From positions 28,460,001 through 28,524,000 of the forward strand of contig NC_087251.1 in assembly GCF_037042905.1 (NCBI RefSeq): DNA of 64,000 nucleotides. The letters run 5' to 3'. A program made the position numbers and the translations under genes. This document shows positions 1 through 64,000 of the stretch, piece after piece. The DNA comes from Lytechinus pictus (taxonomy: Eukaryota). Every line of letters starts with the position of its first letter. Positions within the stretch are counted from its first letter, which is position 1. The notes under the pieces are model-generated. The model was not told the origin of the DNA. It did not search any database and worked only from the letters and a program-made list of their open reading frames with translations.

Positions 1-526
1 TCACCTCATCAGTTCGGCGAGTATTTACCGAAATGGCACGCCCAACAGTAGTACATTCAATTACACGGAACAATGACTTCACAACATAAGAGATAAGGCA
101 ATATTTACGGCGAGAATGAAGACATTGCCAATTTAAGAGCTGCAGTCGGTCATCATAGCACATTTGTTGGCACCTTTGTTTTAATGCAATTCTGGTAGCT
201 CGACGCTGTATTGATTCAATTTTATTTATCAGAAGTTGTGTGTGTAGATGCCAGACTGGCTGACCGTATTCTAGTATCGGAACTACGAGGGATTTATAAA
301 TAGAAAATATTGCGTGGGGTGCTAGTATAAGCAAAGAATGTAATACAAATCAATCTTTGAAATGAAATTAATACAAGTGGGTGCATTTTTTTTCATCAGA
401 CCATTATATGTAAATTGTGATATGTGTTTTATTTCCATATACTCAGTAAAAATGGCATATAAATCTCCATAAATGCTAATGATACTTTGTAAGCAACCTT
501 TTTTTTTTTGCTCTATTCCATCACAG

Positions 527-670
527 GTCCACTTGAAAGATTGGGAGAATTTCGAAGGTGGAAAAGACAAGCTGTCTCGATGGTTGGATGAGGCTTCTTC
601 CCAGCTAGCAGATGCTCAGCAACCCAAAGCAACTCTGACAGAAAAGAAAGCACAACTAGATAGGTGCAAG
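527..670 (+). CDS. spectrin-repeat exon 1 in window (VHLKDWENF...LDRCK)
   Basis: tcacag acceptor, AAG|gtaaga donor; 144 nt, phase 0-0. Confidence 0.9.
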
Positions 671-3600
671 GTAAGATGTTACCCTTCCCAATCCTCATTC
701 AGACCTTGTGTTATAAATTTTCCAAACTAATTGTGATACAAATATAAGAATGATACATTATATAGCATGTTTCAATGCCACCTTCATGTATCTGCGTGTT
801 CAGAGGTGCACCATATAATTTCCCGACTTAAGTCACAGTTGCCATTTCCAGCTTTTAGTCCATGAATTTATCATGCTTGGTATCCATTCACCTCACTATT
901 TGGATAACGATTTACCAAAGGTAAGTTAAGACCATGGCTTAGATTCTAGCCCATGACCCTCTGTGTCAAAAGGAATCAAAACAACCGGATCGCAATGCTT
1001 CCACTGTTTATTTTGGTTAACAGAAAGCCCGATTTGAAATAGATAATCACTCCATATGATATAAGACTGAGAAACGTAAACTTTCTATTCAAGCTTTTCT
1101 TTTATTGGAATATTTTTTGCCATATTTCCAATGCACATTTTTTTACCTAGCATTCAATGAAATCAGATTTACTTTTGAGTGCAATCTTGATCCTCTTATA
1201 GGTAGCAATTACTGTTGGTTGCATTTGAATCTAGGGAGAGTTCAATTCACCAGTGTAATAATTTTCATGAGACTTAGAATATGTAACAATTTTGATGCCT
1301 GTTGTCTTTACCATTTTCAGTGTATTCAGCAAGACATTCAGAGACACAGGCATGATCTTGCAAAGGTCACTGAGCATGCTCAGAAGCTTAGAGAGGATAG
1401 TCCTGACAATGAATCAGTCAAAGGACCTCTTGCTGAGCTGGTAGAGAAATTTGAAAAGCTTGAGAAAGATTGTCAGGTGAGTAACCATAGAGATTCTGGT
1501 GTTTTTTTATTGGACCAAACTTTTTGTGGACTATGTTGGTTTAACATTCTATTTCATTTACCAATGTATAAATGAGTTCTGGAAAATTTGTACACCATAT
1601 ATTTGGTCCTTGTAAGATGAATGTATCTCATTTCAGAAGAACAATGATATTGAATATGTTTTGAAAGATAAAAAATTACATCTCCTTCGTTGTGTGAGGA
1701 TTGAGGAATATTTGAAATAGGAAACATAATAAATGTGTATATGAATAGCAAATGGAGGAAGTAAAATTTGATGTATGACCTTGGTGTATGAACACAGCAA
1801 TATTGAGGTTTATCTTTGTCAGACAAAAACAAAAACAAATTAACCTGATAGTTATGTATGTTTCCAACTTCAGTATAATTTGTAGAGGATTACGTACAAA
1901 AAGCAGTGTAATACTTTATCCTGTTTGAAAAGTAATTTGAATAAATGGGGCAATGAATGAGTACATGATTGAATACATGAGTTCAAAATTAATGAAATGG
2001 TGAATATATAGATAAAAGAATGATAATTAAATGAATCATGAAATAAAAAACTGAGATCTACAGTTCAATAAACAAGTTTGTAGGTTATTAAATAATGCAT
2101 AAGTGTAATCTAATTTTTTTTCTCTCATCACCTGTGTGCCTTGAGCATTTAGATTAAAATGGATTTGGCGACTAAGAATTCACATTTATTTTTATTATCA
2201 TTAGCATTAGTATTATCATTATAATCATTTAGTGAGTCAATACATAGAGAAATGAATGAATTAATAAAGAGCCATAAGAAAATGAATTAATGAATGAATG
2301 AATTAAAAACTAAATAGATAAATGAATGAATATATTTGTATTGAACAGGATTGTGCATGCAAACAGTCAGATATGGTTGAAGAACACCAATCATTCCAAC
2401 AAACCCAGCAAGCTTACACTCAGCAGATTAGAGATCTGAAACATCAGCTATCCACCAAGGCCGATACGTCAGGCAACATGGGAGCCATACAAAACAAGAT
2501 CATCACTTTCAAGGTTCTGCTCATATCGTTTGATTTCTCAGATTGACAAAAAAAAAATGTTTCCTCTATCCGCATTTGAATCACTTCAACTAATTTCACT
2601 CATTGCATTATTTTGTTTTTCTTTTTCTTTCATTCACTTGCTTTCTAATTTTCTTCTTTTCAGTTCAATTCTTTGCTGTAAGATGGCTTCATTCATGTTT
2701 TTCAATTGTATTGAACTTTCTCTTTTTATTTCTAATGTTTCCATTTTCTTGGTTTTGACTTCTCTTTTGGTTTCCAGTCACTGTCATTGACTGTTCATCC
2801 TTTTTTTTTCAGCTATTTTCATATTTTAAACAAGTTTTTTTTTCAAAATGTATTCACTTCATGTCTACTTCAAGTTCTTATGATATTTTAGCTTGAGTTA
2901 ATTTCATGGATATGACGATCCCATTTGATTTGTTTGGTGCACTTCGTTTCTGTTTATGATACGAAGCGATGAGTTATGAAGGCTAACCAAACAATAATGA
3001 AACTATTCAAATTCTCATCCTATACTTCAAAGTGAAATGCAGTGCATTGTACTTATTAATTTATTTAATGAAGATAAAATAGTTTGAAAGTTCCATGTCA
3101 AATTATAAATCTTGTTAATAAAAATATATTTTGTAATTGATTCTCGTGAAGAAACCATGAGGTACTCTACCAAAACTCAGCGTCAGGATTCCAGCTATTA
3201 AGTGTATTTCACAGTGGCTCTCTGCCTGTAATAAATTGTGAGGATGAGTAATAATAAAATGATGCTTGCAGGATTCATGTGTGAAAAATGCAGCTCTGTA
3301 TTTCTTAGTCTGAGCTACATCTTTTCGCCAAAATCCTGCTCAGTGTCTTTCATTTAGAATTAGTTTATAATGTATGCAACCGTAGACAACAGATATTACA
3401 GGAAAGCTGCTGTTAAATATGCTGGGAAGGGTTCTTGCCATAAATTATACAACACCATTTCTTGTTATCAAGTAAACATTTTTGCCTTATTGCATAAAAG
3501 TTTCCCACATAAAGTTTTTTCTCTTCTGACATGCTATTTTGGAAGTGTGTCTGGATTTTAAGTGAACTTACATCAAATATTATCTTCCATGCTTTAGGAC

Positions 3601-6600
3601 CTCCAAACTGAAAAGGCAGCTTGCTCTGAGATGCTGGAAACCCTCTCTGCCCTTGGGGAGAAGGTGAAGGAATCCACTTCACCACCAGGACAGGACACCA
3701 TCCAACAGCAGCTGGAGAAGTTCAGTGAAGACCTTGGTGCCCTGGACAGTAGCATGCAAACATCCAGTGAGAGGCTACAGGAGTGCGCAGAGAGGTGGCA
3801 AGCCTATGATGCCAGGAAAGCCGAGGCTGAGTCAGGTATCCAACAAGCTAGGGAGGGATATCAGCAAGGAGCTCAACCTCAGAAAGACCTGCCGGCTAAG
3901 CAGGATCAGCTGAAGAAGTTCAAGGTATCATCATTTGGACCTCTTTTGGCCATTATATCAATTGCTCTGAATAGAGTGATCCATCTATTTTATATATAAT
4001 TATATTATATATATTTTGTAATACTTAATTTTTTATGCTGTTTATTTTGGTTTTTAGATTAAATAAAAAACCAATTTAGGTTACATGAATTATATTGTTA
4101 GCAGTAATTTGATATTCTGTGCGGATAAATATTTAGCAAGGTATCGAAAAAACAATGTTTCACCCTTTTCATTCTTTCATTGAAATGAATTGTATTAAAA
4201 TGTCACAATATTAACTATGTCAGATACATTTCTGGAGTATGGTCACTCAAAATCAATGCTACTTGCATACGTATTATAGTCAGAATACTTCAGTGGATGT
4301 CACTCTATAAAGGATAAGAAAAGTGGCATCATTGAAGTAATTAGAAAAAAATAATGTAGAGACAGACTGCCAAAGGAATAATCGAATGCTACCCAAAGTA
4401 TTGTTCACTGATCAAAATGAGTTTATTTTCTTTTGATTTTTTAAGGCTGTGCATGATGAACTTGCTGACCAAAGAGAGAGTATTGAAACGGTGTCCACTG
4501 CTGCCCAAGCCTTACTCGACAGCAGTATGGGTAATGTTGGGATCGTGAGTGAAGCTACAAGAATCACATCGGAATATCAGATGATTTTACTCAAAACTAA
4601 GGTAAGAAATCTAATTTCTGTACCTGCTATGAAATGAATTTGGTGTATTTGCTCTCATTTATTTTGAATTGTTAATGATGTCTCTATTTCTTTAGTTTTC
4701 AGGATGAGATAAATGATACAAGGGGTGTAATATAAAGAGAGACAATTGATATAAGTACTTCATTGTAAAATTTATTGTATCTTTTAGGTTACAGGTGTTA
4801 GGTGCTTAAAAAAAAAATTTGTTTTTTGTTTTGGTTAGTTTTATGTTTTTTTTGTTTCTTGGGGGGTCTTGGTATTTAAGTATTATAGTGGAATTGGGAA
4901 TTGAAGGAAATTTTTTGCTATTGGAAAGGAATTATTTTTAGCTTTCAGAGTGGTAGGTAATTGCTGGATATTTTTGGTAATAAAAGGTCAAGCAGTAAAC
5001 CATACCCCAGTTCATTCAGGAAACATAAAATGTATAACCAGAACCGTTCACAATTATAAAGAGGTATATTGTCAAGTGCAATGTGATCTTAATTTCATTT
5101 ATCTGAATCTTTTCAAACTTGGCATTTTCAAAAATCTTTGTATTTTTATCTCATTCTAAAGGATGCTGTGAAGGTAAGTGAGCACATGACAAGAGAACAT
5201 GAACAGTACTTAGATGCCCAAGGCACCTTCTCTGATTGGCTGGATGGACAGAAGTTCAACGATAGTCTGATTGGTGACAAAGACACCCTTACAGAGAGGT
5301 CCACTCAACTCAAGGTAAATACAAACAACCTGGTATGTCTCATTTAAACTATGTACCTTACATTATTTCTTTGGAACTCATATTTTGTCTCTTGTCTTAT
5401 AATGTCTCTTCTTGTATCGCTGCTCAGAGCTTGATGTATGTTCAGAGGTACATCATGAAAAACTCTTAGAAAGTGTGTTAATTATGTAAAAAGTGTTGGG
5501 AAGTCTGGTTAATCTGGTCTTATTACTGCTTAAGGAACAACCCTCAATTACTGAATTGAATACAAATCAGTGACTGTATGAATACTTTTATTTTACAGGA
5601 GCTTCAGAAATGTGAGAGTATTGGAGCTTTGAGGCTGGGTTCATTGCAAGAGAAAGCTGAGAAGGCCATTCACAATACTACTCCCGAAGGACAGGTCCTG
5701 ATCAGAGCCAGCCTTGATACAGCCAAACAGCAACTTGAAGAGTACCAGGACTCCCTCAATAAGGCTCTCCAGGATTTCCAGGTATGAAACAAATCTGTAC
5801 TATAGTACATGCATGATCAACTACAGCCTTTGAGAATAATAAGATGAAATTACACACAGAAAAATTTGGTATATTTAATTTGCTTGATAAAACTTGACGA
5901 TGTCAAGGTGAGACCAGTCTCTATGTTTAGATTTTGTCTGTACAATTGAGAGAGATGAGAGGAAAAATATTAAAGGACATTGAATTATGATTTTGAAGAA
6001 GTGTGGGTGATACTGATGATGATGGTCAATTTTCTCGTCATTTCTCTTCATAACTCTTTCTTTCTTCTATTATTGTTTTTTTTAATACTTCAGTGGTTTC
6101 TTGTGTTCTTATGTTAAACACCAGCAATTTTCCTTTTAATTTGTGGATGCACACTGCAAATGCTGGATGATCAAAAATTGTCTGGTGCAAAAATAAACAT
6201 TGAAGTATCAAATTTTACAACAATAAATGAATTACAATAGAAGTAAAATGTGTCTTAATTTATTTTATCAATGATAATCTCAAATCCGATAGATGTAATA
6301 GTGTTATGTAATATTGATACCAATATACAGGCATGTTTGGCACTATGGGACCAAGCTGAGAGAGACTATGGGGATATGTGTAGGTGGTTAGAGGATATGG
6401 AAGAACAGACCGATAACCTTCCTCTTTTGAGCACAGCCAATGAAAAGCAACAACAAGTCGACCATTGTAAGGTGAGAATGTATTTCAAGTCTTCTTTTAT
6501 GTTTTCCCTCCTTGTCAAATATTTCAAACTCTTGAATTTTAAGTGCTGTAGGTAGGCACATGTAAAAACTGGTCATTTTGTGATGTTAGCACACAAGAAA

Positions 6601-9600
6601 AATATAAGTGCAATAACACATTTTTGTGAGGATTCATTCTTTATTTGTAAGAAGGTAAGAAGGTCTTTGGAGATATGGCATGAAATTGTATGCCACAATC
6701 TTCTGTAATGCATGTCTTGTTTCCCTTTGGTTTTAACAAAAATATAACTATAAAGTCACTTAAACAGAGTTCTCAAGAGTGAACCAGTTCTGTATGTACT
6801 AAACCTTGAACACCATGGTTCAAAGTTGCTTGGAATTCAATGTTATTGTAACATTTGTGTATAACGTCTTGTGTGTCAAAGAAAAGAAAGAAATCTGGGA
6901 ATTGAATTTGACTCTTAATAGTCAAAATATGCTGAAAACGTTTATTGTTCTTATTGTTATTTCTTTTTGATTATGGATAAATAGATATATATGGTGTATT
7001 CTAAATTTTTTTCATTCTTCATTTTGAATTATTGTAAATCTTTCTTAAAGTGCACAGTTTTCATTACTTCAAAGGTGAAATAAGATTTTATCATGATTTT
7101 TGTGTATCAATCAGAGGATTGAGGGTACAGTGAATGAGAAGAAGCCAGCTATATCACATCTGAAGAAGAAGCTGAGGTCATTGGTGGACCAGACTGAATA
7201 TAGTCCATTCAGTGATCAGATCCAACATATTACGGAGACCTATGAAAACTTACAACAGAGATGCCAGGTGAGAATGTTATGATTTACTATTGTGTGAATG
7301 TTCTCAAAATCAGTATTTCACACATGCAGTTTACAGATATGATAAATTACCACTTGGACTTGGACAGATTTAATCAGAATTATATATAATCGAAATATAA
7401 AATGTATTAAACCATAGCAAAGCAATTTAGATTTTCTGTATTAAGAAACAGATCATCAATTAGTCGGATAGAGAATTATGATTGATTTTAGGATGTATAA
7501 TTAGGTTACCATTGTTTACAAGTTTCTTGCAACACTCCTCAGCCAATTGCAATGATGGCAGCAGTTTCTTAACAAGGAACATCTCAGAATAAAGAAAGGA
7601 AAAAGATAATTCGATCTAAAATACATGTTATTGAAGTTTAATTAATTGATTAATGACTTAACGTTCATGGTGCTACTGATTATTCGTCTATATGAATTAT
7701 TCATGAAAAAGTGCAGCTTGCATATAGTGTGTTCTTTAATATGGCATTAATTTAACTCTTCATATTTTAACCTCAGGAAATTAAAGTCATTATTTGTAAC
7801 TTTATATTTTTCTTGACTTTGTAACAATCTGAACATATTGGTATTTACTTGTAATGCATATGTCTTGAACTTATTTTTCAGGATAATGTGATATTAGCAG
7901 AAACCAGGACATCAAACCACATTGCGTTCAACTCTGATATTGCCAAAGTCCAAGAATGGATGGGGGCCATAAAACAATCACTTGATAATCTATGCAACCC
8001 AGAGGGTCAGAGGGAGACCGTCAAAGACAAACTTCTTGATGTTCAAGCCCTCACTGACACTCTTCCCAAAGGAGAAGGTCAGCTAGGTCAGGTGATGAAT
8101 CTGAGGCAGCTGATTGGTCCAGAGACATCGGTAGAAGGCCATGTGATCATTGATAGTGAAGTACAAAAGTTGCAGCAGATGTGGAGTGCCTTGAATGATG
8201 GTGAGATCATAACAAACAACAAATTGGTTGAATTGTAAAGGGGATTGTACTGTGAAGCCTCCATATATATTTTTTTTAAGGATGTGATAGGTCTGGAAAG
8301 AGCCTATCACATGCTTTTTGTGGTTGTGAGTGTTATCATAATAACTTATTCACATTTTTGGTACTTCCCAATCCAGAGAACAGCATGTGTCCTATCAATT
8401 GATACAGATGATTATTTAATTTTGCTGTCAACTTACTTATACATGTTCAAAGTAAGATTAAATACAGTCATGAAATATGTGGAAAAGGTTACAGAGATGG
8501 TATATGGATAACAATGCATATAGTAGTTTTGTATGGATAATTAAAATCTATTTCTTCTTTTAGATGTGAAAGGGGTCCAAACATTGCTGCAGAAAACCAT
8601 TGAGGAATGGAATATCATACATAATCTCCAGGACCAGTTCAGCTCCTGGTTGACCAATGCAGAGTACACACTATCTAAAGATCGGGAGCTGATGTCAAAC
8701 CTTAAAGAGAAGACTGTACAAATGGAAAACGATAAGGTAAATCTGTCTCTTTAGGTGGTTTCAAACCGCCTCGATCACAAGAATCCCTGTTAAATTACGA
8801 GAACTTTTTTAGGCTGAAAAATACCCATTAATTATTCCTGCATTCACACCGCCCTGAAACATACCCTTCGGGATAAGTTCCTGAAGTTACGAGCATGCGC
8901 AGTATGGTCTGATAAGCAGCAAGGCGCGAAATTCAAAATCACTAGCCCAGCAGCAACCCATGCACGGCGGCGCACCCAACGACACGCTGGGCTAAAAGTT
9001 CCCGTAATTTGCTTTCAGACCGCCAAAATACCCACGACCTTGGAAAAATCCCCGCGAAAGTTCTCGTAATTTCGCCAAGTACCTACTATTTATCGGGTAT
9101 TTTCTTTCGGGGATATTACGCGTAGTTTGCTTTCAGACCGCCAAAATACCTGGTATTTTCTGATCGGGGTAAATTTCCCGATCAGAAAATACCTGGAACT
9201 GGCGAACTTCGAGGCGGTCTGAAACCACCTTTTGAGAAAGATTGAGTTAGAAATATGTCACAAAATAGCCTGGCATCCGTAGAGATCAGACCATCTATTG
9301 CATTCGGAATTGTGATTGAGTTCAACATTGTTAGCATGTTTATTTGTTCTGTGTGCTGCTTCATTCCTTCAATAAGAATTCCTGTGCATTATTGTTACAG
9401 TATTGGATATAATCCCTGATTAAGGGGTAGCCAAATTTACCTTACACTCACATAATTTTTTTTCCTACCTTGTATTGTGTTCTATAAGATGTATCATTCT
9501 ACGTTCATCCAAGCTACATTCTCACTCTCCGCCACCTGAAGCTGGCTTATGATAGAGCCTTATGATAAAGGAGCTCTACAAGCATTTTGCCTAGAGTATT

Positions 9601-12600
9601 TATTCATGATATATTGAATGCTATCCTTCATTCAATAATCTACAGAAATTCTTGGCCGAAGTGAGGAGTAAGGAGGAAATGCTTGATGATCTGATGAAAG
9701 CTTCTCAACCAATCCTTGAGAAGAATCAACCTAACTTCATCCTTAACCCTCAGCTAGCTGACCTCAGCAATCGATACCGGTCACTACTCCAAAATGCTCA
9801 GGTCAGTTTTGTTATCAAACTTATTTTAGAGGAAATCTACCCTGAAAGGAAATTGAAATAAATGAATAAGTAAAATCTGACTAACAACGTAAGTAAAAGG
9901 ATGCTGAAAAACATATTTCAAAAATGATTTTTTTTTAATACTTTGGATTTCTTTACTTTAGACTCACACACATTTGATAATAAAACACATTTCCATTCAA
10001 TTCATAAGTATTATGAATATGCTATTGTTTTATATTGTATTTGTCAACATGAAAATAATGTAAATCATTTTATCCCTTTGGAAGAATAGCAAATTTATTA
10101 TTGTGTGGAACTGTAACCTTTTTTGCATATTGCAACCTTTCAATTTAATAGCAATTAATGAATGTAGGTTTCTCTAATATTTCTTGATATAGGATGTTGT
10201 GAAGAGATCAGAAGAGGATGTCACAGATCATGAGACTCTGGACTACCAGGTAGCCAGGATGATAGCAACCATACAAACCAACAACATGACAGTCAAGGAA
10301 TTACAAGACATCACTGGCAACAGACAGTCTGTACAAGACAAACTTGATGCACTGAAGGTAGGTATGGATGAGCTCCCCAAAACACTTCTGAATAAAAAAA
10401 AATGCAAGCTATTCTCAACTGAGTGAATGAAGTCTGCTTAAACAGTTTCTTATTTAGTAGCAGTAAAATAGTATATATATCATAGAAAATGAGATTTGAG
10501 TTAGAGAGGGGATGAGGTGCTTTGGCTTGTGTATGGTATTGCTTTCCATTGAACTTAAACCTTTTACCAAAATATGTTTTAGTGGCCATTGTTTTATTGA
10601 ATAAATTTTTGCTAGGAGAAAAGAAATTCTTGAAATGTTTCAACAACATGTGATATGATATAAATAACTCTTTAAATCTCTTCATGTATTTGAAATGCCT
10701 GTATTAATTTGGTATTGTTGTTGTTTGTGAAAGTGCAAAGAAACATACATATTGTTTCAATCCTTCAGCCTGTGCTGGACTCCATGAACGATGTCGGAAG
10801 CCAGGTCAAAGAAGCGGAGGAACAGGGACAAAAGGTCATGACCCAGACATCAAGCTCAGGTCAAGAGGTCATCAGAGAGCAGCTGGATGAGATGATACAG
10901 TCTTTTAGCACCTTGGATTCAGTGCTGACATCAACTAACCATGACCTGAAGGATAAGATGACACAGTGGGAACAGTATGAGGAGTCAGAGGCTCCATTTG
11001 CGATGTGGCTGGATGATGCCGAGATATCTGTTGCCATGGAAATGGGGCAGATGATGGAGCTGAGTGATAAGATCAATGAGCTTGAGAAAAGGAAGGTTTG
11101 TATTTGTTTTCCACCAATTTTATATGATGTTTGAGATAAGTGTTCCTATATTAATTCTGATAAGTAAGTGGAAGAAATTAAACATACATATGAAAGGTAG
11201 ATGAAGCTTTCTTTTCTTGTCTAATCCAACACATGTCTTGTCCGATTTCAATCTGGGATGTTATGAAAATACCATTATCTAGTTGCCTTATCAAAGGCGC
11301 TGTTAAAAATGGAGAAGTACAAAATGTCTGTCCATATTTCTCACTGCAAAAGACAAAAGTAGTGGCCAGTTGTAAATGATCTGAAAAGCTGGGGAAGACT
11401 AGTCCATGTTTTTACATAATACACTAAAAGAAGTATGCCAAGGAGACTATAAGATAAGTAAATGTGAATATGGCATTTCATTGTAAGCACTTTGGGCCTA
11501 AGGGGAAATGCACAGTATGAGTAATAATGATTTTAAATATTTTTCAGTTGGGATTAGAAGAGAGTTCGTCTACTCACGGATCTTATTTTACCTTTATCTT
11601 ATTTGTCCTATTACACTGATGCATATAAACATGGTCCACAATATGGAAATATTCCATATTAGTCTTACAGTTACACAAAGTATATTGCATGCTGTTAAAG
11701 TGGTTTTGATATGGAGGTTGTAATATGTAGTTATTTTACTGGATACAGGCCTTAGAGAGGGAGATCATCGCTCATGGAAGCAATCTGGAAGAGGTGGAGT
11801 CCAGGGCCAAGCCGCTCCTGGAACACAACACACATCCCAAAGATGTGCTTGGAGATTCTAGGAGATTGGCACAGAGATATGCTAACCTCTTAAAGAAAGC
11901 TCAGGTAAGGATTAAAGTTCATTTTTATACATGGATGAAGTGAAGGCAAAAGTCTACCTTAAAACCAGTATGCCCATAATTTTATGTCTGGTTTATCTTA
12001 GGCCATGGTCTGTACTAAAATTATGAAAAGCTGAAAGTGTTAAAACACCTTGTTTTTGTACATTTAACATTTTTTATGTTTACTGTGTTGTTTCCTCTTA
12101 CTTCAGTGGTGAAAATATATTTTAGTTAGTACTCCCAGACAGTCATTGGTTTTCAATTTCAAAAGTTTTTTAATTGAGTCTTCACTGTTTTTTGAGAATA
12201 TGTGTCAAATTTGGCTTTCCATAATTAAACAAAAACTTTAAACCATACTTTGAATTAAACCAGAGTTCAGACTTTGGACCATAGAGTTCATTTAAAAAAA
12301 AACGAGGACTTTTTTTCTGAAATAATAATAGTTTGCATTGTATTAAAAAAAGAAGTACAAGTTATATTGTCCCATGTGTATAAATAAAAACTTCTCTGGA
12401 AATCTTATATAAGATCATTGTATGAATTCATTGCCCTGTTAAAGATTCAGTTGAATGATTAAGTGGTGAATTGAAATATCAAATTTGTTATTGTTGAACA
12501 CCTCAATACGCAGATAAGTATATTGAATTTGCCTAGAATTGTTAAGTTCATGAAAATGTCTGTATTTTAGACACATCATGATTTGAAAAGGTATTAAGAT

Positions 12601-15600
12601 ATATTGTTTTATAAATGTTGCATTATCTTTCATGCACACAAAATAAAAAGAATTATTTTTAAAGAATCTTTGAATTTTAACAGTTCTGTTTTCAGTTGAT
12701 CAAGAGGCAAAAAGGAATGACTGACATACCTATAAAGTGATCTATTCTAATCGATGACATAAAATTTAAAATCGTTCAGTAACAGTCGTATTGATTTTTC
12801 CTTGCAGACCACCTGTTCAGAACTTGCATCAAATGTGAGTAAGCACCAGGAATATGAAGAAGCTTTGCGAGATGCTGAGAGGGCGCTATTACAGGTATCA
12901 CAGCACGTTGCTTCCCAGGGGGTTATTGGTGAAGATGGCAACGAACCAGAACAAGGCCAAGAACAACTTGCAAAGCAACAGGTTAGCCTCATATCTTGTT
13001 TTGTGTACTAGAATCCCCCCCTTCTGCCCTGGATGGGAAATTGGCACCAAGCATTTGCCATGAAGATTGCTAATTAGCCTGCTGTGAACTTTAGATGGGT
13101 TCATACTTGGCGAATGAGACATTTACATCTTATATCCTTGTAATTTCTTTTTGATACAATACAACTATTTGTTTCAATTTCCAAAAATCAATTGCATGCA
13201 GGACTGAAGTAACATCACATACATGTTTTTGAAGTGATTTGTCATATGTAAAGGATATTACCAAAAATTATTCTTTTAAAGCACTCAAAATTACTTTGAG
13301 AGATTGATTTTCTCTTGCTGTGTTTTTTTTTAATTCTTCATGAACTTACATGTTTCACTCATATTTTATGCTATGCATATGTGAACTTTCTTGATAAGAT
13401 ATTTTTAATCTGAATGCTAGAAATGACACCAAATACTTGTGTATGAAGCACTTCCGTAATTAATCTGACAATTTTGATAGAGAAGTTTGAGCATATTCAA
13501 CTATATACCACTTAGGAAAAAAAAGAAACCTTTTTTTATTTTATGATCTTGGAGAAATGTTCACAAAAGAAAGAAAGAAAGAAAGAAAGAATTTTTGAAT
13601 ATCAAAATTGTGGAAGAAGCCTTTCATGTCACAAGAGTATCATTTCTTTGTAATAATGATACACCAATGTTTTTTCAGTGATGGTTATTAACAAATTCAT
13701 GTTCAGTATTAGTAGTTTCTTTGAGCAATGAAGCTTTTAACCTATAGACTTTACAATGCAGTTACATTTTCTTTTGGCCCTAATGAGATCAGATTTTATC
13801 TTACAAATTATTTCTAACATGCATGCTTTTGGAAGTAAAATAATAAACTGATATATTCACAAAGTTCATTTGCAGTAAAATTCAGATATATCCAAAACAT
13901 TAGAATCAAGACTTTATAGCATCAGCAGAAATTATATACTTATCACATTGTCATTAAAAAATGCTTTTTAATTTTGGTATATATGCTTTTAGTTTAGAGT
14001 GCTTAACTCGTAGATGCCAGTTTGCCAAAAACATATAAAATCCTTTTTTCCCCAACCTATTTTCATTCATGGAAAACACTTTTTTTCAAAATGGCCAATT
14101 GATATTATTTTTCTTATCAATTCTAAGTGAAACCCCTTTCAACTTTGTTTACAACATTTATAATGATGACAATTAGCACCGTGAACACTTGGCAGAATGG
14201 ATTATTTTAAGTATATTTACTTCAATAATCGTGATTTATCCATCAATGTTTTTTTTAACTGATTTGTTCAATTGCTCTGAGGATATTATGATAGTCATAT
14301 TTTTGTTTATAGTTTTTTATTTTATGGTTAAGGACATATAAAACCAATATTCAAACTCAATGATTATCTCTGTAAATATAATTGGAGCTGTCTTCTTTTA
14401 TATAGCTATGTGTATATACATATATTTATGACCCAAAGCTTGCTGCTTTACTTCTGTTAAATTTACAAAATGAAAGACATTCACAACATTGTTTACATAG
14501 GCCTGTATTCTGAAGTGGGGTTTAACTTAGACCATGGTCTAACTCTGTGCTAAAATTATGGGAAGCCAAACGTTTCAAAATTTTGTTTACAGTGAATGCT
14601 TCTCATGTTTACTGTGCTTTTTACTAATTCTTTAATGGTGAAGACAACTGTCATACTTATCCTTCCAAGGCAGTCAATAATGTTTTGGGAGTCAAATGAG
14701 CTGATATGTTGAACCTCTACTGTTATAAATTTATGTAATAACTGACTTTTCATAGTAAAACCACAACTTAAAACCAGAGTTTAAATTAAACCCGACTTCA
14801 GAATAATTGAGGTATTGCGTCATTCATTATTCCATATCTAACATGTAACTGCATTGAACTTAATTCTGTAGGCTGCTAACAGACAATTTATTAGAAATGT
14901 TTGAATTCAATTCATTCTGTAATTCTTGAGAATCTTTAATGTTTAAGTTCATAGGATATATATGATTATACTTTGAATGTGCTTTAGAACAATTATAAAT
15001 CAGGGGCCTGTTTCATCAAGAATTTGTGATTATGGTAACTTTGTTATTGTGGAGACTACCATGGAAACTTGATTTTGATTGGCTGCTGAGCGCTGTCACC
15101 ATGGTAGTTACAGCATGAGAAAAGTTAACGTAACAAAAGTTTGTAATGAAACAGCCCAGAACGAGAAAGCAGTTTGAAAAATCTAGGAATATGTTTGTAT
15201 TCCTAAGGTCTGTTGCAGAAAAAGAAGTCCAAAATGGACACTTCTTATTGGTTGATAATCAAGTAGTATTTAATATTTGGACTTGCACTTTATTGCAACT
15301 CTTTCTGCCACAGACATATGTTTATTCATTCTAATCCATTCCTGCTTTAGTAACACTGGTGTATGGTACCTTGCTTTTCTATTACTGTTTTATTCATGCA
15401 CTGACTAATAACAATCATCAGAGTCTAATGCGTGAACTAGCAACCTGCACATCCAAACTCGATAACACCCGCATCAAGGGTCAGATCCTCCTAGCTGACC
15501 CTACCAGCACTAACGCCAACCCCAAGCTGTCCGGGCAAATAGAGGGGCAACTAACCCAGCTAGAGGAAGGGCTAGAAGCCCTGGATCAGACTGCTAGAAA

Positions 15601-18600
15601 GATCCAGGCACGGTTGCAGATGACCGTCCAGCAGCAACAGAAATACCTTGACACACTGCAGTCATGTCATGATTGGCTCTTGCAGGCTTGGCAGAAAATA
15701 CCGGTGGTGTCGCTGGGGTCAAAGGTCGATACCAGCAGCTTGGAGGATGCAGAACGCCAGGTTGAAGTCCTCAAGGTGATTGGTTGTCATGGTTACCTTT
15801 CATATTCCATAAAATGTATAAGATTTTTGGGGCTGGGGGGAGGGCTAATTAACTAAATCATTATTATTTTTTCACTTCAAAATCAAAACCATAGTCCTGT
15901 TAGTTATAAAGCAACATTCAGATTTTTCATGCTTCATACATCTTCATTATAATGAAAGAAGAAAAATATTGTAAAGAAGGAGAAAATTTATAAAGCATTG
16001 TGATAATTAAAATACTATTGATACTCTGTAATGGATATCATTAAAAACTTTGCAATTCATTTTGGAATTAGAGATTTTTACATGAAACGATGAACAGATT
16101 AAACAATATATTTTTATTTGGGTTTGGGATGAGATATGGTGTACTTTATTTAATTTTCATAATATAAGAAGTACATGTTTGTGTGAAGCATACATCTCTT
16201 TTCTTTCCACTGATATTGCTGTGAAAAGGTATTTGCATGTATCATGTTTGGGTTGTTATGGTTGTGAAGAGTTTAATCAAAATCAAATAATGTATGAAAC
16301 ATTTTCATCTGATCCATTCATTTTACATCAAAGCACCAAAGAGAAAAGGCATTATAGCACTCATTTGTTTCACTTTTGCTGTTTCACAGAAGTGCCCCCC
16401 CCCCCACACACACACACAAATAAATTTGTTGCTCATTCCAAACTGTTTGAAATTTATATAACCACATGGATTCAAGAATAAGCAATTTTTGTATAATGAA
16501 ACCTGTTTGTAGGTGTGTCACATTTTAAGCAAATTCTTAGAGCGAATAATGTATGTTTTCATGTCTACTTGTCAATACACACACTGGATATTGCCACTTA
16601 GAGTACTGTGAATTTAGATAACAAAAAGAATGGAAAATTCTTTGAAAGTGATATATGTTGTGACCCATAACTCTGCAAATGACTTGAACTTGTTCTTGTG
16701 ATGAATAAGATACCTCAAATATTTCCTGGTATTCAATAATGTAGGACTGAATTTCATCTAAATCTAATCTAATTTGACAGAAATAAATTTTTTATTCAAA
16801 TGATTATTGACAACCAGAATGTGTATTAACGTGAACATATTTCAACTTCAGCTGATGCTACTTATGACTCCATCGAGAATCTGATTTAGTGCACGAATAT
16901 GTTCCTGTCGTTTGCAAAGTCATGTATAACCTACAAACAGCATTATGAACGGCCCCCTAGCCTGTTACACTAACATGAAGCTCGATGAGTGATTTGTACA
17001 GTTAATTTGTGTTATTGATCACTCATAATGATCATTGCTATCAATTGTAAAATTTAGCCTTGTTATCCATCAAAAAGCATCATGAAGAAGCCCTAGGTAT
17101 CTAATATATTAATATCACTGCTGTATGGGTATGTAGGGAATCTTGGACACCTCATTGATGCATCGCCAGCTCGTCCAGGCAGCAGAGGAGAGGGTAGAAG
17201 AGAGACCAGGAGACTCCACTACAGCCGCCCTAGCAACCAAAGTAAACAATGAGATTGAGCAAATCATAGAACAGGTAATTACTGGTTCATTCAAAGTCTA
17301 TCATTTTTGTCCAACTATTTGGAAATTTTGATTTAACATTAAAAAAAAACTTCCTTATGCAATTTGGGTTCGTTTTCTGCTTGAAACTTAATTGATGCTT
17401 TAGATTTACATAGTTTTGTCTATCCACGAAATGTAAACAACAATGTTTTGATTTTGGGCTACACTTCATAATTCTTATATGTACGATGATTATTTGATTG
17501 TGTTAAACAGAACAATCAGATGATTTATCAATGTTTTGATGAAAAATGTAAATGAATACTTGGTCTACCCATAGTAAGAAGGTAATCGAATAATGACGAC
17601 ACTGTGACCTATTATTGCAGTTCATCTGGGTGAGTTAAAGAATTAATTTGTTAATGGAAATGATGTTTTTTTACCTTTTCACCTTAGACTGAGAGCCAGC
17701 TTGGTCAGACAGAAGAACAAGTCGATAAATGGTCTCAAGTTGAGAAGACTAAACAGGACTTGACAGATTGGATGGATCAGGTTCAGAAAGCATTGGCTCT
17801 AGAACAAGAGAAACCAGCACAAGTCCAACCTACTGAAGCCAAGAACCTCCTGAAAAATGCAAATGTAAGTTTCTTGGGTGTTCTAATGTTAGCAATATAT
17901 TCCCATGATATATATTCACCTTTGTCTTCTCTCTTTTTATGATGTAATTTTCTCCCAATATGACCTATGTTTTTACAGAGGTTTGCCGAAATTGATCTGA
18001 AATAAGTAAGCTGCAGTAGCTAGGGCAAGGGATTGAACATTTTATGTTGCAGCCACAAAAGGATGGAATAAATTCCCCATTATTCTGAGATCTTATCAAA
18101 ATCACTGTTGCATTGGCATCTTGTACAAAATACTGACTAGGAATCAATCAGAATTGTTATTTTATTTTGCAGTCCATATTGCAAACACTTGTGGTGTAAG
18201 CCTAGGACTGCCACTTTCCACCCTGGGTTAGCAAGACTGGTGTAAGCAAGCACCTGTATAGAACAGGGGTGTGAGAGTTCAGATTTTTATCTGATTTCAG
18301 ATTTTCTTTTGTTTTAATTTTCAGCTTAATTTCAGCTTATTTTTGGCCTTCTTCTGTACAAAAAGTATGGGAGCTCTTTCTATTTCAGACTTTTTCAACA
18401 CTCTTCAGCTTTTTTCAGATCTTTTTATTTGTGACCACTCACACCCCTGATAGATGGACACAAAGTTTTGTTTCTCGTCATCAGTTTTCCTTATTAAAAA
18501 CTACAGGAACCTAACCACAAAGACCACCTGCTTATAATACCACATTTCTTGTCTCTATTAGATGGTTTTTAAATACAAGTTTCACTGTATATTGTCATGA

Positions 18601-21600
18601 ATATTATAGTTTTGTGACACCACCTGTAAGTAACATATTTTATCTTTGGAATCACTAGTCCTTCATCGACGACATCCAGACACACCAGACAGACCTGAAG
18701 AATGTGATCAAGCACAGGGCAGATCTCTGTGACCAGTTAGATCCCGACCTTGATGCATTGAGTGCTGACATAGACACAATCTTGGCATTGGCCAACGATC
18801 TGAAGGCCATACGTACCAAGCAAGTGGCTGATGCGGAGAGGCTGGAGGAAGCAGTGTCAAAGGTCAAGGGTCAGCTTGCCGAGGTCAATGAGATTGTGGA
18901 GAAGGTGGAAAATGACAGAGTTCACACCTGTAGGGAGAAGATTGAGACACTAGAGGTGAGTTACAGAGATAAATGAATGAATTAAAGGGAAGTTCAAATT
19001 TAACGTTGAATCTTCCTGTAAGACTTTATTTGCTTCTAATACCCCTTTCAAGAATTTGCCCTCAAATAGTCCTGATTGAATGCGGATTTGGCAAATGAAA
19101 TTACTGTTAATGAATTCAGAAAGCTTCTGAATATCTATGACCTGAAATCATGTCACATCACTGAGGAAGGCTGCAGTCATTAGCCAAAAATTTTGAGGTA
19201 ACTCTTCAAGATTTATTTTGTGTGTGTTGAGATCAAAAGTTAAAAAATTTATTAAATTCAGAAATAGTCTGTATTATCTTTTAAGAGTGCAGTGAGCTCA
19301 GTACAGCAATGCGGAAATAATTGATGATGATGGTGATGATGATGGGTTTTTGTATACTACTGGTATCCACATCTGCTGGGCGCTCATGGCGCTTGCTCAA
19401 AAATAGGAAATGTCTCACAAATGTCAATGTTTTCAAACAGTGCTTAGAATCATCATTCAGTTCAAATACTGTCTTAGCAGTACTACAATCATTTTATTCT
19501 TGCGATGATGTTGGAATGGGGAACAGAAATGTCTTCAGGTCAAATGACTTTCTCATGCAGCAGCTGCACTATTTGAGAATACCATTAATGAATTAAAAAA
19601 TGAAATGGAGTGCGGATCGAGTCCTAAAATCATGTGAATTAAAAGTGGTTGCTATTATACTGAAGCTGCTTACTGAGACTATTTCCCAGTATTCATGTAT
19701 TTAATATTCTTGTTGCATAGATCTGATAATTTTTTTTCTTTTAGGCAAAGTAATCAAACCCAATTCACCCAGAGCATAATATTTCATTAACATTGGTCAA
19801 AAGTTCAATCCTCTTCTTGTAATGTTGTGTAATAAGACAATAAGAAGACAACATATCTTTATCCAAGGCTCCCCCATTAATGGTTTTCTCCTGAAACCCC
19901 ACCATGATGGGCAATCATTATTCCAATCAATAATGCAGTGTAGTATGATAATGAGATCTTAGCCTTTTAGAGCTTTACAAAGGCCATTCAAATTGAAAGG
20001 TCATGCAACATTACCTCTTGTCAGTTCTTGACTGCACAGATATACTCAGTTACGATTGCCTTCAATGAATTTTATTTCTAGTATTTCCATCAATTAAAAA
20101 AAAATTCTCTTGTATTGATATTTTATTGTTCTTATGTGATTGAACATACTATCGTGTTTACCATGACTCTGCAAAGTGGTACTATATGTATATCTAACAT
20201 AGGTTTGATAATTGTGTCTATATGATTACATAATAAGTCAGTGTATATAGATTATATCTAAGCATACTTTAATTACAAAAGTTGATTGCAATTATTCACA
20301 CCTATATTTTTGGCTTAACAAAGGCTTACTTGAGGAGTATTGATTGTAGTCCATTAATGATAAAAGGAGAGTGGAAAAGCTCATCAATATACATAGAGGT
20401 TCCCAGGAAGAAACTTTGGAAAATATGTGGATATCAAATTTGTTATCGAAACACACAAAGACACACAGATGGGTGAGAGAAAGAAAGGGAGAGATAGAGA
20501 TAAAAAGGTATAGTAAGTGAGTGAAAGATAGAAGGAGATAGTCAGAGAGAGGGATGGGGGGGACAATGGGGTCAGAGTCACAGAGAGCTACATGTAAAAA
20601 AATTGAAAATACACAGCTGCATCTTATCACACTTTCCAATGACTTTTTAGAACAAAACAATAAAAACTAAACAAGAATTGCTCGGTGTACACCTGTACAT
20701 GTACATGTATTAAAGCCCATGATCATACATGTAAATATTAAGAACGACTCCTTTTTTTTCTCCAGATTATAAAGTTTACATGAAAACAATAAGACATTGA
20801 ATTGAAAATACACAGCTGTATCTTATCACACTTTCCAATGACTTTTTAGAACAAAACAATAAAAACTAAACAAGAATGTACAATGCAGAACAATTAATAT
20901 GTCATAAAATAGGCTAGTAATATCAATGGTTTTAAGAAGGAAAGGAATGTGCCCTGGCAGGACACTTGGAAAATCGTTTCCATTATAACTCAAGACCTTG
21001 AGGATCAATAACATCAATTTAGACAACTTTTAATCAATATGCCGCCTTCTATGAGCACTTTCACTCAATAGCCAATCCCTCACCATGCTTTGTTTACTCT
21101 CAGTCCGTCCCTTTATGTGTAGATATCCAGGCTCAGGCATCTAGTCCTATTTACATTCTCTTGCTTCTAACTGGATGTACAAACAATAACAGACTCTACA
21201 AAGAATCTCCCAATTGTGCTATAGATAGCGATGAATAGAGGAGAAGGCGCGCTGTTTCAGTTAGATCATCTTGTTGACACTGCATGTAGTATTAGATGCT
21301 ACCTTATCGCTGCTGCAGTAGTGGCCGTAGGGACAGTCTCCTCAGTGCTATGGGGTCAGAACAGTCCCAAGAAGAGGAGGGGACATCCCCCTCCCCGCTT
21401 GAAAGTCCTGGAGATCATAATGATTTGGATTATACAGCCATGCCTGTTGAAGATGAGCTTGTAGGACCATTGCTGTCAAGGAGAAATTATAGCCAAAGGA
21501 GGAGCAGAAGTTTATCGAAGATTGGTAATGTGGCACCCCCTGACTTGGAGGAAAACCCTAGGAAAAATGTGAAAAATAATGATTCGGTGACTCCCCCTTG

Positions 21601-24600
21601 CTCAGATGAAATTCCTGGAATTAATAATGATGTGGAGCTAAGATTTCATGTTGATCATTATGGAATACCAACCAGGAGAAGTGCAAGCTATATGGATCTT
21701 GAGAATAGCAATGATATTAAGGAATATACTGTCATGCCTCCTGTAGTTCATCCTGGAAGACTATCACGAAGAAGTCTTGGAAATCCTGGGAATCGCAACA
21801 ATGATCAAGAATATACAGTCAAACATGTAGATTATCATGGAAGACCATCAAGAACAAGTCTTGGGAACCCAGGGAATAGTAATAATCATAAGGAATATAC
21901 TGCCAAACCTCTTGCCAATCAGGATACAAGACCATCAAGAAGACATCTTGGACAATACAGCATTGACCGATTAACTCAAAGTGATAAACCGACAATCCTA
22001 ACCTCGGAAAGAAATCCTGTAAGCAGTAATGTTCATACAGTCAAACCTGTTCTAGATCAGCATGGGAGACCATCCAGAACCAGCTTTAGCCAACTGAGAC
22101 AGAGGCAAGGGACACCCCCTGAGTCCTTGGAAAATCCCGGAAATGATATTGATGTGGATCATACAGTCAAACCTCCTGTAGATCAGCATGGTAGACCATC
22201 CAGGATAAGCTTTAGCCAACTAAGGAGGAAGCTGACACCTCCTGCTTCTATGTTAAATCCTGGGAACAGTGATGAAAATGCCAACCATGTCGTGGATCTG
22301 CATAAAAGGCCATTGAGGAGAAGTCTTGGCCAGCTCAGGAGTAGTTGTCTATCTAAGAGTGATGTTAGATTCAGGGTTAGTCTTGCATACTGTGTATATT
22401 CCTGAAGTAATGCATTTTGGTTGTTGGATGAGGATGACGAGTTGATTTTTTCGTTCACATGTGATTTGATTCTTGAGTGAGGGCAAAGAAAATTGAAAAT
22501 GTATTCTATCCTGAGGGAAAAGAAATTATTTACAACATCAGTAGAAAAAGAAAAGTGGGTTATTTGACTGGCAATTTGTAGAAAAGAGAATTTTGTTCTA
22601 TTGTGTACACCAGCTCTTAATGAAGCACTATTGAAATGGGAATTTGAATATGGTGCTTTCTGATCATCGAAAATAATTTATCTAAACAAATGAGAAGTCA
22701 TTCATATCCATATACATGTGATTCCCCTAAGCTTTTCCATTGTTTTTTGGAAGCTAGTAGTTACCTTTTATCAAGTGTTTATGTTGAGGTTGTAAAAGAA
22801 TCTGTAAAATTATTGAATGAATTAAAAAAGATGGAAGAAAAACATTGCATGAATTTATCAACCGTCCCTACTGAATCCCCCCCCCCCCTTATGATTGATT
22901 CTGCTTCCTGAATTAACTGTTAACAGTTACAAAGTAGCCATGCTCCAGTGAATAAAAGGATTAGCACCATCATTACAATGGCTTAGTACCTGCCTTAATC
23001 CCAATTGACATTGTTTAGAAAGATGACTGAAAGAAAAGACAACACTGAGATTATGTAATAAGGTATTGATTTGACATTGTTGTGTGTATTCAAGTGTAAC
23101 TAGGTGGTTTCAGACCGCCTTGAAGTTCGTCAGTTCCAGGTATTCTCTGATCGGGAAATTTACCCCGATCAGAAAATACCAGGTATTTTGGTAATGTGAA
23201 AGCAAACTACGCGTAATATCCCTGAAAGAAAATACCCGCTACATAGTAGGTACTTGGCGAAATTACGAGAACTTTCGTGGGGATTTTTCCAAGGTCGTGG
23301 GTATTTTGGCAATCTGAAAGCAAACTACGGGAACTTGTATCCCATCGATCACCGCGATAAGTGAATTTCCGGTTCATAGCCCGCGCTGTTCGATATGCGA
23401 GGCTACATGTAGCTGATGCGAGGCCTACCAGCAAGCCAGCGCCAGTGCATATGCAGCGATAAAGATACGTACACTTTTCATGCGACGTGACCCGGGGTTT
23501 GACTTTGACTAGGCGGTTGATTGTTTTACGAATTAAGGGTGATATTTACCGATATTCTATATTTTCATACCAGATGACATCGCTCTGGAGTGAAGAGGCC
23601 ACCAAGGCCTTGATTTCAATGTGGAGAGAAATCTAGTGCAATTGCAGATGATCAAGGGAACAAATGATTTGCGCATACGATCGAGTAAAGTTAGTACGTG
23701 CTAGAGCTACGCCGGCCGCAGGCGGATTTCCCGCTCCGGCCGTCCTCCGATCGTACCGCTAAAAGCGTGCGCTTCTTCGTCTGCTACCAGACAGTACTGC
23801 GCATGCTCATAACTTCGAGAAATTTCCCCAAAGAGTGTGTTTCGGGGCGGTCTGAATGCAGGAATAATTATCTAGTATTTTTTAGCATGTAAATGTTCTC
23901 GTAATTTAACGGGGATTCTTGTGATCGAGGCGGTTTGAAACCACCTAAAGAGAGTGAGAAACTAATTGAGGTGAAGGACCAAAATTTCAGAAACTATGAT
24001 ATTGCATAGTAAATATGTATATCAAACCAATTGTATCTAAGTTCTAGCCCTATTTCTTTCAATTTTTAGTTAATTTCCAATACAAGAATGTCTGTATTCA
24101 TTGTAATAGTATTTTTTTTTACTTATACATCATTTTTACGATTTTTTTGTGGATTCTTGATAATCTAAACTCTTTCAGGCTTTAATTAAACTTTTCGCCA
24201 GTGTTTCCTGTACACCAGTAGATGATGAATTGTAATGGTTAACTTGATAATGAAGGTTGTACAACATTTTTATTAGAAAGTGTTCAGTTAGATCTGAAAA
24301 CCTGGGATCATGTCATTGTCAAATTAAATGTTGTCAATTTCTGTCTTTCTCTCTCTCTCTCTCTCTCTTACCTACAGCGGTTATCTATGCCTGAGAGAAG
24401 AAGACATGTTGATGAGGTTGATGAAGCTAGCAGAGAGGTTGGTAGAATGGCTAGCTCACTTGATGAAGATTCCATCAGGAAACAGCTACAGTGAGTATAG
24501 TTCATTTAATCATGTACCGTACTATGCATAACAGTTGAGTTTGGAAACTGTTGATATGCTCCCCAGGGAGTGGAGAAAGTGCATATATTGTGTGTAAGTA

Positions 24601-27600
24601 CATTGTAAAGCACTTCAAGACACCTTTCTGATGTATTAAGCACTATAGAGAAGTATAATATCATTATCATTTTGTTATTATTAACTGTCATCTTTAGAAT
24701 TATCCAGTTATTCATTCAGGGTACCTTAATTACCAAAAGTGGTGGCCTTAATGTGAGATACACATCCAGTATATACAACTTTAGTATATTATCTTGTAAT
24801 ATTGTTTTTTCTCTCTCTATATATATCAATAAAATATGTGTTAAATATGCATTGGTGCTTACATGTAAGCACAACATTTAGTCAGACTAAATGCTTTATG
24901 AAACAACCTACCCCCCTCCCCCCACATGGCCATTTGTTTTACAAATTATATCTGTGATGATGTGTCACAATGAATGAACGTCAATCCTCCACAGTGAAAT
25001 CCGTGAAGAATGGCTGAGCAGTGAGACCCGTATCCAGCGCACGCAAGCCATGTTAGAAGGCTTGGAATCAGACTACAATGCCTTGCTGGAGAAGGGTCAT
25101 CAGTTCAAACTCTGGTTGGATCAGTTCCAGTCGTCCATCGCCAAACCAACCACTATCAGTCCATACACAGAGGAGGTGGATAAGGTTCTACAACAAATCC
25201 AGGTACATCATTTATCATCCCTGAATAAAAAAAAATATTTTGAACTATGATGATAGTCTTTTGTTTTCCTATTTGGAGGAGCAACACCGAAAGACAGTGG
25301 TCTTAGGGTTTTGATACATTCCTAGGGTTTAGGAGATATTGCATTGTAATTGTCAGTCGGACTTGATTGATCTGACTTAATGAAACTTAATTCAAATCAA
25401 TTTCAAGACGATTAGAATACTTTTAAAAGAAGGTGAAGAAGAAGGATTCAGTTATTTCTACATGTTTGTATAAAACATGATCAAGATATATTTTGCAATA
25501 ATTAAAAATAATAATTTAGCCAAAGGAGAGTATAACAGAACATCAATGAATATAATTCTTGACTAATATCCATATTTTTTTTAAACGCAGGATTCCAGTG
25601 TTGAGTTAGCAGGCCGTCGAGCCACATTCAAGGCCGTGAGCGAGGAAGAATCCCTGTGTGATGAATTGAGTCCCAAGGAGAGACAGAGAGTGCGTCAAGA
25701 TCTTCAGCAGATTGACAAGCAACTCACCAAGATTGAACACACTGTCTCCACTACTCAAGATGAATTACAGACATGTGTTAATGAGAGGAAGGTAAGAAAT
25801 AATGATGACAATAATAATAACTATAGTAAGTATATGGGGTAGTTATATTGCACTAATATCCACCTTGTCGGGTAATCGAGGCATTCCTATATTATCCCAG
25901 CTAAGCTGTGGCTACCAATTTAATCGCTCACAGCTTTTTGAGGAATTTCTTCTAGCGGATACCCATTTACCTAACCTCAGTCAAGTGCAGCACAATATTG
26001 ATGAATATCTTGCTGAAGGAAATAAACTCTGTTCATGGGTTAATTTTTTCTTTTAATTCTCTATAGGACTTTGGATATTATTACACTGGCTTTAGCCCAG
26101 CAGCCTTTTACAGCACACAAGCATTTCAAGGAATTCATTTCTGCCATTTTCTTCATGTGGGTTGAGTGTAGATAAATTTCTCAGTTGCCAAAGGACACTA
26201 GTACTGCTGTAGGGATTTGCATCTAGTACCTTGTGGTTCAACACATCATGACACACTGTATCATTATAATTATGTTGATTCTTGTGCAGGAATTCTGGAA
26301 GTACTATTCTGATTGCTTGAAAGGATTACAAACCAAAGAAGAAGATCTCAGTGATCCAGTATTTCCCAAGCTGGATATTCCAGACCAAGTACAGCAGGTC
26401 TTTGAAGCAAAGGTAAGAAAGGCACTTCATCTGTCCAGCTCTTGCAAAAAAACACACTGATCTGAACAAATGCCAGTGTTACTCCTTTCTCCCAACATTG
26501 TTGATACATTTCTCCTTATTTCAATTGATTTCCACATGCCCTCTGCTGATCTAAGGATTGATGTGAATTTGGGTTTCAGATTGTGGTAATGGAGCAGCCC
26601 CTTTAGCAATTCATAATTCAATGATAAAATCACCATGATCAATTGCTAAGTGTGTTTTTTCTTTCATTCAATTTAAACTTTTACAAACTTAAAGGGTACC
26701 TTAAACAAAGGTCCTTCTGCATAAACAACATCAATGGCCATGCATGCCTCTACCTCAAGTCATAGGAACTGCCTAGTTAACAAAACATACAAGTATATAA
26801 TCCTTAGTATTTTATCAGAATGTCCTGTTCAGAAATTGTGAGTAATTTTCATCAGTTGAAAAAAAAAAGATATTACTATGTAGATTCAATGATTGCTTAT
26901 TAGTAAAATTCCCTCTGCTGTAAGAATACAGATCATCTGATTTTTGTTGGCTGTATTTGAGATACAATTGGAAAGGAGGTTGATGTAGATTATTTGTTTT
27001 ATAGGCACTACAAGACCAGGTGAAGAGCTACAACTCTAGGGTGCAATGGTTATCAGCCAGCAGTCGACCAATCTGTAAGAAAGCCGAGGAGAGAGAGAGC
27101 CAGGATGTCCAACAGAAAGTCAGAGGTAAGATGCTTATTCCTATTGAAAGTTGAATCTTGAGAGAAAAAAAAATATCATGAAATGCAAGCATAGTAGCCT
27201 GGAGCATGTTCAGCCACCCAAATTCCACTTCTGTTTTTTTTTTTTTTTAACGTTTGTTCTGCTTTGGATTTTCCATTATAACTTGAGACCCTGTGTACAA
27301 TAAAGTTGCAACCTTTGACATTGAGGTACTGTATCTCTTGCTGTGGAGCAATTCCATACAATATGTACATCCAACCCCTTACATGTGGAACCTTCCTGAA
27401 ATGATTTGTCGCAGTTTTCTGGTTCTTACAAAATTGGTGATGCTCTTAAATGATCTCATGATTATTTAATTATCATGGATTCAGCATTTTTTGAAGTGAA
27501 GTAAGAATGGAGAATAATTGGGATCAGACATGCAAAAGTTGCTTCTTCTATTGAATTGCTCAAAGGATTAAAGTAAGTATCGTTGCCAGAGCATAATACC

Positions 27601-30600
27601 CTACAATCATTGACTCTAGTTTATACCAGCATGGCCAATGATGTACCATCTTTTATATCCTCAGACTTAGAAAAGACATTCCAGAAAGCAGAGAAAGCAG
27701 CTATGTCTAGGTTTGAGTTGATGTCTGACAGCTTGACTAAGGTCAAGGAATTAGAACATCGGATTAAACAGATGAAGACATGGCTGGATGAACAACAGCC
27801 AATCGTTAGTCAGCCAATCAATCTCCAATGTCCACTTGACGATATCCACAAGCAGATCTCTCAACACAAGGTAATATGGATATCACAGTTCTTTTCAATT
27901 ATCCATTGTGATATGGTAATAGTTTACTATTGAGGAACAATCATCTATGGGTCCATTTGGTTATACTGCCCTCCGCTGCCCAGTCGGTGGGGGTTTACTA
28001 ACTTTTAAGCACCACTGTATTTGATGTTTTTGTTTTCAAAATGTATAATTAGCTCTTTCCACTGTTTAGAATTATTATTGTATAATTTTATGTTTGCTAA
28101 TTCTATGTTGGTAAAGCGCATTCAGTGTCCTTTCGGGTCTGAAATGTGCTATCAAACAAATTTGAAAAAATGATTAATGAATCTGTGAAACTTCTAAGGC
28201 TTGTGATATCTTAACATGTTGCTTATGATGTTTATTTTATAAATATAGACATTCAATGAAAATAGATGATTTTTGTCAAATATCTCAACTCTGAACTGAA
28301 CTATTACTTTTCATGATTCCAGAATGTGAATGATAGCTCCGTTTCCCAGAAGCCTCTACTACTGACTCTCATTGCCGATGGGGAGAACTTAGCACAGAAA
28401 ATGGGAGAGGATGACAAGGATCAGATCACTCAAAATGTTGAAGATATTCAAGCCTTATTCAATAGGTAAGACTGTGGATTCACTAAGGAGTTCTTTGTTT
28501 TATGTTAGGATTTTGATATATGAAAATACATGATTCTGTTTACAAATATGACATTTTCAGTTGTAGAATTTCAATTGTAGTCTCTTGCAAATATTCATCA
28601 AACAGTAAACAATATAAGGTTTCAGAATCAAAATTTTCAAATGTAAAAGTTACAGAATTAATGAAAGCAGTATGGTTGTAACTGAAGAAAGAATTGAACA
28701 ATGTTATAAAAACTGTTCATCATAATTATGTTGATCATTGTCAAACAGGACTGTGGATTCTACTGGTGAGAAGTTTGCTAGATTAACCAAGGCTTACAAT
28801 GACAGACTGGCCTTTGAGGCTGATCTTAGTCAATGTGACACACAGTTCCAGGATCTGAAATCTTCCATAGATCAGCTTGATCAACCCATAGGACTCTCGT
28901 CAGTTGATGCCTCTCATCGGATCTCTACATGCAAGGTAAGCCTTTAGAGTTACTAGGGTGCTCATTGCTAGGATAATGCTCAGGGAATGGAGGATGTACA
29001 TACCCTGCATACAGGCAAGGTAGGGTGTGAAAGTCACTGTTATTGCCTAAGCCTCTAGAGTAACTTGATTGCTTGTTGCTTAAATACACCCTGCAGTGGA
29101 GAACGTGTATACACTGTATACGGACAAGCCAGAATATGACGATCATGGCTAGGGCTTAAATTAGTCCCAAGGTCACCAAGGCCATGGCTTTGGATGCCCT
29201 ATTGATTTGTGTCAATACCCCTCTTTTGGACTCGGGTTATTTGAAATCTTATTTACTGAGTAACTATGGAAGTGATTCGTAAAGCGTATTTTTCGTGTGT
29301 TATTTATCAGTTAATGCTAAATGATCAATACTTAACATCCCCCCCTTTCCTGGGCCTGGCTGGTCTCTGTCCTCATGTCCCCTTTTTTGTCCCTTTTGTA
29401 CATAAATGTGTCCCTCTTCTCTCCCCTCCTCTCTCTTAAGTTATCATATTATATTATATTGCCATTTCTTTGTTGTTTATCCAATGTTCTTTGAATTCGT
29501 AATGAGGAACCTTAATTTACAAGCATTGCTTCACTTAGGTCTCCTCGTCTTCCTTTAAAATTATTTCTTTTCTGTCTTAAGCTGTATAATGTGTTTAAAA
29601 ACAATGTTTTCTGCATACTCTGTTTTATATATACCTGTATGTTTTATCATGTACTCTGCTCATTGTTTCATACACACTTATATGTTTGTCATGTATTCAA
29701 ACTCAAAGTTGGAAGACAAATAAAATGAATTTATGAACTTATGTGCCCTATATAAATATTTCCACACTACATTAACTTGTGTTTTCGATTGCATTGGGTT
29801 CAGATCCCACCGCTGACACCAGTATGGCACAAAACATTTCAGTGGAAGTTGATTTGGCAATTAAGAGGAGAATCATTCAAGGAAACATCCCAATGAGACA
29901 AAGCATGCAGAGCAGGGTATGAATGGTCTAACAAAAGTGGAGATTGAGCTCTTGTGCCTGTATAAACTATTAGATATCAATATCAAGTGTAGAGAAATTG
30001 AAAAATGTCTTTTTATCCATCACTTACAGGATCTGCAAGCAAGACTTGACAACCTGCAAGCCCCTCTTACCCAACTCAATGATGGATGTGATCTTCTAAC
30101 GAGAGAAGGTCAGGTGTCTCATGTCAAAGACATTGCCAGACTGGACCAACTCAATGAAGAACTCAAGAAGGCCCTAGAGACCCAAACCAAACGTTTGTCA
30201 GATGCCCAGGATGCTAGGAAAGGGTATGAAGATGGCGTGACCAAGATACAGGAATGCTTGGAGCATTATCAGAATGAAGGGCCTGCTATTGAACAACCTG
30301 GGCTGGATACAGAGACCAAACTTCACAAATGCAAGGTATTTCAGATTAATGAAATGTTTTGCCAATTAATATTTCATGTATACCAAAACATTACCTCAAC
30401 ATCTCTGGCAACGTTTAGAAAATTATTTTTTTTAATTATCATTTTATCTTGATGTATGGACATGCTGTGCAATCTTGTTCCCAAGTTAATGAGATAATAA
30501 AAAAGCTTATTTGCAAAATACAAAATGATCTTTAAAATATTATTTAGGGGTGAAGAGATGATACTGGAGTGTTTTATTTGAGGATTCAACAGTACTTAAT

Positions 30601-33600
30601 ATAATCAATCACTTAATGGAGCTCATTGAAATTGTGATCCTTTCCAACATTTGATGTCTGGGCTAGCAATAAAATTGACCTGCTTCCAACTTGTAATAGT
30701 AGTAGCTACTTGGATTTGAAAAAAAAACGTAATGACCCTGACTTGGTAGCTGATTTCACAGCTGGTTTCATTTGATATGAACTTTTCTCACCAGATTGCT
30801 CTTGAAGAAATTATTTGCCTTGAAGAAGTAACGACTTTGCTCCCAGAGCAGTGCCAAGCTGTATGTCAAACAGCCAACCAACCTGACCAGAGAACAGTGA
30901 CCTCAACTGTCCACAAAATGACCTCTGACCTCAAGGCAGCTAAGGTCAACCTGGAGCAGAGGCAGAAGTCACTGGAAGGCAAACTCAGTGACAAGGAGGC
31001 TTTGAAGGAGAATCTGGACAGATGTTTGAAGGAGCTGGAAGACTGGAGCCAAGAGGTGAAGGAGCCAGTTATCTTTGAACTAGAGGTGGAGCCAGTTAAA
31101 CAGGCATTCACCAGACATCAGGTAAAAATACTTGTAATGATCCAAAGGAACTTTTTCAAATACATAAACAGGAATATAGGAGAATTCCTTTGCAAACTGA
31201 ATATCACTTAAGGAATCCATAACATGATCATATTTTTTACATTATTTTCTTGTAAAGAAACATTTGGACCTTTAAACTCAAGTACATTGTCTTCAGTTAC
31301 TTTACTGATTATCCACTGTTATGTCTATTTGTAAAATGGAAGATTTAGAAGTAAAATATGTTGACAAAAAACCCAAACCGTGGTTTGTACCATTCAGATT
31401 ATTATGACATCTCATTGAAATGATACAAACATGTCATGTGTGATCAAGTTACCAGAGCTTAGCCTACCCACTGGCTATGAACATTGAGTTATCCCTGTAG
31501 CTAGGAGTCATAAAAAACCCAAGATAATTCTGTATGTAATGGATTAAGTAAAAAAAAACTGTGTGTTAAAGCCCCAAAGATCATTCATGTCCTCAAAGTA
31601 GTGATCATTTTCATTTATTGATATAGTAACATTGTCATTACCTCATTGTGAATTTTCATGCAATACAGACCAACCAGCCTAAGATGAACCACACTCTAGA
31701 GCAGGCCCAAACTCTCATCATCTCTGCCAATGCCAAGTTTGCTGATCTGGGAGAACCCATCACTCCGAAACTCCAGGATCAGCTACAGACCTTGGACACC
31801 CTTCACCTTGACCTTCTGCAGGCTTCTAGGAATAAGGGAACCAACCTGGCTGAGGCCGTCAGCCTGAGAGAAGAGTTCCAAGGTCAAAGAGGAGAGGTTG
31901 AGGAGTGGCTGAATGAAGGAGAGGGGATGCTGGAAGAGGCTGAAAGTGGGATCAACTATCCTCAAGGAGAGCAGGATCTGCATCAGCACAGGGTATGTTT
32001 ATGGTTGATGTTGTGTCATTACAGATTAGAGTAAAGAACTTGCGGCAGTTTATTGACAAGACATAATATTAGTTTACTCTCATATCATAATCAAACCTGA
32101 GTCTGTTGACAGGGATGTAAATTTCACCCTGCACAAGGTCTGTTCGAAACTACAGCTGATATTGTTGCAGATATGAACAAAGAGTGTTTTGCAGACTTGA
32201 AGAGAAATTAACCACTTTACTTTCATTTCAGAATCCAACCAAGCGTGTTATGTCTTTGGTAATAATTTTTCTTCAAAAATGTTTAGAGATAGATGTATGT
32301 AGTTGCATTAATGCATGGTCAAAAATTAGATAACAAACTTTGTAGAATTGAACTACCTGAATTTAACCCTGCAATTTACAACTTACTTGATAGCAGTTCT
32401 GACACTTTGCTACATTTGTCTCACTTATATATTTTGTCTTAAAGCAATTCTTCTCACGGGAGCCAGTATACCAGAACAAACTTGACGACCTGGTAGATCT
32501 TGCTGATCGCCTGTCTCCATCGCTGACCCATGCTCTACGAGAAAAGGTGGAAGCTGATTTGAACAACCTCAAATCGAGGCTCTCATCCTTGGATCTTGCA
32601 GCTAGGGAGCATGAGGAAAAGCTGCGCAAATACCTTGGAGAATGGCAGGATCTAGTAGACGGAGCTAATGATGTGGAGAAGGCTTTGGATGGCATAAAGG
32701 ATAGATCAGTGTATGGAGCTCCTACCAGTCTGCCTCAAGCACAGGATAATAAACAACTCAATAAAGTAAGATTATGGTAGTTGAAATTAGTATTATTTGA
32801 ATGGAAGGTTCTTATAGTTCTGTGTGCTATTACTATATCAGTATGACAAACGGCAAGGTAGAATAGCCTCTGCATAGAATAAATATGTGATATCTAGCAA
32901 ACTATGTAAACTGTTTTAGGTGAAGAAGTGTTTCTCTGTCAGGTTGAATTGTAAAATTTGGTCTTGGGATCCATGCACTTGGTAAAATATTTCCTCCAAT
33001 TGTTGTTTTGTTGTGTTGGTATCTTTGTCCAAAGAGTGTGTTTAAGAGCTTATTACTCCTGTTAAAAAAATCAGAATTACAATGAATATGATAGCCTATT
33101 CAATCCTTTTGATCACTTATCATTTTTTTCTATTTTTTAGGAGATTGAGAACATTCTACAGTCTCAAGAGACCCAGCTGAAACTCCTGCGTTCCTACTCC
33201 CAACCAATCCTCAAGGAAGGGAACCCTGCTGGTCAAGAGGCTGTAACCTCCTTGATACAGTCCCTGGAGGACCTCTTCAACTCCCTACAGCAACAGGTAG
33301 AGAGTGACAGGACTAGAGTGGAGGACCAGGAACAGGTCTGGATAGACTACAATGACAGGAGACAAGAACTGCTAGAGGCGCTAGGTCAGGCAGAGGATGC
33401 AATGCCTGTGTCAATCTCACTTGGAGCTGATATCAATGATCTTCAAGGAAAACTTGCATCGGTGAAGGTATGTATCTTGGCTATTGTTCAATGATTGTTT
33501 TGATAAATTGTGTGATGACAACCACTTGTGATACTTTGTATTTGGTGACTGGATACAATTTATTAATTCAATACCTTTAGCTGGACATGATCATCTATCG

Positions 33601-36600
33601 CAATGTATATACTTTTTTTTATTCATTCAGGCTGCCAAGGAGATTTTAGATAATGCCGAGCCTCTGCCACCAAGAGTAAGAGATGCGTCTATCAAGTTAG
33701 TTGAGCATATGGCAACTCAGCCTGATGAAACCCACCCAGTCAGCAAAGATATGCAGGAATCTCTGGATAGATACCACAGGTAAACTAAACAATCTTCAAA
33801 TTTGTAATTTTCTTACGCAAAAATCTGTGCTGCATCTTTTAACAGGAATCCCACTACAAAGACATAGCAGCTTTCCCTGTATTCTTCATTACATTGTCTC
33901 TGATGGAATGTGGGTATTGGTTATGAAAAGCCGCTTGCACTTGCAGGATTGCTGCAGAAAAGATGTGGCTTCGACTTTAGGCAAGGTGTATTAGTATAGA
34001 TACAACAGGTGCACAGCAGATTTCCATAACCGGCATTGTTTTGTCTATCTAAAAAATGAAAGATTAGAGTGCAAATCCATAAGATGTGTACATTCAACCC
34101 CCTACTGTGTATGTCTCCACTTGTGCGTCATATGAAAAAGTGTTATGCTCTCAAATTATCATCGCTTGGGTAATTTATGAAGTAAAGTAATGTGGAGAAC
34201 AATAGGGGTAGCATGTTGATAAGCTGATAATCTTATGGAACTCCTATCGAATAGAAATGCACCTGACTCATTGCATAATCCATTGAAAGTGCTTTTGTTT
34301 TTTCTTTGGAAGCCACCCCCCTCCCCTTTGTAGCCACCATAGTTTATAGTGTGCTCTGAAATCAAATTCGCCTATATTAACAAAATGTTGAAACATTTTG
34401 ATTTGTCAGGTTACATGACTCTGCAACTCAACTTGAAGAAAACATTGAGAAGGAGCTGTCTGAGAGGGCAGCATTCGAAACGGAGACTGAGGAAGCGTTA
34501 GCTGATCTTATACAAGGCAAAGAAACCCTGGAGGAACAGACTGCTAGTATTGGTCCTCTTGTTTCAGATGCAGAAGATAGAATTATGACACTTGAAGTAA
34601 GATTTGCTCTTCTCTATTTAAAAATGACTTCTTGTGCTGGAACTAATTTTAAATGACTTGGTTTGTGAGGATGAAAATTACTTTTATTTGGATCACTTTG
34701 CTGTTTATCTGAGTTTAGTAAATTGACTAAACAGGAAATATATGTGAGAGATATGTGTTTAAATAACTATTTTTTTACCAGGAAATAATGAATACTCCAA
34801 AGACCTTCATTACACATCTAAAACATTTTATAAAGTAAAGTACTTGGAATCATTAGAACTTAGATGCATTTTTAAAGTCATATCATTACTACAACATGTA
34901 TTTCCAGGTTTATCATTTACAATATTATGATTTTCCTAGTCTTTATTTGTCGACAACTTGTTATTCATTTACTTCAGGTTGTGAAATCAGAACTCCAGCC
35001 AAAACTGGCACATATTGACGAGCTGTGTAACACACAACATCAAAAGTACAATGACCTTCACTCAGTACCTCCATCTAGCATATCTGAGAAACTTGAAGAC
35101 CTTCAATCACAGAAGGCAGAGATGAACAGTAAACTAGACTCCACCATCCAGGAGTTGAATGAGGCTGAGAAGATCAGACGTCTATTCCAGCAACAGACAT
35201 TTGATGTGGAGGAGGTCATAGAAAGAGCTAAGGAACTGTTGAACAAACCTATCTCGGATGTTCCCAATGCCAAAAAGGAACATGAGGTAATTGCTCTCTC
35301 TTGTGTGTTTTTTTTTCACTGTTAGTGGTTTGTCTTGTATAAGTAAGTGTTTTACATTTATCCCTATTTTTTTCAGTTTGAATCTTGGATAAGTTTATAA
35401 TATAAACTTATATCATGTAATGCAATATGTGAGGTCGTATGTGTTTGATATTATGACCATGAATTAAATCTTTGGGCTTAATCTCTGTATCGGTTTCCAT
35501 TTAATCTTTGTCTAGACCTGTGTTATAAGGCCCTTAATAGTTGAAAGTAGTTGTTGCCAAAATTTAGACACAGAATACCTTGATAGATGATAAAGGGTAT
35601 TGCTATTTCTTTGGATGATTTTGTTAACTTACGAAATATATTTCTTGGTCTATCACCAATGACAGGATTTAAAGGAGTCTTTGAAGTCAGCTCAGTTAGT
35701 GATGCACTCTGTCCAGAACATTGCCCAGCAACTGACTGACCAGACCAACAAACCAGATGAACGTCGAGCTGTCATCGCTACCATTACATCCCTTCAGACC
35801 AATCTAGCAGAGGTCACCCACACAACTGACCAGATGACCGATGAACTGACCAAAGCTATCGAGCCATGGAAACAACACCTGAGTGCCAAGGAAGCTGTGG
35901 AAAGGTGGCTTGATCAAGGGGTTGATACAGTGAAGCCTACCTTGAATCTTGGTAGTATGCCCACAGTCCTGCGTCAACTACAGGAACACAGGGTCAGTGA
36001 AGCCACATTTTTCTTTCCTCTACCATATTTTAGATATTGTTTTAAAAGATGTATCGAGCTAGTTCATTGTAGTTAGCAGAGAAATTATTAGCTTAGTATA
36101 TGTTGCATTCTAATGATTTGTGATAAAATGCCTATACAAGAAAGAAGGAGCCACCTTTTGACTATGATATTTGTCGTTTAAAAACATATATTTCAATTTT
36201 GTAAATTTCTGTATTGGAATTGAAACAATATGTCTGAAAGTGCTTTTTTCTGCAGTGACATCAGAACAAAAATTCCAAATTATATCTTTAATTAATAATT
36301 ATTATCTGAAATTATTAGATTTCATTATTAATTTTTACAAACTTAGGCCTTACTAGAAGATGTGCCATACACAGTGGAAAATGTAGAAGCCTTGATGTCA
36401 TCAAGTCCTATTCTCGCCAGAGTTCTGAAGGACCCCACTCACCAGGCCAAAGCCGATGACCTGAAGAAACACTTCCAGGATATGATTGACACTGCCCAGG
36501 AACGCAAGGAAACACTGGAGGATGAGACAAGGAGATGGCAGAACTACCAGGGTGGTCTCATGGATCTGTTCCACAGGATTGCGGATGCCAAGGATATGAT

Positions 36601-39600
36601 GCTCTCACCAGACATGGAGCAAATGACGCTCAATCAACAGCTAGAAAATCAGAAGGTATTGCAACAGAAACTTACTAGGGGTCCATTTCATTTAAGAGTT
36701 ATAACTATGGTAACTTTGCCATTATGGAAACTTTGCTTCCGAAGACGACCACAACATCACTTTGATTGTAACAGGACTTGGCAGCCTATCAAAATCAAGA
36801 TTTCCCTTGTAGTTACAATAATGGCAGTTACCTTAGTTGTACTCTTCATGAAACGGGCACAAGGAGGAGAGCAGGATGGTGCTTTAATCATGTGATGACA
36901 AAAAGGAGGAAAAAGAAGAAATAAATGTAGAGAAGGGATGGCTTGATCATGTAACAAAGCAGTGCATATTTTTTTTATAAAAAGAAATACATTAATTCAC
37001 CTTTGGCTCATTTTGCCTCTTCACTCTAATGAAATACCCTGCTGACTCTTCTACAGGAAATGTTTCATAAATGTCTTGTCAGTGATTTTCCTGGACCAAT
37101 TTGCTCTCTGTCAATCAGATGTAAGGATTTCAATGGCTTTTAATGGTTTTCATTGAAAGTCATTGGGAAGACACACTATGAAATAATCCTGAGAAATTCC
37201 AGATAAATTCCATTTTTAAGATGTCAGTTTACTATTTCATTTCTAAATGATAGGAGGTTCTTGAGAAGTTAGAATCTGCCAGCAAGCGTCTAGCTGACCT
37301 GAACGATACCCACACACTCCTGGCCCCTAACTCATCCGATCAAACAAATGAGCTTGATGGTGATGAGGATGAGGATGATGACACCGAGAAGGAGATCAAA
37401 GATCCTCAGTTGTTAAGCTTACAGGAAAATATCTCCAGGATCAAGGATGTTGCTGTACAGCACGGTGAAGTCCTACAGAAATCTCTTGTGCAACAGGTCA
37501 GTGGTCCTCTACCTCTTTAAGATGAAAAGAAAATGAAATCAATCTCATATATCTGGCTCTAAATATTCAGGATCTACAGTTAATCTAAATGCGGGTAGAA
37601 GTATCTATGATGAATCAATTGATTACTCCATTGATTTGTCTTTGAATGGGGAGTTTCCGCTGTCTTCCATAGTGAATACTATTGTATGAAAGTTGGCAGT
37701 TCTGCATAATGTGTACTGTTATAGATTGACTGTTTGGCCCTAATTTATAAAGGAGGTTTAAACCTCATCCTAGCTCTTTTAAGCATGTGCACACACTGAA
37801 TATGATCAAATTGATTTTCTGTAAAGCCACATATCGATGGTATGCACTCATTCACATTCACTTTAATGCACTTTATGAGTATTGATGTTCTGTACCCTTT
37901 CAGGTTTAATATGAATTGGGACCTTTTTGATTATATCAAAATGTACATATAGAAAGGATTTGTTTTCCCGTCCTTTTGCAGGAAGCGTATGAGAAGCAGT
38001 TGGAAGTACTAGAAGTTAAGTTGCAGACAGCACAAGATGCAATGGCTTCACCGGTAGAACCTACAAGCATGGAACAACTCAAAAAACAAATAGCACAACA
38101 TAAGGTACATCTTGTATTTTGCTACTAGCAAAATTAACCATTTATGTTTGGTACCTGAGCACGTTGCAGATATCCTGATATGCAATCTGACATTAGTTCG
38201 ACTTTTGCACTTCACACTTGATAGATACTGCCATTCCATTTTTATTGGACAGAATATATATTGTGAAAAGTAGATTCAAGTGGTGGATATACTTCCTTTT
38301 TTCATATGAATTAGGTATTGGTGGATTAAATAATTCTCAAGGGATTTTGAATTTGAACATCACAGCAAATACAAACGAGATATTAATTGCGTTTAAATTG
38401 ATCTGATGTTGCCATTGTTGGAAAATATGTCTAAAACAAATATCTCACGCTTATTATTTTCAATTTTCATTTGTTTCAGGAACTTGCAGTGGAAATTCAA
38501 GGATATGAAGATGAGATTCAGGCCATCAATAACAAGACCCAAGAGCTCCAGGAGGAAGCAGCTAAGAGGACAGACTTCAGGCAGACATATCTTTCCACCC
38601 TCACCCCTCCTGGACCACCTATGGTCGCAACTCCAGAGTTTGGTGTTGGTGCTCGTTTAGTGAGGAGAGGTTCACCTATAAGAACTCCATGGAGATCATT
38701 TTCTCCAGAACCTATGCAGACTTCATCACCAGAATCAAAGAGGCCTCATGGTGATCTTGACCTCACTGAAGAGCAGCCTCCAGAGAAAAGGGTTCTTTTT
38801 TATGACGATCCTTCATTAGCAGAAGTACATTATGAATGCCCCAGAGATGAAGTTGACAGTTCACTGGTACCTCCCTCAATGTCAGGTAAAGACAGCAAAA
38901 TGTCAACAGAAGATATGTCAGAGTCACCTAAACAACCTTCAAAGAGATCTTTTGATGATAGCGAACATGAACAGTCACCTAAAATACTTGCCACATCTAC
39001 ACCTAGACCAGGTTCTGCTGACAAACATTTGGATGATTCAGATCCTGAAAAGACTATCTCGTCCAAAGGGTCATCAGACCCTTCTAAACAGGTACCATTT
39101 CAAATTATCACTGACAGGGGGCCTGCATTTGTTCTTCGCCCGGCAGGCTCCAGTTCCATAATTGGACAACCCGGAGAGGATGGAGATGCACCCGGTGGAG
39201 GTGATCATCAAACCCAATATGTCATACAGCAAGCCACACCATATCTTTCTCCTGTTGTTGTTCAGAGGGTGCCCATTACAGAAAGTATTTCACCAATGAT
39301 GGTCATTGATCCAAAAACAGGCAAGACCATGGAGGCTGTACCAACTGACAATGTGGATGATATAGAGAATAAAATAACAGCTTATATGGTTGACCCTGAA
39401 ACAAAAGAATTGGAAATACTTGATCCTGAAAATAAAGTAGCAGTTGTGGCAAAACCTTGTGAAAGTCCAGAGAACGTTCCTTTAGATGAAGTTGTTGTTC
39501 CATTAAAAGTCAAACCTGTAGAATTGGCTCCAGATTTGATGAAGAGTTTTCATACCTCTGGGCCTTATGATCTTGATAGGTACAAGGACCTTGAAGGTAC

Positions 39601-42600
39601 TGATGGTGACAAAGGACAAGCTTCTGTTCAGAGACTGAAAGAGGAAGGTGATGTTGATGGAGGAACAATAGCTGATAGTGCTCATGGAAGTAAAACACTT
39701 CATGTAGGCTTACCTACCAGAGCCCCAACAAAAGACATGATATTGTCACTACCTTCTGATAAAGGACCAGCTGATGTTCGGATTCCTACAGAGCGTGATG
39801 ATACAGATAGTGCTAAAGTATTTGACAATATTGAGAGTGCCAAAGAACCAGCTAACATTCAAAGTGTTAAGAAGGGTTATCAGCCTAGTCTGAACATCGG
39901 GCAACAAGAGGAACAAGATATATCTAAAGAGCCTTCAAGGGACTTACCAGTTACTCAGACATATAGTGGGGAGCAGCCATTGCTCCCATATATGGATGAT
40001 ATGGATGCAGAAATATCCGAATTAGGAAAAAGTAGTAAGAAACCAGTTACTGATCTGCACCAATTGGTAACCACCAAAGGACCTGCATATGAATTGCGAC
40101 CTCTTGACTCAGACTCTAAACCTTCAAATCGTGGAACAGATGGTCTCTCATTTGGAGCCTCTTCAGCAGACCCTGTACCTAAACAGTACACTGTCTCAAA
40201 GACGACTCACTTTGATGGTGTTCCTGAAGTGGTTGGTCATGCTCCTGTGCTCAAGGACCAACGTCCTACACTAATCAAAGACCCATCATCAGACCAGATC
40301 TTAGAAGCTGTTCCTATAGTTGATCCTAATGATTTGAAGAATAAGGTCACCGCATATGTACAGTCTGATCCACAAACAAACACCTTAGAAATTATTGATC
40401 CTCAGCAGGGGCAATCTTATGTGGCCAATGCTGTAGATCCTGAGCAGTTTGATGACAGCACTTCACATTTGACCATGTTGGATGAAGATAAACCAGCTCT
40501 TCAGCTTGAAACAAATAAAGGGCTTGCATATGTATTACATCCACTGAATGAGGAAAAATCACCCATGAAAGACATCTATCCTGCAGGAAAGAAACCTGAA
40601 CAGAAGAATGCTGAATTCACCATTGTTGATGAAGCAAGACCAGCAAATACTGTTCTTGTTACAGGTTCAAGAACATCACCTGGCATCAAGCCAATAGAGA
40701 TCATTGATGAAGTTTCAGGGCAGAAATTTGTTGCAGAACCTGCTACTAATGTTAATGATCTGATGAGCAAGCCCGCACTTTACCTGCCAAAGACAGCATA
40801 TAAGGTCAAATCGGTGGTGATATCTCATCCTGAGACAAAAACAGAAATAGTTGCAATTCCAGCATCAGACCAAAGTGAGAACGACCAACCATCAAATCTT
40901 GGAAGTAGTAATCTTCTTGGTCCAGAAAGAGACCAAACATTCATGAATATTCCTAGTGCTATCACCTTAAAATCAATGAATGTTCCTGTTGTAGATCATC
41001 AATTTGGCCATCCTGATCCAATCAGTAAAGCATCAGCAGTTGTAAGAGAACCCATTACTCATCAAATTGTAACTGATCATGGGCCAGCATATACCCTCAG
41101 GCCTCTTACTGCCGTTGGTGGCCCAGCAGCAGGTGATGATGATCCAGATGTGGATTTTGTCCTAGCCAGCCAAGGACAAACAGATGAACCTCCTGTTGTC
41201 ACTGGGGAACAAGAGCTTGATTCGCTGATTCAACCAATACATATTAAAGATCCAGAATCTGGCCAAGTTATGGTTGCTGAACCCATGACAGATATGAATA
41301 ACCTCAGTGGAGTGCTTGCTGTGATTGATAGTCTTGATGGTAACCCTCAAATGACCATCTATAATCCTACAACAAAGAAGTCTGGTGTAGCACTGCCAAC
41401 AGAGCAATATTGCCCTCCTTCACCAGGAGTGACCCCTTACTTCAAGGAGGATTCAGATTTGACTCCTGATGAATTGGTAACAAAACCAGTTAGCGAAGTT
41501 GGCGAAGTTCTACAACAAAAACCTGTTACTTCAGGACAACAGATTCCAGCACAAGATGTGAATAAGCCTGTGAGGATTGATGATGCCAGAGGCAATATAC
41601 AGGACGGTGACAGCAGCGATGAATCTCCCCATGAAAGAAAAGATTCTGGATGTCCCTTGTTTTCACTGTGTCCTGTTGAATCAACTCCTAAATTAGATTA
41701 TAGGTTAGAGCCATCTCCTGGTGCAATTAATGTTAATGAGAAACATTCAACTGAACATCCTCTTTCATATCTTCATGATGGTTCTGATAAATTTGAAGAA
41801 TTATTGGGTAAGCCTGCTTCCAATCAGGTTTTGACATCGCTCGGACCTGCATACTTCTTGACCCCAGTTGAATCATGTGGAGACAGCAAATTGCAGTCTA
41901 AAGATAATGACAGTGTACCTCTCCTTGTTACAGATCCAAAGCCACTGAACACCCTTCCAGTGGTTGTTGGATGTGAACCATTTCAAAATGGAGGTTTCTT
42001 TGTTGAGGATCCAGTGTCTAAGAATACATTCAAAGCAGAGCCAGTTCACAGCCTAGATGTTTTACATAGTAAACCAACTGTCTTTGTAGATGATCCAAGT
42101 AAACCCGTTCAGATCCATTTTCCAGATGCATCGGTTATACCACCAAATACAAATGCTGATGAAGATGGAGTAAAGAAACTTCAGTCAGATAATTTCCTCA
42201 CTCCATCTCAAACTCCTTCAGGAAAGTCACTTCAACCTGAGTGGGTAAATCAAGACAATGCAGGGCCAGGCAGAGAAGAAAGGGACACACTTTGTCAAAC
42301 AGAACTGGACCATTCCATGCTAGTAGAAGACATGGATAGTGTATTGACTATTGACAGTGGAGCTGATGAGGCAGATAGAGCTCTTGTTCCTCAACCATCA
42401 AAGAAAAACATTCTACCAGGGAAGGTCAAGCATCAACTCATCACTGATATTGGTCCTGCCTTTATCCTTGTTCCTGAAGACAAGTTAGGAAATGGGGGAG
42501 ATGGGGGTGGAGGATCCTCCACTCCTGATGAGTACATATTAGCCACATCTTCAGACCCAGCAAATAAGCCATCAGTGATCGGTTCAAAGCCATTTTCACA

Positions 42601-45600
42601 GAAGGAACCATTTGTGGTCAAGAATCCCAGCACTGGGGAAACTTTCAGGGCTCTCCCTGCAGAAAGCCTCCAAGACCTTCATGAAAATCCATCTCTGTAT
42701 GCCATTGACTCACAAGATGTTCCAAAGGTGAAAGTTTTTGATCCTTCAACTGGCTGCGCATCTGTAGGATTTGGATCAAGGGCACCAGAAGTTAGAACCT
42801 TGTCACCATTATCAGAATTGAATGAAACTCAACCAGTTTCACAGCTTTTGACTAATAAGGGACCAGCGTATGTAATGCATCCATTTGCTGGGGAAGGTTC
42901 AGGTGTGCAAAGTGTCTTATCTAGAGGGAGGATACCTGAACCAGAGAGCACAGATTACACTATTGTTAATGAAGCAAGACCAGCTAATCCGGCTGTTGTG
43001 ACAGGCTCAAGAATGTCAAGTAACATCAAGCCGATAATGATTCTAGATGAAGCCTCAGGGCAGAAATTTGTTGCAGAACCTGCTACTAATGTTAGTGATC
43101 TGATGAGCAAGCCCACACTTTACTGGCCTGAGACGACAGATGTATACAAACCAATGCTGATATTCCATCCTGAGACTAGAACAGAAATAGTTGCACTTCC
43201 GACATCTTGCCCAAGTGAACTTGACAAAAATCAAAATTTTGAAAGTACTAACCTACCCATTACAGGGTCTGCTGTTGAACGAGATGGAGACCAGTCTTCT
43301 AGGGATATACCAAGTGTTATTACCTTGAAAGGTAATAACCAGACTGATAGCCAGACTGATCCAAACAGTCTCTCTGATATATTCCAGAAACCAACTATTT
43401 CACCATCAGAAAGGTTAAATAAACCTGAACGGATAGAAGAAGATTATAACAGGACACCCAACATCGGAAAGGACGCGCCTCATCATATGGGACTACACAG
43501 TTCTGTGACAACATGTGAAATGGATAGCATGTCAGATGACAGTGATGTTGATGAGGAATTTGATGGTCTTGTTCCTCAACTATCAAAGATAAACACGCTC
43601 CCAGGGAAAGTCAGGCATCAGCTAGTCACTGATATTGGTCCAGCCTATACCCTTGTGCCTGAAGACAACTTAAAAAGTGGGAGAGATTGTAGTGGAGGAT
43701 CCTCCACTCCTGATGAGTACATATTAACAGCATCTTCAGACCCAGCAATTAAGCCATCAGTGATTGGTTCAAAACCATTTACACAAGAGGAAAAATGTAT
43801 TGTAAGGAATCCCAGCACGGGAGAAGCCTTCATGGCTGTCCCTGCAGAAAGCCTCCAAGATATTAATGAGAATCCATCTTTGTATGTGCTTGATTCACAA
43901 GATGGTCCGTCGGTGAAGGTCTATGATCCTTCAACTGGCTATGCGTCTACAGCATTTGCGACTACTTTACCAGAAGTGATTGTTACTCCGGAATCACCCC
44001 AGCTAGATAAAATTAGGCCAGTTCCACAGCTGATAACAAATAAAGGACCTGCCTATGTGCTGCAACCTCTCTCTGAAGATACTACAACTCCTCAAGATCT
44101 ATCATCTATTGGGAAGAAACCAGAACATGAGAATGCAGAGTACAAAATTGCAGATGAAGCAAGACCAGCAAATGCTGCTGTTGTGACAGGATCAAGAACT
44201 TCAGCTGGAATCAAGCCAATAGAGATTCTGGATGAAGTTTCAGGACAGAAATTTGTTGCAGAACCTGCCACTAATGTCAATGATCTGATGAGCAAACCCA
44301 CACTTTATCTGCCAGAGGCAGCTGATCTGTCTAAGCCAGTGGTGATTTTCCATCCTAAAGCAAGTACTGAAATAGTTGCATTTCCAACTACACCTCAACC
44401 AAGTGAATTTTCTAAACAACCATTATTTGAAAGCACGTTCCATCCCGATTCTGAGGGTGTTATGGCCCCACGAGATCAGTCTCTAGGTGATATTCCAAGT
44501 GCCATCACCTTGAAATCAATGAATGTTCCTGTTGCAGATCATCAATATAGCCAGCCTGATCCAAACAGTCAAATAACACAAGACATGACAGAACCCATCA
44601 CTCACCAAGTTGTCACTGATCATGGACCAGCATATACCCTGAGACCATTCCCTGAATTTGGGGGACCAGCAGCAGGTGATGATGATCCAGATGTAGATTT
44701 TGTCCTTGCCAGCCAAGGCCAATCGGAAGAGCCTCCTTTAGTGATCGGGGAACAGGAACTGGAATCCCCCATCCAGTCTTTGCATGTTAAAGATCCTGAA
44801 TCTGGTCAAGTTATGGTTGCAGAACCCATGACTGATGTCAATGACCTTACTGGCGTGATGGCCATTGTTGGTAGTGATGATGGTAACCCACAAATGACTA
44901 TCTATAATCCTGCAACAAAGCAGACTGGAGTGGCTGTGCCAGCAGAGCTATATCATCAACCTTCATCAAGAGGAGGTCCTTCCTCCCATGATGATTCAGG
45001 AGTAACTGTGGATAAATCAGTACCAAAGCCATCGACATCAGACCAACAATCTCCTACGCAAGCTGAAAGGGACCCTGCCAAGAGAATGGATGATTCTCCA
45101 AACAAACTCAGCAGTGGTGAATCCACTGATATAGCTTTACATGAAGAAGGTGAATCTGATCCCAAATCAGCAGTTTGTCCCTTGTTTTCACCCATTCCTA
45201 CTAAAATGAATGCATTGGAGTCACCTGCACAGCATAATGTAGCCCCTGAGGATTTGGCTCATGGAAAAGATGAACCTGGTAAACCTGCCTCCATTCAGAT
45301 TTTAACATCCCTCGGACCTGCATATGCCTTGACACCAGTCGAGGAGCTGGTTGAAGCTGGCAAAGTACATTCACCAAGTGACAGGGGACAGCCCAAGAAA
45401 AATGACAAGGCAGATGCTATGCCCTGTATCTTAGCAGATACAGAGCCTCTGAACAATCTTCCAATGGTTGTCGGATCAAGACCAGCACCAGAGGTGAAAA
45501 GTTTCCTCATTGAGGACCCTGTCTCTCAAAAGACATTCAAAGCAGAGCCAGTTCACAGCTTAGATGTTTTACACAATCAGCCAACTGTATTTGTTGTTGA

Positions 45601-48600
45601 TACAAGTAAACCTATTCAGATTCATTTCCCAGATTCATCATCAACAACGCCAAATAAAAACACCAATGGAGATAGGAAAGAGGGATCTCTTTCAGATATT
45701 TTCCAGATACCAACTGAGATTCCATTAGAGAGGTCACTTCAATCAGAAGAGGATATAAAGTTTTATGAAGATGAGTCTAGGGAAGGAGATGAAAGATCTC
45801 ATCAAAGACCTCATTCCACCTTACTGATGCAAAAGAGACACAGTTTATCTAGTGACGACAGTGATGCTAATGAGGAATGTCTTGTTCCTGATCCTCATTC
45901 ATCAAAGCGAAAGGTTGTTCCAGAAATTGTCAAGCATCAGCTCGTCACCGATTTAGGTCCAGCCTATATCCTAGTACCAGAAGACAGTGTTGGATATGGG
46001 GGAGATGGAGGTGGAGGATCCACTTCCCCAGATGAGTACATTCTAGCCACATCTTCGAATCCAGCCAACATGCCATCTGTTATTGGTTCACAGCCATTGT
46101 CACACAACCATCCATGCATTGTCAGGAATCCCACAACAGGAGAGACTTTCAAGGCTGTACCAGCAGAGAGCGTCAAAGATCTGAATGAAAATCCATCTCT
46201 GTATGCCATTGATTCCAAAGATATCCCTGCAGTGAAGGTGTTTGATCCCTCAACCGGTTGTGCATCTATTGGAGTTTCAGAAAGTGTACCAGAAATTGAG
46301 GAACTTGTGAGTGAATCAAGATTAAAACCAGATAAGACACCACTGACATTCAGTTTTCCAGCTACTGAGCCTGCAGTTGACAAGCGCACTAATCAGAATG
46401 ATCAGCAATATGACAGTAATAATGCTCCTCGTCAGTCTCCCGGTGTAAGCGGTGATAGATTATTTCCAGAGAAGAATAGACAAGAAGATGACTCCACTCA
46501 CTCTGATGATGATGTATTTGAGATTGACAAACCAGAACCCTTAGAGCCAAGTGATGAATCAAATTGGGATACTCATACTGCCACAGATGTACCATTTTTA
46601 CTTGGCTGGATGGAAAAGGAAAACAAGAAACCTATACCAGAATCTCAGCTGGATTCCGCATCAGTTACTGCAGGAACTCCTCGATCAGTGCCACCAGTAG
46701 AGCAAATCCTCACTGACAGAGGTGCTGCATATGTTTTGACTCCTGTATCAGAGTTAAATGATCATGGTGGTGCTGCTATTAGTGGATTAGGGGTGACTGG
46801 TGCAACTCCTGGTGCTGGAAGTTCAACTCTTGCCACATCGCCAGACTATATCATTGTAGAGGATACAGAATTGAAGAGATTACCAGTTTTAACGGGCACT
46901 CAGCAAACAAGAGATGTAGCTCCTTTTTTCGTCAGAGATCCAAAGACAGGTCAAGACCTAGCTGCTATTCCAGCCACAGAGCCAGATGACCTGCAAGGTC
47001 TTGTTGGATTTACAGATGATCCTAAGGATGATCCCTTGATGATACAAGATATGCAAACCGGGGAATCGATGATTGCACTTCCAGCATACCGGATCCCTGA
47101 TGAACTAGGACAGGCTCAGTCACTCCCACCCAGGGATTCAGGCTTTTACTCGGGACCAAGCAGTATGGCAGTTACTGATGCAACATTGAAGGATACTACT
47201 GATTCAGATGATAGTTCGGTAGATTCTCTTCCTCACCATTCCAAATCAGACATACCACATTCATCTGAATATGCTGAAGTGCCACTGAAGAATTTACCAA
47301 GCATAGAGGATGTTCCAGATGAACACTATCACACTGATTCCACTGACTTTTACACTCCTGATGGATCACCAGTTCCATGGCAGGCAAAACACAAATCAGC
47401 TCCACAAGATCTTGACCTTCAAGTCTCATTGCCAGATGAACGTAAATATGAACCCGTTGTTTCTGCTGCTGATCTCCTAGATCAAACACTGCAGATTCAA
47501 CCTGTTGTAGTTTTGCAGAAGGATTCATCACCCACTGAAGAGACTCCCGGTTTGATGGAAAAGGATAACCATCAAGGCACAACTAATAAAAGTCCTGCAG
47601 AAGCTAAAGACACATCTTCAAAAACAGTGAATGCTTCTGCAGATGATGAGCCAAAAACATTGTCACAGGATATGCCACTTCCTGTTATATGCCATGAGGG
47701 CTTGATGGGAGATGTGAAGGATCCTTCTGCACCAGATGGTAAAGCACAGAAGATAGACCAACTCAATCGCTCATGGGATGCTCTACAACATAAGGTAAAT
47801 TTGATTAAACTGCAAATTTAATATATGAATAAATTAAGTTAACTTTATAGCAAATATAAAATTGTAAGTTTGTGTAAAGGAAAACAAGACTTTGAACTAT
47901 TTTGGAAAGTTTACAGCACTATCATGCATTCTTTGGTTTTAAAAGTTTTGCCAGTAATATGATTGATATTACAGTATGTCAATGAACTTGTGACAGTTTT
48001 TGATACTTGCATTGAATGTTTGGTTTTCCATCAAAGTTTAGAATAAATATGCCATTAAGATTAAGTATTCTTTGACAATCCTTGGTGGAATGAGAATAAT
48101 GGATCATAGTTATAAAATGGTGATGGACCTTACTGAGGTATTATTGTGGGTTCAAAAGTTTTTGGTCTTACCAGCTGGTCAAATAGCAAATAAATTTCTG
48201 TAAAATTACTACTCAGATTGATAAATTTGCAATGATATTTGGCGCATTTGCAACCAAACTATGTTGGTAGGTTCTCTCAGTCACCACATTTTAATGTTTT
48301 TCAGGTTCAAAGAGCACCATGAAATCAATTTAGAATAAATTAACATTACTGAGAATAAGTGTTTGCAAAAGGCGATACACATTTTTTCTTTCCCATGTAT
48401 GTTTTATGTTATATAGATGGAGGAGAAGGAGCGTCTCCTGAAAGAGGCTTTAGCCAAGCAGGAGGATTACCAGAATGCCTTGTCTCAGATCAACATTCGA
48501 CTTGCTAACACGGAAGCTCATCTCAAAGAGATCAAAGACACTCCCATGGAGGCTCGTAACCTTGATGAACATATCCTAGAACTCAAGGTTGGCATATTTC

Positions 48601-50808
48601 ATTGGCTTTCATCTACTTGGTAAAAATCTATTTCCCAGACTTGGGGCATTTCATCAACATTTGGTGTTTGACTAGTAGTCAGACCTGACAACGTTCCCGA
48701 TTTTGATTGGCTTAGAAGCACAGGTGTCAACCTGTAACTATGGTTACTGTCGGATAAAACATACCTTGTTAGATAAAACATCTGACAAGAGCTGTCATGA
48801 AACACTCCCATTATCACCTTTCCTACCCTAACCTACTCAGTTCCCCATTACATAATCTGATAACTTTGCCAAGGTGATTTAATGGAATCCCTGTTTTTGA
48901 AGGCTGCTTTTATGTTACCACAGTTACTAAGTTATGATCATAGTAATATTATAGGCCTATACAATATTGCTCTATTTCATTATCAGTAGAACTCAATGCT
49001 GATGGTCCAACCATTACTATGACTAATTCGCACGAGCTTCCAGATTCCCCAAAATCTTATGACTGTGGTAAAAATGTCTGTAAAGCACTTTCAGGTGTTG
49101 TCCTTATGTAATAAGGTATATGTAAATGTGGAATTATCATCCATGTCATAAACTGGAGTTTGAATGCAGAATGTTGTTATGTTTTCATTGTAGAATCTGA
49201 TAAGCGAATGCAGTGATTTAGATGAGAATGTGAGCATGGTTGAAGAAAAAGCCACAAGGTTGAAGATTCCCCAGGACACAGTCCGAGAAACAATAGATGA
49301 TCTCAGGAATAGAGTGGATAAGATCAAGACTGATGCAAGTGCGCTTCTCAAGAAGTTACAGGTAGGAAGCCAAGACTCAATTTCATCCTACTCAAGTTTC
49401 ATCTGTTTTCTTCCTGAATAATGTGTAGCAAGGTTATATGCAATCACTCTCTGTTATATGTAGATGTTGTAGTAGTAGACTTTTGGGTCTAACTTCTTTA
49501 GCTTGGGGCTAGTCTGCCACAAAATCAGAAATCCAAGTAGATTTCTATGATGCTGAAGTAAATTTTTTTTTCTGAATATAATCATGTTCGAATTTTAGAT
49601 TATGATTATTTTGTTAGTCTTTTTCTTCCCTACAGCATTTATTTTTTTTGCAAACATCAATGTAGTTGAGGATTATTCTGATAAGAATAATTAACTCCTA
49701 TTTTCCTATTTTAAACATTATGTTTTCTAAGTTTGTTACTTTTCATTTACATTTGTTTTGTAGAAAGAGAAAGAAGATGAAATGCTTGTGAAGGTTAAAC
49801 TGGAGGTAAATCAGCAAGAATTGCAACATCTTGATGATTGGTTGACTGACTTCAACAAACAGCTTGAACCAGATGAAGAGTTAGAGAGTGGTGATGAGGA
49901 ATTAAGTGCTTCGGACATTCAGGAAAAACTCCTTCAAAATCATGTAAGAAATCTCTTAAGGTTTTTAAGTTTCTTGTCATTTTATCATCAGTTTGGAGTA
50001 TTCCACTTTTTTTTTCCATGGAACTCATTTTTCCAGGAAGGTCTTTTAAGCCTTTTCAATTTGGACATGTACTATACAATCCCTTATCATGATATTATAT
50101 ACTCTAACCACATTTTTCCTTGGGACCCAGTGAAAATCTTAGGTCATTTGGAATCCTGATTTATTAAGAAAAAAATAAATGGAATCATCAATCTGAACTG
50201 AGCCCTGTCTCACAAAGAACTGTGATAGATTCAATTCAGTCGTAAACTGAGATGATGGAAATTGTGTAGGGTAAGAGTTTTATATCAATTGCAATTAAGG
50301 TTTATTTATCACAAGACCATGTAAAACAGGGACCTGGAATTTTAAGCAGTTTCCTTTTGATTGACATTACGTAGCATAGAACCATTTCTCCACATCCTGT
50401 CTGGTTATCACTGACAGTTTCCTCTTTCTTCACATCCAGAATCACCAGTTGGAGTTGAGTCGCAAGCTCCAGAAACTGAACAACATTGAAGAGAGCATTG
50501 AGCAGACCCTGGATGCAGCCACCTGTCAGATACCGGTCCTGGCAGAGCACCTTGACACCACCGTACGGCACCTTCACAACCGCATGGATACCTGTAAGAG
50601 AAACCTGGCAGACCAGAGGGAACACCTTAAGATGCTGCTGAACACCGAGCGGCTGGCTCAGGAGTACCAGAGCGATGTGGCCAAGCTCCAGGATTGGCTG
50701 GAGCAGCATAGAGGCTTGATGTCAGCACCGGAGGGAGGAGTGACTAGCAAGTTGCCGCCTGTGGAAGTTGGAGCTGAGATGCTGCAGCAGCAGGCTGAAC
50801 TACAACAG
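527..50808 (+). CDS. SYNE1: Internal part of a giant spectrin-repeat protein gene, nesprin-1/MSP300-like (45 exons, 6,257 codons in window; both ends outside the window)
   Basis: Chain of AG/GT-bounded exons with matching phases encoding helical repeats of about 107-109 aa with conserved W (WL/WM) and a recurring T(S/T)xxGQxxI motif. The flanks of the giant exon resemble vertebrate nesprin-1 as I recall it. The symbol is an inferred orthology, not a search result. Confidence 0.8.
1321..1476 (+). CDS. exon 2 (CIQQDIQRH...EKDCQ)
   Basis: ttttcag / CAG|gtgagt; 156 nt, phase 0-0. Confidence 0.9.
2349..2513 (+). CDS. exon 3 (DCACKQSDM...IITFK)
   Basis: gaacag / AAG|gttctg; 165 nt, phase 0-0. Confidence 0.85.
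3598..3924 (+). CDS. exon 4 (DLQTEKAAC...LKKFK)
   Basis: gctttag / AAG|gtatca; 327 nt, one repeat long. Confidence 0.9.
4446..4601 (+). CDS. exon 5 (AVHDELADQ...LLKTK)
   Basis: tttttaag / AAG|gtaaga; 156 nt. Confidence 0.9.
5162..5314 (+). CDS. exon 6 (DAVKVSEHM...STQLK)
   Basis: ctaaag / AAG|gtaaat; 153 nt. Confidence 0.85.
5599..5781 (+). CDS. exon 7 (ELQKCESIG...LQDFQ)
   Basis: ttttacag / CAG|gtatga; 183 nt. Confidence 0.9.
6331..6471 (+). CDS. exon 8 (ACLALWDQA...VDHCK)
   Basis: atacag / AAG|gtgaga; 141 nt. Confidence 0.9.
7115..7267 (+). CDS. exon 9 (RIEGTVNEK...QQRCQ)
   Basis: aatcag / CAG|gtgaga; 153 nt. Confidence 0.85.
7882..8200 (+). CDS. exon 10 (DNVILAETR...SALND)
   Basis: tttttcag / ATG|gtgaga; 319 nt, phase 0-1. 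Confidence 0.9.
8564..8736 (+). CDS. exon 11 (DVKGVQTLL...MENDK)
   Basis: cttttag / AAG|gtaaat; 173 nt, phase 1-0. Confidence 0.9.
8753..9230. mobile_element. Non-autonomous TIR DNA transposon (PIF/Harbinger-like MITE), short copy
   Basis: 22-bp TIRs aggtggtttcaaaccgcctcga and tcgaggcggtctgaaaccacct (1 mismatch); same family as 23102-23946 in the opposite orientation. Confidence 0.85.
9646..9801 (+). CDS. exon 12 (KFLAEVRSK...LQNAQ)
   Basis: ctacag / CAG|gtcagt; 156 nt. Confidence 0.9.
10193..10357 (+). CDS. exon 13 (DVVKRSEED...LDALK)
   Basis: atatag / AAG|gtaggt; 165 nt. Confidence 0.9.
10769..11095 (+). CDS. exon 14 (PVLDSMNDV...LEKRK)
   Basis: ccttcag / AAG|gtttgt; 327 nt. Confidence 0.9.
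11749..11904 (+). CDS. exon 15 (ALEREIIAH...LKKAQ), absent from the ORF track
   Basis: atacag / CAG|gtaagg; 156 nt, open frame, helical content. Confidence 0.9.
12808..12981 (+). CDS. exon 16 (TTCSELASN...LAKQQ)
   Basis: ccttgcag / CAG|gttagc; 174 nt. Confidence 0.9.
14506..14805. mobile_element. MITE; degenerate relative at about 11980-12275
   Basis: 20-bp TIR tattctgaagtggggtttaa and ttaaacccgacttcagaata (1 mismatch); both copies share ccatggtct...ctaaaattatg and aaaccagagtt. Confidence 0.7.
15002..15158. mobile_element. Short MITE family (gggcc.gtttcat...atgaaac.g.cc); close relative at 36678-36860, looser relatives at about 48640-48810 and 61385-61507
   Basis: Inverted termini; tatggtaactttg shared between the 15002 and 36678 copies. 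Confidence 0.6.
15422..15775 (+). CDS. exon 17 (SLMRELATC...VEVLK)
   Basis: Weak acceptor catcag with a ctgactaat branch-like motif; AAG|gtgatt; 354 nt. Confidence 0.8.
17137..17274 (+). CDS. exon 18 (GILDTSLMH...QIIEQ)
   Basis: atgtag / CAG|gtaatt; 138 nt. Confidence 0.8.
17688..17864 (+). CDS. exon 19 (TESQLGQTE...LKNAN)
   Basis: accttag / AAT|gtaagt; 177 nt. Confidence 0.9.
18264..18449. mobile_element. Small TIR element (hAT-like ends) inserted in an older degenerate repeat
   Basis: Perfect 12-bp TIR caggggtgtgag / ctcacacccctg; flanks atagaa / atagat; internal tttcag repeats. Confidence 0.65.
18659..18955 (+). CDS. exon 20 (SFIDDIQTH...IETLE)
   Basis: cactag / GAG|gtgagt; 297 nt. Confidence 0.9.
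20601..20877 (+). repeat. 78-bp direct duplication (20601-20678 and 20800-20877)
   Basis: Copies identical except for one c/t difference. Confidence 0.9.
21350..22375 (+). CDS. Candidate alternative first coding exon: N-myristoylation motif MGSEQS followed by about 8 short internal repeats (342 aa)
   Basis: Over 1 kb of open frame inside an AT-rich intron; gctATGg context; ends at AGG|gttagt in phase 0, matching exon 21; repeat consensus NPGN..YTVKP.VD.HGRPSR.S. Confidence 0.7.
23102..23946. mobile_element. Longer copy of the same TIR element with a Myb/SANT-like (trihelix) coding remnant
   Basis: Same TIRs and subterminal sequence; internal MTSLWSEEATKALISMWRE at 23574-23630. Confidence 0.85.
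24378..24490 (+). CDS. exon 21 (RLSMPERRR...IRKQL)
   Basis: (CT)n tract then cctacag; ACA|gtgagt; 113 nt, phase 0-2. Confidence 0.9.
24557..24683 (+). mobile_element. SINE/L2-like 3' tail remnant
   Basis: gtaaagcactt...taagcactatag followed by a (TAT/CAT)n tail; similar tails near 2135-2230, 11480-11530 and 28110-28160. Confidence 0.4.
24995..25202 (+). CDS. exon 22 (HEIREEWLS...LQQIQ)
   Basis: ccacag / CAG|gtacat; 208 nt, phase 2-0. Confidence 0.9.
25591..25791 (+). CDS. exon 23 (DSSVELAGR...VNERK)
   Basis: aacgcag / AAG|gtaaga; 201 nt. Confidence 0.9.
25830..26250 (-). mobile_element. Degenerate SINE-like remnants; similar pieces at about 780-970 and 61930-62060
   Basis: Motifs such as tacccatttacc, tcttgctgaagga and ccaaaggacac resemble reverse-oriented tRNA-derived SINE cores; recognised from memory only. 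Confidence 0.4.
26290..26412 (+). CDS. exon 24 (EFWKYYSDC...VFEAK)
   Basis: gtgcag / AAG|gtaaga; 123 nt. Confidence 0.9.
27005..27125 (+). CDS. exon 25 (ALQDQVKSY...QQKVR)
   Basis: tttatag / GAG|gtaaga; 121 nt, phase 0-1. Confidence 0.9.
27665..27870 (+). CDS. exon 26 (DLEKTFQKA...ISQHK)
   Basis: cctcag / AAG|gtaata; 206 nt, phase 1-0. Confidence 0.9.
28323..28465 (+). CDS. exon 27 (NVNDSSVSQ...QALFN)
   Basis: ttccag / TAG|gtaaga; 143 nt, phase 0-2. Confidence 0.9.
28749..28935 (+). CDS. exon 28 (RTVDSTGEK...ISTCK)
   Basis: aaacag / AAG|gtaagc; 187 nt, phase 2-0. Confidence 0.9.
30030..30335 (+). CDS. exon 29 (DLQARLDNL...LHKCK)
   Basis: cttacag / AAG|gtattt; 306 nt. Confidence 0.9.
30795..31121 (+). 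CDS. exon 30 (IALEEIICL...FTRHQ)
   Basis: caccag / CAG|gtaaaa; 327 nt. Confidence 0.9.
31669..31992 (+). CDS. exon 31 (TNQPKMNHT...LHQHR)
   Basis: atacag / AGG|gtatgt; 324 nt. Confidence 0.88.
32445..32765 (+). CDS. exon 32 (QFFSREPVY...KQLNK)
   Basis: cttaaag / AAA|gtaaga; 321 nt. Confidence 0.88.
33141..33467 (+). CDS. exon 33 (EIENILQSQ...LASVK)
   Basis: ttttttag / AAG|gtatgt; 327 nt. Confidence 0.9.
33631..33779 (+). CDS. exon 34 (AAKEILDNA...LDRYH)
   Basis: cattcag / CAG|gtaaac; 149 nt, phase 0-2. Confidence 0.9.
34410..34596 (+). CDS. exon 35 (RLHDSATQL...IMTLE)
   Basis: ttgtcag / GAA|gtaaga; 187 nt, phase 2-0. Confidence 0.9.
34978..35286 (+). CDS. exon 36 (VVKSELQPK...KKEHE)
   Basis: acttcag / GAG|gtaatt; 309 nt. 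Confidence 0.9.
35666..35992 (+). CDS. exon 37 (DLKESLKSA...LQEHR)
   Basis: tgacag / AGG|gtcagt; 327 nt. Confidence 0.9.
36347..36655 (+). CDS. exon 38 (ALLEDVPYT...LENQK)
   Basis: acttag / AAG|gtattg; 309 nt. Confidence 0.9.
37254..37496 (+). CDS. exon 39 (EVLEKLESA...SLVQQ) with an acidic DGDEDEDDD loop; absent from the ORF track
   Basis: tgatag / CAG|gtcagt; 243 nt, open frame. Confidence 0.88.
37982..38104 (+). CDS. exon 40 (EAYEKQLEV...IAQHK); absent from the ORF track
   Basis: ccttttgcag / AAG|gtacat; 123 nt. Confidence 0.9.
38480..47794 (+). CDS. exon 41: giant 9,315-nt exon (3,105 aa) with spectrin helices at both ends and 13 copies of an unrecognised ~110-aa repeat between acidic S/P/D-rich linkers
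   Basis: tttgtttcag acceptor, AAG|gtaaat donor, phase 0-0; uninterrupted 3,116-codon ORF in the track. Confidence 0.92.
48417..48587 (+). CDS. exon 42 (MEEKERLLK...ILELK)
   Basis: atatag / AAG|gttggc; 171 nt. Confidence 0.9.
49194..49361 (+). CDS. exon 43 (NLISECSDL...LKKLQ)
   Basis: ttgtag / CAG|gtagga; 168 nt. Confidence 0.9.
49764..49943 (+). CDS. exon 44 (KEKEDEMLV...LLQNH)
   Basis: tttgtag / CAT|gtaaga; 180 nt. Confidence 0.9.
50440..50808 (+). CDS. exon 45 (NHQLELSRK...AELQQ), followed by an intron of over 13 kb running off the window
   Basis: catccag / CAG|gtgagt; 369 nt, phase 0-0. Confidence 0.9.
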
Positions 50809-50946
50809 GTGAGTCAGATTGTATTTCACCAACTGTTATTGTGGTATATTAATAAATGTTTTATCCACATCTTCCCAGTAAGCAGGATTTTGATGTGATA
50901 TTGCTTGGTGGAGGACCTGCTAAAACCTGTGGCTAAGAGTACTTAA

Positions 50947-51622
50947 CCCTAAGGGGACTGGGCTATTTGAAATGTATTGAGCTCGGGGGGGGGGGGGGGG
51001 GTAGGGGGGCATGATGGGACCCCTTCTGATCTTGCCCGTCGTTCGTGCAATTGCACCGAAATATGGCACGCACATTTTTTATGAATAAAATATGCAAATT
51101 TATTAATGAAAAACATTGTTTGCATATTGAACACCAAATTTTCATCTTTTTTTTCCAAATGTCATCTTTGTAATCTTGTTTAAAGGATTCCGCAAAGAAA
51201 GATTGCAAAATTCAAATTTTTCCTAATGTATTTCTTTGTTTTCAGAATTTCTTATGTATTTTTTTTCATCTTTTGTTTTCATTGTTTTTTTTTCAATTGA
51301 AATTATTAAACCATTTAACAACTGAATTAAATCATTAATTAATTAAGTAGACCAATTAGAATAAAAATAATCATCCTTTTATGAATTGCATCTCCCATAT
51401 ACATGAAGTATAAAAATTAGCCATTTTGGGCTTAACATTCTCTTATAAAAAGTCATGTGGTGTCGCGATGCTGTACCGGTATGTCGTGAATTTGGTCTCA
51501 AAAGTTACGCAAGATTTCAAAGAAAAAAGTCATTAATTTTTGTGGCGCTATCTTTTCGCAGTCCGGAAATATTGCACAAAGCATTGAGGGGGGGCATAAT
51601 GGTTCCCCCAGTCCTTTTAGGG
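50947..51622. mobile_element. piggyBac-like non-autonomous element
   Basis: TTAA|ccctaaggggactggg ... cccagtccttttaggg|TTAA; 16-bp TIR with 2 mismatches and a TTAA target duplication. Confidence 0.75.
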
Positions 51623-51913
51623 TTAAGGCATTAACAAATTGGCATTCAATAGTATAGCACATTCCACACCCCGTTTGTTAATACCATAGTTGGTTTGTAT
51701 GTGGTTGCTATTTTTTTGTTGCCATATACCCTGTTTTTCTTTTGCTTTATTTGTTTCATTTGTTTAATTTCACCATATGGTTAATTTTACTTTTAAAAAC
51801 AAATCAATGCATTTTTCAGGATGTGTTTTGTCTAGTATTTTTGTCAATATTGTGTATGGTTTTGTCTGTGGATGTTATCACTTTATGGACTTTCAGTTAT
51901 TGACATACATGTA

Positions 51914-53187
51914 CCGTGAGTAAGGGTGTATTAACCGCACCTTTTTCTCGGCGGGACAGAATCAAAAGTCGGGGGTGCGGTTTATACACGGTGATAGGTC
52001 TGAGCCAAGCCAATCTCGGCCCTATACCACTACCAGTGTACAACTCGCGTCGGGTGGCCGAGCGTAGCCGCTTGGGGCAATGCCGCTTAGAGGGGCATGA
52101 GCCGCGGGTATAAAAGGGAAGCAACTATGACTACCGGTATCTACCGTAAATGTCCCTCAAAGTTAGATTACGGTAACAAACGCACCTACCTTCACGAAAC
52201 TGACATTTTGAATGGTGTGACTTTGTCTTTGTTGTCATTTATTAGTCAACGCGGCAAAGTTCAGACGCCGATCGATAATCGACCGAACAGCGCTGTACGG
52301 TGCGGCTGGCCGAATAAGACACGCATAGTAATGTTTATCGCAACGTCAACGTAAGCTGGCGCTTTACCTTTCAGTGGCTGTTATAATGTTTGACAAATTA
52401 TTGGTATTATTTGACAATTTTGTGCCATGAGGAGGGAGGTAAACGGAAGAAAGTTTCTTTCATTTGCCTTTCCTTCATTTCTCTCTATCATCCATCATCT
52501 TAAAATCAATCTTCAATCCCCGTCTTCATTCCTTCTGACTTTTTTTTTTTTTAATTATTATTCATTTTATTCCCACCCAGAGCTCCCATTGAAAATACGG
52601 TATACCGGTACTAGCATTTTTTTTCCTATTTGCTGTCTGTAAGATACCGCCACACACGTACTGAGAACTACCGGCAGTGGTTCAAAGCAGACAAGAAAAA
52701 CACCTGAACAAAATCGCAAATTTCTCGTATCTTGAACCTTCCCATATTCCCGTGTCTGAAATTCATGTCAAGACATTGAATGCTAGACAGAATTCTGAAA
52801 GCAAAAGTGGGGCTGTGATGCAGGAAATATGGTATGAACGATCTTCTCGAATGGGTGAGCCCCCATGTTGATGCTGGTATCGGTACTTGCAATGAACACC
52901 GGTACCATATGTGTGTGTGTGAGGTGAGTGTGTAGTTGGCCAATAATGTCGGCAATTTGCAGATAAGTGACGAAGCGCTGATTTCCCATCATTTTTTACC
53001 AGTAATACTTTGATTTTTTTTTTTTACATTTTTGGTTCTTGACTCTTTCTTAAATACGCATATTAGAGATAAAAAGTCAGTTTGATGACTTTTTTTTTTG
53101 GATTTTTTTTTTTTTTTTTTTTTTTTTCATCCGAAAATGGGGGGTGCGGTTAATACACGGGTGCGATTAATACACCGTTACTTACGG
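51914..53187. mobile_element. Tc1/mariner-superfamily (pogo/Tigger-like) non-autonomous element
   Basis: TA|ccgtgagtaagggtgtattaaccgcacc ... ggtgcgattaatacaccgttacttacgg|TA; subterminal ggtgcggtt.atacacgg repeats; no transposase ORF. Confidence 0.75.
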
Positions 53188-54623
53188 TATTCATCCAATT
53201 TTTGATCAATTTATCTTATTTGTTGCTTCATTATTGCATTCAATTAAGACTAGTAATAAAGAAAATATTCTACCCTTTTTATTATTATGCATTTTGCAAA
53301 GACTGCTTCTATGAGTTTTACAAATAAATTATCATTGCATGTAGTGATGAATCAACAGCCTAAAGCAAGCTTAAAAATTCATTTACTTATTTCTATTTCT
53401 GCATAGATGGGTTTTTTGTACAAGTTGCACGCTGAAATTTGATATATTTATGGGATGACATGAGATTCAAAATGAATATACCTAAACCAAACAATGCATA
53501 GTGTAAAGCAAATGACCTATATAAGAAAAGTAAATATTCAAGAAAAAAACGAAACAGAAAGAGAGAGAATGAGGGAGGAATGCATTCGGATAACATCAGT
53601 AAAACAACAGAGAAAAATAATCTTTAAAACTTTTCATGATTAACAGTAGGTTTATTTTCTTAGATTAACATCAAGCATTAGTAAAGTGAAAATTTCATCT
53701 TCCTGATATTAGCCGAGATCGAAATTGATCCTACATCACAAGAACTTTGAGATCCCCCTGTCACCTGCAAACAGGTGTCAGAGATGTGTATTAAGCTGTG
53801 TATGTTTGGATCATTCATGTTTAGAGATTGGAGATGATCATCACCTTGGATGGATTTCAAAGTGAAAATTGAGAGTGAAAATATGACAGTTTTACTGTAA
53901 ATATTTTAATCAAAATGTGATCACTGCTTTCAAAGATACTTACATTTCCAAAGTTATGCTAATTGTATGCCTTGGCTGAGGCAGATCATGGTCCATGCTC
54001 TATCTTAGTGGTGATGCATTTGAGGGACGTAATTTGCATTTTTGGATTAAGACTGGATTATGGGAGTTACTAGGTCAAGGGTTGAGTTAATGAATTTGCA
54101 TTTCATTTCAAGTTTCATTTAAAAAACGAATATATTGTGTTTTCACTTGAATTTCGCCACAGATACACTGATAATATAGATTGATTTACATATCTTTATA
54201 TTCACCATTTGTGAAATCCTTTTTATATATTATGATTTTTTACTATTACCATCTCATTTCTTCTACATCAGCTTGCTTTTACTGATATTACAGTAAAAGA
54301 ATGTGAACCAGTGGCTTAAATCTAATCGTCTTAAAGAAATGTTAATATCCATGTTAACATGGACAGTTTTAAGAATAGTGTTAATTCATATTTAATTAGC
54401 TTGATGTAAAACCTTGTACTTTTAATTTAATTATGGTTTTTATGTGGCCGTCATGGGCCACTTTTCATCATATTATGATGGCAACATCAGGCCCAAAGAA
54501 CAATCTAAAAAAATTGATATGAAGAGAGGCTTGTCTGCTTTGAAAGCAAAAAAAAAAGAAAGTATCTAATAATAGAATACTATTTAAAACGTATAACTTC
54601 TGACGGTTTCCATGGCGAAGAAG

Positions 54624-54737
54624 AATAGTGTAGTAGGTTTCACGGTACACCATGTATCTTTCTTGGGCAGATGTTGGTCCTGAAAAGGACCACCCAATCT
54701 CAGATACATGGTGTTCCGTGAAACCTACTACACTATT
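54624..54737. repeat. Inverted repeat with 36-bp arms (35/36 match) around a 42-nt loop
   Basis: aatagtgtagtaggtttcacggtacaccatgtatct versus agatacatggtgttccgtgaaacctactacactatt. Confidence 0.9.
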
Positions 54738-56043
54738 TAAAACTTATGTTGAAAAAATTAAAATTGCATCTAGGGTACTATGATAATAGGACACTAAATC
54801 ATTTGTGATGAATCATATCAAATGATACCATTTTGCATGTCATGCTCTATCTTTATTTGACTCATTGGTGTCATTGCTTGTCTTGGTGATTTAATGCAAC
54901 TTCCTTCAAAGTGTCTCCATTATGACTGGGATTTTAAAAAAGATATCTGTCTGGGGCTTTAGAATTTGACCTACTTAATCATTAAAATTAAAATAAAGTG
55001 AGTAGATACTTGATGTAATCATGTTTCCATATAGGAAATGCCCTCTGTGTGATAAATAGGTCATGGATGCCATCATGGTGAGTTGGTCTTTGTAGTTCAT
55101 GTCAGGTCAGGAAGCGTCTTTTCTTGGGGTGTCTTTGACTTTGTGAGAGCTTTCACACGGTATTTTAAGCTTCATTTTAATTTGAATGATCGTGCATGGT
55201 ATGTGCTTGAATTGGAGTGTTGACACAAGTGCAGAAATTGTAATTAGAATTGGAATGAATTTGTTTTTTCAATTCCAAGTTAGGTTCAAGTAACATGTTG
55301 CTTATATGACTGTGGAAGCTTCACATATTTTTTTTAGTTCTATACTCATGACGAAGTTTGAATGAGAGAATTCAGAATACAGAGCTGCATTTCTAATGAA
55401 AGATGACGAGGCCCATGGACTTTTTTTTACATCTTTTGCAATCTTCTAATCGTAATTTTAAAACCAATTGTTTTCAATGTTCATTGCATTCAATGTTCAT
55501 TGCATCACCAATGAATTGCACCATCCAAATTGGGTTGTCTTTTTATCTGGTTTGTAATAATCTTAAAATCCCAGTTGAAAAATCAACTTAATAATCACCC
55601 ATCTGAAAAGGCCCTGAGACGGCATGAATAAGGGCAATCCTAAACCTCAATTTTGCTTCAAATTCTAATCTTGTCACAGCTAGGTTTGTTTGTAGATTTC
55701 TCACATGTTACTAGTCATATCGTGCAGTATTCGTGAAAAATTCCATCATAATATGAAATATGAATACTTTTGAGATTACCTGGGACCTTTACAGGAAAGC
55801 TTGATGAATCATCAAACAGGTCAGGTATTTTTGGTGTTAAAGTTGTATATAGGTCATCGGCGGATCCAGGGGGGTGGCGCAGGGGGCGCACGCCCCCCTA
55901 ATATTTGAGCGGCGCCGCTCAAAAAAAAAAAAGTAAAAAAAAGAAAAGGACGTGCGTCGCTTGAAAAAATAAAAATAAAGGAATGAAAACTGCCTTTTTC
56001 TCAACAACTTCGCCGGTAGCTGTGCGCTGCCTGCATATAACTG

Positions 56044-56556
56044 GTGCCGATTAAGAATAATCAGCGCCACCTTAATCTAAATCGGCGCCGGGCAAGAATA
56101 ATCAGCACTGCCAGAGTCTTAACCGGCGCCAATCAAGGATAATCAGCGCCACCTAAATCTAAATCGGCGCTATCTGGTTATAAATCGGCGCCGGTAAAGA
56201 AAAATCGACGCTGCCTGAGTTCTTACCCGGCGCCGATCAAGGATAATCGGCGCCAGTCAAGAATAATAGGCGCCTCCTGGTTCTAAATCGGCGCCAGTCG
56301 ATTATGAATTGCCGCTGCCTGAATTTTACGTGACATCTGTAAAAATAATCAGCACTACTTGTTTAAATCGGCGCCGGTCAAGACAAATCGGCGCTGCCTT
56401 TGTCTTAACCGGCGCCACCTAAATTTAAATCGGCGCCGGTCAAGAATGATCAGCGTCCCCTGGTTCCAATAAATAGGCGCCGGTAGAATAATGAAGAAGG
56501 GCCTATATTGCCAACCAAATCTTGATCGGCGCCGGTCAAGAATGATCAGCGGCACC
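56044..56556. repeat. Degenerate minisatellite built on aaatcggcgcc.gtcaagaataatcagcgcc
   Basis: More than ten ggcgcc-centred units visible. Confidence 0.85.
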
Positions 56557-57368
56557 TAGCTGGTTATACATTTGATTGTTGAATGGTCATAACGAATAAC
56601 AAAGCTTATCGCATGCCCTTACAGAGTGGACTGGGACAGTTGCCCCCAGATGTCATGAAATCTTTAATTTGTTGTTTTAAGAAATCCCAGAATCATACAA
56701 AAGTGTAGAGCAAATCCTTTAATTTTGATCTTATTTTCCAATGCTTAAGTAAAAAAAAGGTCAGTCACTTTTCTTCTTTACACATTCCACATTGTACCAC
56801 CTCTATGGCCTTTAGTGTAAGACAGCTACTCTAGTGTTTTATGAAGATGATTTGATATTTTAGTCTAAAACGTTGCTTATACCGGGAGTGTATAATTACG
56901 CAACCATGCAGACATATATTCGTTAGACCTTAAACCACTAAATATCATTTTCAATGTATTAATACAGTTTGTCAATACCTTTGTTTTAACGTTTAAATGT
57001 TTACGCCACAAAATTTGATTTATTTTCATCTTCCATTAAGTTAAATATTATTCATCTGATCACTCAGGAAGAAGTTTAAAACAAAGATAACGATACCTAT
57101 AAAACTGGAGAACTTTTTCCAAAGCTCTGTCTTGAAAGATCTCTTTCTGAATTCAGCTCATAAGCATTATATCCAGTTTCATCAAAGTAATTAGATAAAA
57201 ATTACTCATCATTACAAATTGCATTAGATTTAGTGAAAACCATCACAATATATAATTCTGTATATAGGCCTAAACATCATGTACATGAAAATTGAATGAT
57301 GATATATAAACCTGGATTGGTGATGTATTACAAATGATTCATCATGACTTGTAGTATCATTGTATATG

Positions 57369-58059
57369 CAGTGGCGTCGATCCGGGGGGGGGGGGGCAGG
57401 GGGCGGTCGCCCCACCAATGAAAATATTGGGTTTGGGGGGCAAACATATCGTTTTGCCCTCCCCCAATAGTTCCGCATGTGCAAAAATAAAATAAGATGG
57501 TAATGTTACACATAAATCAGCAAGTGAGATAGAGCTACACAACTCGTTCTTTATTTAAAATCGTGCAAATTGTCCACTTTTCAGATTGGAATATAAAAAT
57601 TTTCAGCTCGCGCTTCGCGCTCGCATCATTTCTGTAGCAAAACCCCATACTTTTCATGATTAAATATATGTGAATAGAATGTCCCGTTTTCAGTTCTAAT
57701 CAAAAGAACTCCCGCTTCGATTTGCAATAATCTTTTGTTGGATATAATCTTGTTCTCTATTAAAAACGTCCATTAAACTGTCATTTTTTCAGATCGAAAT
57801 ATCAAAATTTTAAGCTCGCGCTTCGCGCTCGCATCTATTGTTTTTTTAGATACCCATCTTAATCATTGGTACCTAAATGCTTAGAATATAAACCTTTCTG
57901 GTCAGAATATAAAGAAATTTTAGCTCGCCCTCGGCACTCGCATTATCTGTGTAGTGAGATATGTATCCTCCTCATGAGTTACTACAAACAGTCCTAAACA
58001 GGCACCTTTTTTCAGGTCAGTATACTATAAAAATTTCAGCTCGCGCTTCGCGCTCGCAT
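57369..58059. repeat. Nested repeat starting cagtggcgtcgatcc, with four agctcgcgcttcgcgctcgcat motifs
   Basis: Motif at about 57605, 57813, 57922 (degenerate) and 58038. Confidence 0.7.
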
Positions 58060-61000
58060 TAATTTGTTTGTGAGATATGTGTCTCTATCTCATGAGTCAT
58101 CTCTATATATATATATATATTATATATACATATACACCTTTTCCAACATTATCTTTTATGGCGCCGGTGAAGTGCAAAAATTTGTGCGCCGCTCGGCAGT
58201 GCGCCCCCCCTTTCGCAAAAAGCTGGATCCGCCTATGTAGGTGAATTATTGACTGCAGGGATTTTCTAGGAAATGCTGACTTTGCTCATGCCCTCAGAAG
58301 ATCTATGAATCTGGAACAAAGTTTGAAAATAGGATTAGAGAGCCAGTGAAGGATGAGAGCAAGAGAAGAGATATTGTAAACACCCCCAAATAATAAATTG
58401 ACTCATTGTTAAATACATGCCATTGATCAGAGTACCATCTTATGATTAACAAGGGAGGAGGATCAGCAAACAGTCCCCCCCCCCCATGAATGAATGAATG
58501 AATGAATAAATAAATAAATGAATTTAAAAAAATATATATTAAATAAATAAATAAAAAATAAGTAAATTCTATCACTGTTAAATTCAAGTCTTGTGATAGA
58601 GCAGCCCCTTTGAAAATCGTAGTACGCATTTGAAAATGCCCCCATTAATTAATTAATTAAATCTAAATTGGCCCATTATGTGGAATGAAATTGGCCCATT
58701 TTTAGCCTAGTATCTAATGGAACATTGTAACATTGTGTTCCCTGAGTAACAGAATTCATTAGTTAATTTGTTGAATTGAAGCCACTGTAAAACCCGCCGT
58801 CAGCGAAGAATTAATTATCATTTTCAAACAACCCCCCCTCCCCCCATATATAAGGTCATTGTCCAATACAAGTCACAGCCTACTGTGAAAAAGTAAAAGT
58901 ATCACTCTTTTTTATATGATGTCAGTCATTGATATCCTCTTTATAAACATTTTTGCAACTGGATATATGCTTCTATTTAATGTTGGGGAACCTAAGCTTG
59001 ACAGCTTTGCATGCAGAGTTGTAAACAAGAATAAACTTGCGTGTATTTTCTTCTGGATGCTCTGGTTATTGCTGTTATTGGGCATTTAAATTACATGTAA
59101 TTGTATCAAACAATGAGGCTTCTAGAATGAAGTTGATTCGTCTAAACCCACATGCTTTGTTAGATCTAATGTGTCAATAAAAAAAATAAAAAATAAAAAA
59201 TCAGTCAAAAAAATTGTTATTAAAAAAACGAAATCATATATTGGTAGTTTACGACCCTAAAACTCATCTTTTCTGTCTTGGTAAAATAAATTGAGAAAAC
59301 AACAGTATACCTTGTATTCTGTTAGAAGCTGATTCCTCTAATTTTGAAAAAGTTGATTTGTCCCTTGTTGTATGTTATCCTTCTCTTTTGCATTTCACGT
59401 ATTAGGCATATAATGGATAGGTTAGAGTACATTGCTGAATATATTTTCCATGTAATAATAATTGAGATAGATTAGCAATTTTTTCACCAATTACTGGCCT
59501 TTTTTTCTTATGTTTAAAGGGGTATGAATATCTCTTAAACATTCACCTCTTCCACAATTCCTATTCTTTGAAAGAGTAGAGCAAGAACAGAATAGAAAAT
59601 TATGGGTTGCTCTTTTCCCCCAAGCAACTCAATTCATTCATAATTCATGCCTCTTTATTCACCCAGTCAGATTGTTATGATGATAAATTGGTTGATAATT
59701 TATTTTAGTTATCAAATTAGTGTTCTATAGCTTTTGGGTCAGTGGGAGGTTATATTGTGGTGAGAAATATATTATGTGTCATATCATAGTGTATATTTCA
59801 TAGACTGTATTGTGAATTCTGTTGACTATTTCTTCTGCTATTTCAAGAATGCTTTTGTCTCTCAGCAAATTTTGTACTTCAATTAAGTTCACACTTCATT
59901 ATATGATTCATTTTAGATGAGACTGTCATAATTTTGTTTGTTTTTCATGTACAATACAATAATGAAAATATACAAAAATGAGAGGTAAAACATGATATAA
60001 CTTTGGATGATAGCCCGATTCAGCAATTTTGATGTAAAATTCTAAAAATGAGTGTTCTTCCTTTGAGTCTGTGACTTTGTGATCATTTATCAAGCAGCAA
60101 AATGTTTTGAAACTGTTCATTCAACTTATTTGATATATAAATCATTCATTATATGATATTTGAAGGTTTATTTCATGTACCCCCCACTCTCCCTCTCCTC
60201 TCTCTCTTTCTCTCCCCCCCCCCCCCTATCTTGCTGGATCTGTCTCATTTTCTCTCCATCTCTTCTGTCATCAGTTTCTCTCCTAATTTTCTCTTTCCAT
60301 CCCTTTCTCTCCATTGCTTCATCTCCCTTTAGTGTATTTAATTAATAATAACTGCCATATACTTCCAAGCTTTTCTCTCGTTCAATTTTATGATCAAACA
60401 TGTACAGAGAACGAGCACACTCCCTCCCGGGGGGCCTCCGTTCACAACAGAACAATTTGAAGTTGTTTGCTTCTGAGCACGTGCCATGCAATAAATTAGC
60501 TCCTTTTTGATGTACTCATATCTCTGGCAAGATGTAATATCCTAACAAAGAAGAAGTTTTCATATTTGTTCAATGATTGCAGCTCATTTGAGGCCAACAG
60601 CTCTTTTCAATCTAAACAATGCTCAGTGTTATGCAAAAAGAACATGAAAATGTAGTTTCTTTTAAGGTCAGTTACTTGGTTTAGTTCATTCTAAAATTCT
60701 CTTGATACCATGATGTTTATTTCCTGTGGAAATATCATAGCATAACATCAAGACTGTACAGACATACTTAGAAATAGGTGGATAAATATACAAATACAAT
60801 GATTGCTTTAGAGAAGTTTTCACTCTTACATCTTCTCTATTGCTACATTGTTTACCCTAAAGTTTCAAAAATTTGGTAAGACTTTTTTAAAAATCTCATT
60901 TGAATACTTCCTTTTATTACTACTGCAGAGTGAATGATACTTAAAATAATTATATTATGAATTTCCCGAGTGTCATTTTTGTAGTGGATTAAGCCAGATA

Positions 61001-63451
61001 AAACTAAAATCTTCATTGCCTTGACATTAAACTGAAGTATAAATGAATTGCCCCTTATCATGCTGCTAGCTGTATGACACGTACAATTTATAGGTGGTTA
61101 TTCACCGTTGAACTGTGCAAACAATATAAATGACAGCGACAGTTAATGGAATATGGACTTTTGTCTCTTCTTCTTCGTGTCATTATTTGAAATATATGTA
61201 TTCAAGAGGAACATGCCTTTTCTATGTGGAAGAATAGGTCTGATTAAGTTCAGTAGTTTTATTGCCTAGCACTGCAAAGCATGATTTATAAACCAATAAC
61301 ATAATAGATTGGCAAATATAGTTGATAGTATATTCCCTGCTACTGTTTTCTTTTTTCATGTGATTACTGATGGACTATATTCATGGGACTGTTTCAGGAA
61401 AGAAATAGTCATTTATTTTCACTGGTGTATTCGTTCTGAGCCAATCAGGTGCAAGGATTTCAGTAGCTTATAACTAAAAATCTCTATTTGTTTCATGAAA
61501 TGCTCCGCTGAAGTCTTAATCAATTCCCATCTGCTTAAACTGGTTAAAAGCTAGATGTCAGTATTTTTAATATTTTTTTTTACATTTCATCAATCATGTT
61601 CCTTAGCTGTAGCTTATAACAGGAGCTTAAATTCTAACTTGATATTGCTAACAGGTTTTATGAAACAAGACCCTTGCAATCTGGCACACCAAATCATGTC
61701 TAGTGCTTTTATATGTCAAATTTCTATCACTTCTGAAGGCATTGTATTATAGAATTGCTAGTAGATTTGTACCATTAAAGAAATGAATGAATGTATGTAT
61801 GCAGTGTATGTTAAGGTTGTATGAATGAATGATTTGAATAAATTTACCATTTGGTTTAAAATAAATTGGACAGTCCATCTTATAGGGAATATCATAAATA
61901 GGTGATATGAAATATCCATCCTTTCAAAGACCGGGCCCTATCCATTTACAGAACTATCCCAGGTGGACATCTACCTTACCTGGGTGTAGTGTGGCAGATG
62001 TGTAGAGTCATGCTTTGCTGAATGTGCAAAGGCTGGACTTTTGACAAGGGACCATGTGATCACAGGCTCATGATGCAGCCATCAGACCATGACACTTATT
62101 TCATTCATCCAGTTAGGCAGCTTGATTCCTTTGGCATTGAGAGAAACAAAGGAAAGTGGACATGCTTTTCAGACTATGGCTATTATGTCTCATTCAACCA
62201 TGTAAAAGTGTTGAAAGGAACCCCCTTTGAAAAAAAAATTCATGGAAAGAGAATGAAAGATTCAAATAAAGAGATTAAAACAGAGATCACCCTTCAGTAT
62301 GCTCACACAAGCTCAGATGTAAACACAAGACAAACACACAGTCACATACACACAACGCACCAATCATCATTCATTCATTCATTCATTGAGTGCAGGTGTG
62401 GATGTGAGGTCGATGTCTTCCTGTGCATGCAGTGCAGCGCTGCACGATCAGCTACTACTAGTACCACGAATCATTAGTCTGCTGATACGGCTGGAGGGAG
62501 GACGTGTGCTGTTGTATTCATGATTCTTTACTCTTCATCACAACCCCTCGCAATCAAAACCACCTGCACTCTGCATCACGTGTACTACGGAATCTACAAA
62601 TCAAACAAAATATGACTTTTCATCAGTGCGCATGAGATTACATGAAATAGTGGCCCTTTGTGTTGACTAGGAGATGGATGTAGCGTAATGATGGAAGCTT
62701 TGAGCCTTGGATGATGTAAGTATCACAGCTTTCTCGCAGCAGGATTTGTGGTTAGAGCATATATAAGAGCTGTCTATGAAGGGATAAAACTTGCGGTGTC
62801 AAATGAATCCTTTTGCATTCAAGGAATTCAAGGAGAGCCGGCCATTGCAGCTACATTATTGTTCTTTCAAGTCTCCCATTTCTATATTGATAATGGGCAA
62901 TTATGTTTGACGGATATTACATGTCGTTGCTGCATGTAAATCTGTACATCATTTAAAACGGACTCTTCAATCTTCCCTCTTGAAGCTGTGTAGTCAAATG
63001 TGTGAGGAATAACTGATCAACCGATCAACCACTTGGATTTCTTATCTTGGAATAATTGCATCTATGGCTGTAATTTGATGTTGTCTTCATTAGAATTTTC
63101 AAACCCTGGAAATCTTGGAAGTTAATAGAGAAATTGTATATTGATTCTCAAAATGTATCATCCTTCGTGTACCTCAACACATTCATCAATTTTGCTCTGT
63201 AATCCCTAACATCCGCACACCACTCGCGTGTCTGGCGCTATCAGACCCTCCAGAGCTGAGCAGAGGTGGCTTGGAAGCAACAATTAGCTAGTGTCCTATC
63301 TTCCTTTCTTTGCTCTGAAAACACACTTCCTAACTTAAAGAAAATAGACTCTGAAGAAAAGGATAATTCTATAAGAGAGGTGATGACCTGACACTGACCT
63401 GAGGCTTACCCCTGACCGTTAAGACCCTACCCAAAATCTGGATGCGTAATC

Positions 63452-63505
63452 ATGCTCTCGTCCCCGATCACCCCGAAGCGTCGGACTCTGGTTCCGCTTG
63501 GAAAT
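63452..63505 (+). CDS. Candidate alternative first coding exon MLSSPITPKRRTLVPLGN (CDK sites plus D-box)
   Basis: aatcATG context; locally GC/CpG-rich; AAT|gtaagt consensus donor in phase 0, the same phase as the intron it lies in. Confidence 0.5.
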
Positions 63506-64000
63506 GTAAGTTGATCCCTATAGCCAATCCTTGACCAAGATTCTCTCCTTGTTTGATTTCAATGAGCGATGATATTGTGCTAATTTTAGTCTCATTTGAC
63601 CTTCTTTTTGGTAATCTTTTTCAAATAGTGCAATTCCTGTTTTGAACTTGAGTAACAACAGAATTTCATTATTTCCATTTTGGATACATTACTTTACAGT
63701 AAGTTCTGAATAGTCTTCAGATTTTTTAAAGCTTACCTATTTGTCTTTCTTCATCAGCTCTCTTTTTTTTGTCCCATGAAATTGTCTCCCAAAACAATTA
63801 TTACAAATTTTAGTTAACCACTGAAAGTAATCCATTTCCGTTCTTCATAAAAACAGGAGCTTTTGCATTTCTTGAAAAAATATACAATCACTACCATACA
63901 ACAGAAATGATTTGACATTACAAATTTGATAGTTTTTTTAGATTTTTTTAACATTATAATTAATACTGTGAGGTATAACTGTAAAACAAGTGTTAATGAT

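Follow-up and report, generated by a model that had tools for sequence, protein, structure and literature searches.

An intronic exon of a single-copy nesprin-type gene, probably an alternative first exon, with a predicted N-myristoylation motif

Within an intron of a nesprin-1/2-type gene we found a coding exon that is spliced to the common exons downstream, is under coding constraint and is conserved in related sequences. We regard it as a real coding alternative first exon transcribed from an internal promoter, a reading to which, leaving aside any lipid anchor, we assign a probability of roughly 0.7. Transcription would begin in the 5.4-kb intron that separates exons 20 and 21, at position 21134 of the window (the whole 64,000-nucleotide stretch of DNA analysed) or a little before it; the exon would extend to 22375 and then be joined to the common exon at 24378. 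The product would have neither the actin-binding CH end nor the spectrin-like exons that lie upstream; in their place it would carry an N-terminus of 342 residues, or of 360 with the ATG at 21296, rich in Ser, Pro, Arg and Asn and probably disordered. The features are collected in Table 1, where the exon numbers 20 and 21 are counts inside the window, further exons, including the CH exon, lying upstream of it.

Table 1. Features of the alternative exon and its surroundings (window positions).
Feature	Position	Strand	Details
Upstream constitutive exon (exon 20)	18659..18955	+	Donor GAG|gtgagt, phase-0 end
Minimum transcribed 5′ leader of the proposed alternative first exon	21134..21349	+	X1 contig records 3 and 4, unspliced
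Optional 18-codon N-terminal extension (MLPYRCC start); also 5′ end of the hypothetical cassette exon	21296..21349	+	
Strong-context ATG and GSEQS codons; candidate N-myristoylation signal	21350..21367	+	
Proposed alternative first exon, coding part, 342 codons	21350..22375	+	Donor AGG|gttagt, phase 0
Tandem repeat units, six clear	21692..22342	+	Unit alignment with P0001; DNA copies; period 84
Intron between proposed alternative first exon and exon 21	22376..24377	+	X1 record 4
Common exon (exon 21)	24378..24490	+	Phase-0 start behind a (TC)n tract; frame stays open
Next common exon	24995..25203	+	Same X1 contig; frame check

The host is an animal gene of the nesprin-1/2 type, present in a single copy. 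A KASH domain match (PF10541, 100.5 bits against a cut-off of 23) lies at G000:C7:28598853-28599026 on the + strand, about 75 kb downstream of the window end and on the same strand as the open frame; it was the only KASH match in the 812-Mb genome. The frame that encodes the KASH domain ends ...PMLRYTNGPPPI-stop, its last residues being PPPI, and the best solved match to the domain was the human nesprin-1 KASH (6r15_B, E 6.6e-14). About 40 kb upstream of the window, again on the same strand, a CH domain gave one match (PF00307, 41.6 bits, cut-off 26; C7:28419529-28419723, + strand). In a Pfam scan of six neighbouring exon frames, four matched PF25034 (nesprin-1 spectrin repeats) and a fifth matched PF00435 and PF24611, all of these spectrin-type matches scoring 14.5-18.5 bits, below the curated cut-offs, as is expected with single exons. 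The same gene also holds a 9.3-kb exon rich in Pro, Ser and Asp that matched nothing in Pfam; with 1,600 of its residues as the query, a word-index search of proteins of 2,801-5,000 residues returned no relatives.

Transcript evidence came mainly from run X1, which is labelled as organism A, is about 6% diverged from the window and was labelled RNA only by guess; because three exon-exon joins were seen in X1, we take it to be RNA. Its record 4, a contig of 1,880 letters, aligned to 21269-22375, then to 24384-24490, then to 24995-25203, and continued for 463 more letters. Six letters of this contig were unplaced between 22375 and 24384, exactly the number that 24378-24383 needs. The intronic frame is thus a real exon spliced from 22375 to exon 21 at 24378, as the preliminary description of this DNA had proposed; the junction on which that description staked its claim is present, and RNA follows the genomic sequence without a break from at least 21134, that is, from upstream of the proposed start codon at 21350. 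The coordinates, phases and splice motifs that it gave for the frame and the flanking exons were likewise recovered, save that exon 21, said to end at about 24487, ends at 24490. The joint 24490>24995 has GT..AG borders and was also seen in two reads each of runs X14 and X15. A nested independent gene was ruled out, the exon being spliced into nesprin exons.

The 5′ part of the exon was covered by X1 record 3, which aligned to 21134-21297 with one other letter and a GCT insertion behind 21250; its limit at 21134 is the end of another organism's assembly contig and not a mapped start site. X1 word depth was about 9 over the exon, versus 3.1-3.7 in the contigs of two upstream exons, and was 0 in the intron at 19529-20933. 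The exon was also hit by raw stranded RNA reads of organism B, only a handful, which share the strand of exon 20 and showed no listed start places at the exon. Over the four bins of the exon X15 had depths of 0.92, 1.79, 0.02 and 0.98, compared with 3.06 in the bin of exon 20; in X14, depth (0.92) was confined to the first exon bin; neither run covered the intron bins on either side, 19529-21214 and 22339-22900. The run index listed no RNA run for the exon. Run X12, which may be RNA or DNA, was set aside as evidence; it was identical to the window and patchy over 20557-20849 and 21102-22375, with a contig ending exactly at 22375 and no cover on exons 20 and 22.

The open frame is far longer than chance would provide. 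From stop to stop it spans 21296..22405 (369 codons), behind an in-frame TAG at 21293-21295, whereas in 300 dinucleotide-preserving shuffles of the intron the longest open frame averaged 109 codons and reached at most 205, so that 0 of 300 attained the observed length. Codon-usage log-odds, with the gene's own 9.3-kb exon as the coding model and intron trinucleotides as the background, gave +106 bits in the proposed frame and −92 to −279 in the other five. Indels between the window and organism A kept the frame in every case: the gaps of the X1 contig in the exon, 14 letters in all, comprised four 3-nt deletions (21417, 21622, 21946 and 22146) and one −1/+1 pair 4 nt apart (21542 and 21546). 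Of the 17 listed substitutions relative to organism A (the contig has 65 differences in all), 9 were synonymous, which also speaks for coding. Constraint at the level of residues is modest, since 21350-21572, a stretch that seems to be fully listed, held 5 synonymous versus 9 non-synonymous changes.

The encoded sequence is built largely of tandem units of 28-31 codons, six clear ones at residues 115-331 and a looser seventh at residues 16-50, with the consensus ~NPGN-x3-(D/E)(Y/H)T(V/A)KP-x-(V/L)DQHGRPSR(R/T)S(L/F). Their DNA copies are 61-88% alike, and their spacings (171, 138, 126 and 114 nt) are each divisible by 3. Among 1.84 billion representatives, HMMER returned one true relative, P0001, an orthologous exon from a third source; its frame of 63 residues lies on an assembly contig of 932 nt and has the MGSEQS start, one repeat unit and an end, ...RRSLGQLRSS-LSKSDV(K/R)FR, like that of the exon, followed by V-S, a GT donor read through. 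MGSEQS is the same in P0001 and in organism A, where no difference was listed in 21350-21369. What is conserved is the MGSEQS start, a single repeat unit and the final ~20 residues; in the lineage of the window, repeats have increased in number. A second HMMER match, to the repeat-rich protein P0002 (28% identity, E 6.6e-5), was judged spurious. A word-index search of proteins of 600-2,000 residues found no relatives of the exon, and one with P0001 found only P0001 itself, the protein sets being clustered at 50% and 90% identity, which hides isoforms. Scanning metagenome contigs with an alignment of the exon and P0001 gave 71 pattern matches, none of them confirmed, and Rfam gave no match over the window.

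These data bear on whether the exon is functional at all. The frame might be open by chance, come from exonisation of a repeat or mobile element, or belong to an intronic transcript that is unproductive; any of these would agree with the low-complexity, repetitive sequence, the absence of any Pfam family and of a usable ESM Atlas match for the exon, and the finding of no annotated protein relative in the searches described above. Such an origin does not account for the open length that no shuffle reached, the coding-like codon usage in one frame only, the frame-keeping indels, the in-frame splice to downstream exons, the start and end conserved in P0001, or the single copy of the exon in the 812-Mb assembly. 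We consider the non-functional reading largely refuted and give it hardly any weight.

That the exon is a first exon, and not an internal one, is quite likely. A first exon with an internal promoter is favoured over a cassette because the X1 contigs are continuous to 21134, with no cover further upstream. Alternatively, 21296-22375 could serve as a 1,080-nt cassette exon between exons 20 and 21 (separated by 5,422 nt) of a giant CH-to-KASH isoform, in which case MGSEQS would be internal and unrelated to lipidation. This segment is stop-free and in frame on both sides, and both differences of organism A in 21296-21349 are synonymous. Two features of the X1 contigs could also accommodate a cassette: records 3 and 4 abut at 21269-21297 with depths of 7.0 and 9.0, an unexplained assembly branch that could conceal a second 5′ form, and record 2, which joins 17864>18659 (GT..AG), stops aligning exactly at 18955 and leaves 22 letters beyond exon 20 unplaced. 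However, the X1 contigs pass through 21296 into genomic sequence up to 21134, and depth is higher on the exon than on exon 20. The joint 18955>21296 was absent among the X1 joints listed, which were all but two, although organism A is identical to the window in 21296-21324 and the listing included joints flanked by 20-28 letters. Moreover, 5 nt before the proposed acceptor there is another AG, at 21288-21289, whose use would add the TAG at 21293, and the frame of P0001 was called from MGSEQS. Taken together, a cassette exon seems rather improbable. Of the earlier proposal that an internal promoter exchanges the actin-binding end for a new N-terminus, the spliced exon thus stands and RNA from at least 21134 fits it, while the promoter itself we infer. 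CCAAT pentamers at about 21073 and 21210 were considered as promoter elements and dropped as too common by chance.

For the alternative first exon, the choice of start codon determines whether the N-terminus could be N-myristoylated. The ATG at 21350 stands in a strong context (gctATGg; purine at −3, G at +4), and we place initiation there at somewhat better than even odds. The leader contains ATGs at 21175 (4 codons), at 21231 (purine at −3; a 77-codon frame that passes 21350 and overlaps the main start), at 21284 (ATG-TAG) and, in frame, at 21296, the in-frame one that a scanning ribosome meets first. Initiation at 21296 (MLPYRCC...) would yield an N-terminus that is not a myristoylation substrate, Gly20 then being internal. 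The Cys-Cys pair beside Arg residues in this start might, by resemblance, be S-acylated instead. The 21296 ATG is the earliest in frame behind the TAG at 21293, and organism A keeps this ATG and the whole 18-codon extension; its only differences there, at 21325 and 21328, are both synonymous in the main frame, which weakly suggests that 21296-21349 is translated. Set against this, the 21296 ATG follows ...tattag| in a weak context (T at −3, C at +4), and the log-odds of 21296-21349 are uninformative (−2.6, 2.1 and −9.5 in the three frames). Furthermore, the two silent changes may reflect constraint on nucleotides instead of translation, because conservation is unusually high throughout the leader 21134-21349, whose 216 nt hold 3 substitutions and a single 3-nt insertion (versus ~6% in the exon). 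In addition, P0001 begins at MGSEQS. Use of the 21296 start in the alternative first exon is therefore unlikely, though clearly less so than a cassette. An 11-nt match, ATGGGGTCAGA, at about 20565 was evaluated as a duplicated start and rejected, being within the range of the shuffles (22 versus a maximum of 27).

If translation begins at 21350, Met1 would be removed and Gly2 would probably be N-myristoylated, a prediction made from the motif. M-G-S-E-Q-S, with Gly2, Ser6 and neither Pro nor an aromatic residue at position 3, fits the consensus presented in PMC8358657; the Gln before Ser is outside the preferred set presented there. Both Gly2 and Ser6, whose loss in orthologs would have spoken against the motif, are kept in the two relatives. 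Residues 1-30 are acidic and contain no Lys, Arg or Cys, so that there is no second membrane signal beside the putative myristate, which speaks against the proposed membrane tether. Myristate alone binds membranes weakly, according to the two-signal view. With the odds for the 21350 start taken into account, the existence of a myristoylated isoform falls a little short of an even chance. The first 40 residues had no match in the PDB, and a text search of the literature for the hexapeptide returned one unrelated paper.

The transcript that starts at the alternative exon presumably continues to the KASH exon, which lies about 117 kb beyond the end of the stretch covered by X1 record 4. A more far-reaching possibility is a lipid-anchored giant KASH protein, with its C-terminus in the outer nuclear membrane and the conserved, myristoylated N-terminus and the lineage-expanded array of HGRPSR(R/T)S(L/F) repeats at a second membrane or at a multivalent, phosphorylation-controlled partner. 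We consider this arrangement a long shot; if true, it would be a direct tether between an organelle and the nucleus that uses no cytoskeletal filament, hitherto shown for no nesprin.

Nesprins are seen as connecting the nucleus with the cytoskeleton, and little has been established about their many short isoforms. An exon with RNA support, conservation in three sources and a clean N-terminal motif offers a testable case, in which the far end of the isoform might bind a membrane or another partner in place of actin. The one-repeat relative and the seven-repeat version form a natural series for studying the role of the repeat. Without myristoylation, the exon would simply join the internal-promoter nesprin isoforms already catalogued.

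Like giant nesprin-1/-2 (SYNE1/SYNE2-type), the host gene has a KASH domain ending in PPPX and probably an upstream CH exon and spectrin-like exons; it differs in the single KASH match of its genome and in its 9.3-kb Pro/Ser/Asp-rich exon. BORCS5 (myrlysin) starts with the same six residues, MGSEQS, followed by an acidic stretch. It is described as a myristoylated subunit of the lysosome-positioning BORC complex, and a non-myristoylated isoform of BORCS5 reportedly still reached late endosomes; we claim no homology to the alternative exon beyond the start. The preliminary description was mistaken in holding that nothing similar is known from nesprins: p931KASH-Nesp1, an internal-start KASH variant of nesprin-1, was noted to have a potential N-myristoylation site at its N-terminus (Rajgor et al. 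2012, PMC3388047). An internal-start nesprin with a predicted N-myristoylation site is thus already in print, and the present exon is a further variant of that kind. As described in PMC3388047, p931KASH-Nesp1 and other internal-start nesprin-1/-2 variants likewise start inside the giant gene and, like the alternative exon, take their unique 5′ end, which encodes a unique N-terminal peptide, from sequence that is otherwise intronic. The site in p931KASH-Nesp1 belongs to a human gene and is presented in that paper as a motif-scan prediction. By contrast, the unique part of the alternative exon consists of 342 tandem-repeat residues with no detected annotated relative, and its MG...S start is conserved in three sources.

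The intron between exons 20 and 21 (5,422 nt) contains a long open frame. Whether the alternative exon is joined as the first exon or as a cassette, no stop interrupts this frame through the two exons that follow. The preliminary description of this frame, of the candidate ATGs at 21350 and 21296, of the donor and of the phase-0 flanking exons was accurate. The polypyrimidine tract of the exon 21 acceptor is a (TC)n microsatellite (24338–24368).

Features of the alternative exon and its flanking exons (window positions)
Feature	Position	Strand	Remarks
Stop-free frame, 369 codons	21296–22405	+	Upstream limit TAG 21293–21295
ATG 21350 in gctATGg, 342 codons up to 22375, then gttagt	21350–22375	+	
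ATG 21296, weak context, directly after tattag	21296	+	
Upstream flanking exon (exon 20)	18659–18955	+	Phase-0 end, GAG/gtgagt
Downstream flanking exon (exon 21)	24378–24490	+	Phase-0 start behind TC-rich tract

The host is a nesprin-1/2-type gene, because a KASH domain (100.5 bits, terminating PPPI-stop) lies on the same strand 75 kb past the window end, a CH-domain exon (41.6 bits) lies on the same strand 40 kb ahead of the window, and the frames of neighbouring exons match nesprin-type spectrin repeats weakly, under the cut-offs. The closest solved chain to the KASH domain is the human nesprin-1 KASH. The single PF10541 (KASH) match in the 812-Mb assembly, from 33 candidates scored, suggests that the animal has one KASH gene of nesprin-1/2 type that this model can detect. 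The alternative exon is located past the actin-binding end, and KASH follows it after about 117 kb. The gene also has a 9.3-kb exon-like frame of about 3,100 codons (38480–47793, in an open frame at 38435–47821; acceptor ...tttcag/GAACTT, end AAG/gtaaat) that is Pro-, Ser- and Asp-rich, with 66% disorder-promoting residues, and is atypical of the nesprin rod. It matched no Pfam family at E ≤ 0.1, no tandem DNA repeats were found in it, and no relatives were found among proteins of 2,801–5,000 residues.

The open frame of the alternative exon exceeds chance expectation: in dinucleotide-preserving shuffles of the intron (n = 300), the longest open frame had a mean of 109 and a maximum of 205 codons, against the 369 observed. 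The codon log-odds score, trained on the same gene's 9.3-kb exon, was +106 bits in the proposed frame and negative in the remaining five. Diverged tandem copies inside the exon (61–88% DNA identity) are spaced at 171, 138, 126, 114 and 84 nt, each a multiple of 3. The exon is single copy in the 812-Mb assembly and is therefore not a mobile element.

Four runs were placed on 17000–25400, and they show that the exon is transcribed and spliced at the predicted donor. In X1, a run labelled as another organism (organism A) and about 6% diverged, a contig of 1,880 letters covers 21269–22375, then 24384–24490, then 24995–25203, with 463 further letters. Between the first two pieces, six letters are unplaced, exactly as many as 24378–24383 requires, so that the donor at 22375 is joined to exon 21 as predicted; this join, 22375>24378, was taken from the table of contig pieces rather than from the joint table. 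X1 also has the joins 17864>18659 and 24490>24995, both GT..AG, and thus contains spliced RNA. For X14 and X15, two runs of stranded raw RNA reads that carry the species label of the window, a sample of about 6% per run gave a handful of reads covering the exon, in the orientation of exon 20, and none in the flanking intron bins. Reads at 24334–24378 were skipped as repeat during placement, which may hide junction reads into exon 21. The intronic stretches 18264–18449, 23101–23950 and 24549–24591 are high-copy dispersed repeats that also occur in RNA: each of the four runs reaches word depths of thousands there, reads map to either strand, and the loose ends agree poorly.

A second X1 contig, with one differing letter and a GCT insertion, lies on 21134–21297, and X1 gave no cover over 19529–20933. 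The exon is thus entered unspliced from at least 21134, the pattern expected of an internal promoter. By a rough measure, X1 word depth is about 9 on the exon contig versus 3.1–3.7 on the contigs of the two upstream exons. A cassette exon at 21296–22375 could also be joined in frame on both sides, and the two X1 contigs abut at 21269–21297 with depths of 7.0 and 9.0, permitting a second 5′ form. The cassette is nevertheless disfavoured, because RNA contigs are continuous through 21296, because an AG at 21288–21289 lies ahead of the proposed acceptor and, if used, would include the TAG at 21293, and because 18955>21296 is absent among the joints listed, beyond which there are two more. We consider the alternative exon to be a first exon with a probability of roughly three in four. 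About 0.3–0.5 kb upstream of the leader is a 78-nt direct repeat, 99% identical (20601–20678 and 20800–20877, copies 199 nt apart), and a contig of X12, a run of unclear kind, lies on 20557–20849, overlapping this region.

Within the exon the X1 contig has 14 gap letters, which comprise four deletions of 3 nt each and one −1/+1 pair at a distance of 4 nt, indicating that the reading frame is kept throughout relative to organism A. Among the 65 substitutions in the exon piece, 17 were listed, 9 of them synonymous. For 21350–21572, where the list is apparently complete, 5 synonymous versus 9 non-synonymous changes indicate modest residue constraint, as expected of disordered sequence; disorder-promoting residues make up 71% of the exon product, which has no Pfam family and no ESM Atlas look-alike. 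No difference was listed in 21350–21369, so MGSEQS is the same in organism A. Among 1.84 billion representative proteins, HMMER found one real relative, P0001, a frame of 63 residues from an assembly contig of 932 nt. P0001 has the MGSEQS start, one repeat unit and the same last ~20 residues before reading through the GT donor. Gly2 and Ser6 are therefore kept in both relatives, and comparison of P0001 with the exon defines a conserved core of start, one unit and tail. The Lytechinus pictus exon has six clear units and a looser seventh, with a consensus of approximately NPGN-x3-(D/E)(Y/H)T(V/A)KP-x-(V/L)DQHGRPSR(R/T)S(L/F), whose Arg-Ser clusters look like possible basophilic-kinase or docking sites. 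Frame, coding signal, RNA splicing and conservation together confirm the intronic alternative exon, which is real.

ATGs occur in the transcribed leader at 21175, 21231, 21284 and, in frame, 21296. That at 21231 has a purine at −3 and opens a frame of 77 codons that overlaps the main start but whose residues show no coding-type conservation. Between the two organisms, the leader (21134–21349) shows 3 base differences and one 3-nt insertion in 216 nt, compared with about 6% in the coding part, which suggests that the 5′ UTR or promoter is under regulatory constraint. Both differences within 21296–21349 are silent in the main frame, but this is weak evidence either way because the whole leader is unusually conserved.

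The opening MGSEQS, which we take to be shared with BORCS5, had been read as an N-myristoylation signal. Myristate usually needs a second membrane signal, which the putative lipid anchor would lack, since residues 1–30 are acidic and contain no Lys, Arg or Cys. The upstream leader ATGs, including the in-frame one, also weigh against the anchor. The motif itself fits the NMT consensus as worded in the relevant passage of PMC8358657, with Gly2, Ser6 and neither Pro nor an aromatic residue at position 3, and a published extract regards a Borcs5 isoform as myristoylated. A myristoylated isoform is a tentative prediction, somewhat less likely than not, and a membrane-to-nucleus tether, which would require its transcripts to keep KASH, is improbable.

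Nesprin-1 and -2 are known to use internal starts that give unique N-terminal peptides. For one such variant, p931KASH-Nesp1, Rajgor et al. (PMC3388047) point to a potential N-myristoylation site at the N-terminus. The idea of a lipidated internal-start nesprin, which the preliminary description did not know from nesprins, is therefore already in print as a prediction and is not new. Among the matches listed for nesprin myristoylation and KASH N-myristoylation, no title points to experimental work on a lipidated nesprin. As far as our searches see, with annotated giant proteins outside the compared set, the alternative exon, its repeat array and the cross-species conserved start are new. The internal-start nesprin-1 and -2 variants in the passage of Rajgor et al. 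likewise have unique N-terminal peptides.

What the first reader, a model, noticed from the sequence alone, without database searches (positions are those of the whole stretch)
38480..47794. 9.3-kb giant exon with 13 copies of an unrecognised beta-rich domain inside a nesprin rod
Repeats start at 39101, 40061, 40502, 41063, 41825, 42434, 42842, 43619, 44027, 44606, 45296, 45938 and 46703, with a decayed half-motif (SDKGPADVRIP) near 39750. Consensus: QxxTxxGPAYxLxP, a variable G/D/S loop, (Y/F)x(I/L), PxVxGxxP, (I/V)xDPxSGxxxxAxP, DL, Y, IxDPxT, AxP. Conserved alternating hydrophobics and DPxxG turns suggest a compact beta-hairpin module separated by disordered acidic linkers. I cannot assign it to a known family. 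Giant exons are known in MSP300, giant ankyrins and titin, but not with this motif to my knowledge. Inference: a lineage-specific scaffold or elastic insert.
Basis: partly seen in the sequence, partly recalled or inferred. Interest (0 to 1): 0.9.

Follow-up and report, generated by a model that had tools for sequence, protein, structure and literature searches.

The report
New beta-domain repeats in echinoderm nesprin
A single 9.3-kb exon of a giant nuclear-envelope tether gene (nesprin) encodes 13 copies of a folded, beta-rich protein module that matches no described family and has so far been found only in the same gene of sea cucumbers and a few unnamed relatives.

Summary
Window 38480-47794 (+) is one 9,315-nt, phase-0/phase-0 exon. 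Spliced RNA reads confirm both borders.

The gene is a giant nesprin. A CH-domain exon lies 79 kb upstream and the genome's only KASH match 91 kb downstream, on the same strand. The flanks are collinear with Holothuria leucospilota "Nesprin-1", which carries 13 units at the same rod position.

The unit has no Pfam or PDB sequence match. In 1.84 billion representative proteins, only 12 credible relatives were found. All look like this same exon; the named ones are sea-cucumber nesprin-1. In the window's own genome the unit occurs nowhere else.

Function is inferred: a beads-on-a-string spacer or spring, or a reiterated docking array. It parallels the lineage-specific repeat arrays of fly Msp300 and worm ANC-1.

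The parts
38480..47794 (+). Giant coding exon, 9,315 nt = 3,105 codons, phase 0 at both ends
   Evidence: Open frame. AG acceptor and GT donor. Spliced joints 38104>38480 (3 reads in X19, 4 in X20, plus contigs of X1 and X2) and 47794>48417 (3 reads in X19, plus contigs of X1 and X2). Read cover in every bin of the exon.
37982..38104 (+). Upstream helical (spectrin-like) exon spliced to the giant exon
   Evidence: Joints 37496>37982 and 38104>38480. Open in frame 0, 123 nt.
48417..48587 (+). Downstream helical (spectrin-like) exon spliced to the giant exon
   Evidence: Joints 47794>48417 and 48587>49194. Open in frame 0, 171 nt.
38663..38677 (+). Conserved basic motif RRGSP, within FGVGARLVRRGSP, before the first unit
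   Evidence: G[VI]xAxL[VM]RR[GS]S aligned in 4 of 4 orthologous N-flanks: P0001, P0002, P0004, P0017.
39089..39484 (+). Unit 1
   Evidence: Profile E 4.9e-45; coordinates. Query of AlphaFold2 model 1.
40049..40459 (+). Unit 2
   Evidence: Profile E 2.4e-43.
40490..40891 (+). Unit 3 (subtype B)
   Evidence: Profile E 5.5e-45. Paralogue of units 7 and 9.
41051..41437 (+). Unit 4 (subtype C)
   Evidence: Profile E 1.3e-41. 74% aa identity to unit 10, Ka/Ks 0.21.
41813..42163 (+). Unit 5 (subtype D)
   Evidence: Profile E 1.1e-35. Paralogue of unit 11.
42422..42805 (+). Unit 6 (subtype A)
   Evidence: Profile E 8.8e-49. Query of the own-genome search.
42830..43231 (+). Unit 7 (subtype B)
   Evidence: Profile E 2.7e-49.
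43607..43990 (+). Unit 8 (subtype A)
   Evidence: Profile E 2.6e-46.
44015..44416 (+). Unit 9 (subtype B)
   Evidence: Profile E 1.1e-47.
44594..44977 (+). Unit 10 (subtype C)
   Evidence: Profile E 8.2e-41. Query of AlphaFold2 model 2.
45284..45676 (+). Unit 11 (subtype D)
   Evidence: Profile E 6.5e-41.
45926..46309 (+). Unit 12 (subtype A)
   Evidence: Profile E 2e-48.
46691..47110 (+). Unit 13 (last unit)
   Evidence: Profile E 1.3e-39.
47135..47152 (+). DSGFYS motif just after the last unit
   Evidence: DSGF follows the last unit in 3 of 3 sequences that hold this region: P0001, P0003, P0017.

Best explanation
WHAT IT IS (shown). The feature is a transcribed, spliced 9,315-nt exon of a roughly 180-kb CH-spectrin-KASH giant nesprin gene. 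It interrupts the helical rod with 13 copies of a previously undescribed all-beta module of about 115-140 aa. Each module has nine predicted strands, one short helix and an internal low-complexity G/D/S loop. Its signature is Q..T..GPAY.L.P ... P.V.G ... DP.(S/T)G....A.P ... L ... P.(T). The modules are joined by 8-188-aa acidic, S/P/D/E-rich linkers. The array sits at the same rod position in sea-cucumber nesprin-1. Its copy number varies between lineages (13, 13, at least 16, at least 30). Local segment duplication built it. In this genome it is confined to this one exon.

HOW IT WORKS (inferred, about 0.4). The array is a beads-on-a-string segment in series with the stiff spectrin rod. It lengthens the tether between the actin-binding N-terminus and the KASH anchor. 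About 1,400 disordered acidic residues would act as an entropic spring, and the folded beta modules as stiff beads that may unfold under force, by analogy with titin's Ig/PEVK design. The most conserved residues are mainly Gly, Pro, Asp and Thr at predicted turns, plus alternating hydrophobics. That pattern suggests selection for the fold, not for a catalytic or ligand site.
For: Exon and expression. Stranded raw RNA reads (X19, X20) cover all exon bins. Spliced joints were found at both borders, and eight consecutive GT..AG introns are removed in the contigs of X1 and X2. All neighbouring exons are open in frame 0.

Gene identity. The only KASH match in the 812-Mb genome (100.5 bits) lies at C7:28598853-28599026 (+). 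A CH match (41.6 bits) lies at C7:28419529-28419723 (+). The window is C7:28460001-28524000. Of 40 flanking + strand ORFs, 15 give Spectrin or Spectrin_SYNE1 matches, all below the curated cut-offs. Five collinear tblastn matches to Holothuria Nesprin-1 flank the array.

New family. There is no Pfam or PDB sequence match. A search of 1.84 billion representatives gave 15 hits, of which 12 are credible and all of this exon type.

Fold. Model 1 has pLDDT 77.6 and pTM 0.69; model 2 has 76.6 and 0.64. Both show the same order of secondary-structure elements. No structural neighbour was found.

Constraint. Ka/Ks is 0.21-0.57 in 8 paralogous unit pairs against 0.55-0.71 in 4 linker comparisons. Of 34 listed exonic variants, 18 are synonymous.

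Modular array. Linkers are mostly 0-30 aa in P0003 and 2-27 aa in P0017, so the beads, not the long linkers, are the conserved part.
Against: No experiment or computation here addresses mechanics or binding, so the mechanism rests on analogy.

The long acidic linkers are not conserved in length. P0017 and most of P0003 have short ones. This weakens the entropic-spring part of the idea as a family-wide property.

In the fly, the analogous Msp300 repeat isoform is reported to organise a perinuclear microtubule centre. That report favours a docking role over a purely mechanical one (PMC11230431, passages and section 11 read).

That CH, array and KASH lie on one transcript was not shown. Only exons from 35664 to 50808 were linked by reads.
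Confidence: 0.75

Rival explanations
1. Reiterated docking platform. Each beta module binds the same partner, for example a cytoskeletal or microtubule-organising factor. The array then concentrates that partner around the nucleus or along the tether, as proposed for the repeat-bearing Msp300-PE isoform of Drosophila.
For: Polar positions are strongly conserved across deeply diverged units: Q5 and T8 at 90%, the DP.(S/T)G motif and A.P. Copy number varies between lineages (13 to at least 30), as expected if valency is tuned. Precedent: Msp300-PE carries two Drosophila-only, negatively charged, beta-rich repeat types of about 100 aa. That isoform is needed to recruit shot and Patronin to the nuclear surface (PMC11230431, passages and section 11 read).
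Against: No partner is known and no binding was tested. Most conserved residues (G, P, D/T at turns, alternating hydrophobics) are explained by the fold alone. No sequence relationship to the fly repeats was detected: none of the 5 named hits (of 15) is a Drosophila protein.
Confidence: 0.3
2. A highly diverged member of a known beta-domain family (Ig/FN3-like, SH3-like barrels, propeller-blade-like meander or plakin repeat), not a new family.
For: Two FN3-repeat proteins (P0014, P0015) appear at the weak end of the profile search, matching profile positions 65-103 and 72-88 in many repeated stretches. The weak structural rows are mostly Ig V domains, propeller blades and SH3-like integrase or Tudor domains. 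The DP.TG hairpin motif recalls the hairpin of plakin repeats; this is recalled, not tested.
Confidence: 0.12
3. The repeats are not independently folded domains. They would be beta-prone, largely disordered sequence over-predicted by AlphaFold2, acting only as a flexible, charged spacer.
Against: A motif pattern spanning about 115 residues is conserved across lineages that share only about 25% identity. Ka/Ks is lower in units than in linkers. Two runs with different query units gave the same secondary-structure order. pTM of 0.64-0.69 indicates a defined relative arrangement.
Confidence: 0.1

Closest known systems
Drosophila Msp300 (nesprin) isoform PE/PG repeat region: Type 1 (108 aa x about 20) and Type 2 (101 aa x 19) tandem repeats
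   Same: Both are very large coding regions of a nesprin gene that hold tens of tandem units of about 100 aa. In both, the units are predicted beta-rich with disordered loops, carry an overall negative charge and are restricted to one lineage. Neither has a previously described function (PMC11230431, section 11 and discussion passages).
   Different: No sequence similarity was detected; no Drosophila protein is among the named hits. The fly repeats are highly similar to each other, whereas these units share 25-34% identity with unit 1 and about 60-74% within subtypes. Msp300-PE is reported to lack CH and KASH and to have only two spectrin repeats. Here the exon is spliced into spectrin-like exons on both sides, within a locus that has CH and KASH.
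C. elegans ANC-1 tandem repeats (six repeats of 903 residues)
   Same: Both are lineage-specific tandem-repeat arrays in the centre of a giant KASH protein. The ANC-1 repeats are required for nuclear and organelle anchorage (PMC8139857, passages read).
   Different: ANC-1 repeats are almost identical at the nucleotide level and are predicted to be helical and spectrin-like. The units here are all-beta, about 115-140 aa, and old: 72-75% DNA identity between duplicated blocks.
Vertebrate nesprin-1/-2 giant (SYNE1/SYNE2)
   Same: The gene architecture is the same: N-terminal CH, a long spectrin-repeat rod and a C-terminal KASH. The named orthologues are annotated 'Nesprin-1'.
   Different: As recalled, and as described in the introduction passages of PMC8139857, vertebrate giants are built of more than 50 spectrin repeats with no beta-domain array.
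Titin-type Ig/FN3 arrays with PEVK spring (functional analogy only)
   Same: Both have tandem beta modules interspersed with acidic or proline-rich disordered segments inside a giant cytoskeletal tether, encoded partly by very large exons (recalled knowledge).
   Different: There is no Ig or fn3 Pfam match and no Ig/FN3 structural match above noise. Mechanics are untested.

Membership tests
Giant nesprin / KASH protein (SYNE1/2, MSP300, ANC-1 class) | C-terminal KASH domain on the same gene | tested here: met
   The only PF10541 match in the genome (E 5.4e-26, 100.5 bits against a cut-off of 23) lies at C7:28598853-28599026 (+), 91 kb downstream of the exon on the same strand. Physical linkage in one transcript was not shown.
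Giant nesprin / KASH protein (SYNE1/2, MSP300, ANC-1 class) | N-terminal calponin-homology (actin-binding) domain | tested here: met
   A PF00307 match (E 8e-8, 41.6 bits against a cut-off of 26) lies at C7:28419529-28419723 (+), 79 kb upstream on the same strand. It is one of 27 CH matches in the genome. The sea-cucumber orthologue P0017 begins with a CH-like sequence, judged by eye. Linkage in one transcript was not shown.
Giant nesprin / KASH protein (SYNE1/2, MSP300, ANC-1 class) | Long rod of spectrin repeats flanking the feature | tested here: inconclusive
   15 of 40 + strand ORFs match Spectrin (9) and/or Spectrin_SYNE1 (8) at E 5e-6 to 0.04. None reaches the curated cut-off, because single exons are repeat fragments. 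Five collinear tblastn matches to the rod of annotated Holothuria Nesprin-1 support orthology.
Spectrin repeat (for the 13 units themselves) | Three-helix bundle of about 106 aa; Pfam PF00435 signature | tested here: not met
   No Spectrin match in the exon product or in any of the 13 units. Both models are nine strands with one 5-6-residue helix.
Plakin (plectin) repeat | 38-aa motif, beta-hairpin plus two helices; Pfam PF00681 signature | tested here: not met
   PF00681 is not among the matches of any of the 13 units at E up to 10. The predicted units are almost helix-free. The definition of the motif is recalled.
Ig / fibronectin type III beta-sandwich | Sequence signature (Pfam fn3, Ig families) | tested here: not met
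   0 of 13 units match at E up to 10, and there were 0 families for the whole exon product at E up to 1.
Ig / fibronectin type III beta-sandwich | Seven- to nine-strand two-sheet sandwich fold | tested here: inconclusive
Msp300-PE Type 1 / Type 2 repeats | Sequence similarity to the fly 108-aa or 101-aa repeat | not testable with these tools
Indirectly, the profile search of 1.84 billion representatives returned no protein named as Drosophila. Whether Msp300-PE is in that library is unknown.

The most novel reading that the evidence does not exclude
The unit is a genuinely new protein fold and domain family that arose in the echinoderm lineage, or in early ambulacrarians. It was amplified independently in each class inside the nesprin rod. 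Together with the unrelated beta repeats of fly Msp300 and the helical repeats of worm ANC-1, this would show that giant KASH proteins repeatedly and convergently acquire lineage-specific tandem-module arrays at their centre. That would imply a general, still undefined requirement for such arrays, whether tunable length and elasticity or multivalent organisation of the perinuclear cytoskeleton.
Probability: 0.3. Interest if true: 0.7.

Novelty: new variant of a known kind. Interest (0 to 1): 0.5.

Why it matters
Giant nesprins couple the nucleus to the cytoskeleton, and why they are so long and repetitive is unresolved. Work in worm and fly points to the central repeat regions, not the CH or KASH ends, as functionally critical (PMC8139857 and PMC11230431, passages read). 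An echinoderm array of a third, unrelated module type at the centre of the same protein would strengthen the case for convergent selection on such arrays.

It also offers a tractable test. The exon length is a multiple of three, so an in-frame deletion should leave the rest of the protein intact, and echinoderm embryos are optically clear.

Separately, the module is a candidate new fold: confident predicted secondary structure with no PDB neighbour. It is missing from Pfam, so genome annotations currently leave about 3,000 residues of these proteins undescribed.

Tried and rejected
Searches for a known domain, all negative:
- Pfam on the whole product: 0 families at E up to 1.
- Pfam on each of 13 units at E up to 10: only DUF3472 and DUF4452, each in 1 of 13.
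- PDB sequences by phmmer and by profile: nothing, except one chance row at E 1.6.
- Foldseek against PDB with both models: 0 matches at E 0.001 or better.
- ESM Atlas: no usable hit.

Internal sub-repeats. I suspected three or four 'h.h.DP.TG....A.P' hairpins per unit. A self-comparison with hhalign gave only one off-diagonal match of 17 columns at E 0.31, so this is not supported.

Decayed units in linkers.

Weak profile hits. P0014 and P0015 are FN3-repeat proteins and P0016 is compositionally odd. I treat these 3 of 15 as spurious sums over repeats.

Word-index homologue searches. These returned only P0002 and P0003 and P0004. Full-length nesprins exceed the length bands that were searched.

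Deep orthology of unit subtypes between lineages. The tree of 82 units gave weak local supports (0.07-0.45), except for a first-unit clade (0.93). I do not claim it. Lineage-specific expansions had supports of 0.76 and 0.81.

Sequencing-run index. No RNA holder was listed among the indexed runs. The evidence on expression comes only from laying raw RNA reads and contigs.

Exon skipping. No joint 38104>48417 was listed. At a depth of 0.2-5 this does not exclude a minor skipped isoform.

Loose read ends at 44775. I considered an internal donor. The continuation maps to another chromosome (C13:29070468-29070497, -) and shares a 10-nt microhomology. I read it as a chimera or template switch, not a splice.

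Earlier findings of this scan. Nothing was found by place, sequence or words.

Literature. Four searches found no paper describing this repeat in echinoderm nesprin: nesprin + sea urchin + giant exon; nesprin + Strongylocentrotus/echinoderm + spectrin repeat; Msp300/ANC-1 + tandem repeats; nesprin + Apostichopus/Holothuria/starfish. Subscription journals are not covered.


Full report
OBSERVATION

The + strand holds a stop-free frame of 3,128 codons at 38435-47821. It is one of only two frames of 150 aa or more in 36000-50000. The acceptor is ...tttcag|GAA and the donor AAG|gtaaat. It is 9,315 nt, or 3,105 codons, with phase-0 introns on both sides.

A pattern for the GPAY core finds 13 units. 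A profile of the units re-finds each one at E 1e-35 to 3e-49. It finds nothing significant in any linker of 40 aa or more, nor in the two end segments.

The units fall into subtypes arranged as a higher-order repeat: A = units 6, 8, 12; B = 3, 7, 9; C = 4, 10; D = 5, 11. The duplicated DNA blocks are 72-75% identical over 415-1,019 nt, so the duplications are old.

IT IS TRANSCRIBED AND SPLICED AS ONE EXON

I laid two raw, stranded RNA-seq runs of the same coded organism (X19, X20; about 6% of each run was read) and the contigs of two further runs (X1, X2) on window 35500-51200.

- All exon bins have cover in both raw runs, at 0.2-4.8x. Almost all of it has the first mate on the - strand, the orientation expected for a + strand RNA in most stranded libraries.
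- The bin that lies wholly in the downstream intron, 48600-49123, has 0.04-0.13x.
- The joint into the exon (38104>38480, GT..AG) is seen in 3 reads of X19, 4 reads of X20 and contigs of X1 and X2.
- The joint out of it (47794>48417) is seen in 3 reads of X19 and contigs of X1 and X2. X20 showed no reads for it.
- In all, eight consecutive GT..AG introns are removed in the contigs. The resulting exons are 36347-36655, 37254-37496, 37982-38104, the giant exon, 48417-48587, 49194-49361 and 49764-49943, and then 50440 onward. All are open in frame 0, and each of the eight (the piece from 50440 taken to 50808, where the contigs run off the stretch) has a length that is a multiple of three.
- No exon-skipping joint was listed. 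At this depth a minor skipped form cannot be excluded.

THE GENE IS A GIANT NESPRIN

The window is C7:28460001-28524000 (+) of an 812-Mb assembly. The only KASH (PF10541) match in the genome, at 100.5 bits, lies at C7:28598853-28599026 (+), 91 kb downstream of the exon. A CH (PF00307) match of 41.6 bits lies at C7:28419529-28419723 (+), 79 kb upstream.

Of 40 + strand ORFs in the window, 15 give Spectrin and/or Spectrin_SYNE1 matches at E 5e-6 to 0.04. All are below the curated cut-offs, as expected for exon-sized fragments.

Holothuria leucospilota 'Nesprin-1' (KAJ8045888.1, 7,825 aa; P0017) aligns collinearly with the window in five flank matches:
- aa 3096-3158 to window 25606-25791
- aa 3628-3730 to 31666-31974
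- aa 4277-4395 to 36350-36706
- aa 4417-4450 to 37395-37496
- aa 6783-6926 to 50437-50880

P0017 carries 13 units of the same family between aa 4609 and 6491, which is the same place in the rod. That CH, array and KASH lie on one mRNA was not shown.

THE UNIT MATCHES NOTHING DESCRIBED AND IS RARE

- Pfam: 0 families for the exon product at E up to 1. For the 13 units at E up to 10, only two DUFs matched, each in 1 of 13.
- PDB sequences: nothing. With the profile, one chance row at E 1.6.
- A full HMMER search of 1.84 billion representative proteins gave 15 proteins at E 0.001 or better. Three are FN3-repeat or compositionally odd proteins that match under a third of the profile many times over; I regard them as spurious.
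- The other 12 all look like pieces of this same exon. P0004 starts with the same helix and RRGSP motif. P0003 ends with the same K(I/L)D(E/Q)LN(K/R)SWD helix.
- Copy numbers are 30 in P0003, 16 in P0004 and 13 in P0017.
- Every hit that carries a name is sea-cucumber nesprin-1, from Holothuria leucospilota or Apostichopus japonicus. The rest are unnamed.
- In the window's own genome, unit 6 finds 12 matches, all inside this exon.

PREDICTED FOLD

AlphaFold2 on unit 1, with the 13-unit alignment, gave pLDDT 77.6 and pTM 0.69. The elements are E4-8, E11-18, a disordered loop at 21-39, E42-50, E57-62, E70-74, E79-85, H89-94, E97-102, E107-112 and E117-123.

A second run used unit 10 as query and 19 rows, including six proteins from other species. 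It gave pLDDT 76.6 and pTM 0.64, with the same order of nine strands and one short helix.

CONSTRAINT

Between old paralogous units, Ka/Ks is 0.21-0.57 (8 pairs). In the linkers that follow them it is 0.55-0.71 (4 comparisons).

Of the 34 best-supported exonic variants listed in the RNA data, 18 are synonymous: 6 of 9 in units and 12 of 25 in linkers. A further 161 variants were not shown by the tool. One 6-nt, in-frame deletion variant is present at 43463.

Over 82 units from 11 proteins the family consensus is ....QlvTDkGPAYvLrPl (variable loop) dyv.s...pl..lPvVtG.r.vp...Pl.V.DP.TGe.mvAePA.dpedL...ptayv.D....kP.kIydP.tg....A.P. The capitalised G, P, D, T, A and Q positions are 80-90% conserved.

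EVOLUTION OF THE ARRAY

A FastTree of the 82 units shows lineage-specific bursts: P0003 units 1-19 (support 0.76) and P0004 units 3-9 (0.81). It also shows clear subtype orthology with the close relative P0005 (D subtype, support 1.0). Orthology of subtypes with the sea cucumber is only weakly supported (0.07-0.45), apart from a first-unit clade at 0.93.

Linkers here are 8-188 aa, with end segments of 203 and 228 aa. They are mostly 0-30 aa in P0003 and 2-27 aa in P0017. The modules, not the long linkers, are therefore the conserved feature.

HOW IT MOST LIKELY WORKS (inference)

The array replaces a stretch of stiff three-helix rod with folded beta beads on acidic, S/P/D/E-rich strings. I consider two readings.

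- A length-adding, compliant segment in series with the spectrin rod (about 0.4). This is my preferred reading. The conserved positions are typical turn and core residues, and the copy number drifts freely.
- A reiterated docking platform (about 0.3). The fly precedent points this way. Msp300-PE carries two Drosophila-only, negatively charged, beta-rich repeat types of 108 and 101 aa. That isoform is reported to be needed to recruit shot and Patronin to the nuclear surface (PMC11230431, section 11 and passages).

The worm ANC-1 repeats are six helical repeats of 903 aa and are required for anchorage (PMC8139857, passages).

COMPARISON AND NOVELTY

The gene is an ordinary giant nesprin by architecture. 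The array belongs to a known kind of feature: lineage-specific tandem-repeat regions in the centre of giant KASH proteins. Its module is a third, unrelated type with no family assignment and no structural neighbour, and four literature searches found no description of it. The protein sequences themselves are already public in automatic annotations of sea-cucumber genomes. I rate it a new variant of a known kind, with a candidate new fold.

LIMITS

- The AlphaFold2 alignments were shallow.
- The organisms behind the unnamed hits are unknown, so the taxonomic range is not fixed.
- Full-length RefSeq nesprins fall outside the length bands that the word-index searches covered.
- There are no isoform-level or tissue data.
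- Function is untested.

Noticed in passing
window 21296-22402 (+): A second long open frame of 369 codons lies in a locally GC-richer stretch. It has its own repeated motif of about 30-40 aa, (H/Q)HGRPSR(T/I)S(L/F)..., in about 6-7 copies, and an internal MGSEQS that resembles an N-myristoylation start (recalled consensus). It has no Pfam match and no tblastn match to Holothuria Nesprin-1. It may be another large or alternative first exon of the nesprin gene.
   Followed up: partly
window 38663-38677, 47135-47152 and about 47320-47350: Short motifs flanking the array are conserved across orthologues. G(V/I)xAxL(V/M)RR(G/S)S lies before the first unit in 4 of 4 sequences; it resembles a basophilic-kinase site (recalled). 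DSGF(x)(x)S lies right after the last unit in 3 of 3 sequences; it resembles a DSGxxS phosphodegron (recalled). FYTPD.GSP is shared by P0001 and P0003.
   Followed up: partly
window 44775: Four X19 reads and one X1 contig leave the exon at 44775. They continue with sequence that maps to another chromosome (C13:29070468-29070497, - strand), and the two places share a 10-nt microhomology (cccccatcca). This is probably a template-switch or assembly chimera, but a polymorphic rearrangement is not excluded.
   Followed up: yes
window 43463: A 6-nt, in-frame deletion relative to the window is present in contigs of both X1 and X2, inside the linker after unit 7.
   Followed up: no
window 36690-36990: In the intron after exon 36347-36655, the RNA reads behave differently. 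They show first-mate-on-+ cover, reads with loose ends on both sides of 36695-36725 and a fixed T>C at 36702. They also show A/T-rich loose ends at 36967-36989. This suggests a repeat element or an unrelated or antisense transcript.
   Followed up: no
window 2-349 (-): A minus-strand ORF reads ...YKSLVVPILEYGQPVWH...IESIQRRATR.... It looks like the C-terminal part of a retrotransposon reverse transcriptase. This is recalled resemblance and was not tested. It lies in an intron of the nesprin gene.
   Followed up: no
window 35500-51200, contigs of X1 and X2: Contig depth rises from about 2.6-8 at the 5' end of the giant exon to about 16-25 at its 3' end, and reaches up to 30 in the downstream exons. 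This is compatible with 3' bias or with shorter 3' isoforms starting inside or after the array. Contig depth is a poor measure, so no claim is made.
   Followed up: no

Follow-up and report, generated by a model that had tools for sequence, protein, structure and literature searches.

A giant exon encoding thirteen conserved modules lies within a predicted spectrin repeat of a Lytechinus pictus nesprin-1 gene

A single exon of 3,105 codons raises the question of how the rod of a nesprin accommodates so large an insert, and whether the spectrin repeat it enters closes around it or stays open as an extensible element. We analysed the 64,000-nucleotide stretch of DNA that carries the exon (the window), starting from a preliminary description that had placed the insert at a site where vertebrate nesprin-1 has a short disordered loop.

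Results

The giant exon (Table 1) contains no stop codon and has AG and GT at its ends. Its upstream junction (38104>38480) is covered by 3 and 4 reads in two stranded RNA-seq runs and its downstream junction (47794>48417) by 3 and 0 reads, and both are also present in the contigs of two further runs. Sense-strand depth is 0.2-5 over the whole exon, similar to that over the flanking exons. These data come from 4 of 21 listed runs, with about 6% of each raw run sampled; the raw runs were chosen by species label, and because their reads share many alleles with contigs of a second organism (organism B), they may derive from a close relative of the window's species. In the organism-B contigs, all six length differences are multiples of 3. 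The exon is expressed, and the junctions at both ends, the sense-strand coverage, and the in-frame indels of the second organism rule out an artefact or unspliced open reading frame. No exon-skipping junction is listed in the RNA data, at a depth that could miss a minor skipped form; a retained intron or exitron was rejected, no GT-AG intron being listed within the exon at this low depth.

Table 1. Positions in the window of exons, helices, modules, and conserved linker motifs
Feature	Position	Strand	Basis or remark
Exon: end of preceding spectrin repeat (human SR51 equivalent), acidic loop	37254..37496	+	RNA junctions, alignment
Exon: helix A, A-B loop, first half of helix B (human SR52 equivalent); 41 aa, ending KKQIAQHK	37982..38104	+	RNA junction, alignment
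Giant exon; 9,315 nt, 3,105 aa, phase 0-0; starts ELAVEIQGY, finishes WDALQHK	38480..47794	+	sequence, RNA junctions
Second half of helix B	38480..38569	+	alignment
N-terminal linker motifs L[VM]RR.S and P.K[KR][AV][LM][FY].DD-like	38657..38809	+	conservation
Module 1, unique class	39098..39463	+	
Module 2, unique class	40058..40423	+	
Module 3, class A	40499..40864	+	
Module 4, class B	41060..41425	+	
Module 5, class C	41822..42187	+	
Module 6, class D	42431..42796	+	folded by AlphaFold2
Module 7, class A	42839..43204	+	folded in pair model
Module 8, class D	43616..43981	+	
Module 9, class A	44024..44389	+	
Module 10, class B	44603..44968	+	
Module 11, class C	45293..45658	+	
Module 12, class D	45935..46300	+	
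Module 13, unique class	46700..47065	+	
C-terminal linker motifs DSGF.S and [FY]YTP	47135..47371	+	conservation
First half of helix C, Trp common to vertebrates	47747..47794	+	alignment
Exon: end of helix C, helix A of next repeat (human SR53 equivalent); 57 aa, starting MEEKERLL	48417..48587	+	RNA junction, alignment
Three further spectrin-repeat exons	49194-49361, 49764-49943, 50440-50808	+	RNA junctions, alignment

By sequence, the window covers the central part of a nesprin-1 (SYNE1) gene, with the CH and KASH ends beyond its limits and no exon detected in it downstream of 50808. The flank sequences first quoted occur letter for letter. Longer flanks of the insert (364 aa left, 312 aa right) have adjacent best matches in 26 of the 28 chordate nesprin-1 records long enough to span the site (best E about 1e-16 left and about 1e-12 right), as opposed to falling on distant repeats; in the remaining two the loop is visible on inspection. 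Compared without gaps, helix B (31 aa) and helix C plus the next helix A (44 aa) both rank first at the orthologous site in 4/4 chordate proteins tested, which bears out the nesprin-1 orthology put forward in the preliminary description. In the manatee their scores are 83 against 58 for the next site and 108 against 60, and identity to the five proteins compared is 11-16/31 and 18-21/44. The human flank sequences given in the preliminary description proved correct (PMC3646009 supplement file 2). The rod around the insert is colinear with the nesprin-1 rod of divergent spectrin repeats, and 7 of 14 exons match Spectrin_SYNE1 (PF25034) with E values from 6e-6 to 0.01, none of which reaches the curated cut-off. 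P0016, the closest named relative, ends in spectrin repeats and has the paired N-terminal CH domains, its residues 8-295 retrieving nesprins that bear PF00307. Within a comparison set of 120 nesprin orthologues, the first-ranked matches and shared splice points make it unlikely that the flanks would align better to dystrophin, spectraplakin, or nesprin-2.

The giant exon runs from within helix B to within helix C of a single spectrin repeat, and alignment assigns the flanks to helices A, B, and C of the equivalent of human SR52. Since human SR53 begins at L5962 (PMC3646009 supplement file 2), the loop falls in SR52; both flanks map there, in agreement with the proposal that a single repeat is split. 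The distance between helix B and helix C anchors is 143 aa in human, 133 aa at the median of 25 vertebrate records, 152 aa in amphioxus, 2,092 aa in Holothuria, and 3,080 aa in the window; this tabulation across deuterostomes, suggested at the outset, upholds the expansion to about 3,000 aa, with a loop of about 110 aa in vertebrates versus about 3,050 aa here. The two ends of the giant exon match the positions of vertebrate splice points, as deduced from isoform switches in duck and arowana records. Net of helix ends the vertebrate loop measures about 100-120 aa and has a combined Ser, Pro, and Glu content of 35% across 23 records, much as the preliminary description had it, and the human loop is predicted to be disordered (IUPred 0.73 at 5857-5865; PMC5586252 supplement). 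The idea of a disordered loop stands for vertebrates but not for the insert, which is no mere enlargement of it, 51% of its length being modules. Because the conserved, alternatively spliced cassette exon 93 sits in the SR52 loop (PMC3388047), this loop is no neutral spacer in vertebrates; exon 93 bears a predicted PP2A-B' motif (PMC5586252 supplement), which has no conserved counterpart at that position in the echinoderm-type inserts compared.

Motif and HMM analysis delineated 13 copies of a module of about 125 aa, separated by acidic linkers rich in Ser, Pro, and Asp that total about 1,470 aa. A consensus is common to 81 full modules. Between internal copies, dN/dS is 0.23-0.37 for modules versus 0.63-1.18 for linkers, and identity to four orthologous fragments is 55-73% versus 33-40%. 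Judged by these values the modules are under purifying selection. The reading of the insert as a pure low-complexity chain was rejected. From a 13-row alignment of paralogues, AlphaFold2 modelled module 6 with pLDDT 78 and pTM 0.71 as what is probably a small beta-rich domain of nine strands, one short helix, and one variable loop; the same strand pattern is predicted for a second module class. Against a folded module stand the origin of the model in an alignment of paralogues, a Pro content of 11%, near the linker value, the pLDDT of 0.34 in the ESM Atlas single-sequence model of an Apostichopus fragment, and the low pLDDT of the pair model described next. In a model of a module pair (pTM 0.44, pLDDT 66) the linker is disordered, and neighbouring modules are predicted to behave as independent beads.

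Pfam gave no family for the giant exon and three chance families for 15 module alignment members (best E 0.046), a PDB sequence search gave a best E of 1.7, and a plectin repeat or other known family was rejected for want of a match in Pfam, PDB sequences, ESM Atlas, Foldseek (PDB and viral), or VIA-align; this lack of matches falls short of proving a new fold. The module profile had 15 matches among 1.84 billion representative proteins, of which 12 are module-bearing fragments and three (P0013-P0015) spurious, judged from sequence or annotation; a module outside nesprin was accordingly rejected. A word-based search of 397-2,000-aa proteins yielded 8,000 candidates and a single match, already in hand, and the module is found in none of the 120 nesprin orthologues compared. 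Nothing relevant on an echinoderm nesprin insert appeared in the literature searched, mostly outside subscription journals.

Short motifs recur in both terminal linkers. L[VM]RR.S, which we take to be PKA-site-like, is found in all four sequences covering the spot (the window, P0002, P0005, and P0016), and a P.K[KR][AV][LM][FY].DD-like motif, presumably cyclin-docking-like, in the window, P0005, and P0016, being absent from P0002. At the other end, DSGF.S, phosphodegron-like on our assumption, is found in the window, P0001, P0007, and P0018 (P0016 has DSGFEVT), and [FY]YTP in these four and P0011, being absent from P0016.

Holothuria and other relatives have inserts of this type at the corresponding site, and the domain array of echinoderm-type genes spans 2,000-5,000 aa. 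Holothuria leucospilota nesprin-1 (KAJ8045888.1) and an Apostichopus japonicus fragment (PIK52709.1) share site and module with the window. Holothuria likewise has 13 copies, but its insert is about 2,070 aa, its copies are just 22-33% identical to the window's, and it has undergone a separate recent triplication into near-identical triplets; its database annotation reads just nesprin-1. Copy numbers among such inserts are 13, 13, 16+, and 30+, in mostly lineage-specific clades, and from the sequences copy number shifts by lineage-specific duplication. Among 89 non-chordate orthologues, 55, all arthropod, terminate about 10 residues past helix B of the SR52-equivalent repeat, a count inflated because no protein in the compared sets exceeds 8,000 aa and longer isoforms go unseen (56 were first flagged; P0097, a partial record with its insect-profile best match elsewhere, was removed). 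This arthropod end matches the split repeat by profile-profile comparison (probability 99.6, E 1.9e-24, 338 columns) and is the reciprocal best site in 27/29 deuterostome proteins; one millipede isoform also terminates just after helix B. The insert site has no clear best match in the mollusc, nemertean, flatworm, and spider proteins compared.

Discussion

We lean, somewhat beyond even chances, toward a bundle that closes, with the insert projecting from the rod and serving as a multivalent scaffold and a store of length released by force. The hydrophobic core positions of all three helices are retained in the window, and the split-repeat helices are 35-52% identical to their chordate and holothurian counterparts, compared with 20-39% for the surrounding rod; this conservation favours closure. 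A worm-like-chain estimate with assumed parameters puts the effective concentration for closure at 11-44 uM, at a cost of about 4 kT above the vertebrate loop. For comparison, most nesprin-2 repeats have folding energies of 5-20 kT (PMC12846774), and the A+B and C parts of a spectrin repeat assemble between chains with a Kd of about 0.4 uM (PMC9082959). The helix C Trp is missing in Holothuria, which counts against closure. Pairing of helices A+B with C within one chain would leave the load-bearing rod continuous and project the insert sideways, where it may act as a multivalent docking scaffold, a vastly larger version of the regulatory loop tuned by vertebrate exon 93; the scaffold role is suggested by analogy and selection only. 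Because closure over so long a loop would be weaker, the split repeat may open early under tension and release several hundred nanometres of chain, giving spare length to the link from nucleus to actin.

Were the repeat instead to stay open, the insert would lie in series as a titin-PEVK-like spring of 13 beads and, when fully stretched, would add about 0.7 um to the tether. The abundance of acidic Pro/Ser-rich linker, a contour length that reaches about 670 nm while the modules are folded, compared with about 370 nm for a 74-repeat rod, the intrinsic disorder of some nesprin-2 repeats (PMC12846774), and the lost Holothuria Trp are consistent with such a spring; however, the core pattern of the three helices and their conservation above the surrounding rod are hard to explain without pairing, the closure cost estimate is modest, and we regard the spring as unlikely. 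A tolerated, largely neutral expansion, in which the loop admits any sequence, the modules fold just for solubility, and unequal crossing-over lets the number of copies drift, would account for the variable copy numbers in mostly lineage-specific clades, the near-identical Holothuria triplets, and a linker dN/dS of 0.6-1.2. We find it quite improbable given the purifying selection on the modules, the motifs conserved in both terminal linkers, the retention of the insert in lineages whose flanks are merely 31-39% identical, and the cost of a 9-kb coding exon. We are more doubtful still that the split repeat docks between molecules, A+B capturing helix C of another chain while the giant loop permits swapping and networking. 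The arthropod ends just past helix B, which resemble that of beta-spectrin (PMC9082959), and an intrachain effective concentration of merely tens of uM argue for it, but no partner helix C was found in arthropods (in the fly KASH isoform the deuterostome right-flank profile scores 15 bits at best, which is not a clear match), an unpaired A+B end may merely cap the rod, and the number of such ends is inflated.

The closest known system is vertebrate SYNE1 SR52, which shares the repeat, the flanking helices, an acidic Ser/Pro/Glu-rich loop and, by inference from duck and arowana, exon ends at the same codons. The window differs in a loop about 25 times longer, in one exon versus about three, that is filled by a repeated domain, with no skipping seen and the exon-93 motif not conserved. 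The Drosophila Msp300 PE/PG nesprins also have a giant non-spectrin region, of novel beta-rich tandem repeats of about 100 aa that is required for the perinuclear MTOC (PMC11230431). The fly comparison used D. kikkawai isoform X14 alone, in which a non-helical region of about 1,400 aa in the SR52-55 zone begins about two repeats after the window's insert site and has no module-profile match, leaving a fly insert in the same loop unsupported. The SH3 insertion of plakin SR5 and alpha-spectrin sits in the B-C loop. That case, a proposed force sensor (PMC5601466), likewise places a folded beta domain inside one repeat, but a single one of about 60 aa, whereas window-type inserts have 13-30 copies of a module of about 125 aa, unrelated to SH3, with long linkers. 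The spectrin tetramerization domain (beta17 A+B, alpha0 C) has the same A+B / C division, with its halves on two chains (PMC9082959); in the window 3,000 aa of a single chain separate them, and their pairing is putative.

Nesprins govern the reach and the softness of the link between nucleus and cytoskeleton, and this locus marks SR52 as an evolutionary hot spot: vertebrates have a short spliced loop there, arthropod chains end there, and echinoderm-type genes carry a large array. It is the one repeat of human nesprin-1 that was left out of modelling for its 'atypical length' (PMC3646009 section 5), and it carries the unexplained cassette exon 93, which may be read as a regulatory loop borne by a repeat that is weak and can be split. 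We also entertain, as a long shot, SR52 as an ancient bilaterian split-repeat hinge, with KASH-less A+B ends in arthropods, a phosphatase-docking cassette exon in vertebrates, and 13-30 beta-rich domains of undescribed fold in echinoderms, which would act as a force-gated latch releasing more than half a micrometre or swap helix C into perinuclear networks. The locus would add a new small domain for structure determination and may serve as a natural experiment on the maximum insert that a spectrin repeat can close around.

The giant exon and its transcription

From the start of the window, spectrin-like repeats of nesprin-1 are encoded by dozens of short exons, among which lies a single giant open exon (see table). 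The Pfam nesprin-1 repeat model matches 7 of the 14 exons scanned, all below its cut-off. Among named relatives, nesprin-1 proteins of sea cucumbers come nearest, with identities of 31% and 39% in the flanks of the insert, so that the gene is probably from an echinoderm.

Features of the nesprin-1 region (positions in the window)
Feature	Position	Strand	Description
Spectrin-like repeat exons	start to 50808	+	dozens of short exons
Low-complexity ORF	21296-22405	+	369 aa, Arg/Ser/Pro/Asn-rich, between spectrin exons; AG just before ATG; 84-nt repeat
Intronic multi-copy elements	36694-36840, 48646-48810, 50941-50983		both-strand reads, many loose ends
Loop of preceding repeat	37254-37496		acidic stretch adding ~25 aa relative to vertebrates; similar one in Holothuria
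Giant exon	38480-47794	+	9,315 nt, 3,105 codons, 0 stops, AG/GT ends, phase 0-0
Run X15 contigs	38480-49943		depth rises from 9 to ~47 along giant exon, remains high in later exons
Run X5 contig joint	41047-44589		jumps back 3,543 nt, the exact spacing of modules 4 and 10
Exon-free stretch	50809-64000		13 kb, no nesprin exon detected
Degenerate tandem array	56053-56295		periods 21, 41 and 103 nt; contains CGGCGCC

The giant exon is real. Of 21 listed sequencing runs, four were aligned to 34800-51000; two of these are stranded RNA-seq, of which ~6% of reads were used, yielding 218 and 301 aligned reads. The upstream junction (38104>38480) was spanned by 3 and 4 of these reads and the downstream junction (47794>48417) by 3 and 0, and both junctions were also present in contigs of the two further runs. 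Sense-strand depth along the exon (0.2-5) resembled that of its neighbors, and no exon-skipping junction or internal GT-AG intron was listed in the four runs, at a depth so low that a minor skipped form could escape. In contigs from a second organism (organism B), all six length differences were multiples of three. Many alleles are common to this organism and the raw reads, which may therefore come from a sister species. The back-joint in the X5 contig reflects either a mis-join in assembly or, in organism B, an additional copy of a unit of six modules. The depth rise in the X15 contigs might point to a start within the giant exon, but depth in contigs is a poor guide and the raw reads have no such rise.

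Elsewhere in the gene, the low-complexity ORF, for which Pfam gave no match, is possibly an alternative last exon; low-complexity tails also terminate mollusc and nemertean isoforms. The exon-free stretch may be a long intron, or may reflect divergence or an assembly problem.

The insertion site

The insert occupies the B-C loop of the repeat equivalent to human SR52. The preliminary description had given the human flanks and placed the insert at the site of a short disordered loop of vertebrate nesprin-1; these human sequences agree with supplement file 2 of PMC3646009, and both flanks do map to one repeat. The spliced flanks were compared with 120 nesprin-1/Msp300 proteins retrieved with Holothuria CH domains (the best 120 of 2,160), a set free of dystrophin, spectraplakin and nesprin-2 sequences. 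Three of its 31 chordate records terminate before the site; among the remaining 28, the best left and right matches were adjacent in 26, and the loop was visible on inspection in the other two. Each flanking helix by itself ranked first at the orthologous site in all four chordates tested. Measured from the helix B anchor Lys to the helix C Trp, the span is 24-145 aa across 25 vertebrate records (median 133; the shortest come from exon-skipped isoforms), 143 in human as counted on the PMC3646009 sequence and 152 in amphioxus; it reaches 2,092 in Holothuria and 3,080 in the window. A duck isoform switches exons exactly at the giant-exon start, and in arowana the gene model breaks precisely where that exon ends, so that intron positions look shared with vertebrates.

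The vertebrate loop is already known and regulated. In PMC3646009, SR52 was left unmodelled for its atypical length. The conserved 47-aa loop core is cassette exon 93, reported as both included and skipped in human transcripts (PMC3388047) and missing from 4 of 25 placed vertebrate records; its residues 5857-5865 in human are a predicted PP2A-B′ docking motif with an IUPred score of 0.73 (PMC5586252). Similar short motifs occur in the amphioxus loop (DSGMSS; P0020 residues 5392-5544), in exon 93 of most vertebrates (ESGEEGT) and after the last module of echinoderm-type inserts (DSGF.S). [FLY]Y[TED]P likewise recurs near the loop end, and kinship of these motifs is a possibility.

Arthropods offer an unexpected parallel at the SR52-equivalent repeat. 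The best match of the deuterostome left-flank profile extended to the C-terminus in 56 of the 89 non-chordate proteins among the best 120 of 2,160. Dropping P0097, a partial record with its insect-profile match elsewhere, leaves 55, all arthropod. Arthropod KASH-less Msp300 isoforms (records within P0040-P0132, and P0178) stop ~10 residues past helix B of this repeat and carry a conserved short tail. A millipede isoform has the same end point. Profile-profile alignment joined the insect and deuterostome left flanks with a probability of 99.6 over 338 columns, and the insect profile found the SR52 site again in 27 of 29 deuterostome proteins. In a fly KASH isoform, helix B is replaced by another exon, followed by two repeats and ~1,400 non-helical residues that recall the Msp300-PE repeats described in PMC11230431 but appear to differ from the insert in the window in both loop and module.

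The module array

Repeated domains are arrayed along the insert. A module of ~125 aa, which opens with Q..T..GPA[YF].L.P, is present in thirteen copies that make up 51% of the exon, in the order U U A B C D A D A B C D U (A to D, related copies; U, unique), with identities of 57-70% within a class and 22-33% otherwise. Between internal duplicates, dN/dS was 0.23-0.37 for modules (four comparisons) versus 0.63-1.18 for linkers (three comparisons), and identity to four orthologous fragments was 55-73% and 33-40%, respectively. AlphaFold2, run on a 13-row alignment, predicted a fold of nine strands with one short helix and a single loose loop (pLDDT 78, pTM 0.71), and a two-module model repeated this pattern with a disordered linker (pTM 0.44). 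Against a folded module stands the ESM Atlas single-sequence model of an Apostichopus fragment (pLDDT 0.34). No match was found in Pfam, PDB sequences or folds; a new fold is thus possible, not proven, and the module is probably a new domain family.

When 1.84 billion representatives were searched with a profile, 15 matches came back, 12 of them module-bearing. The named carriers are Holothuria nesprin-1, with 13 modules at the same site, and the Apostichopus fragment. Two further giant ORFs hold at least 16 and at least 30 modules; helix B opens one of them, and the other finishes on helix C at the same splice point. In a tree of 81 full modules, built on 140 columns and with many unresolved forks, most of the expansion is lineage-specific, and classes correspond one to one only between the window and its closest relative beyond the named carriers. 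The module was absent from the 120 nesprin-1/Msp300 orthologues (best 120 of 2,160). Because no retrieved sequence exceeded 8,000 aa, full-length sea-urchin, sea-star and hemichordate proteins would escape these searches.

Implications for the split repeat

In the literature searched, nothing relevant turned up on insertions in echinoderm nesprins or on repeats of this kind. Both the gene and its vertebrate loop were known before; what appears undescribed in that literature is the giant insert, together with its module and the common use of SR52 among bilaterians. The plakin SH3 (PMC5601466), likewise a domain set into a spectrin repeat, is a precedent at a far smaller scale.

Helices A, B and C of the split repeat retain the hydrophobic pattern of their core and have diverged less than the surrounding rod, which speaks for their still pairing. 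By a worm-like-chain estimate with assumed persistence lengths, closing over the insert would cost ~4 kT extra, and the effective concentration would be 11-44 uM. Set against the 5-20 kT given for most nesprin-2 repeats (PMC12846774) and the ~0.4 uM at which a spectrin A+B | C pair binds across chains (PMC9082959), closure would be feasible but weakened. That the insert is instead an open spring in series with the rod is unlikely beside the retained core, and a neutral expansion, against which the dN/dS of the modules speaks, is more doubtful still. Pairing between chains, for which the spectrin pair offers a parallel, seems the least probable of these. We moderately favor a repeat that closes as a bundle despite its insert, with the module array forming a scaffold at the side of the rod and a length reserve of ~670 nm that would be released under force.

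Follow-up and report, generated by a model that had tools for sequence, protein, structure and literature searches.

Does a giant nesprin gene of the urchin carry, deep inside its rod, a separate first exon for a shorter nuclear-envelope anchor, and could the few residues encoded by this exon serve as a cell-cycle degron? The window analysed here, a stretch of 64,000 nucleotides (G000:C7:28460001-28524000), contains a nesprin-1-like rod on the plus strand, and the part of the gene within it includes a giant exon of 3,128 codons (~3,100 aa). The gene is nesprin-1-like in having CH domains 5' and KASH 3' of the alternative start: a CH-domain exon lies 40 kb 5' of the window on the same strand as the rod, and the last exon of the gene, the KASH exon (PF10541, E=3.7e-29), lies ~75 kb 3' of the window end. 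Amphioxus and bat nesprin-1 were the nearest named relatives retrieved. The rod repeats are spectrin-like, and a PDB search confirmed nothing beyond that; leads from the ESM Atlas for this region were a mixture of RavA and spectrin and were set aside. Published work is cited by PMC number.

A probable first exon transcribed within the largest intron

The final upstream rod exon within the window gives weak matches to Spectrin and Spectrin_SYNE1, aligns to bat nesprin-1 residues 949-1060, and carries helix 1 of the spectrin repeat that a shorter isoform would enter half-way. The intron that separates it from the next rod exon measures 25.7 kb, and no other intron in the modelled portion of the gene comes near this length. 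The initial annotation placed in this intron a micro first exon consisting of an ATG in the context aatcATG, 18 codons (MLSSPITPKRRTLVPLGN) and a gtaagt donor in phase 0. The start, the codons and the donor are all seen in the sequence; the size is another matter, as stranded RNA depth gives an exon of ~1.1 kb, 95% of which is leader and only the last 54 nt coding (Table 1).

Table 1. Features of the alternative start (positions in the window unless a locus is named)
Feature	Position	Strand	Comment
Final upstream rod exon within window	50440..50808	+	Phase-0 donor
(TCAT)n simple repeat	62358..62397	.	At 5' edge of read coverage; passed over as repeat during read placement
Alternative first exon, ~1.1 kb	62396..63505	+	Stranded RNA depth in 3/3 raw runs; 5' end approximate
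Leader (5' UTR)	62396..63451	+	25 upstream ATGs, 9 with purine at -3
Out-of-frame uORF, 21 codons	63442..63505	+	Weak context; overlaps main start; stop formed across splice
Coding part, 18-residue isoform-specific N-terminal tip	63452..63505	+	Stop-free in frame through first six modelled downstream exons
S4-P5, minimal CDK site	63461-63466	+	Pattern match
T7-P-K-R, full CDK consensus	63470..63481	+	Pattern match
R10..N18, D-box-like RxxLxxLxN	63479..63505	+	Pattern match
Splice donor gtaagt	63506..63511	+	Phase 0; joined to exon L003:4503-4733
Acceptor exon	L003:4503-4733 (G000:C7:28536503-28536733)	+	Phase-0 acceptor; beyond window, 13 kb past its end

Transcription of the exon from within the intron was observed in three raw RNA runs (X19, X20, X21), all from one study, sampled at ~6% each and labelled as the same species as the best DNA match. 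In all three, the reads, which lie on the plus strand if the library follows the usual convention, give unbroken stranded depth from ~62400 to 63505, at 7-35 once past the 5' taper; depth is zero on either side, at 62000-62334 and at 63541-64000. The spliced reads from 63505 that the annotation called for were looked for and found, the loose ends at this position matching the first 30 nt of the acceptor exon in 21 of 144 reads (X19), 22 of 164 (X20), and 10 of 130 (X21). The same joint is present in contigs X5, X10, and X11 of a second organism (organism B); these three, from three studies, are all that were examined of ten listed. The next exon is, as expected, compatible with phase 0, and both junction reads and a frame that stays open across six modelled exons place the splice in frame into the spectrin rod. 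Transcription, strand, junction, and phase have thus been observed in two organisms. We are highly confident that the exon with the ATG at 63452 is a real alternative first exon.

At the 5' end, depth falls over ~170 nt, from ~20 at 62570 to ~0 at 62400, and no loose ends are listed there; this fits a transcription start at the first exon. The exon is likely started by its own internal promoter, with the start site near 62400. Reads may be clipped by the (TCAT)n repeat at this edge, and the AG at 62394-62395 might serve as an acceptor, so that splicing from further upstream keeps a small probability. A sigma-70 promoter scan was discarded, since such a model is unsuited to an animal gene. The stretches 62400-63300 and 63300-63700 each match one place in the genome. 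A transposon origin was rejected on this uniqueness of both halves, though the search ignores common words.

Several other features of the intron were recorded. A scan of its full length (50809 to L003:4502) gave no strong phase-0 exon candidates and no tblastn match better than E=7. In bat and amphioxus nesprin-1, ~85-105 residues (a Ser/Pro-rich loop in amphioxus) separate the positions of the exons on either side of this intron; they are missing from the urchin model, and the scan gave no exon that matches them. AATAAA hexamers occur at 50851, 51084, and 51360; the giant transcript may splice straight across, or KASH-less forms may end there. A GGCGCC-rich imperfect repeat array at 56070-56560 probably belongs to a non-autonomous mobile element.

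The predicted isoform and internal starts of other nesprins

From the acceptor exon, the KASH exon is ~62 kb further 3'. Thirty-five downstream exons, chained by hand, and the tip together amount to ~2,395 codons, some of the boundaries being approximate, and two further exons were added by tblastn with amphioxus nesprin-1; read support covers the first of the ~37 junctions of this isoform. Because the acceptor exon aligns at residue 1164 of 3699 in bat nesprin-1 and at residue 519 of 3108 in the amphioxus protein, i.e. 2,536 and 2,590 residues from their ends, the predicted product would be a CH-less KASH isoform of nesprin-1 with ~2,500-2,600 aa. The proposal of a short KASH isoform is borne out as regards a spliced, CH-less start in a gene that ends in KASH, whereas the word short is relative for a predicted protein of ~2,500 aa. 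The predicted isoform retains a LEWD-like motif (LDWD) together with KASH. Its tip would probably be exposed, since the isoform begins half-way into a spectrin repeat, and may be disordered, to judge from its three prolines and the absent first helix.

On balance we lean towards an explanation in which an internal promoter would give rise to a shorter KASH anchor that owes its function mainly to its missing parts and bears a flexible, basic, kinase-tunable cap. The 1.1-kb exon of the 25.7-kb intron is transcribed, likely from its own internal promoter, and spliced in frame onto the next spectrin exon; translation would begin at 63452 despite the upstream ATGs, and the transcript would continue as far as the KASH exon. 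The resulting nuclear-envelope anchor of ~2,500 residues would be without the actin-binding end, and its main role would follow from the omission of the CH domains, of ~70% of the rod (on the vertebrate scale), and of the 3,100-aa giant exon. The tether would be shortened, with the LEWD-like motif and KASH kept, like in vertebrate nesprin-1 beta and alpha-2. The 18-residue tip, which is likely flexible and phosphorylated by a kinase of the CDK type, would take the place of helix 1 of a spectrin repeat and serve as a basic docking patch that kinases could tune; its destruction by the APC/C would be possible, but not required.

Internal starts of this kind are already known. CH-less isoforms of human nesprin-1 arise by internal promotion (PMC3981789), and unique N-terminal tips from internal promoters have been documented for this gene (PMC3981789, PMC4924313, PMC3388047). 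Rajgor et al. list starts E83, E84, E92, E97 (unverified), I128/129, I132/133, and E138, and report ELM-predicted kinase sites in such private peptides, as predictions only (PMC3388047). Vertebrate nesprin-1 beta-1/beta-2, p346KASH (N1-5'E92), and alpha-2 all resemble the predicted urchin isoform in being CH-less and starting inside the rod. The likeness to alpha-2 extends to an own first exon, situated before exon 131 in human, and to a short private N-terminus, of 31 aa there versus 18 here (PMC4924313). In contrast to the urchin tip, the alpha-2 tip of bat (P0036/P0038) contains no basic patch, CDK site, or D-box.

The urchin start lies ~2,540 residues from the C-terminus, between the p346/beta and alpha starts. 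The nearest start tabulated for vertebrates, N1-5'E97, is EST-only and not PCR-verified (PMC3388047), so that the urchin position is without a validated counterpart in the literature examined. Among the matches listed in a search for sea urchin or echinoderm nesprin or SYNE1, no title concerns such an exon. The locus would extend to an invertebrate nesprin-1 gene the internal-start strategy known in vertebrates. In amphioxus, a cluster of eight predicted nesprin-1 isoforms (P0012; 3,020-3,112 aa) starts ~500 residues before the urchin position; it is near human p346KASH in size and may reflect either a genuine internal start or a gene model cut short.

A second candidate alternative first exon was noted further 3' (L008:2931-3097; G000:C7:28584931-28585097). 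It comprises 55 codons with a phase-2 donor, and encodes an acidic run, a full CDK site (TPVK) and a further three S/T-P sites. On its 5' side is an exon that matches the epitope of human exon 130, and the exon on its 3' side aligns from residue 32 of the alpha-2-type nesprin-1 of bat (P0038); these flanking matches place the candidate in the same intron as the first exon of vertebrate nesprin-1 alpha-2, which hints that short nesprin isoforms predate vertebrates.

Kinase and destruction-box motifs of the tip

The full CDK consensus is [ST]-P-x-[KR]. Of the CDK sites attributed to the tip, T7 fits this consensus in full, and S4-P5 is a minimal site only. The peptide RRTLVPLGN was confirmed as an exact match to RxxLxxxxN, with R1, L4, and N9 in place and an aliphatic residue (Leu) at position 7, and its RRTL also fits the Aurora-A consensus R-x-S/T-L/V at T12 (sources of the D-box and Aurora-A consensus: PMC12401543, PMC3315528, PMC3675325). 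Among 3,053 stop-free, Met-started 18-mers from 182 kb read on both strands, RxxLxxxxN alone is found in 6 and the CDK motif alone in 29; one contains both, and this is the tip itself. Both motifs occurred together in 0.16% of 200,000 composition shuffles, the range of shuffle matches for the tip motifs being 0.05-0.16%; as the motifs were picked after seeing the sequence, with no correction, the true rarity is lower than these figures. The counts suggest that the motif pair is rarer than chance would give for a merely permissive tip, a point against the explanation favored above.

Could the tip then be a working, phosphorylation-gated D-box of the APC/C? CDK1 at T7 and Aurora at T12 would time the binding of Cdc20/Cdh1, and the KASH protein would be ubiquitinated and cleared as cells leave mitosis or during G1/G0. 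We regard this as unlikely, though it has more than the motif pair in its favor. The residues described as key in PMC12401543 are present, together with the aliphatic position 7, and lysines are predicted at positions 9, 19, 32, and 40 of the isoform. The tip shares its first four D-box residues, RRTL, with geminin, in which the motif is also N-terminal and in which phosphorylation of Thr25, a site fitting R-x-S/T-L/V, by Aurora-A blocks the APC/C (PMC3675325). However, geminin is a soluble, tested APC/C substrate, whereas the urchin tip continues as V-P-L-G-N on a large membrane protein and is known by its motif. No amino-acid change was placed in the tip in the four runs compared, a comparison confined to close relatives.

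A precedent among LINC proteins is budding-yeast Mps3, which is degraded by APC/C-Cdh1 via an N-terminal KEN, a D-box, and S70 (PMC6400550); it is likewise a membrane protein with an N-terminal D-box-like motif adjoining a phosphosite (PMC6400550, PMC6682350). At that, Mps3 is an inner-membrane SUN partner with redundant KEN and D-box, whereas the urchin protein is a KASH protein with one isoform-specific D-box-like motif and no KEN. In the literature searched, mostly without subscription papers, nothing pairs a nesprin with a destruction box, and APC/C control of a LINC protein was found described for Mps3 only.

Several observations speak against a working D-box. Thr at position 3 and Pro at position 6 depart from the preferred, non-obligatory residues of binding peptides, Pro/Ala and Asp, respectively, and one consensus-like peptide in the same source gave no binding (PMC12401543). 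The human proteome contains 2,123 instances of RxxLxxxxN, and even among known substrates the precision of this pattern is 56% (PMC3315528). No KEN box is found in the 2,354 modelled residues of the isoform, and a second strict RxxLxxxxN match inside the folded rod shows that chance matches occur. The test for conservation of the tip gives p=0.09, with the adjoining 76 nt of leader equally invariant, and the protein and metagenome collections searched yielded no distant homologue of the tip. Finally, in human cells the link between SUN1 and the KASH protein nesprin-2 stays intact during mitosis (PMC4164488).

The initial annotation had joined an alternative short isoform to a mitotic degron. 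Its first half is supported by RNA reads for the first exon and the phase-0 splice, with KASH downstream, whereas the degron is a motif match. The wider proposal, that the isoform-specific exon adds a kinase-gated destruction box, so that one anchor would be destroyed on a cell-cycle clock and the giant form spared, is likewise doubtful. A working D-box would provide a direct and easily tested link from the APC/C to the turnover of an outer-membrane LINC protein; if the tip is not a D-box, this is an ordinary alternative first exon.

It is improbable, in our judgment, that the basic patch PKRR, directly after the CDK site, acts as a weak signal for import into the nucleus or for docking to an acidic partner, which phosphorylation of T7 would switch and which would send the isoform to another membrane pool, with the D-box match incidental: PKRR fails the classical import consensus K-[KR]-x-[KR], and a rod of 2,500 residues would be unlikely to reach the inner membrane, although short nesprin-2 isoforms do bind the nucleoplasmic part of SUN1 and are released in mitosis (PMC4164488).

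The leader and conservation around the start

For the shortened KASH anchor to be made, ribosomes would have to reach 63452 through a leader whose 25 upstream ATGs may suppress translation from this start. The upstream ATGs are mostly in the first half of the leader, with 19 in the first 555 nt versus 2 in the last 291 nt. An in-frame TGA is situated at 63413-63415, and no in-frame ATG occurs from there to 63452. The ATG at 63442 does not fit the main frame, as had been anticipated; it opens the 21-codon uORF that ends across the splice junction. The base at -3 is A at the main ATG and T at the uORF ATG.

It is thus conceivable, though in our estimate very doubtful, that the RNA is real and yields little or no such protein, either because the uORF-laden leader silences it or because the 1.1-kb piece belongs to the giant transcript as an internal exon with stops and leads into nonsense-mediated decay. 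The number of upstream ATGs and the overlapping uORF 10 nt before the start agree with silencing, and the possible acceptor AG adjoins the repeat where reads seem to be cut; moreover, a block of invariant sequence that includes 76 nt of leader would fit constraint at the RNA level. On the other hand, depth at the 5' end tapers rather than falling sharply, with no loose ends listed, the main ATG has the better -3 base of the two, and the upstream ATGs thin out toward the start. In addition, the sole placed coding change is silent in the main frame and non-synonymous in the uORF, and was therefore counted in favor of the main-frame isoform.

This change is the only one placed in the 54 coding nucleotides across the four runs compared, and it replaces Val with Phe in the uORF frame. 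Contigs X10 and X11 have no coding changes after reconciling (X11 with two leader sites), and one of the ten differences in X5 is unplaced. The leader at 63231-63451 has 15 variable sites and 2 indels in the four runs, the first 30 nt of the compared stretch having been left out since contig differences are hidden there. At the leader rate, ~2.6 non-synonymous changes are expected versus none placed, which is weak evidence (p=0.086, one-sided Fisher test). The leader is equally quiet in its final 76 nt, with one site (p=0.02 versus the farther leader), and the constraint may thus act on the RNA or the promoter and not on the protein. The 130-nt block 63376-63505 as a whole is near-invariant across the two organisms, whereas the leader just upstream varies at ~10% of sites; it is a possible translational or promoter element.

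Protein-level relatives of the region were few. A query with the acceptor exon retrieved three relatives (1 of 181 and 2 of 5 candidates), which read as genomic ORFs with intron-derived ends. HMMER on 1.84 billion representatives returned 12 matches, none opening with a similar tip; the search with the amphioxus region gave 5 of 2,261 candidates, none labelled echinoderm; and of two metagenome scans, one gave no matches and the other 0 of 553 confirmed. The collections searched appear to hold little echinoderm transcript-derived protein here, and these blanks appear to be collection gaps.

In 62400-63150, the RNA reads that share the species label of the best DNA match depart from the reference by indels and at many sites, fixed or nearly so; some of these differences are common to organism B, which suggests high polymorphism or a divergent population. 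Beyond the end of the nesprin gene, ~11 kb 3' of the KASH exon and on the same strand, lies what we take to be an SRF-like MADS-box gene (L010:8386 to L012).
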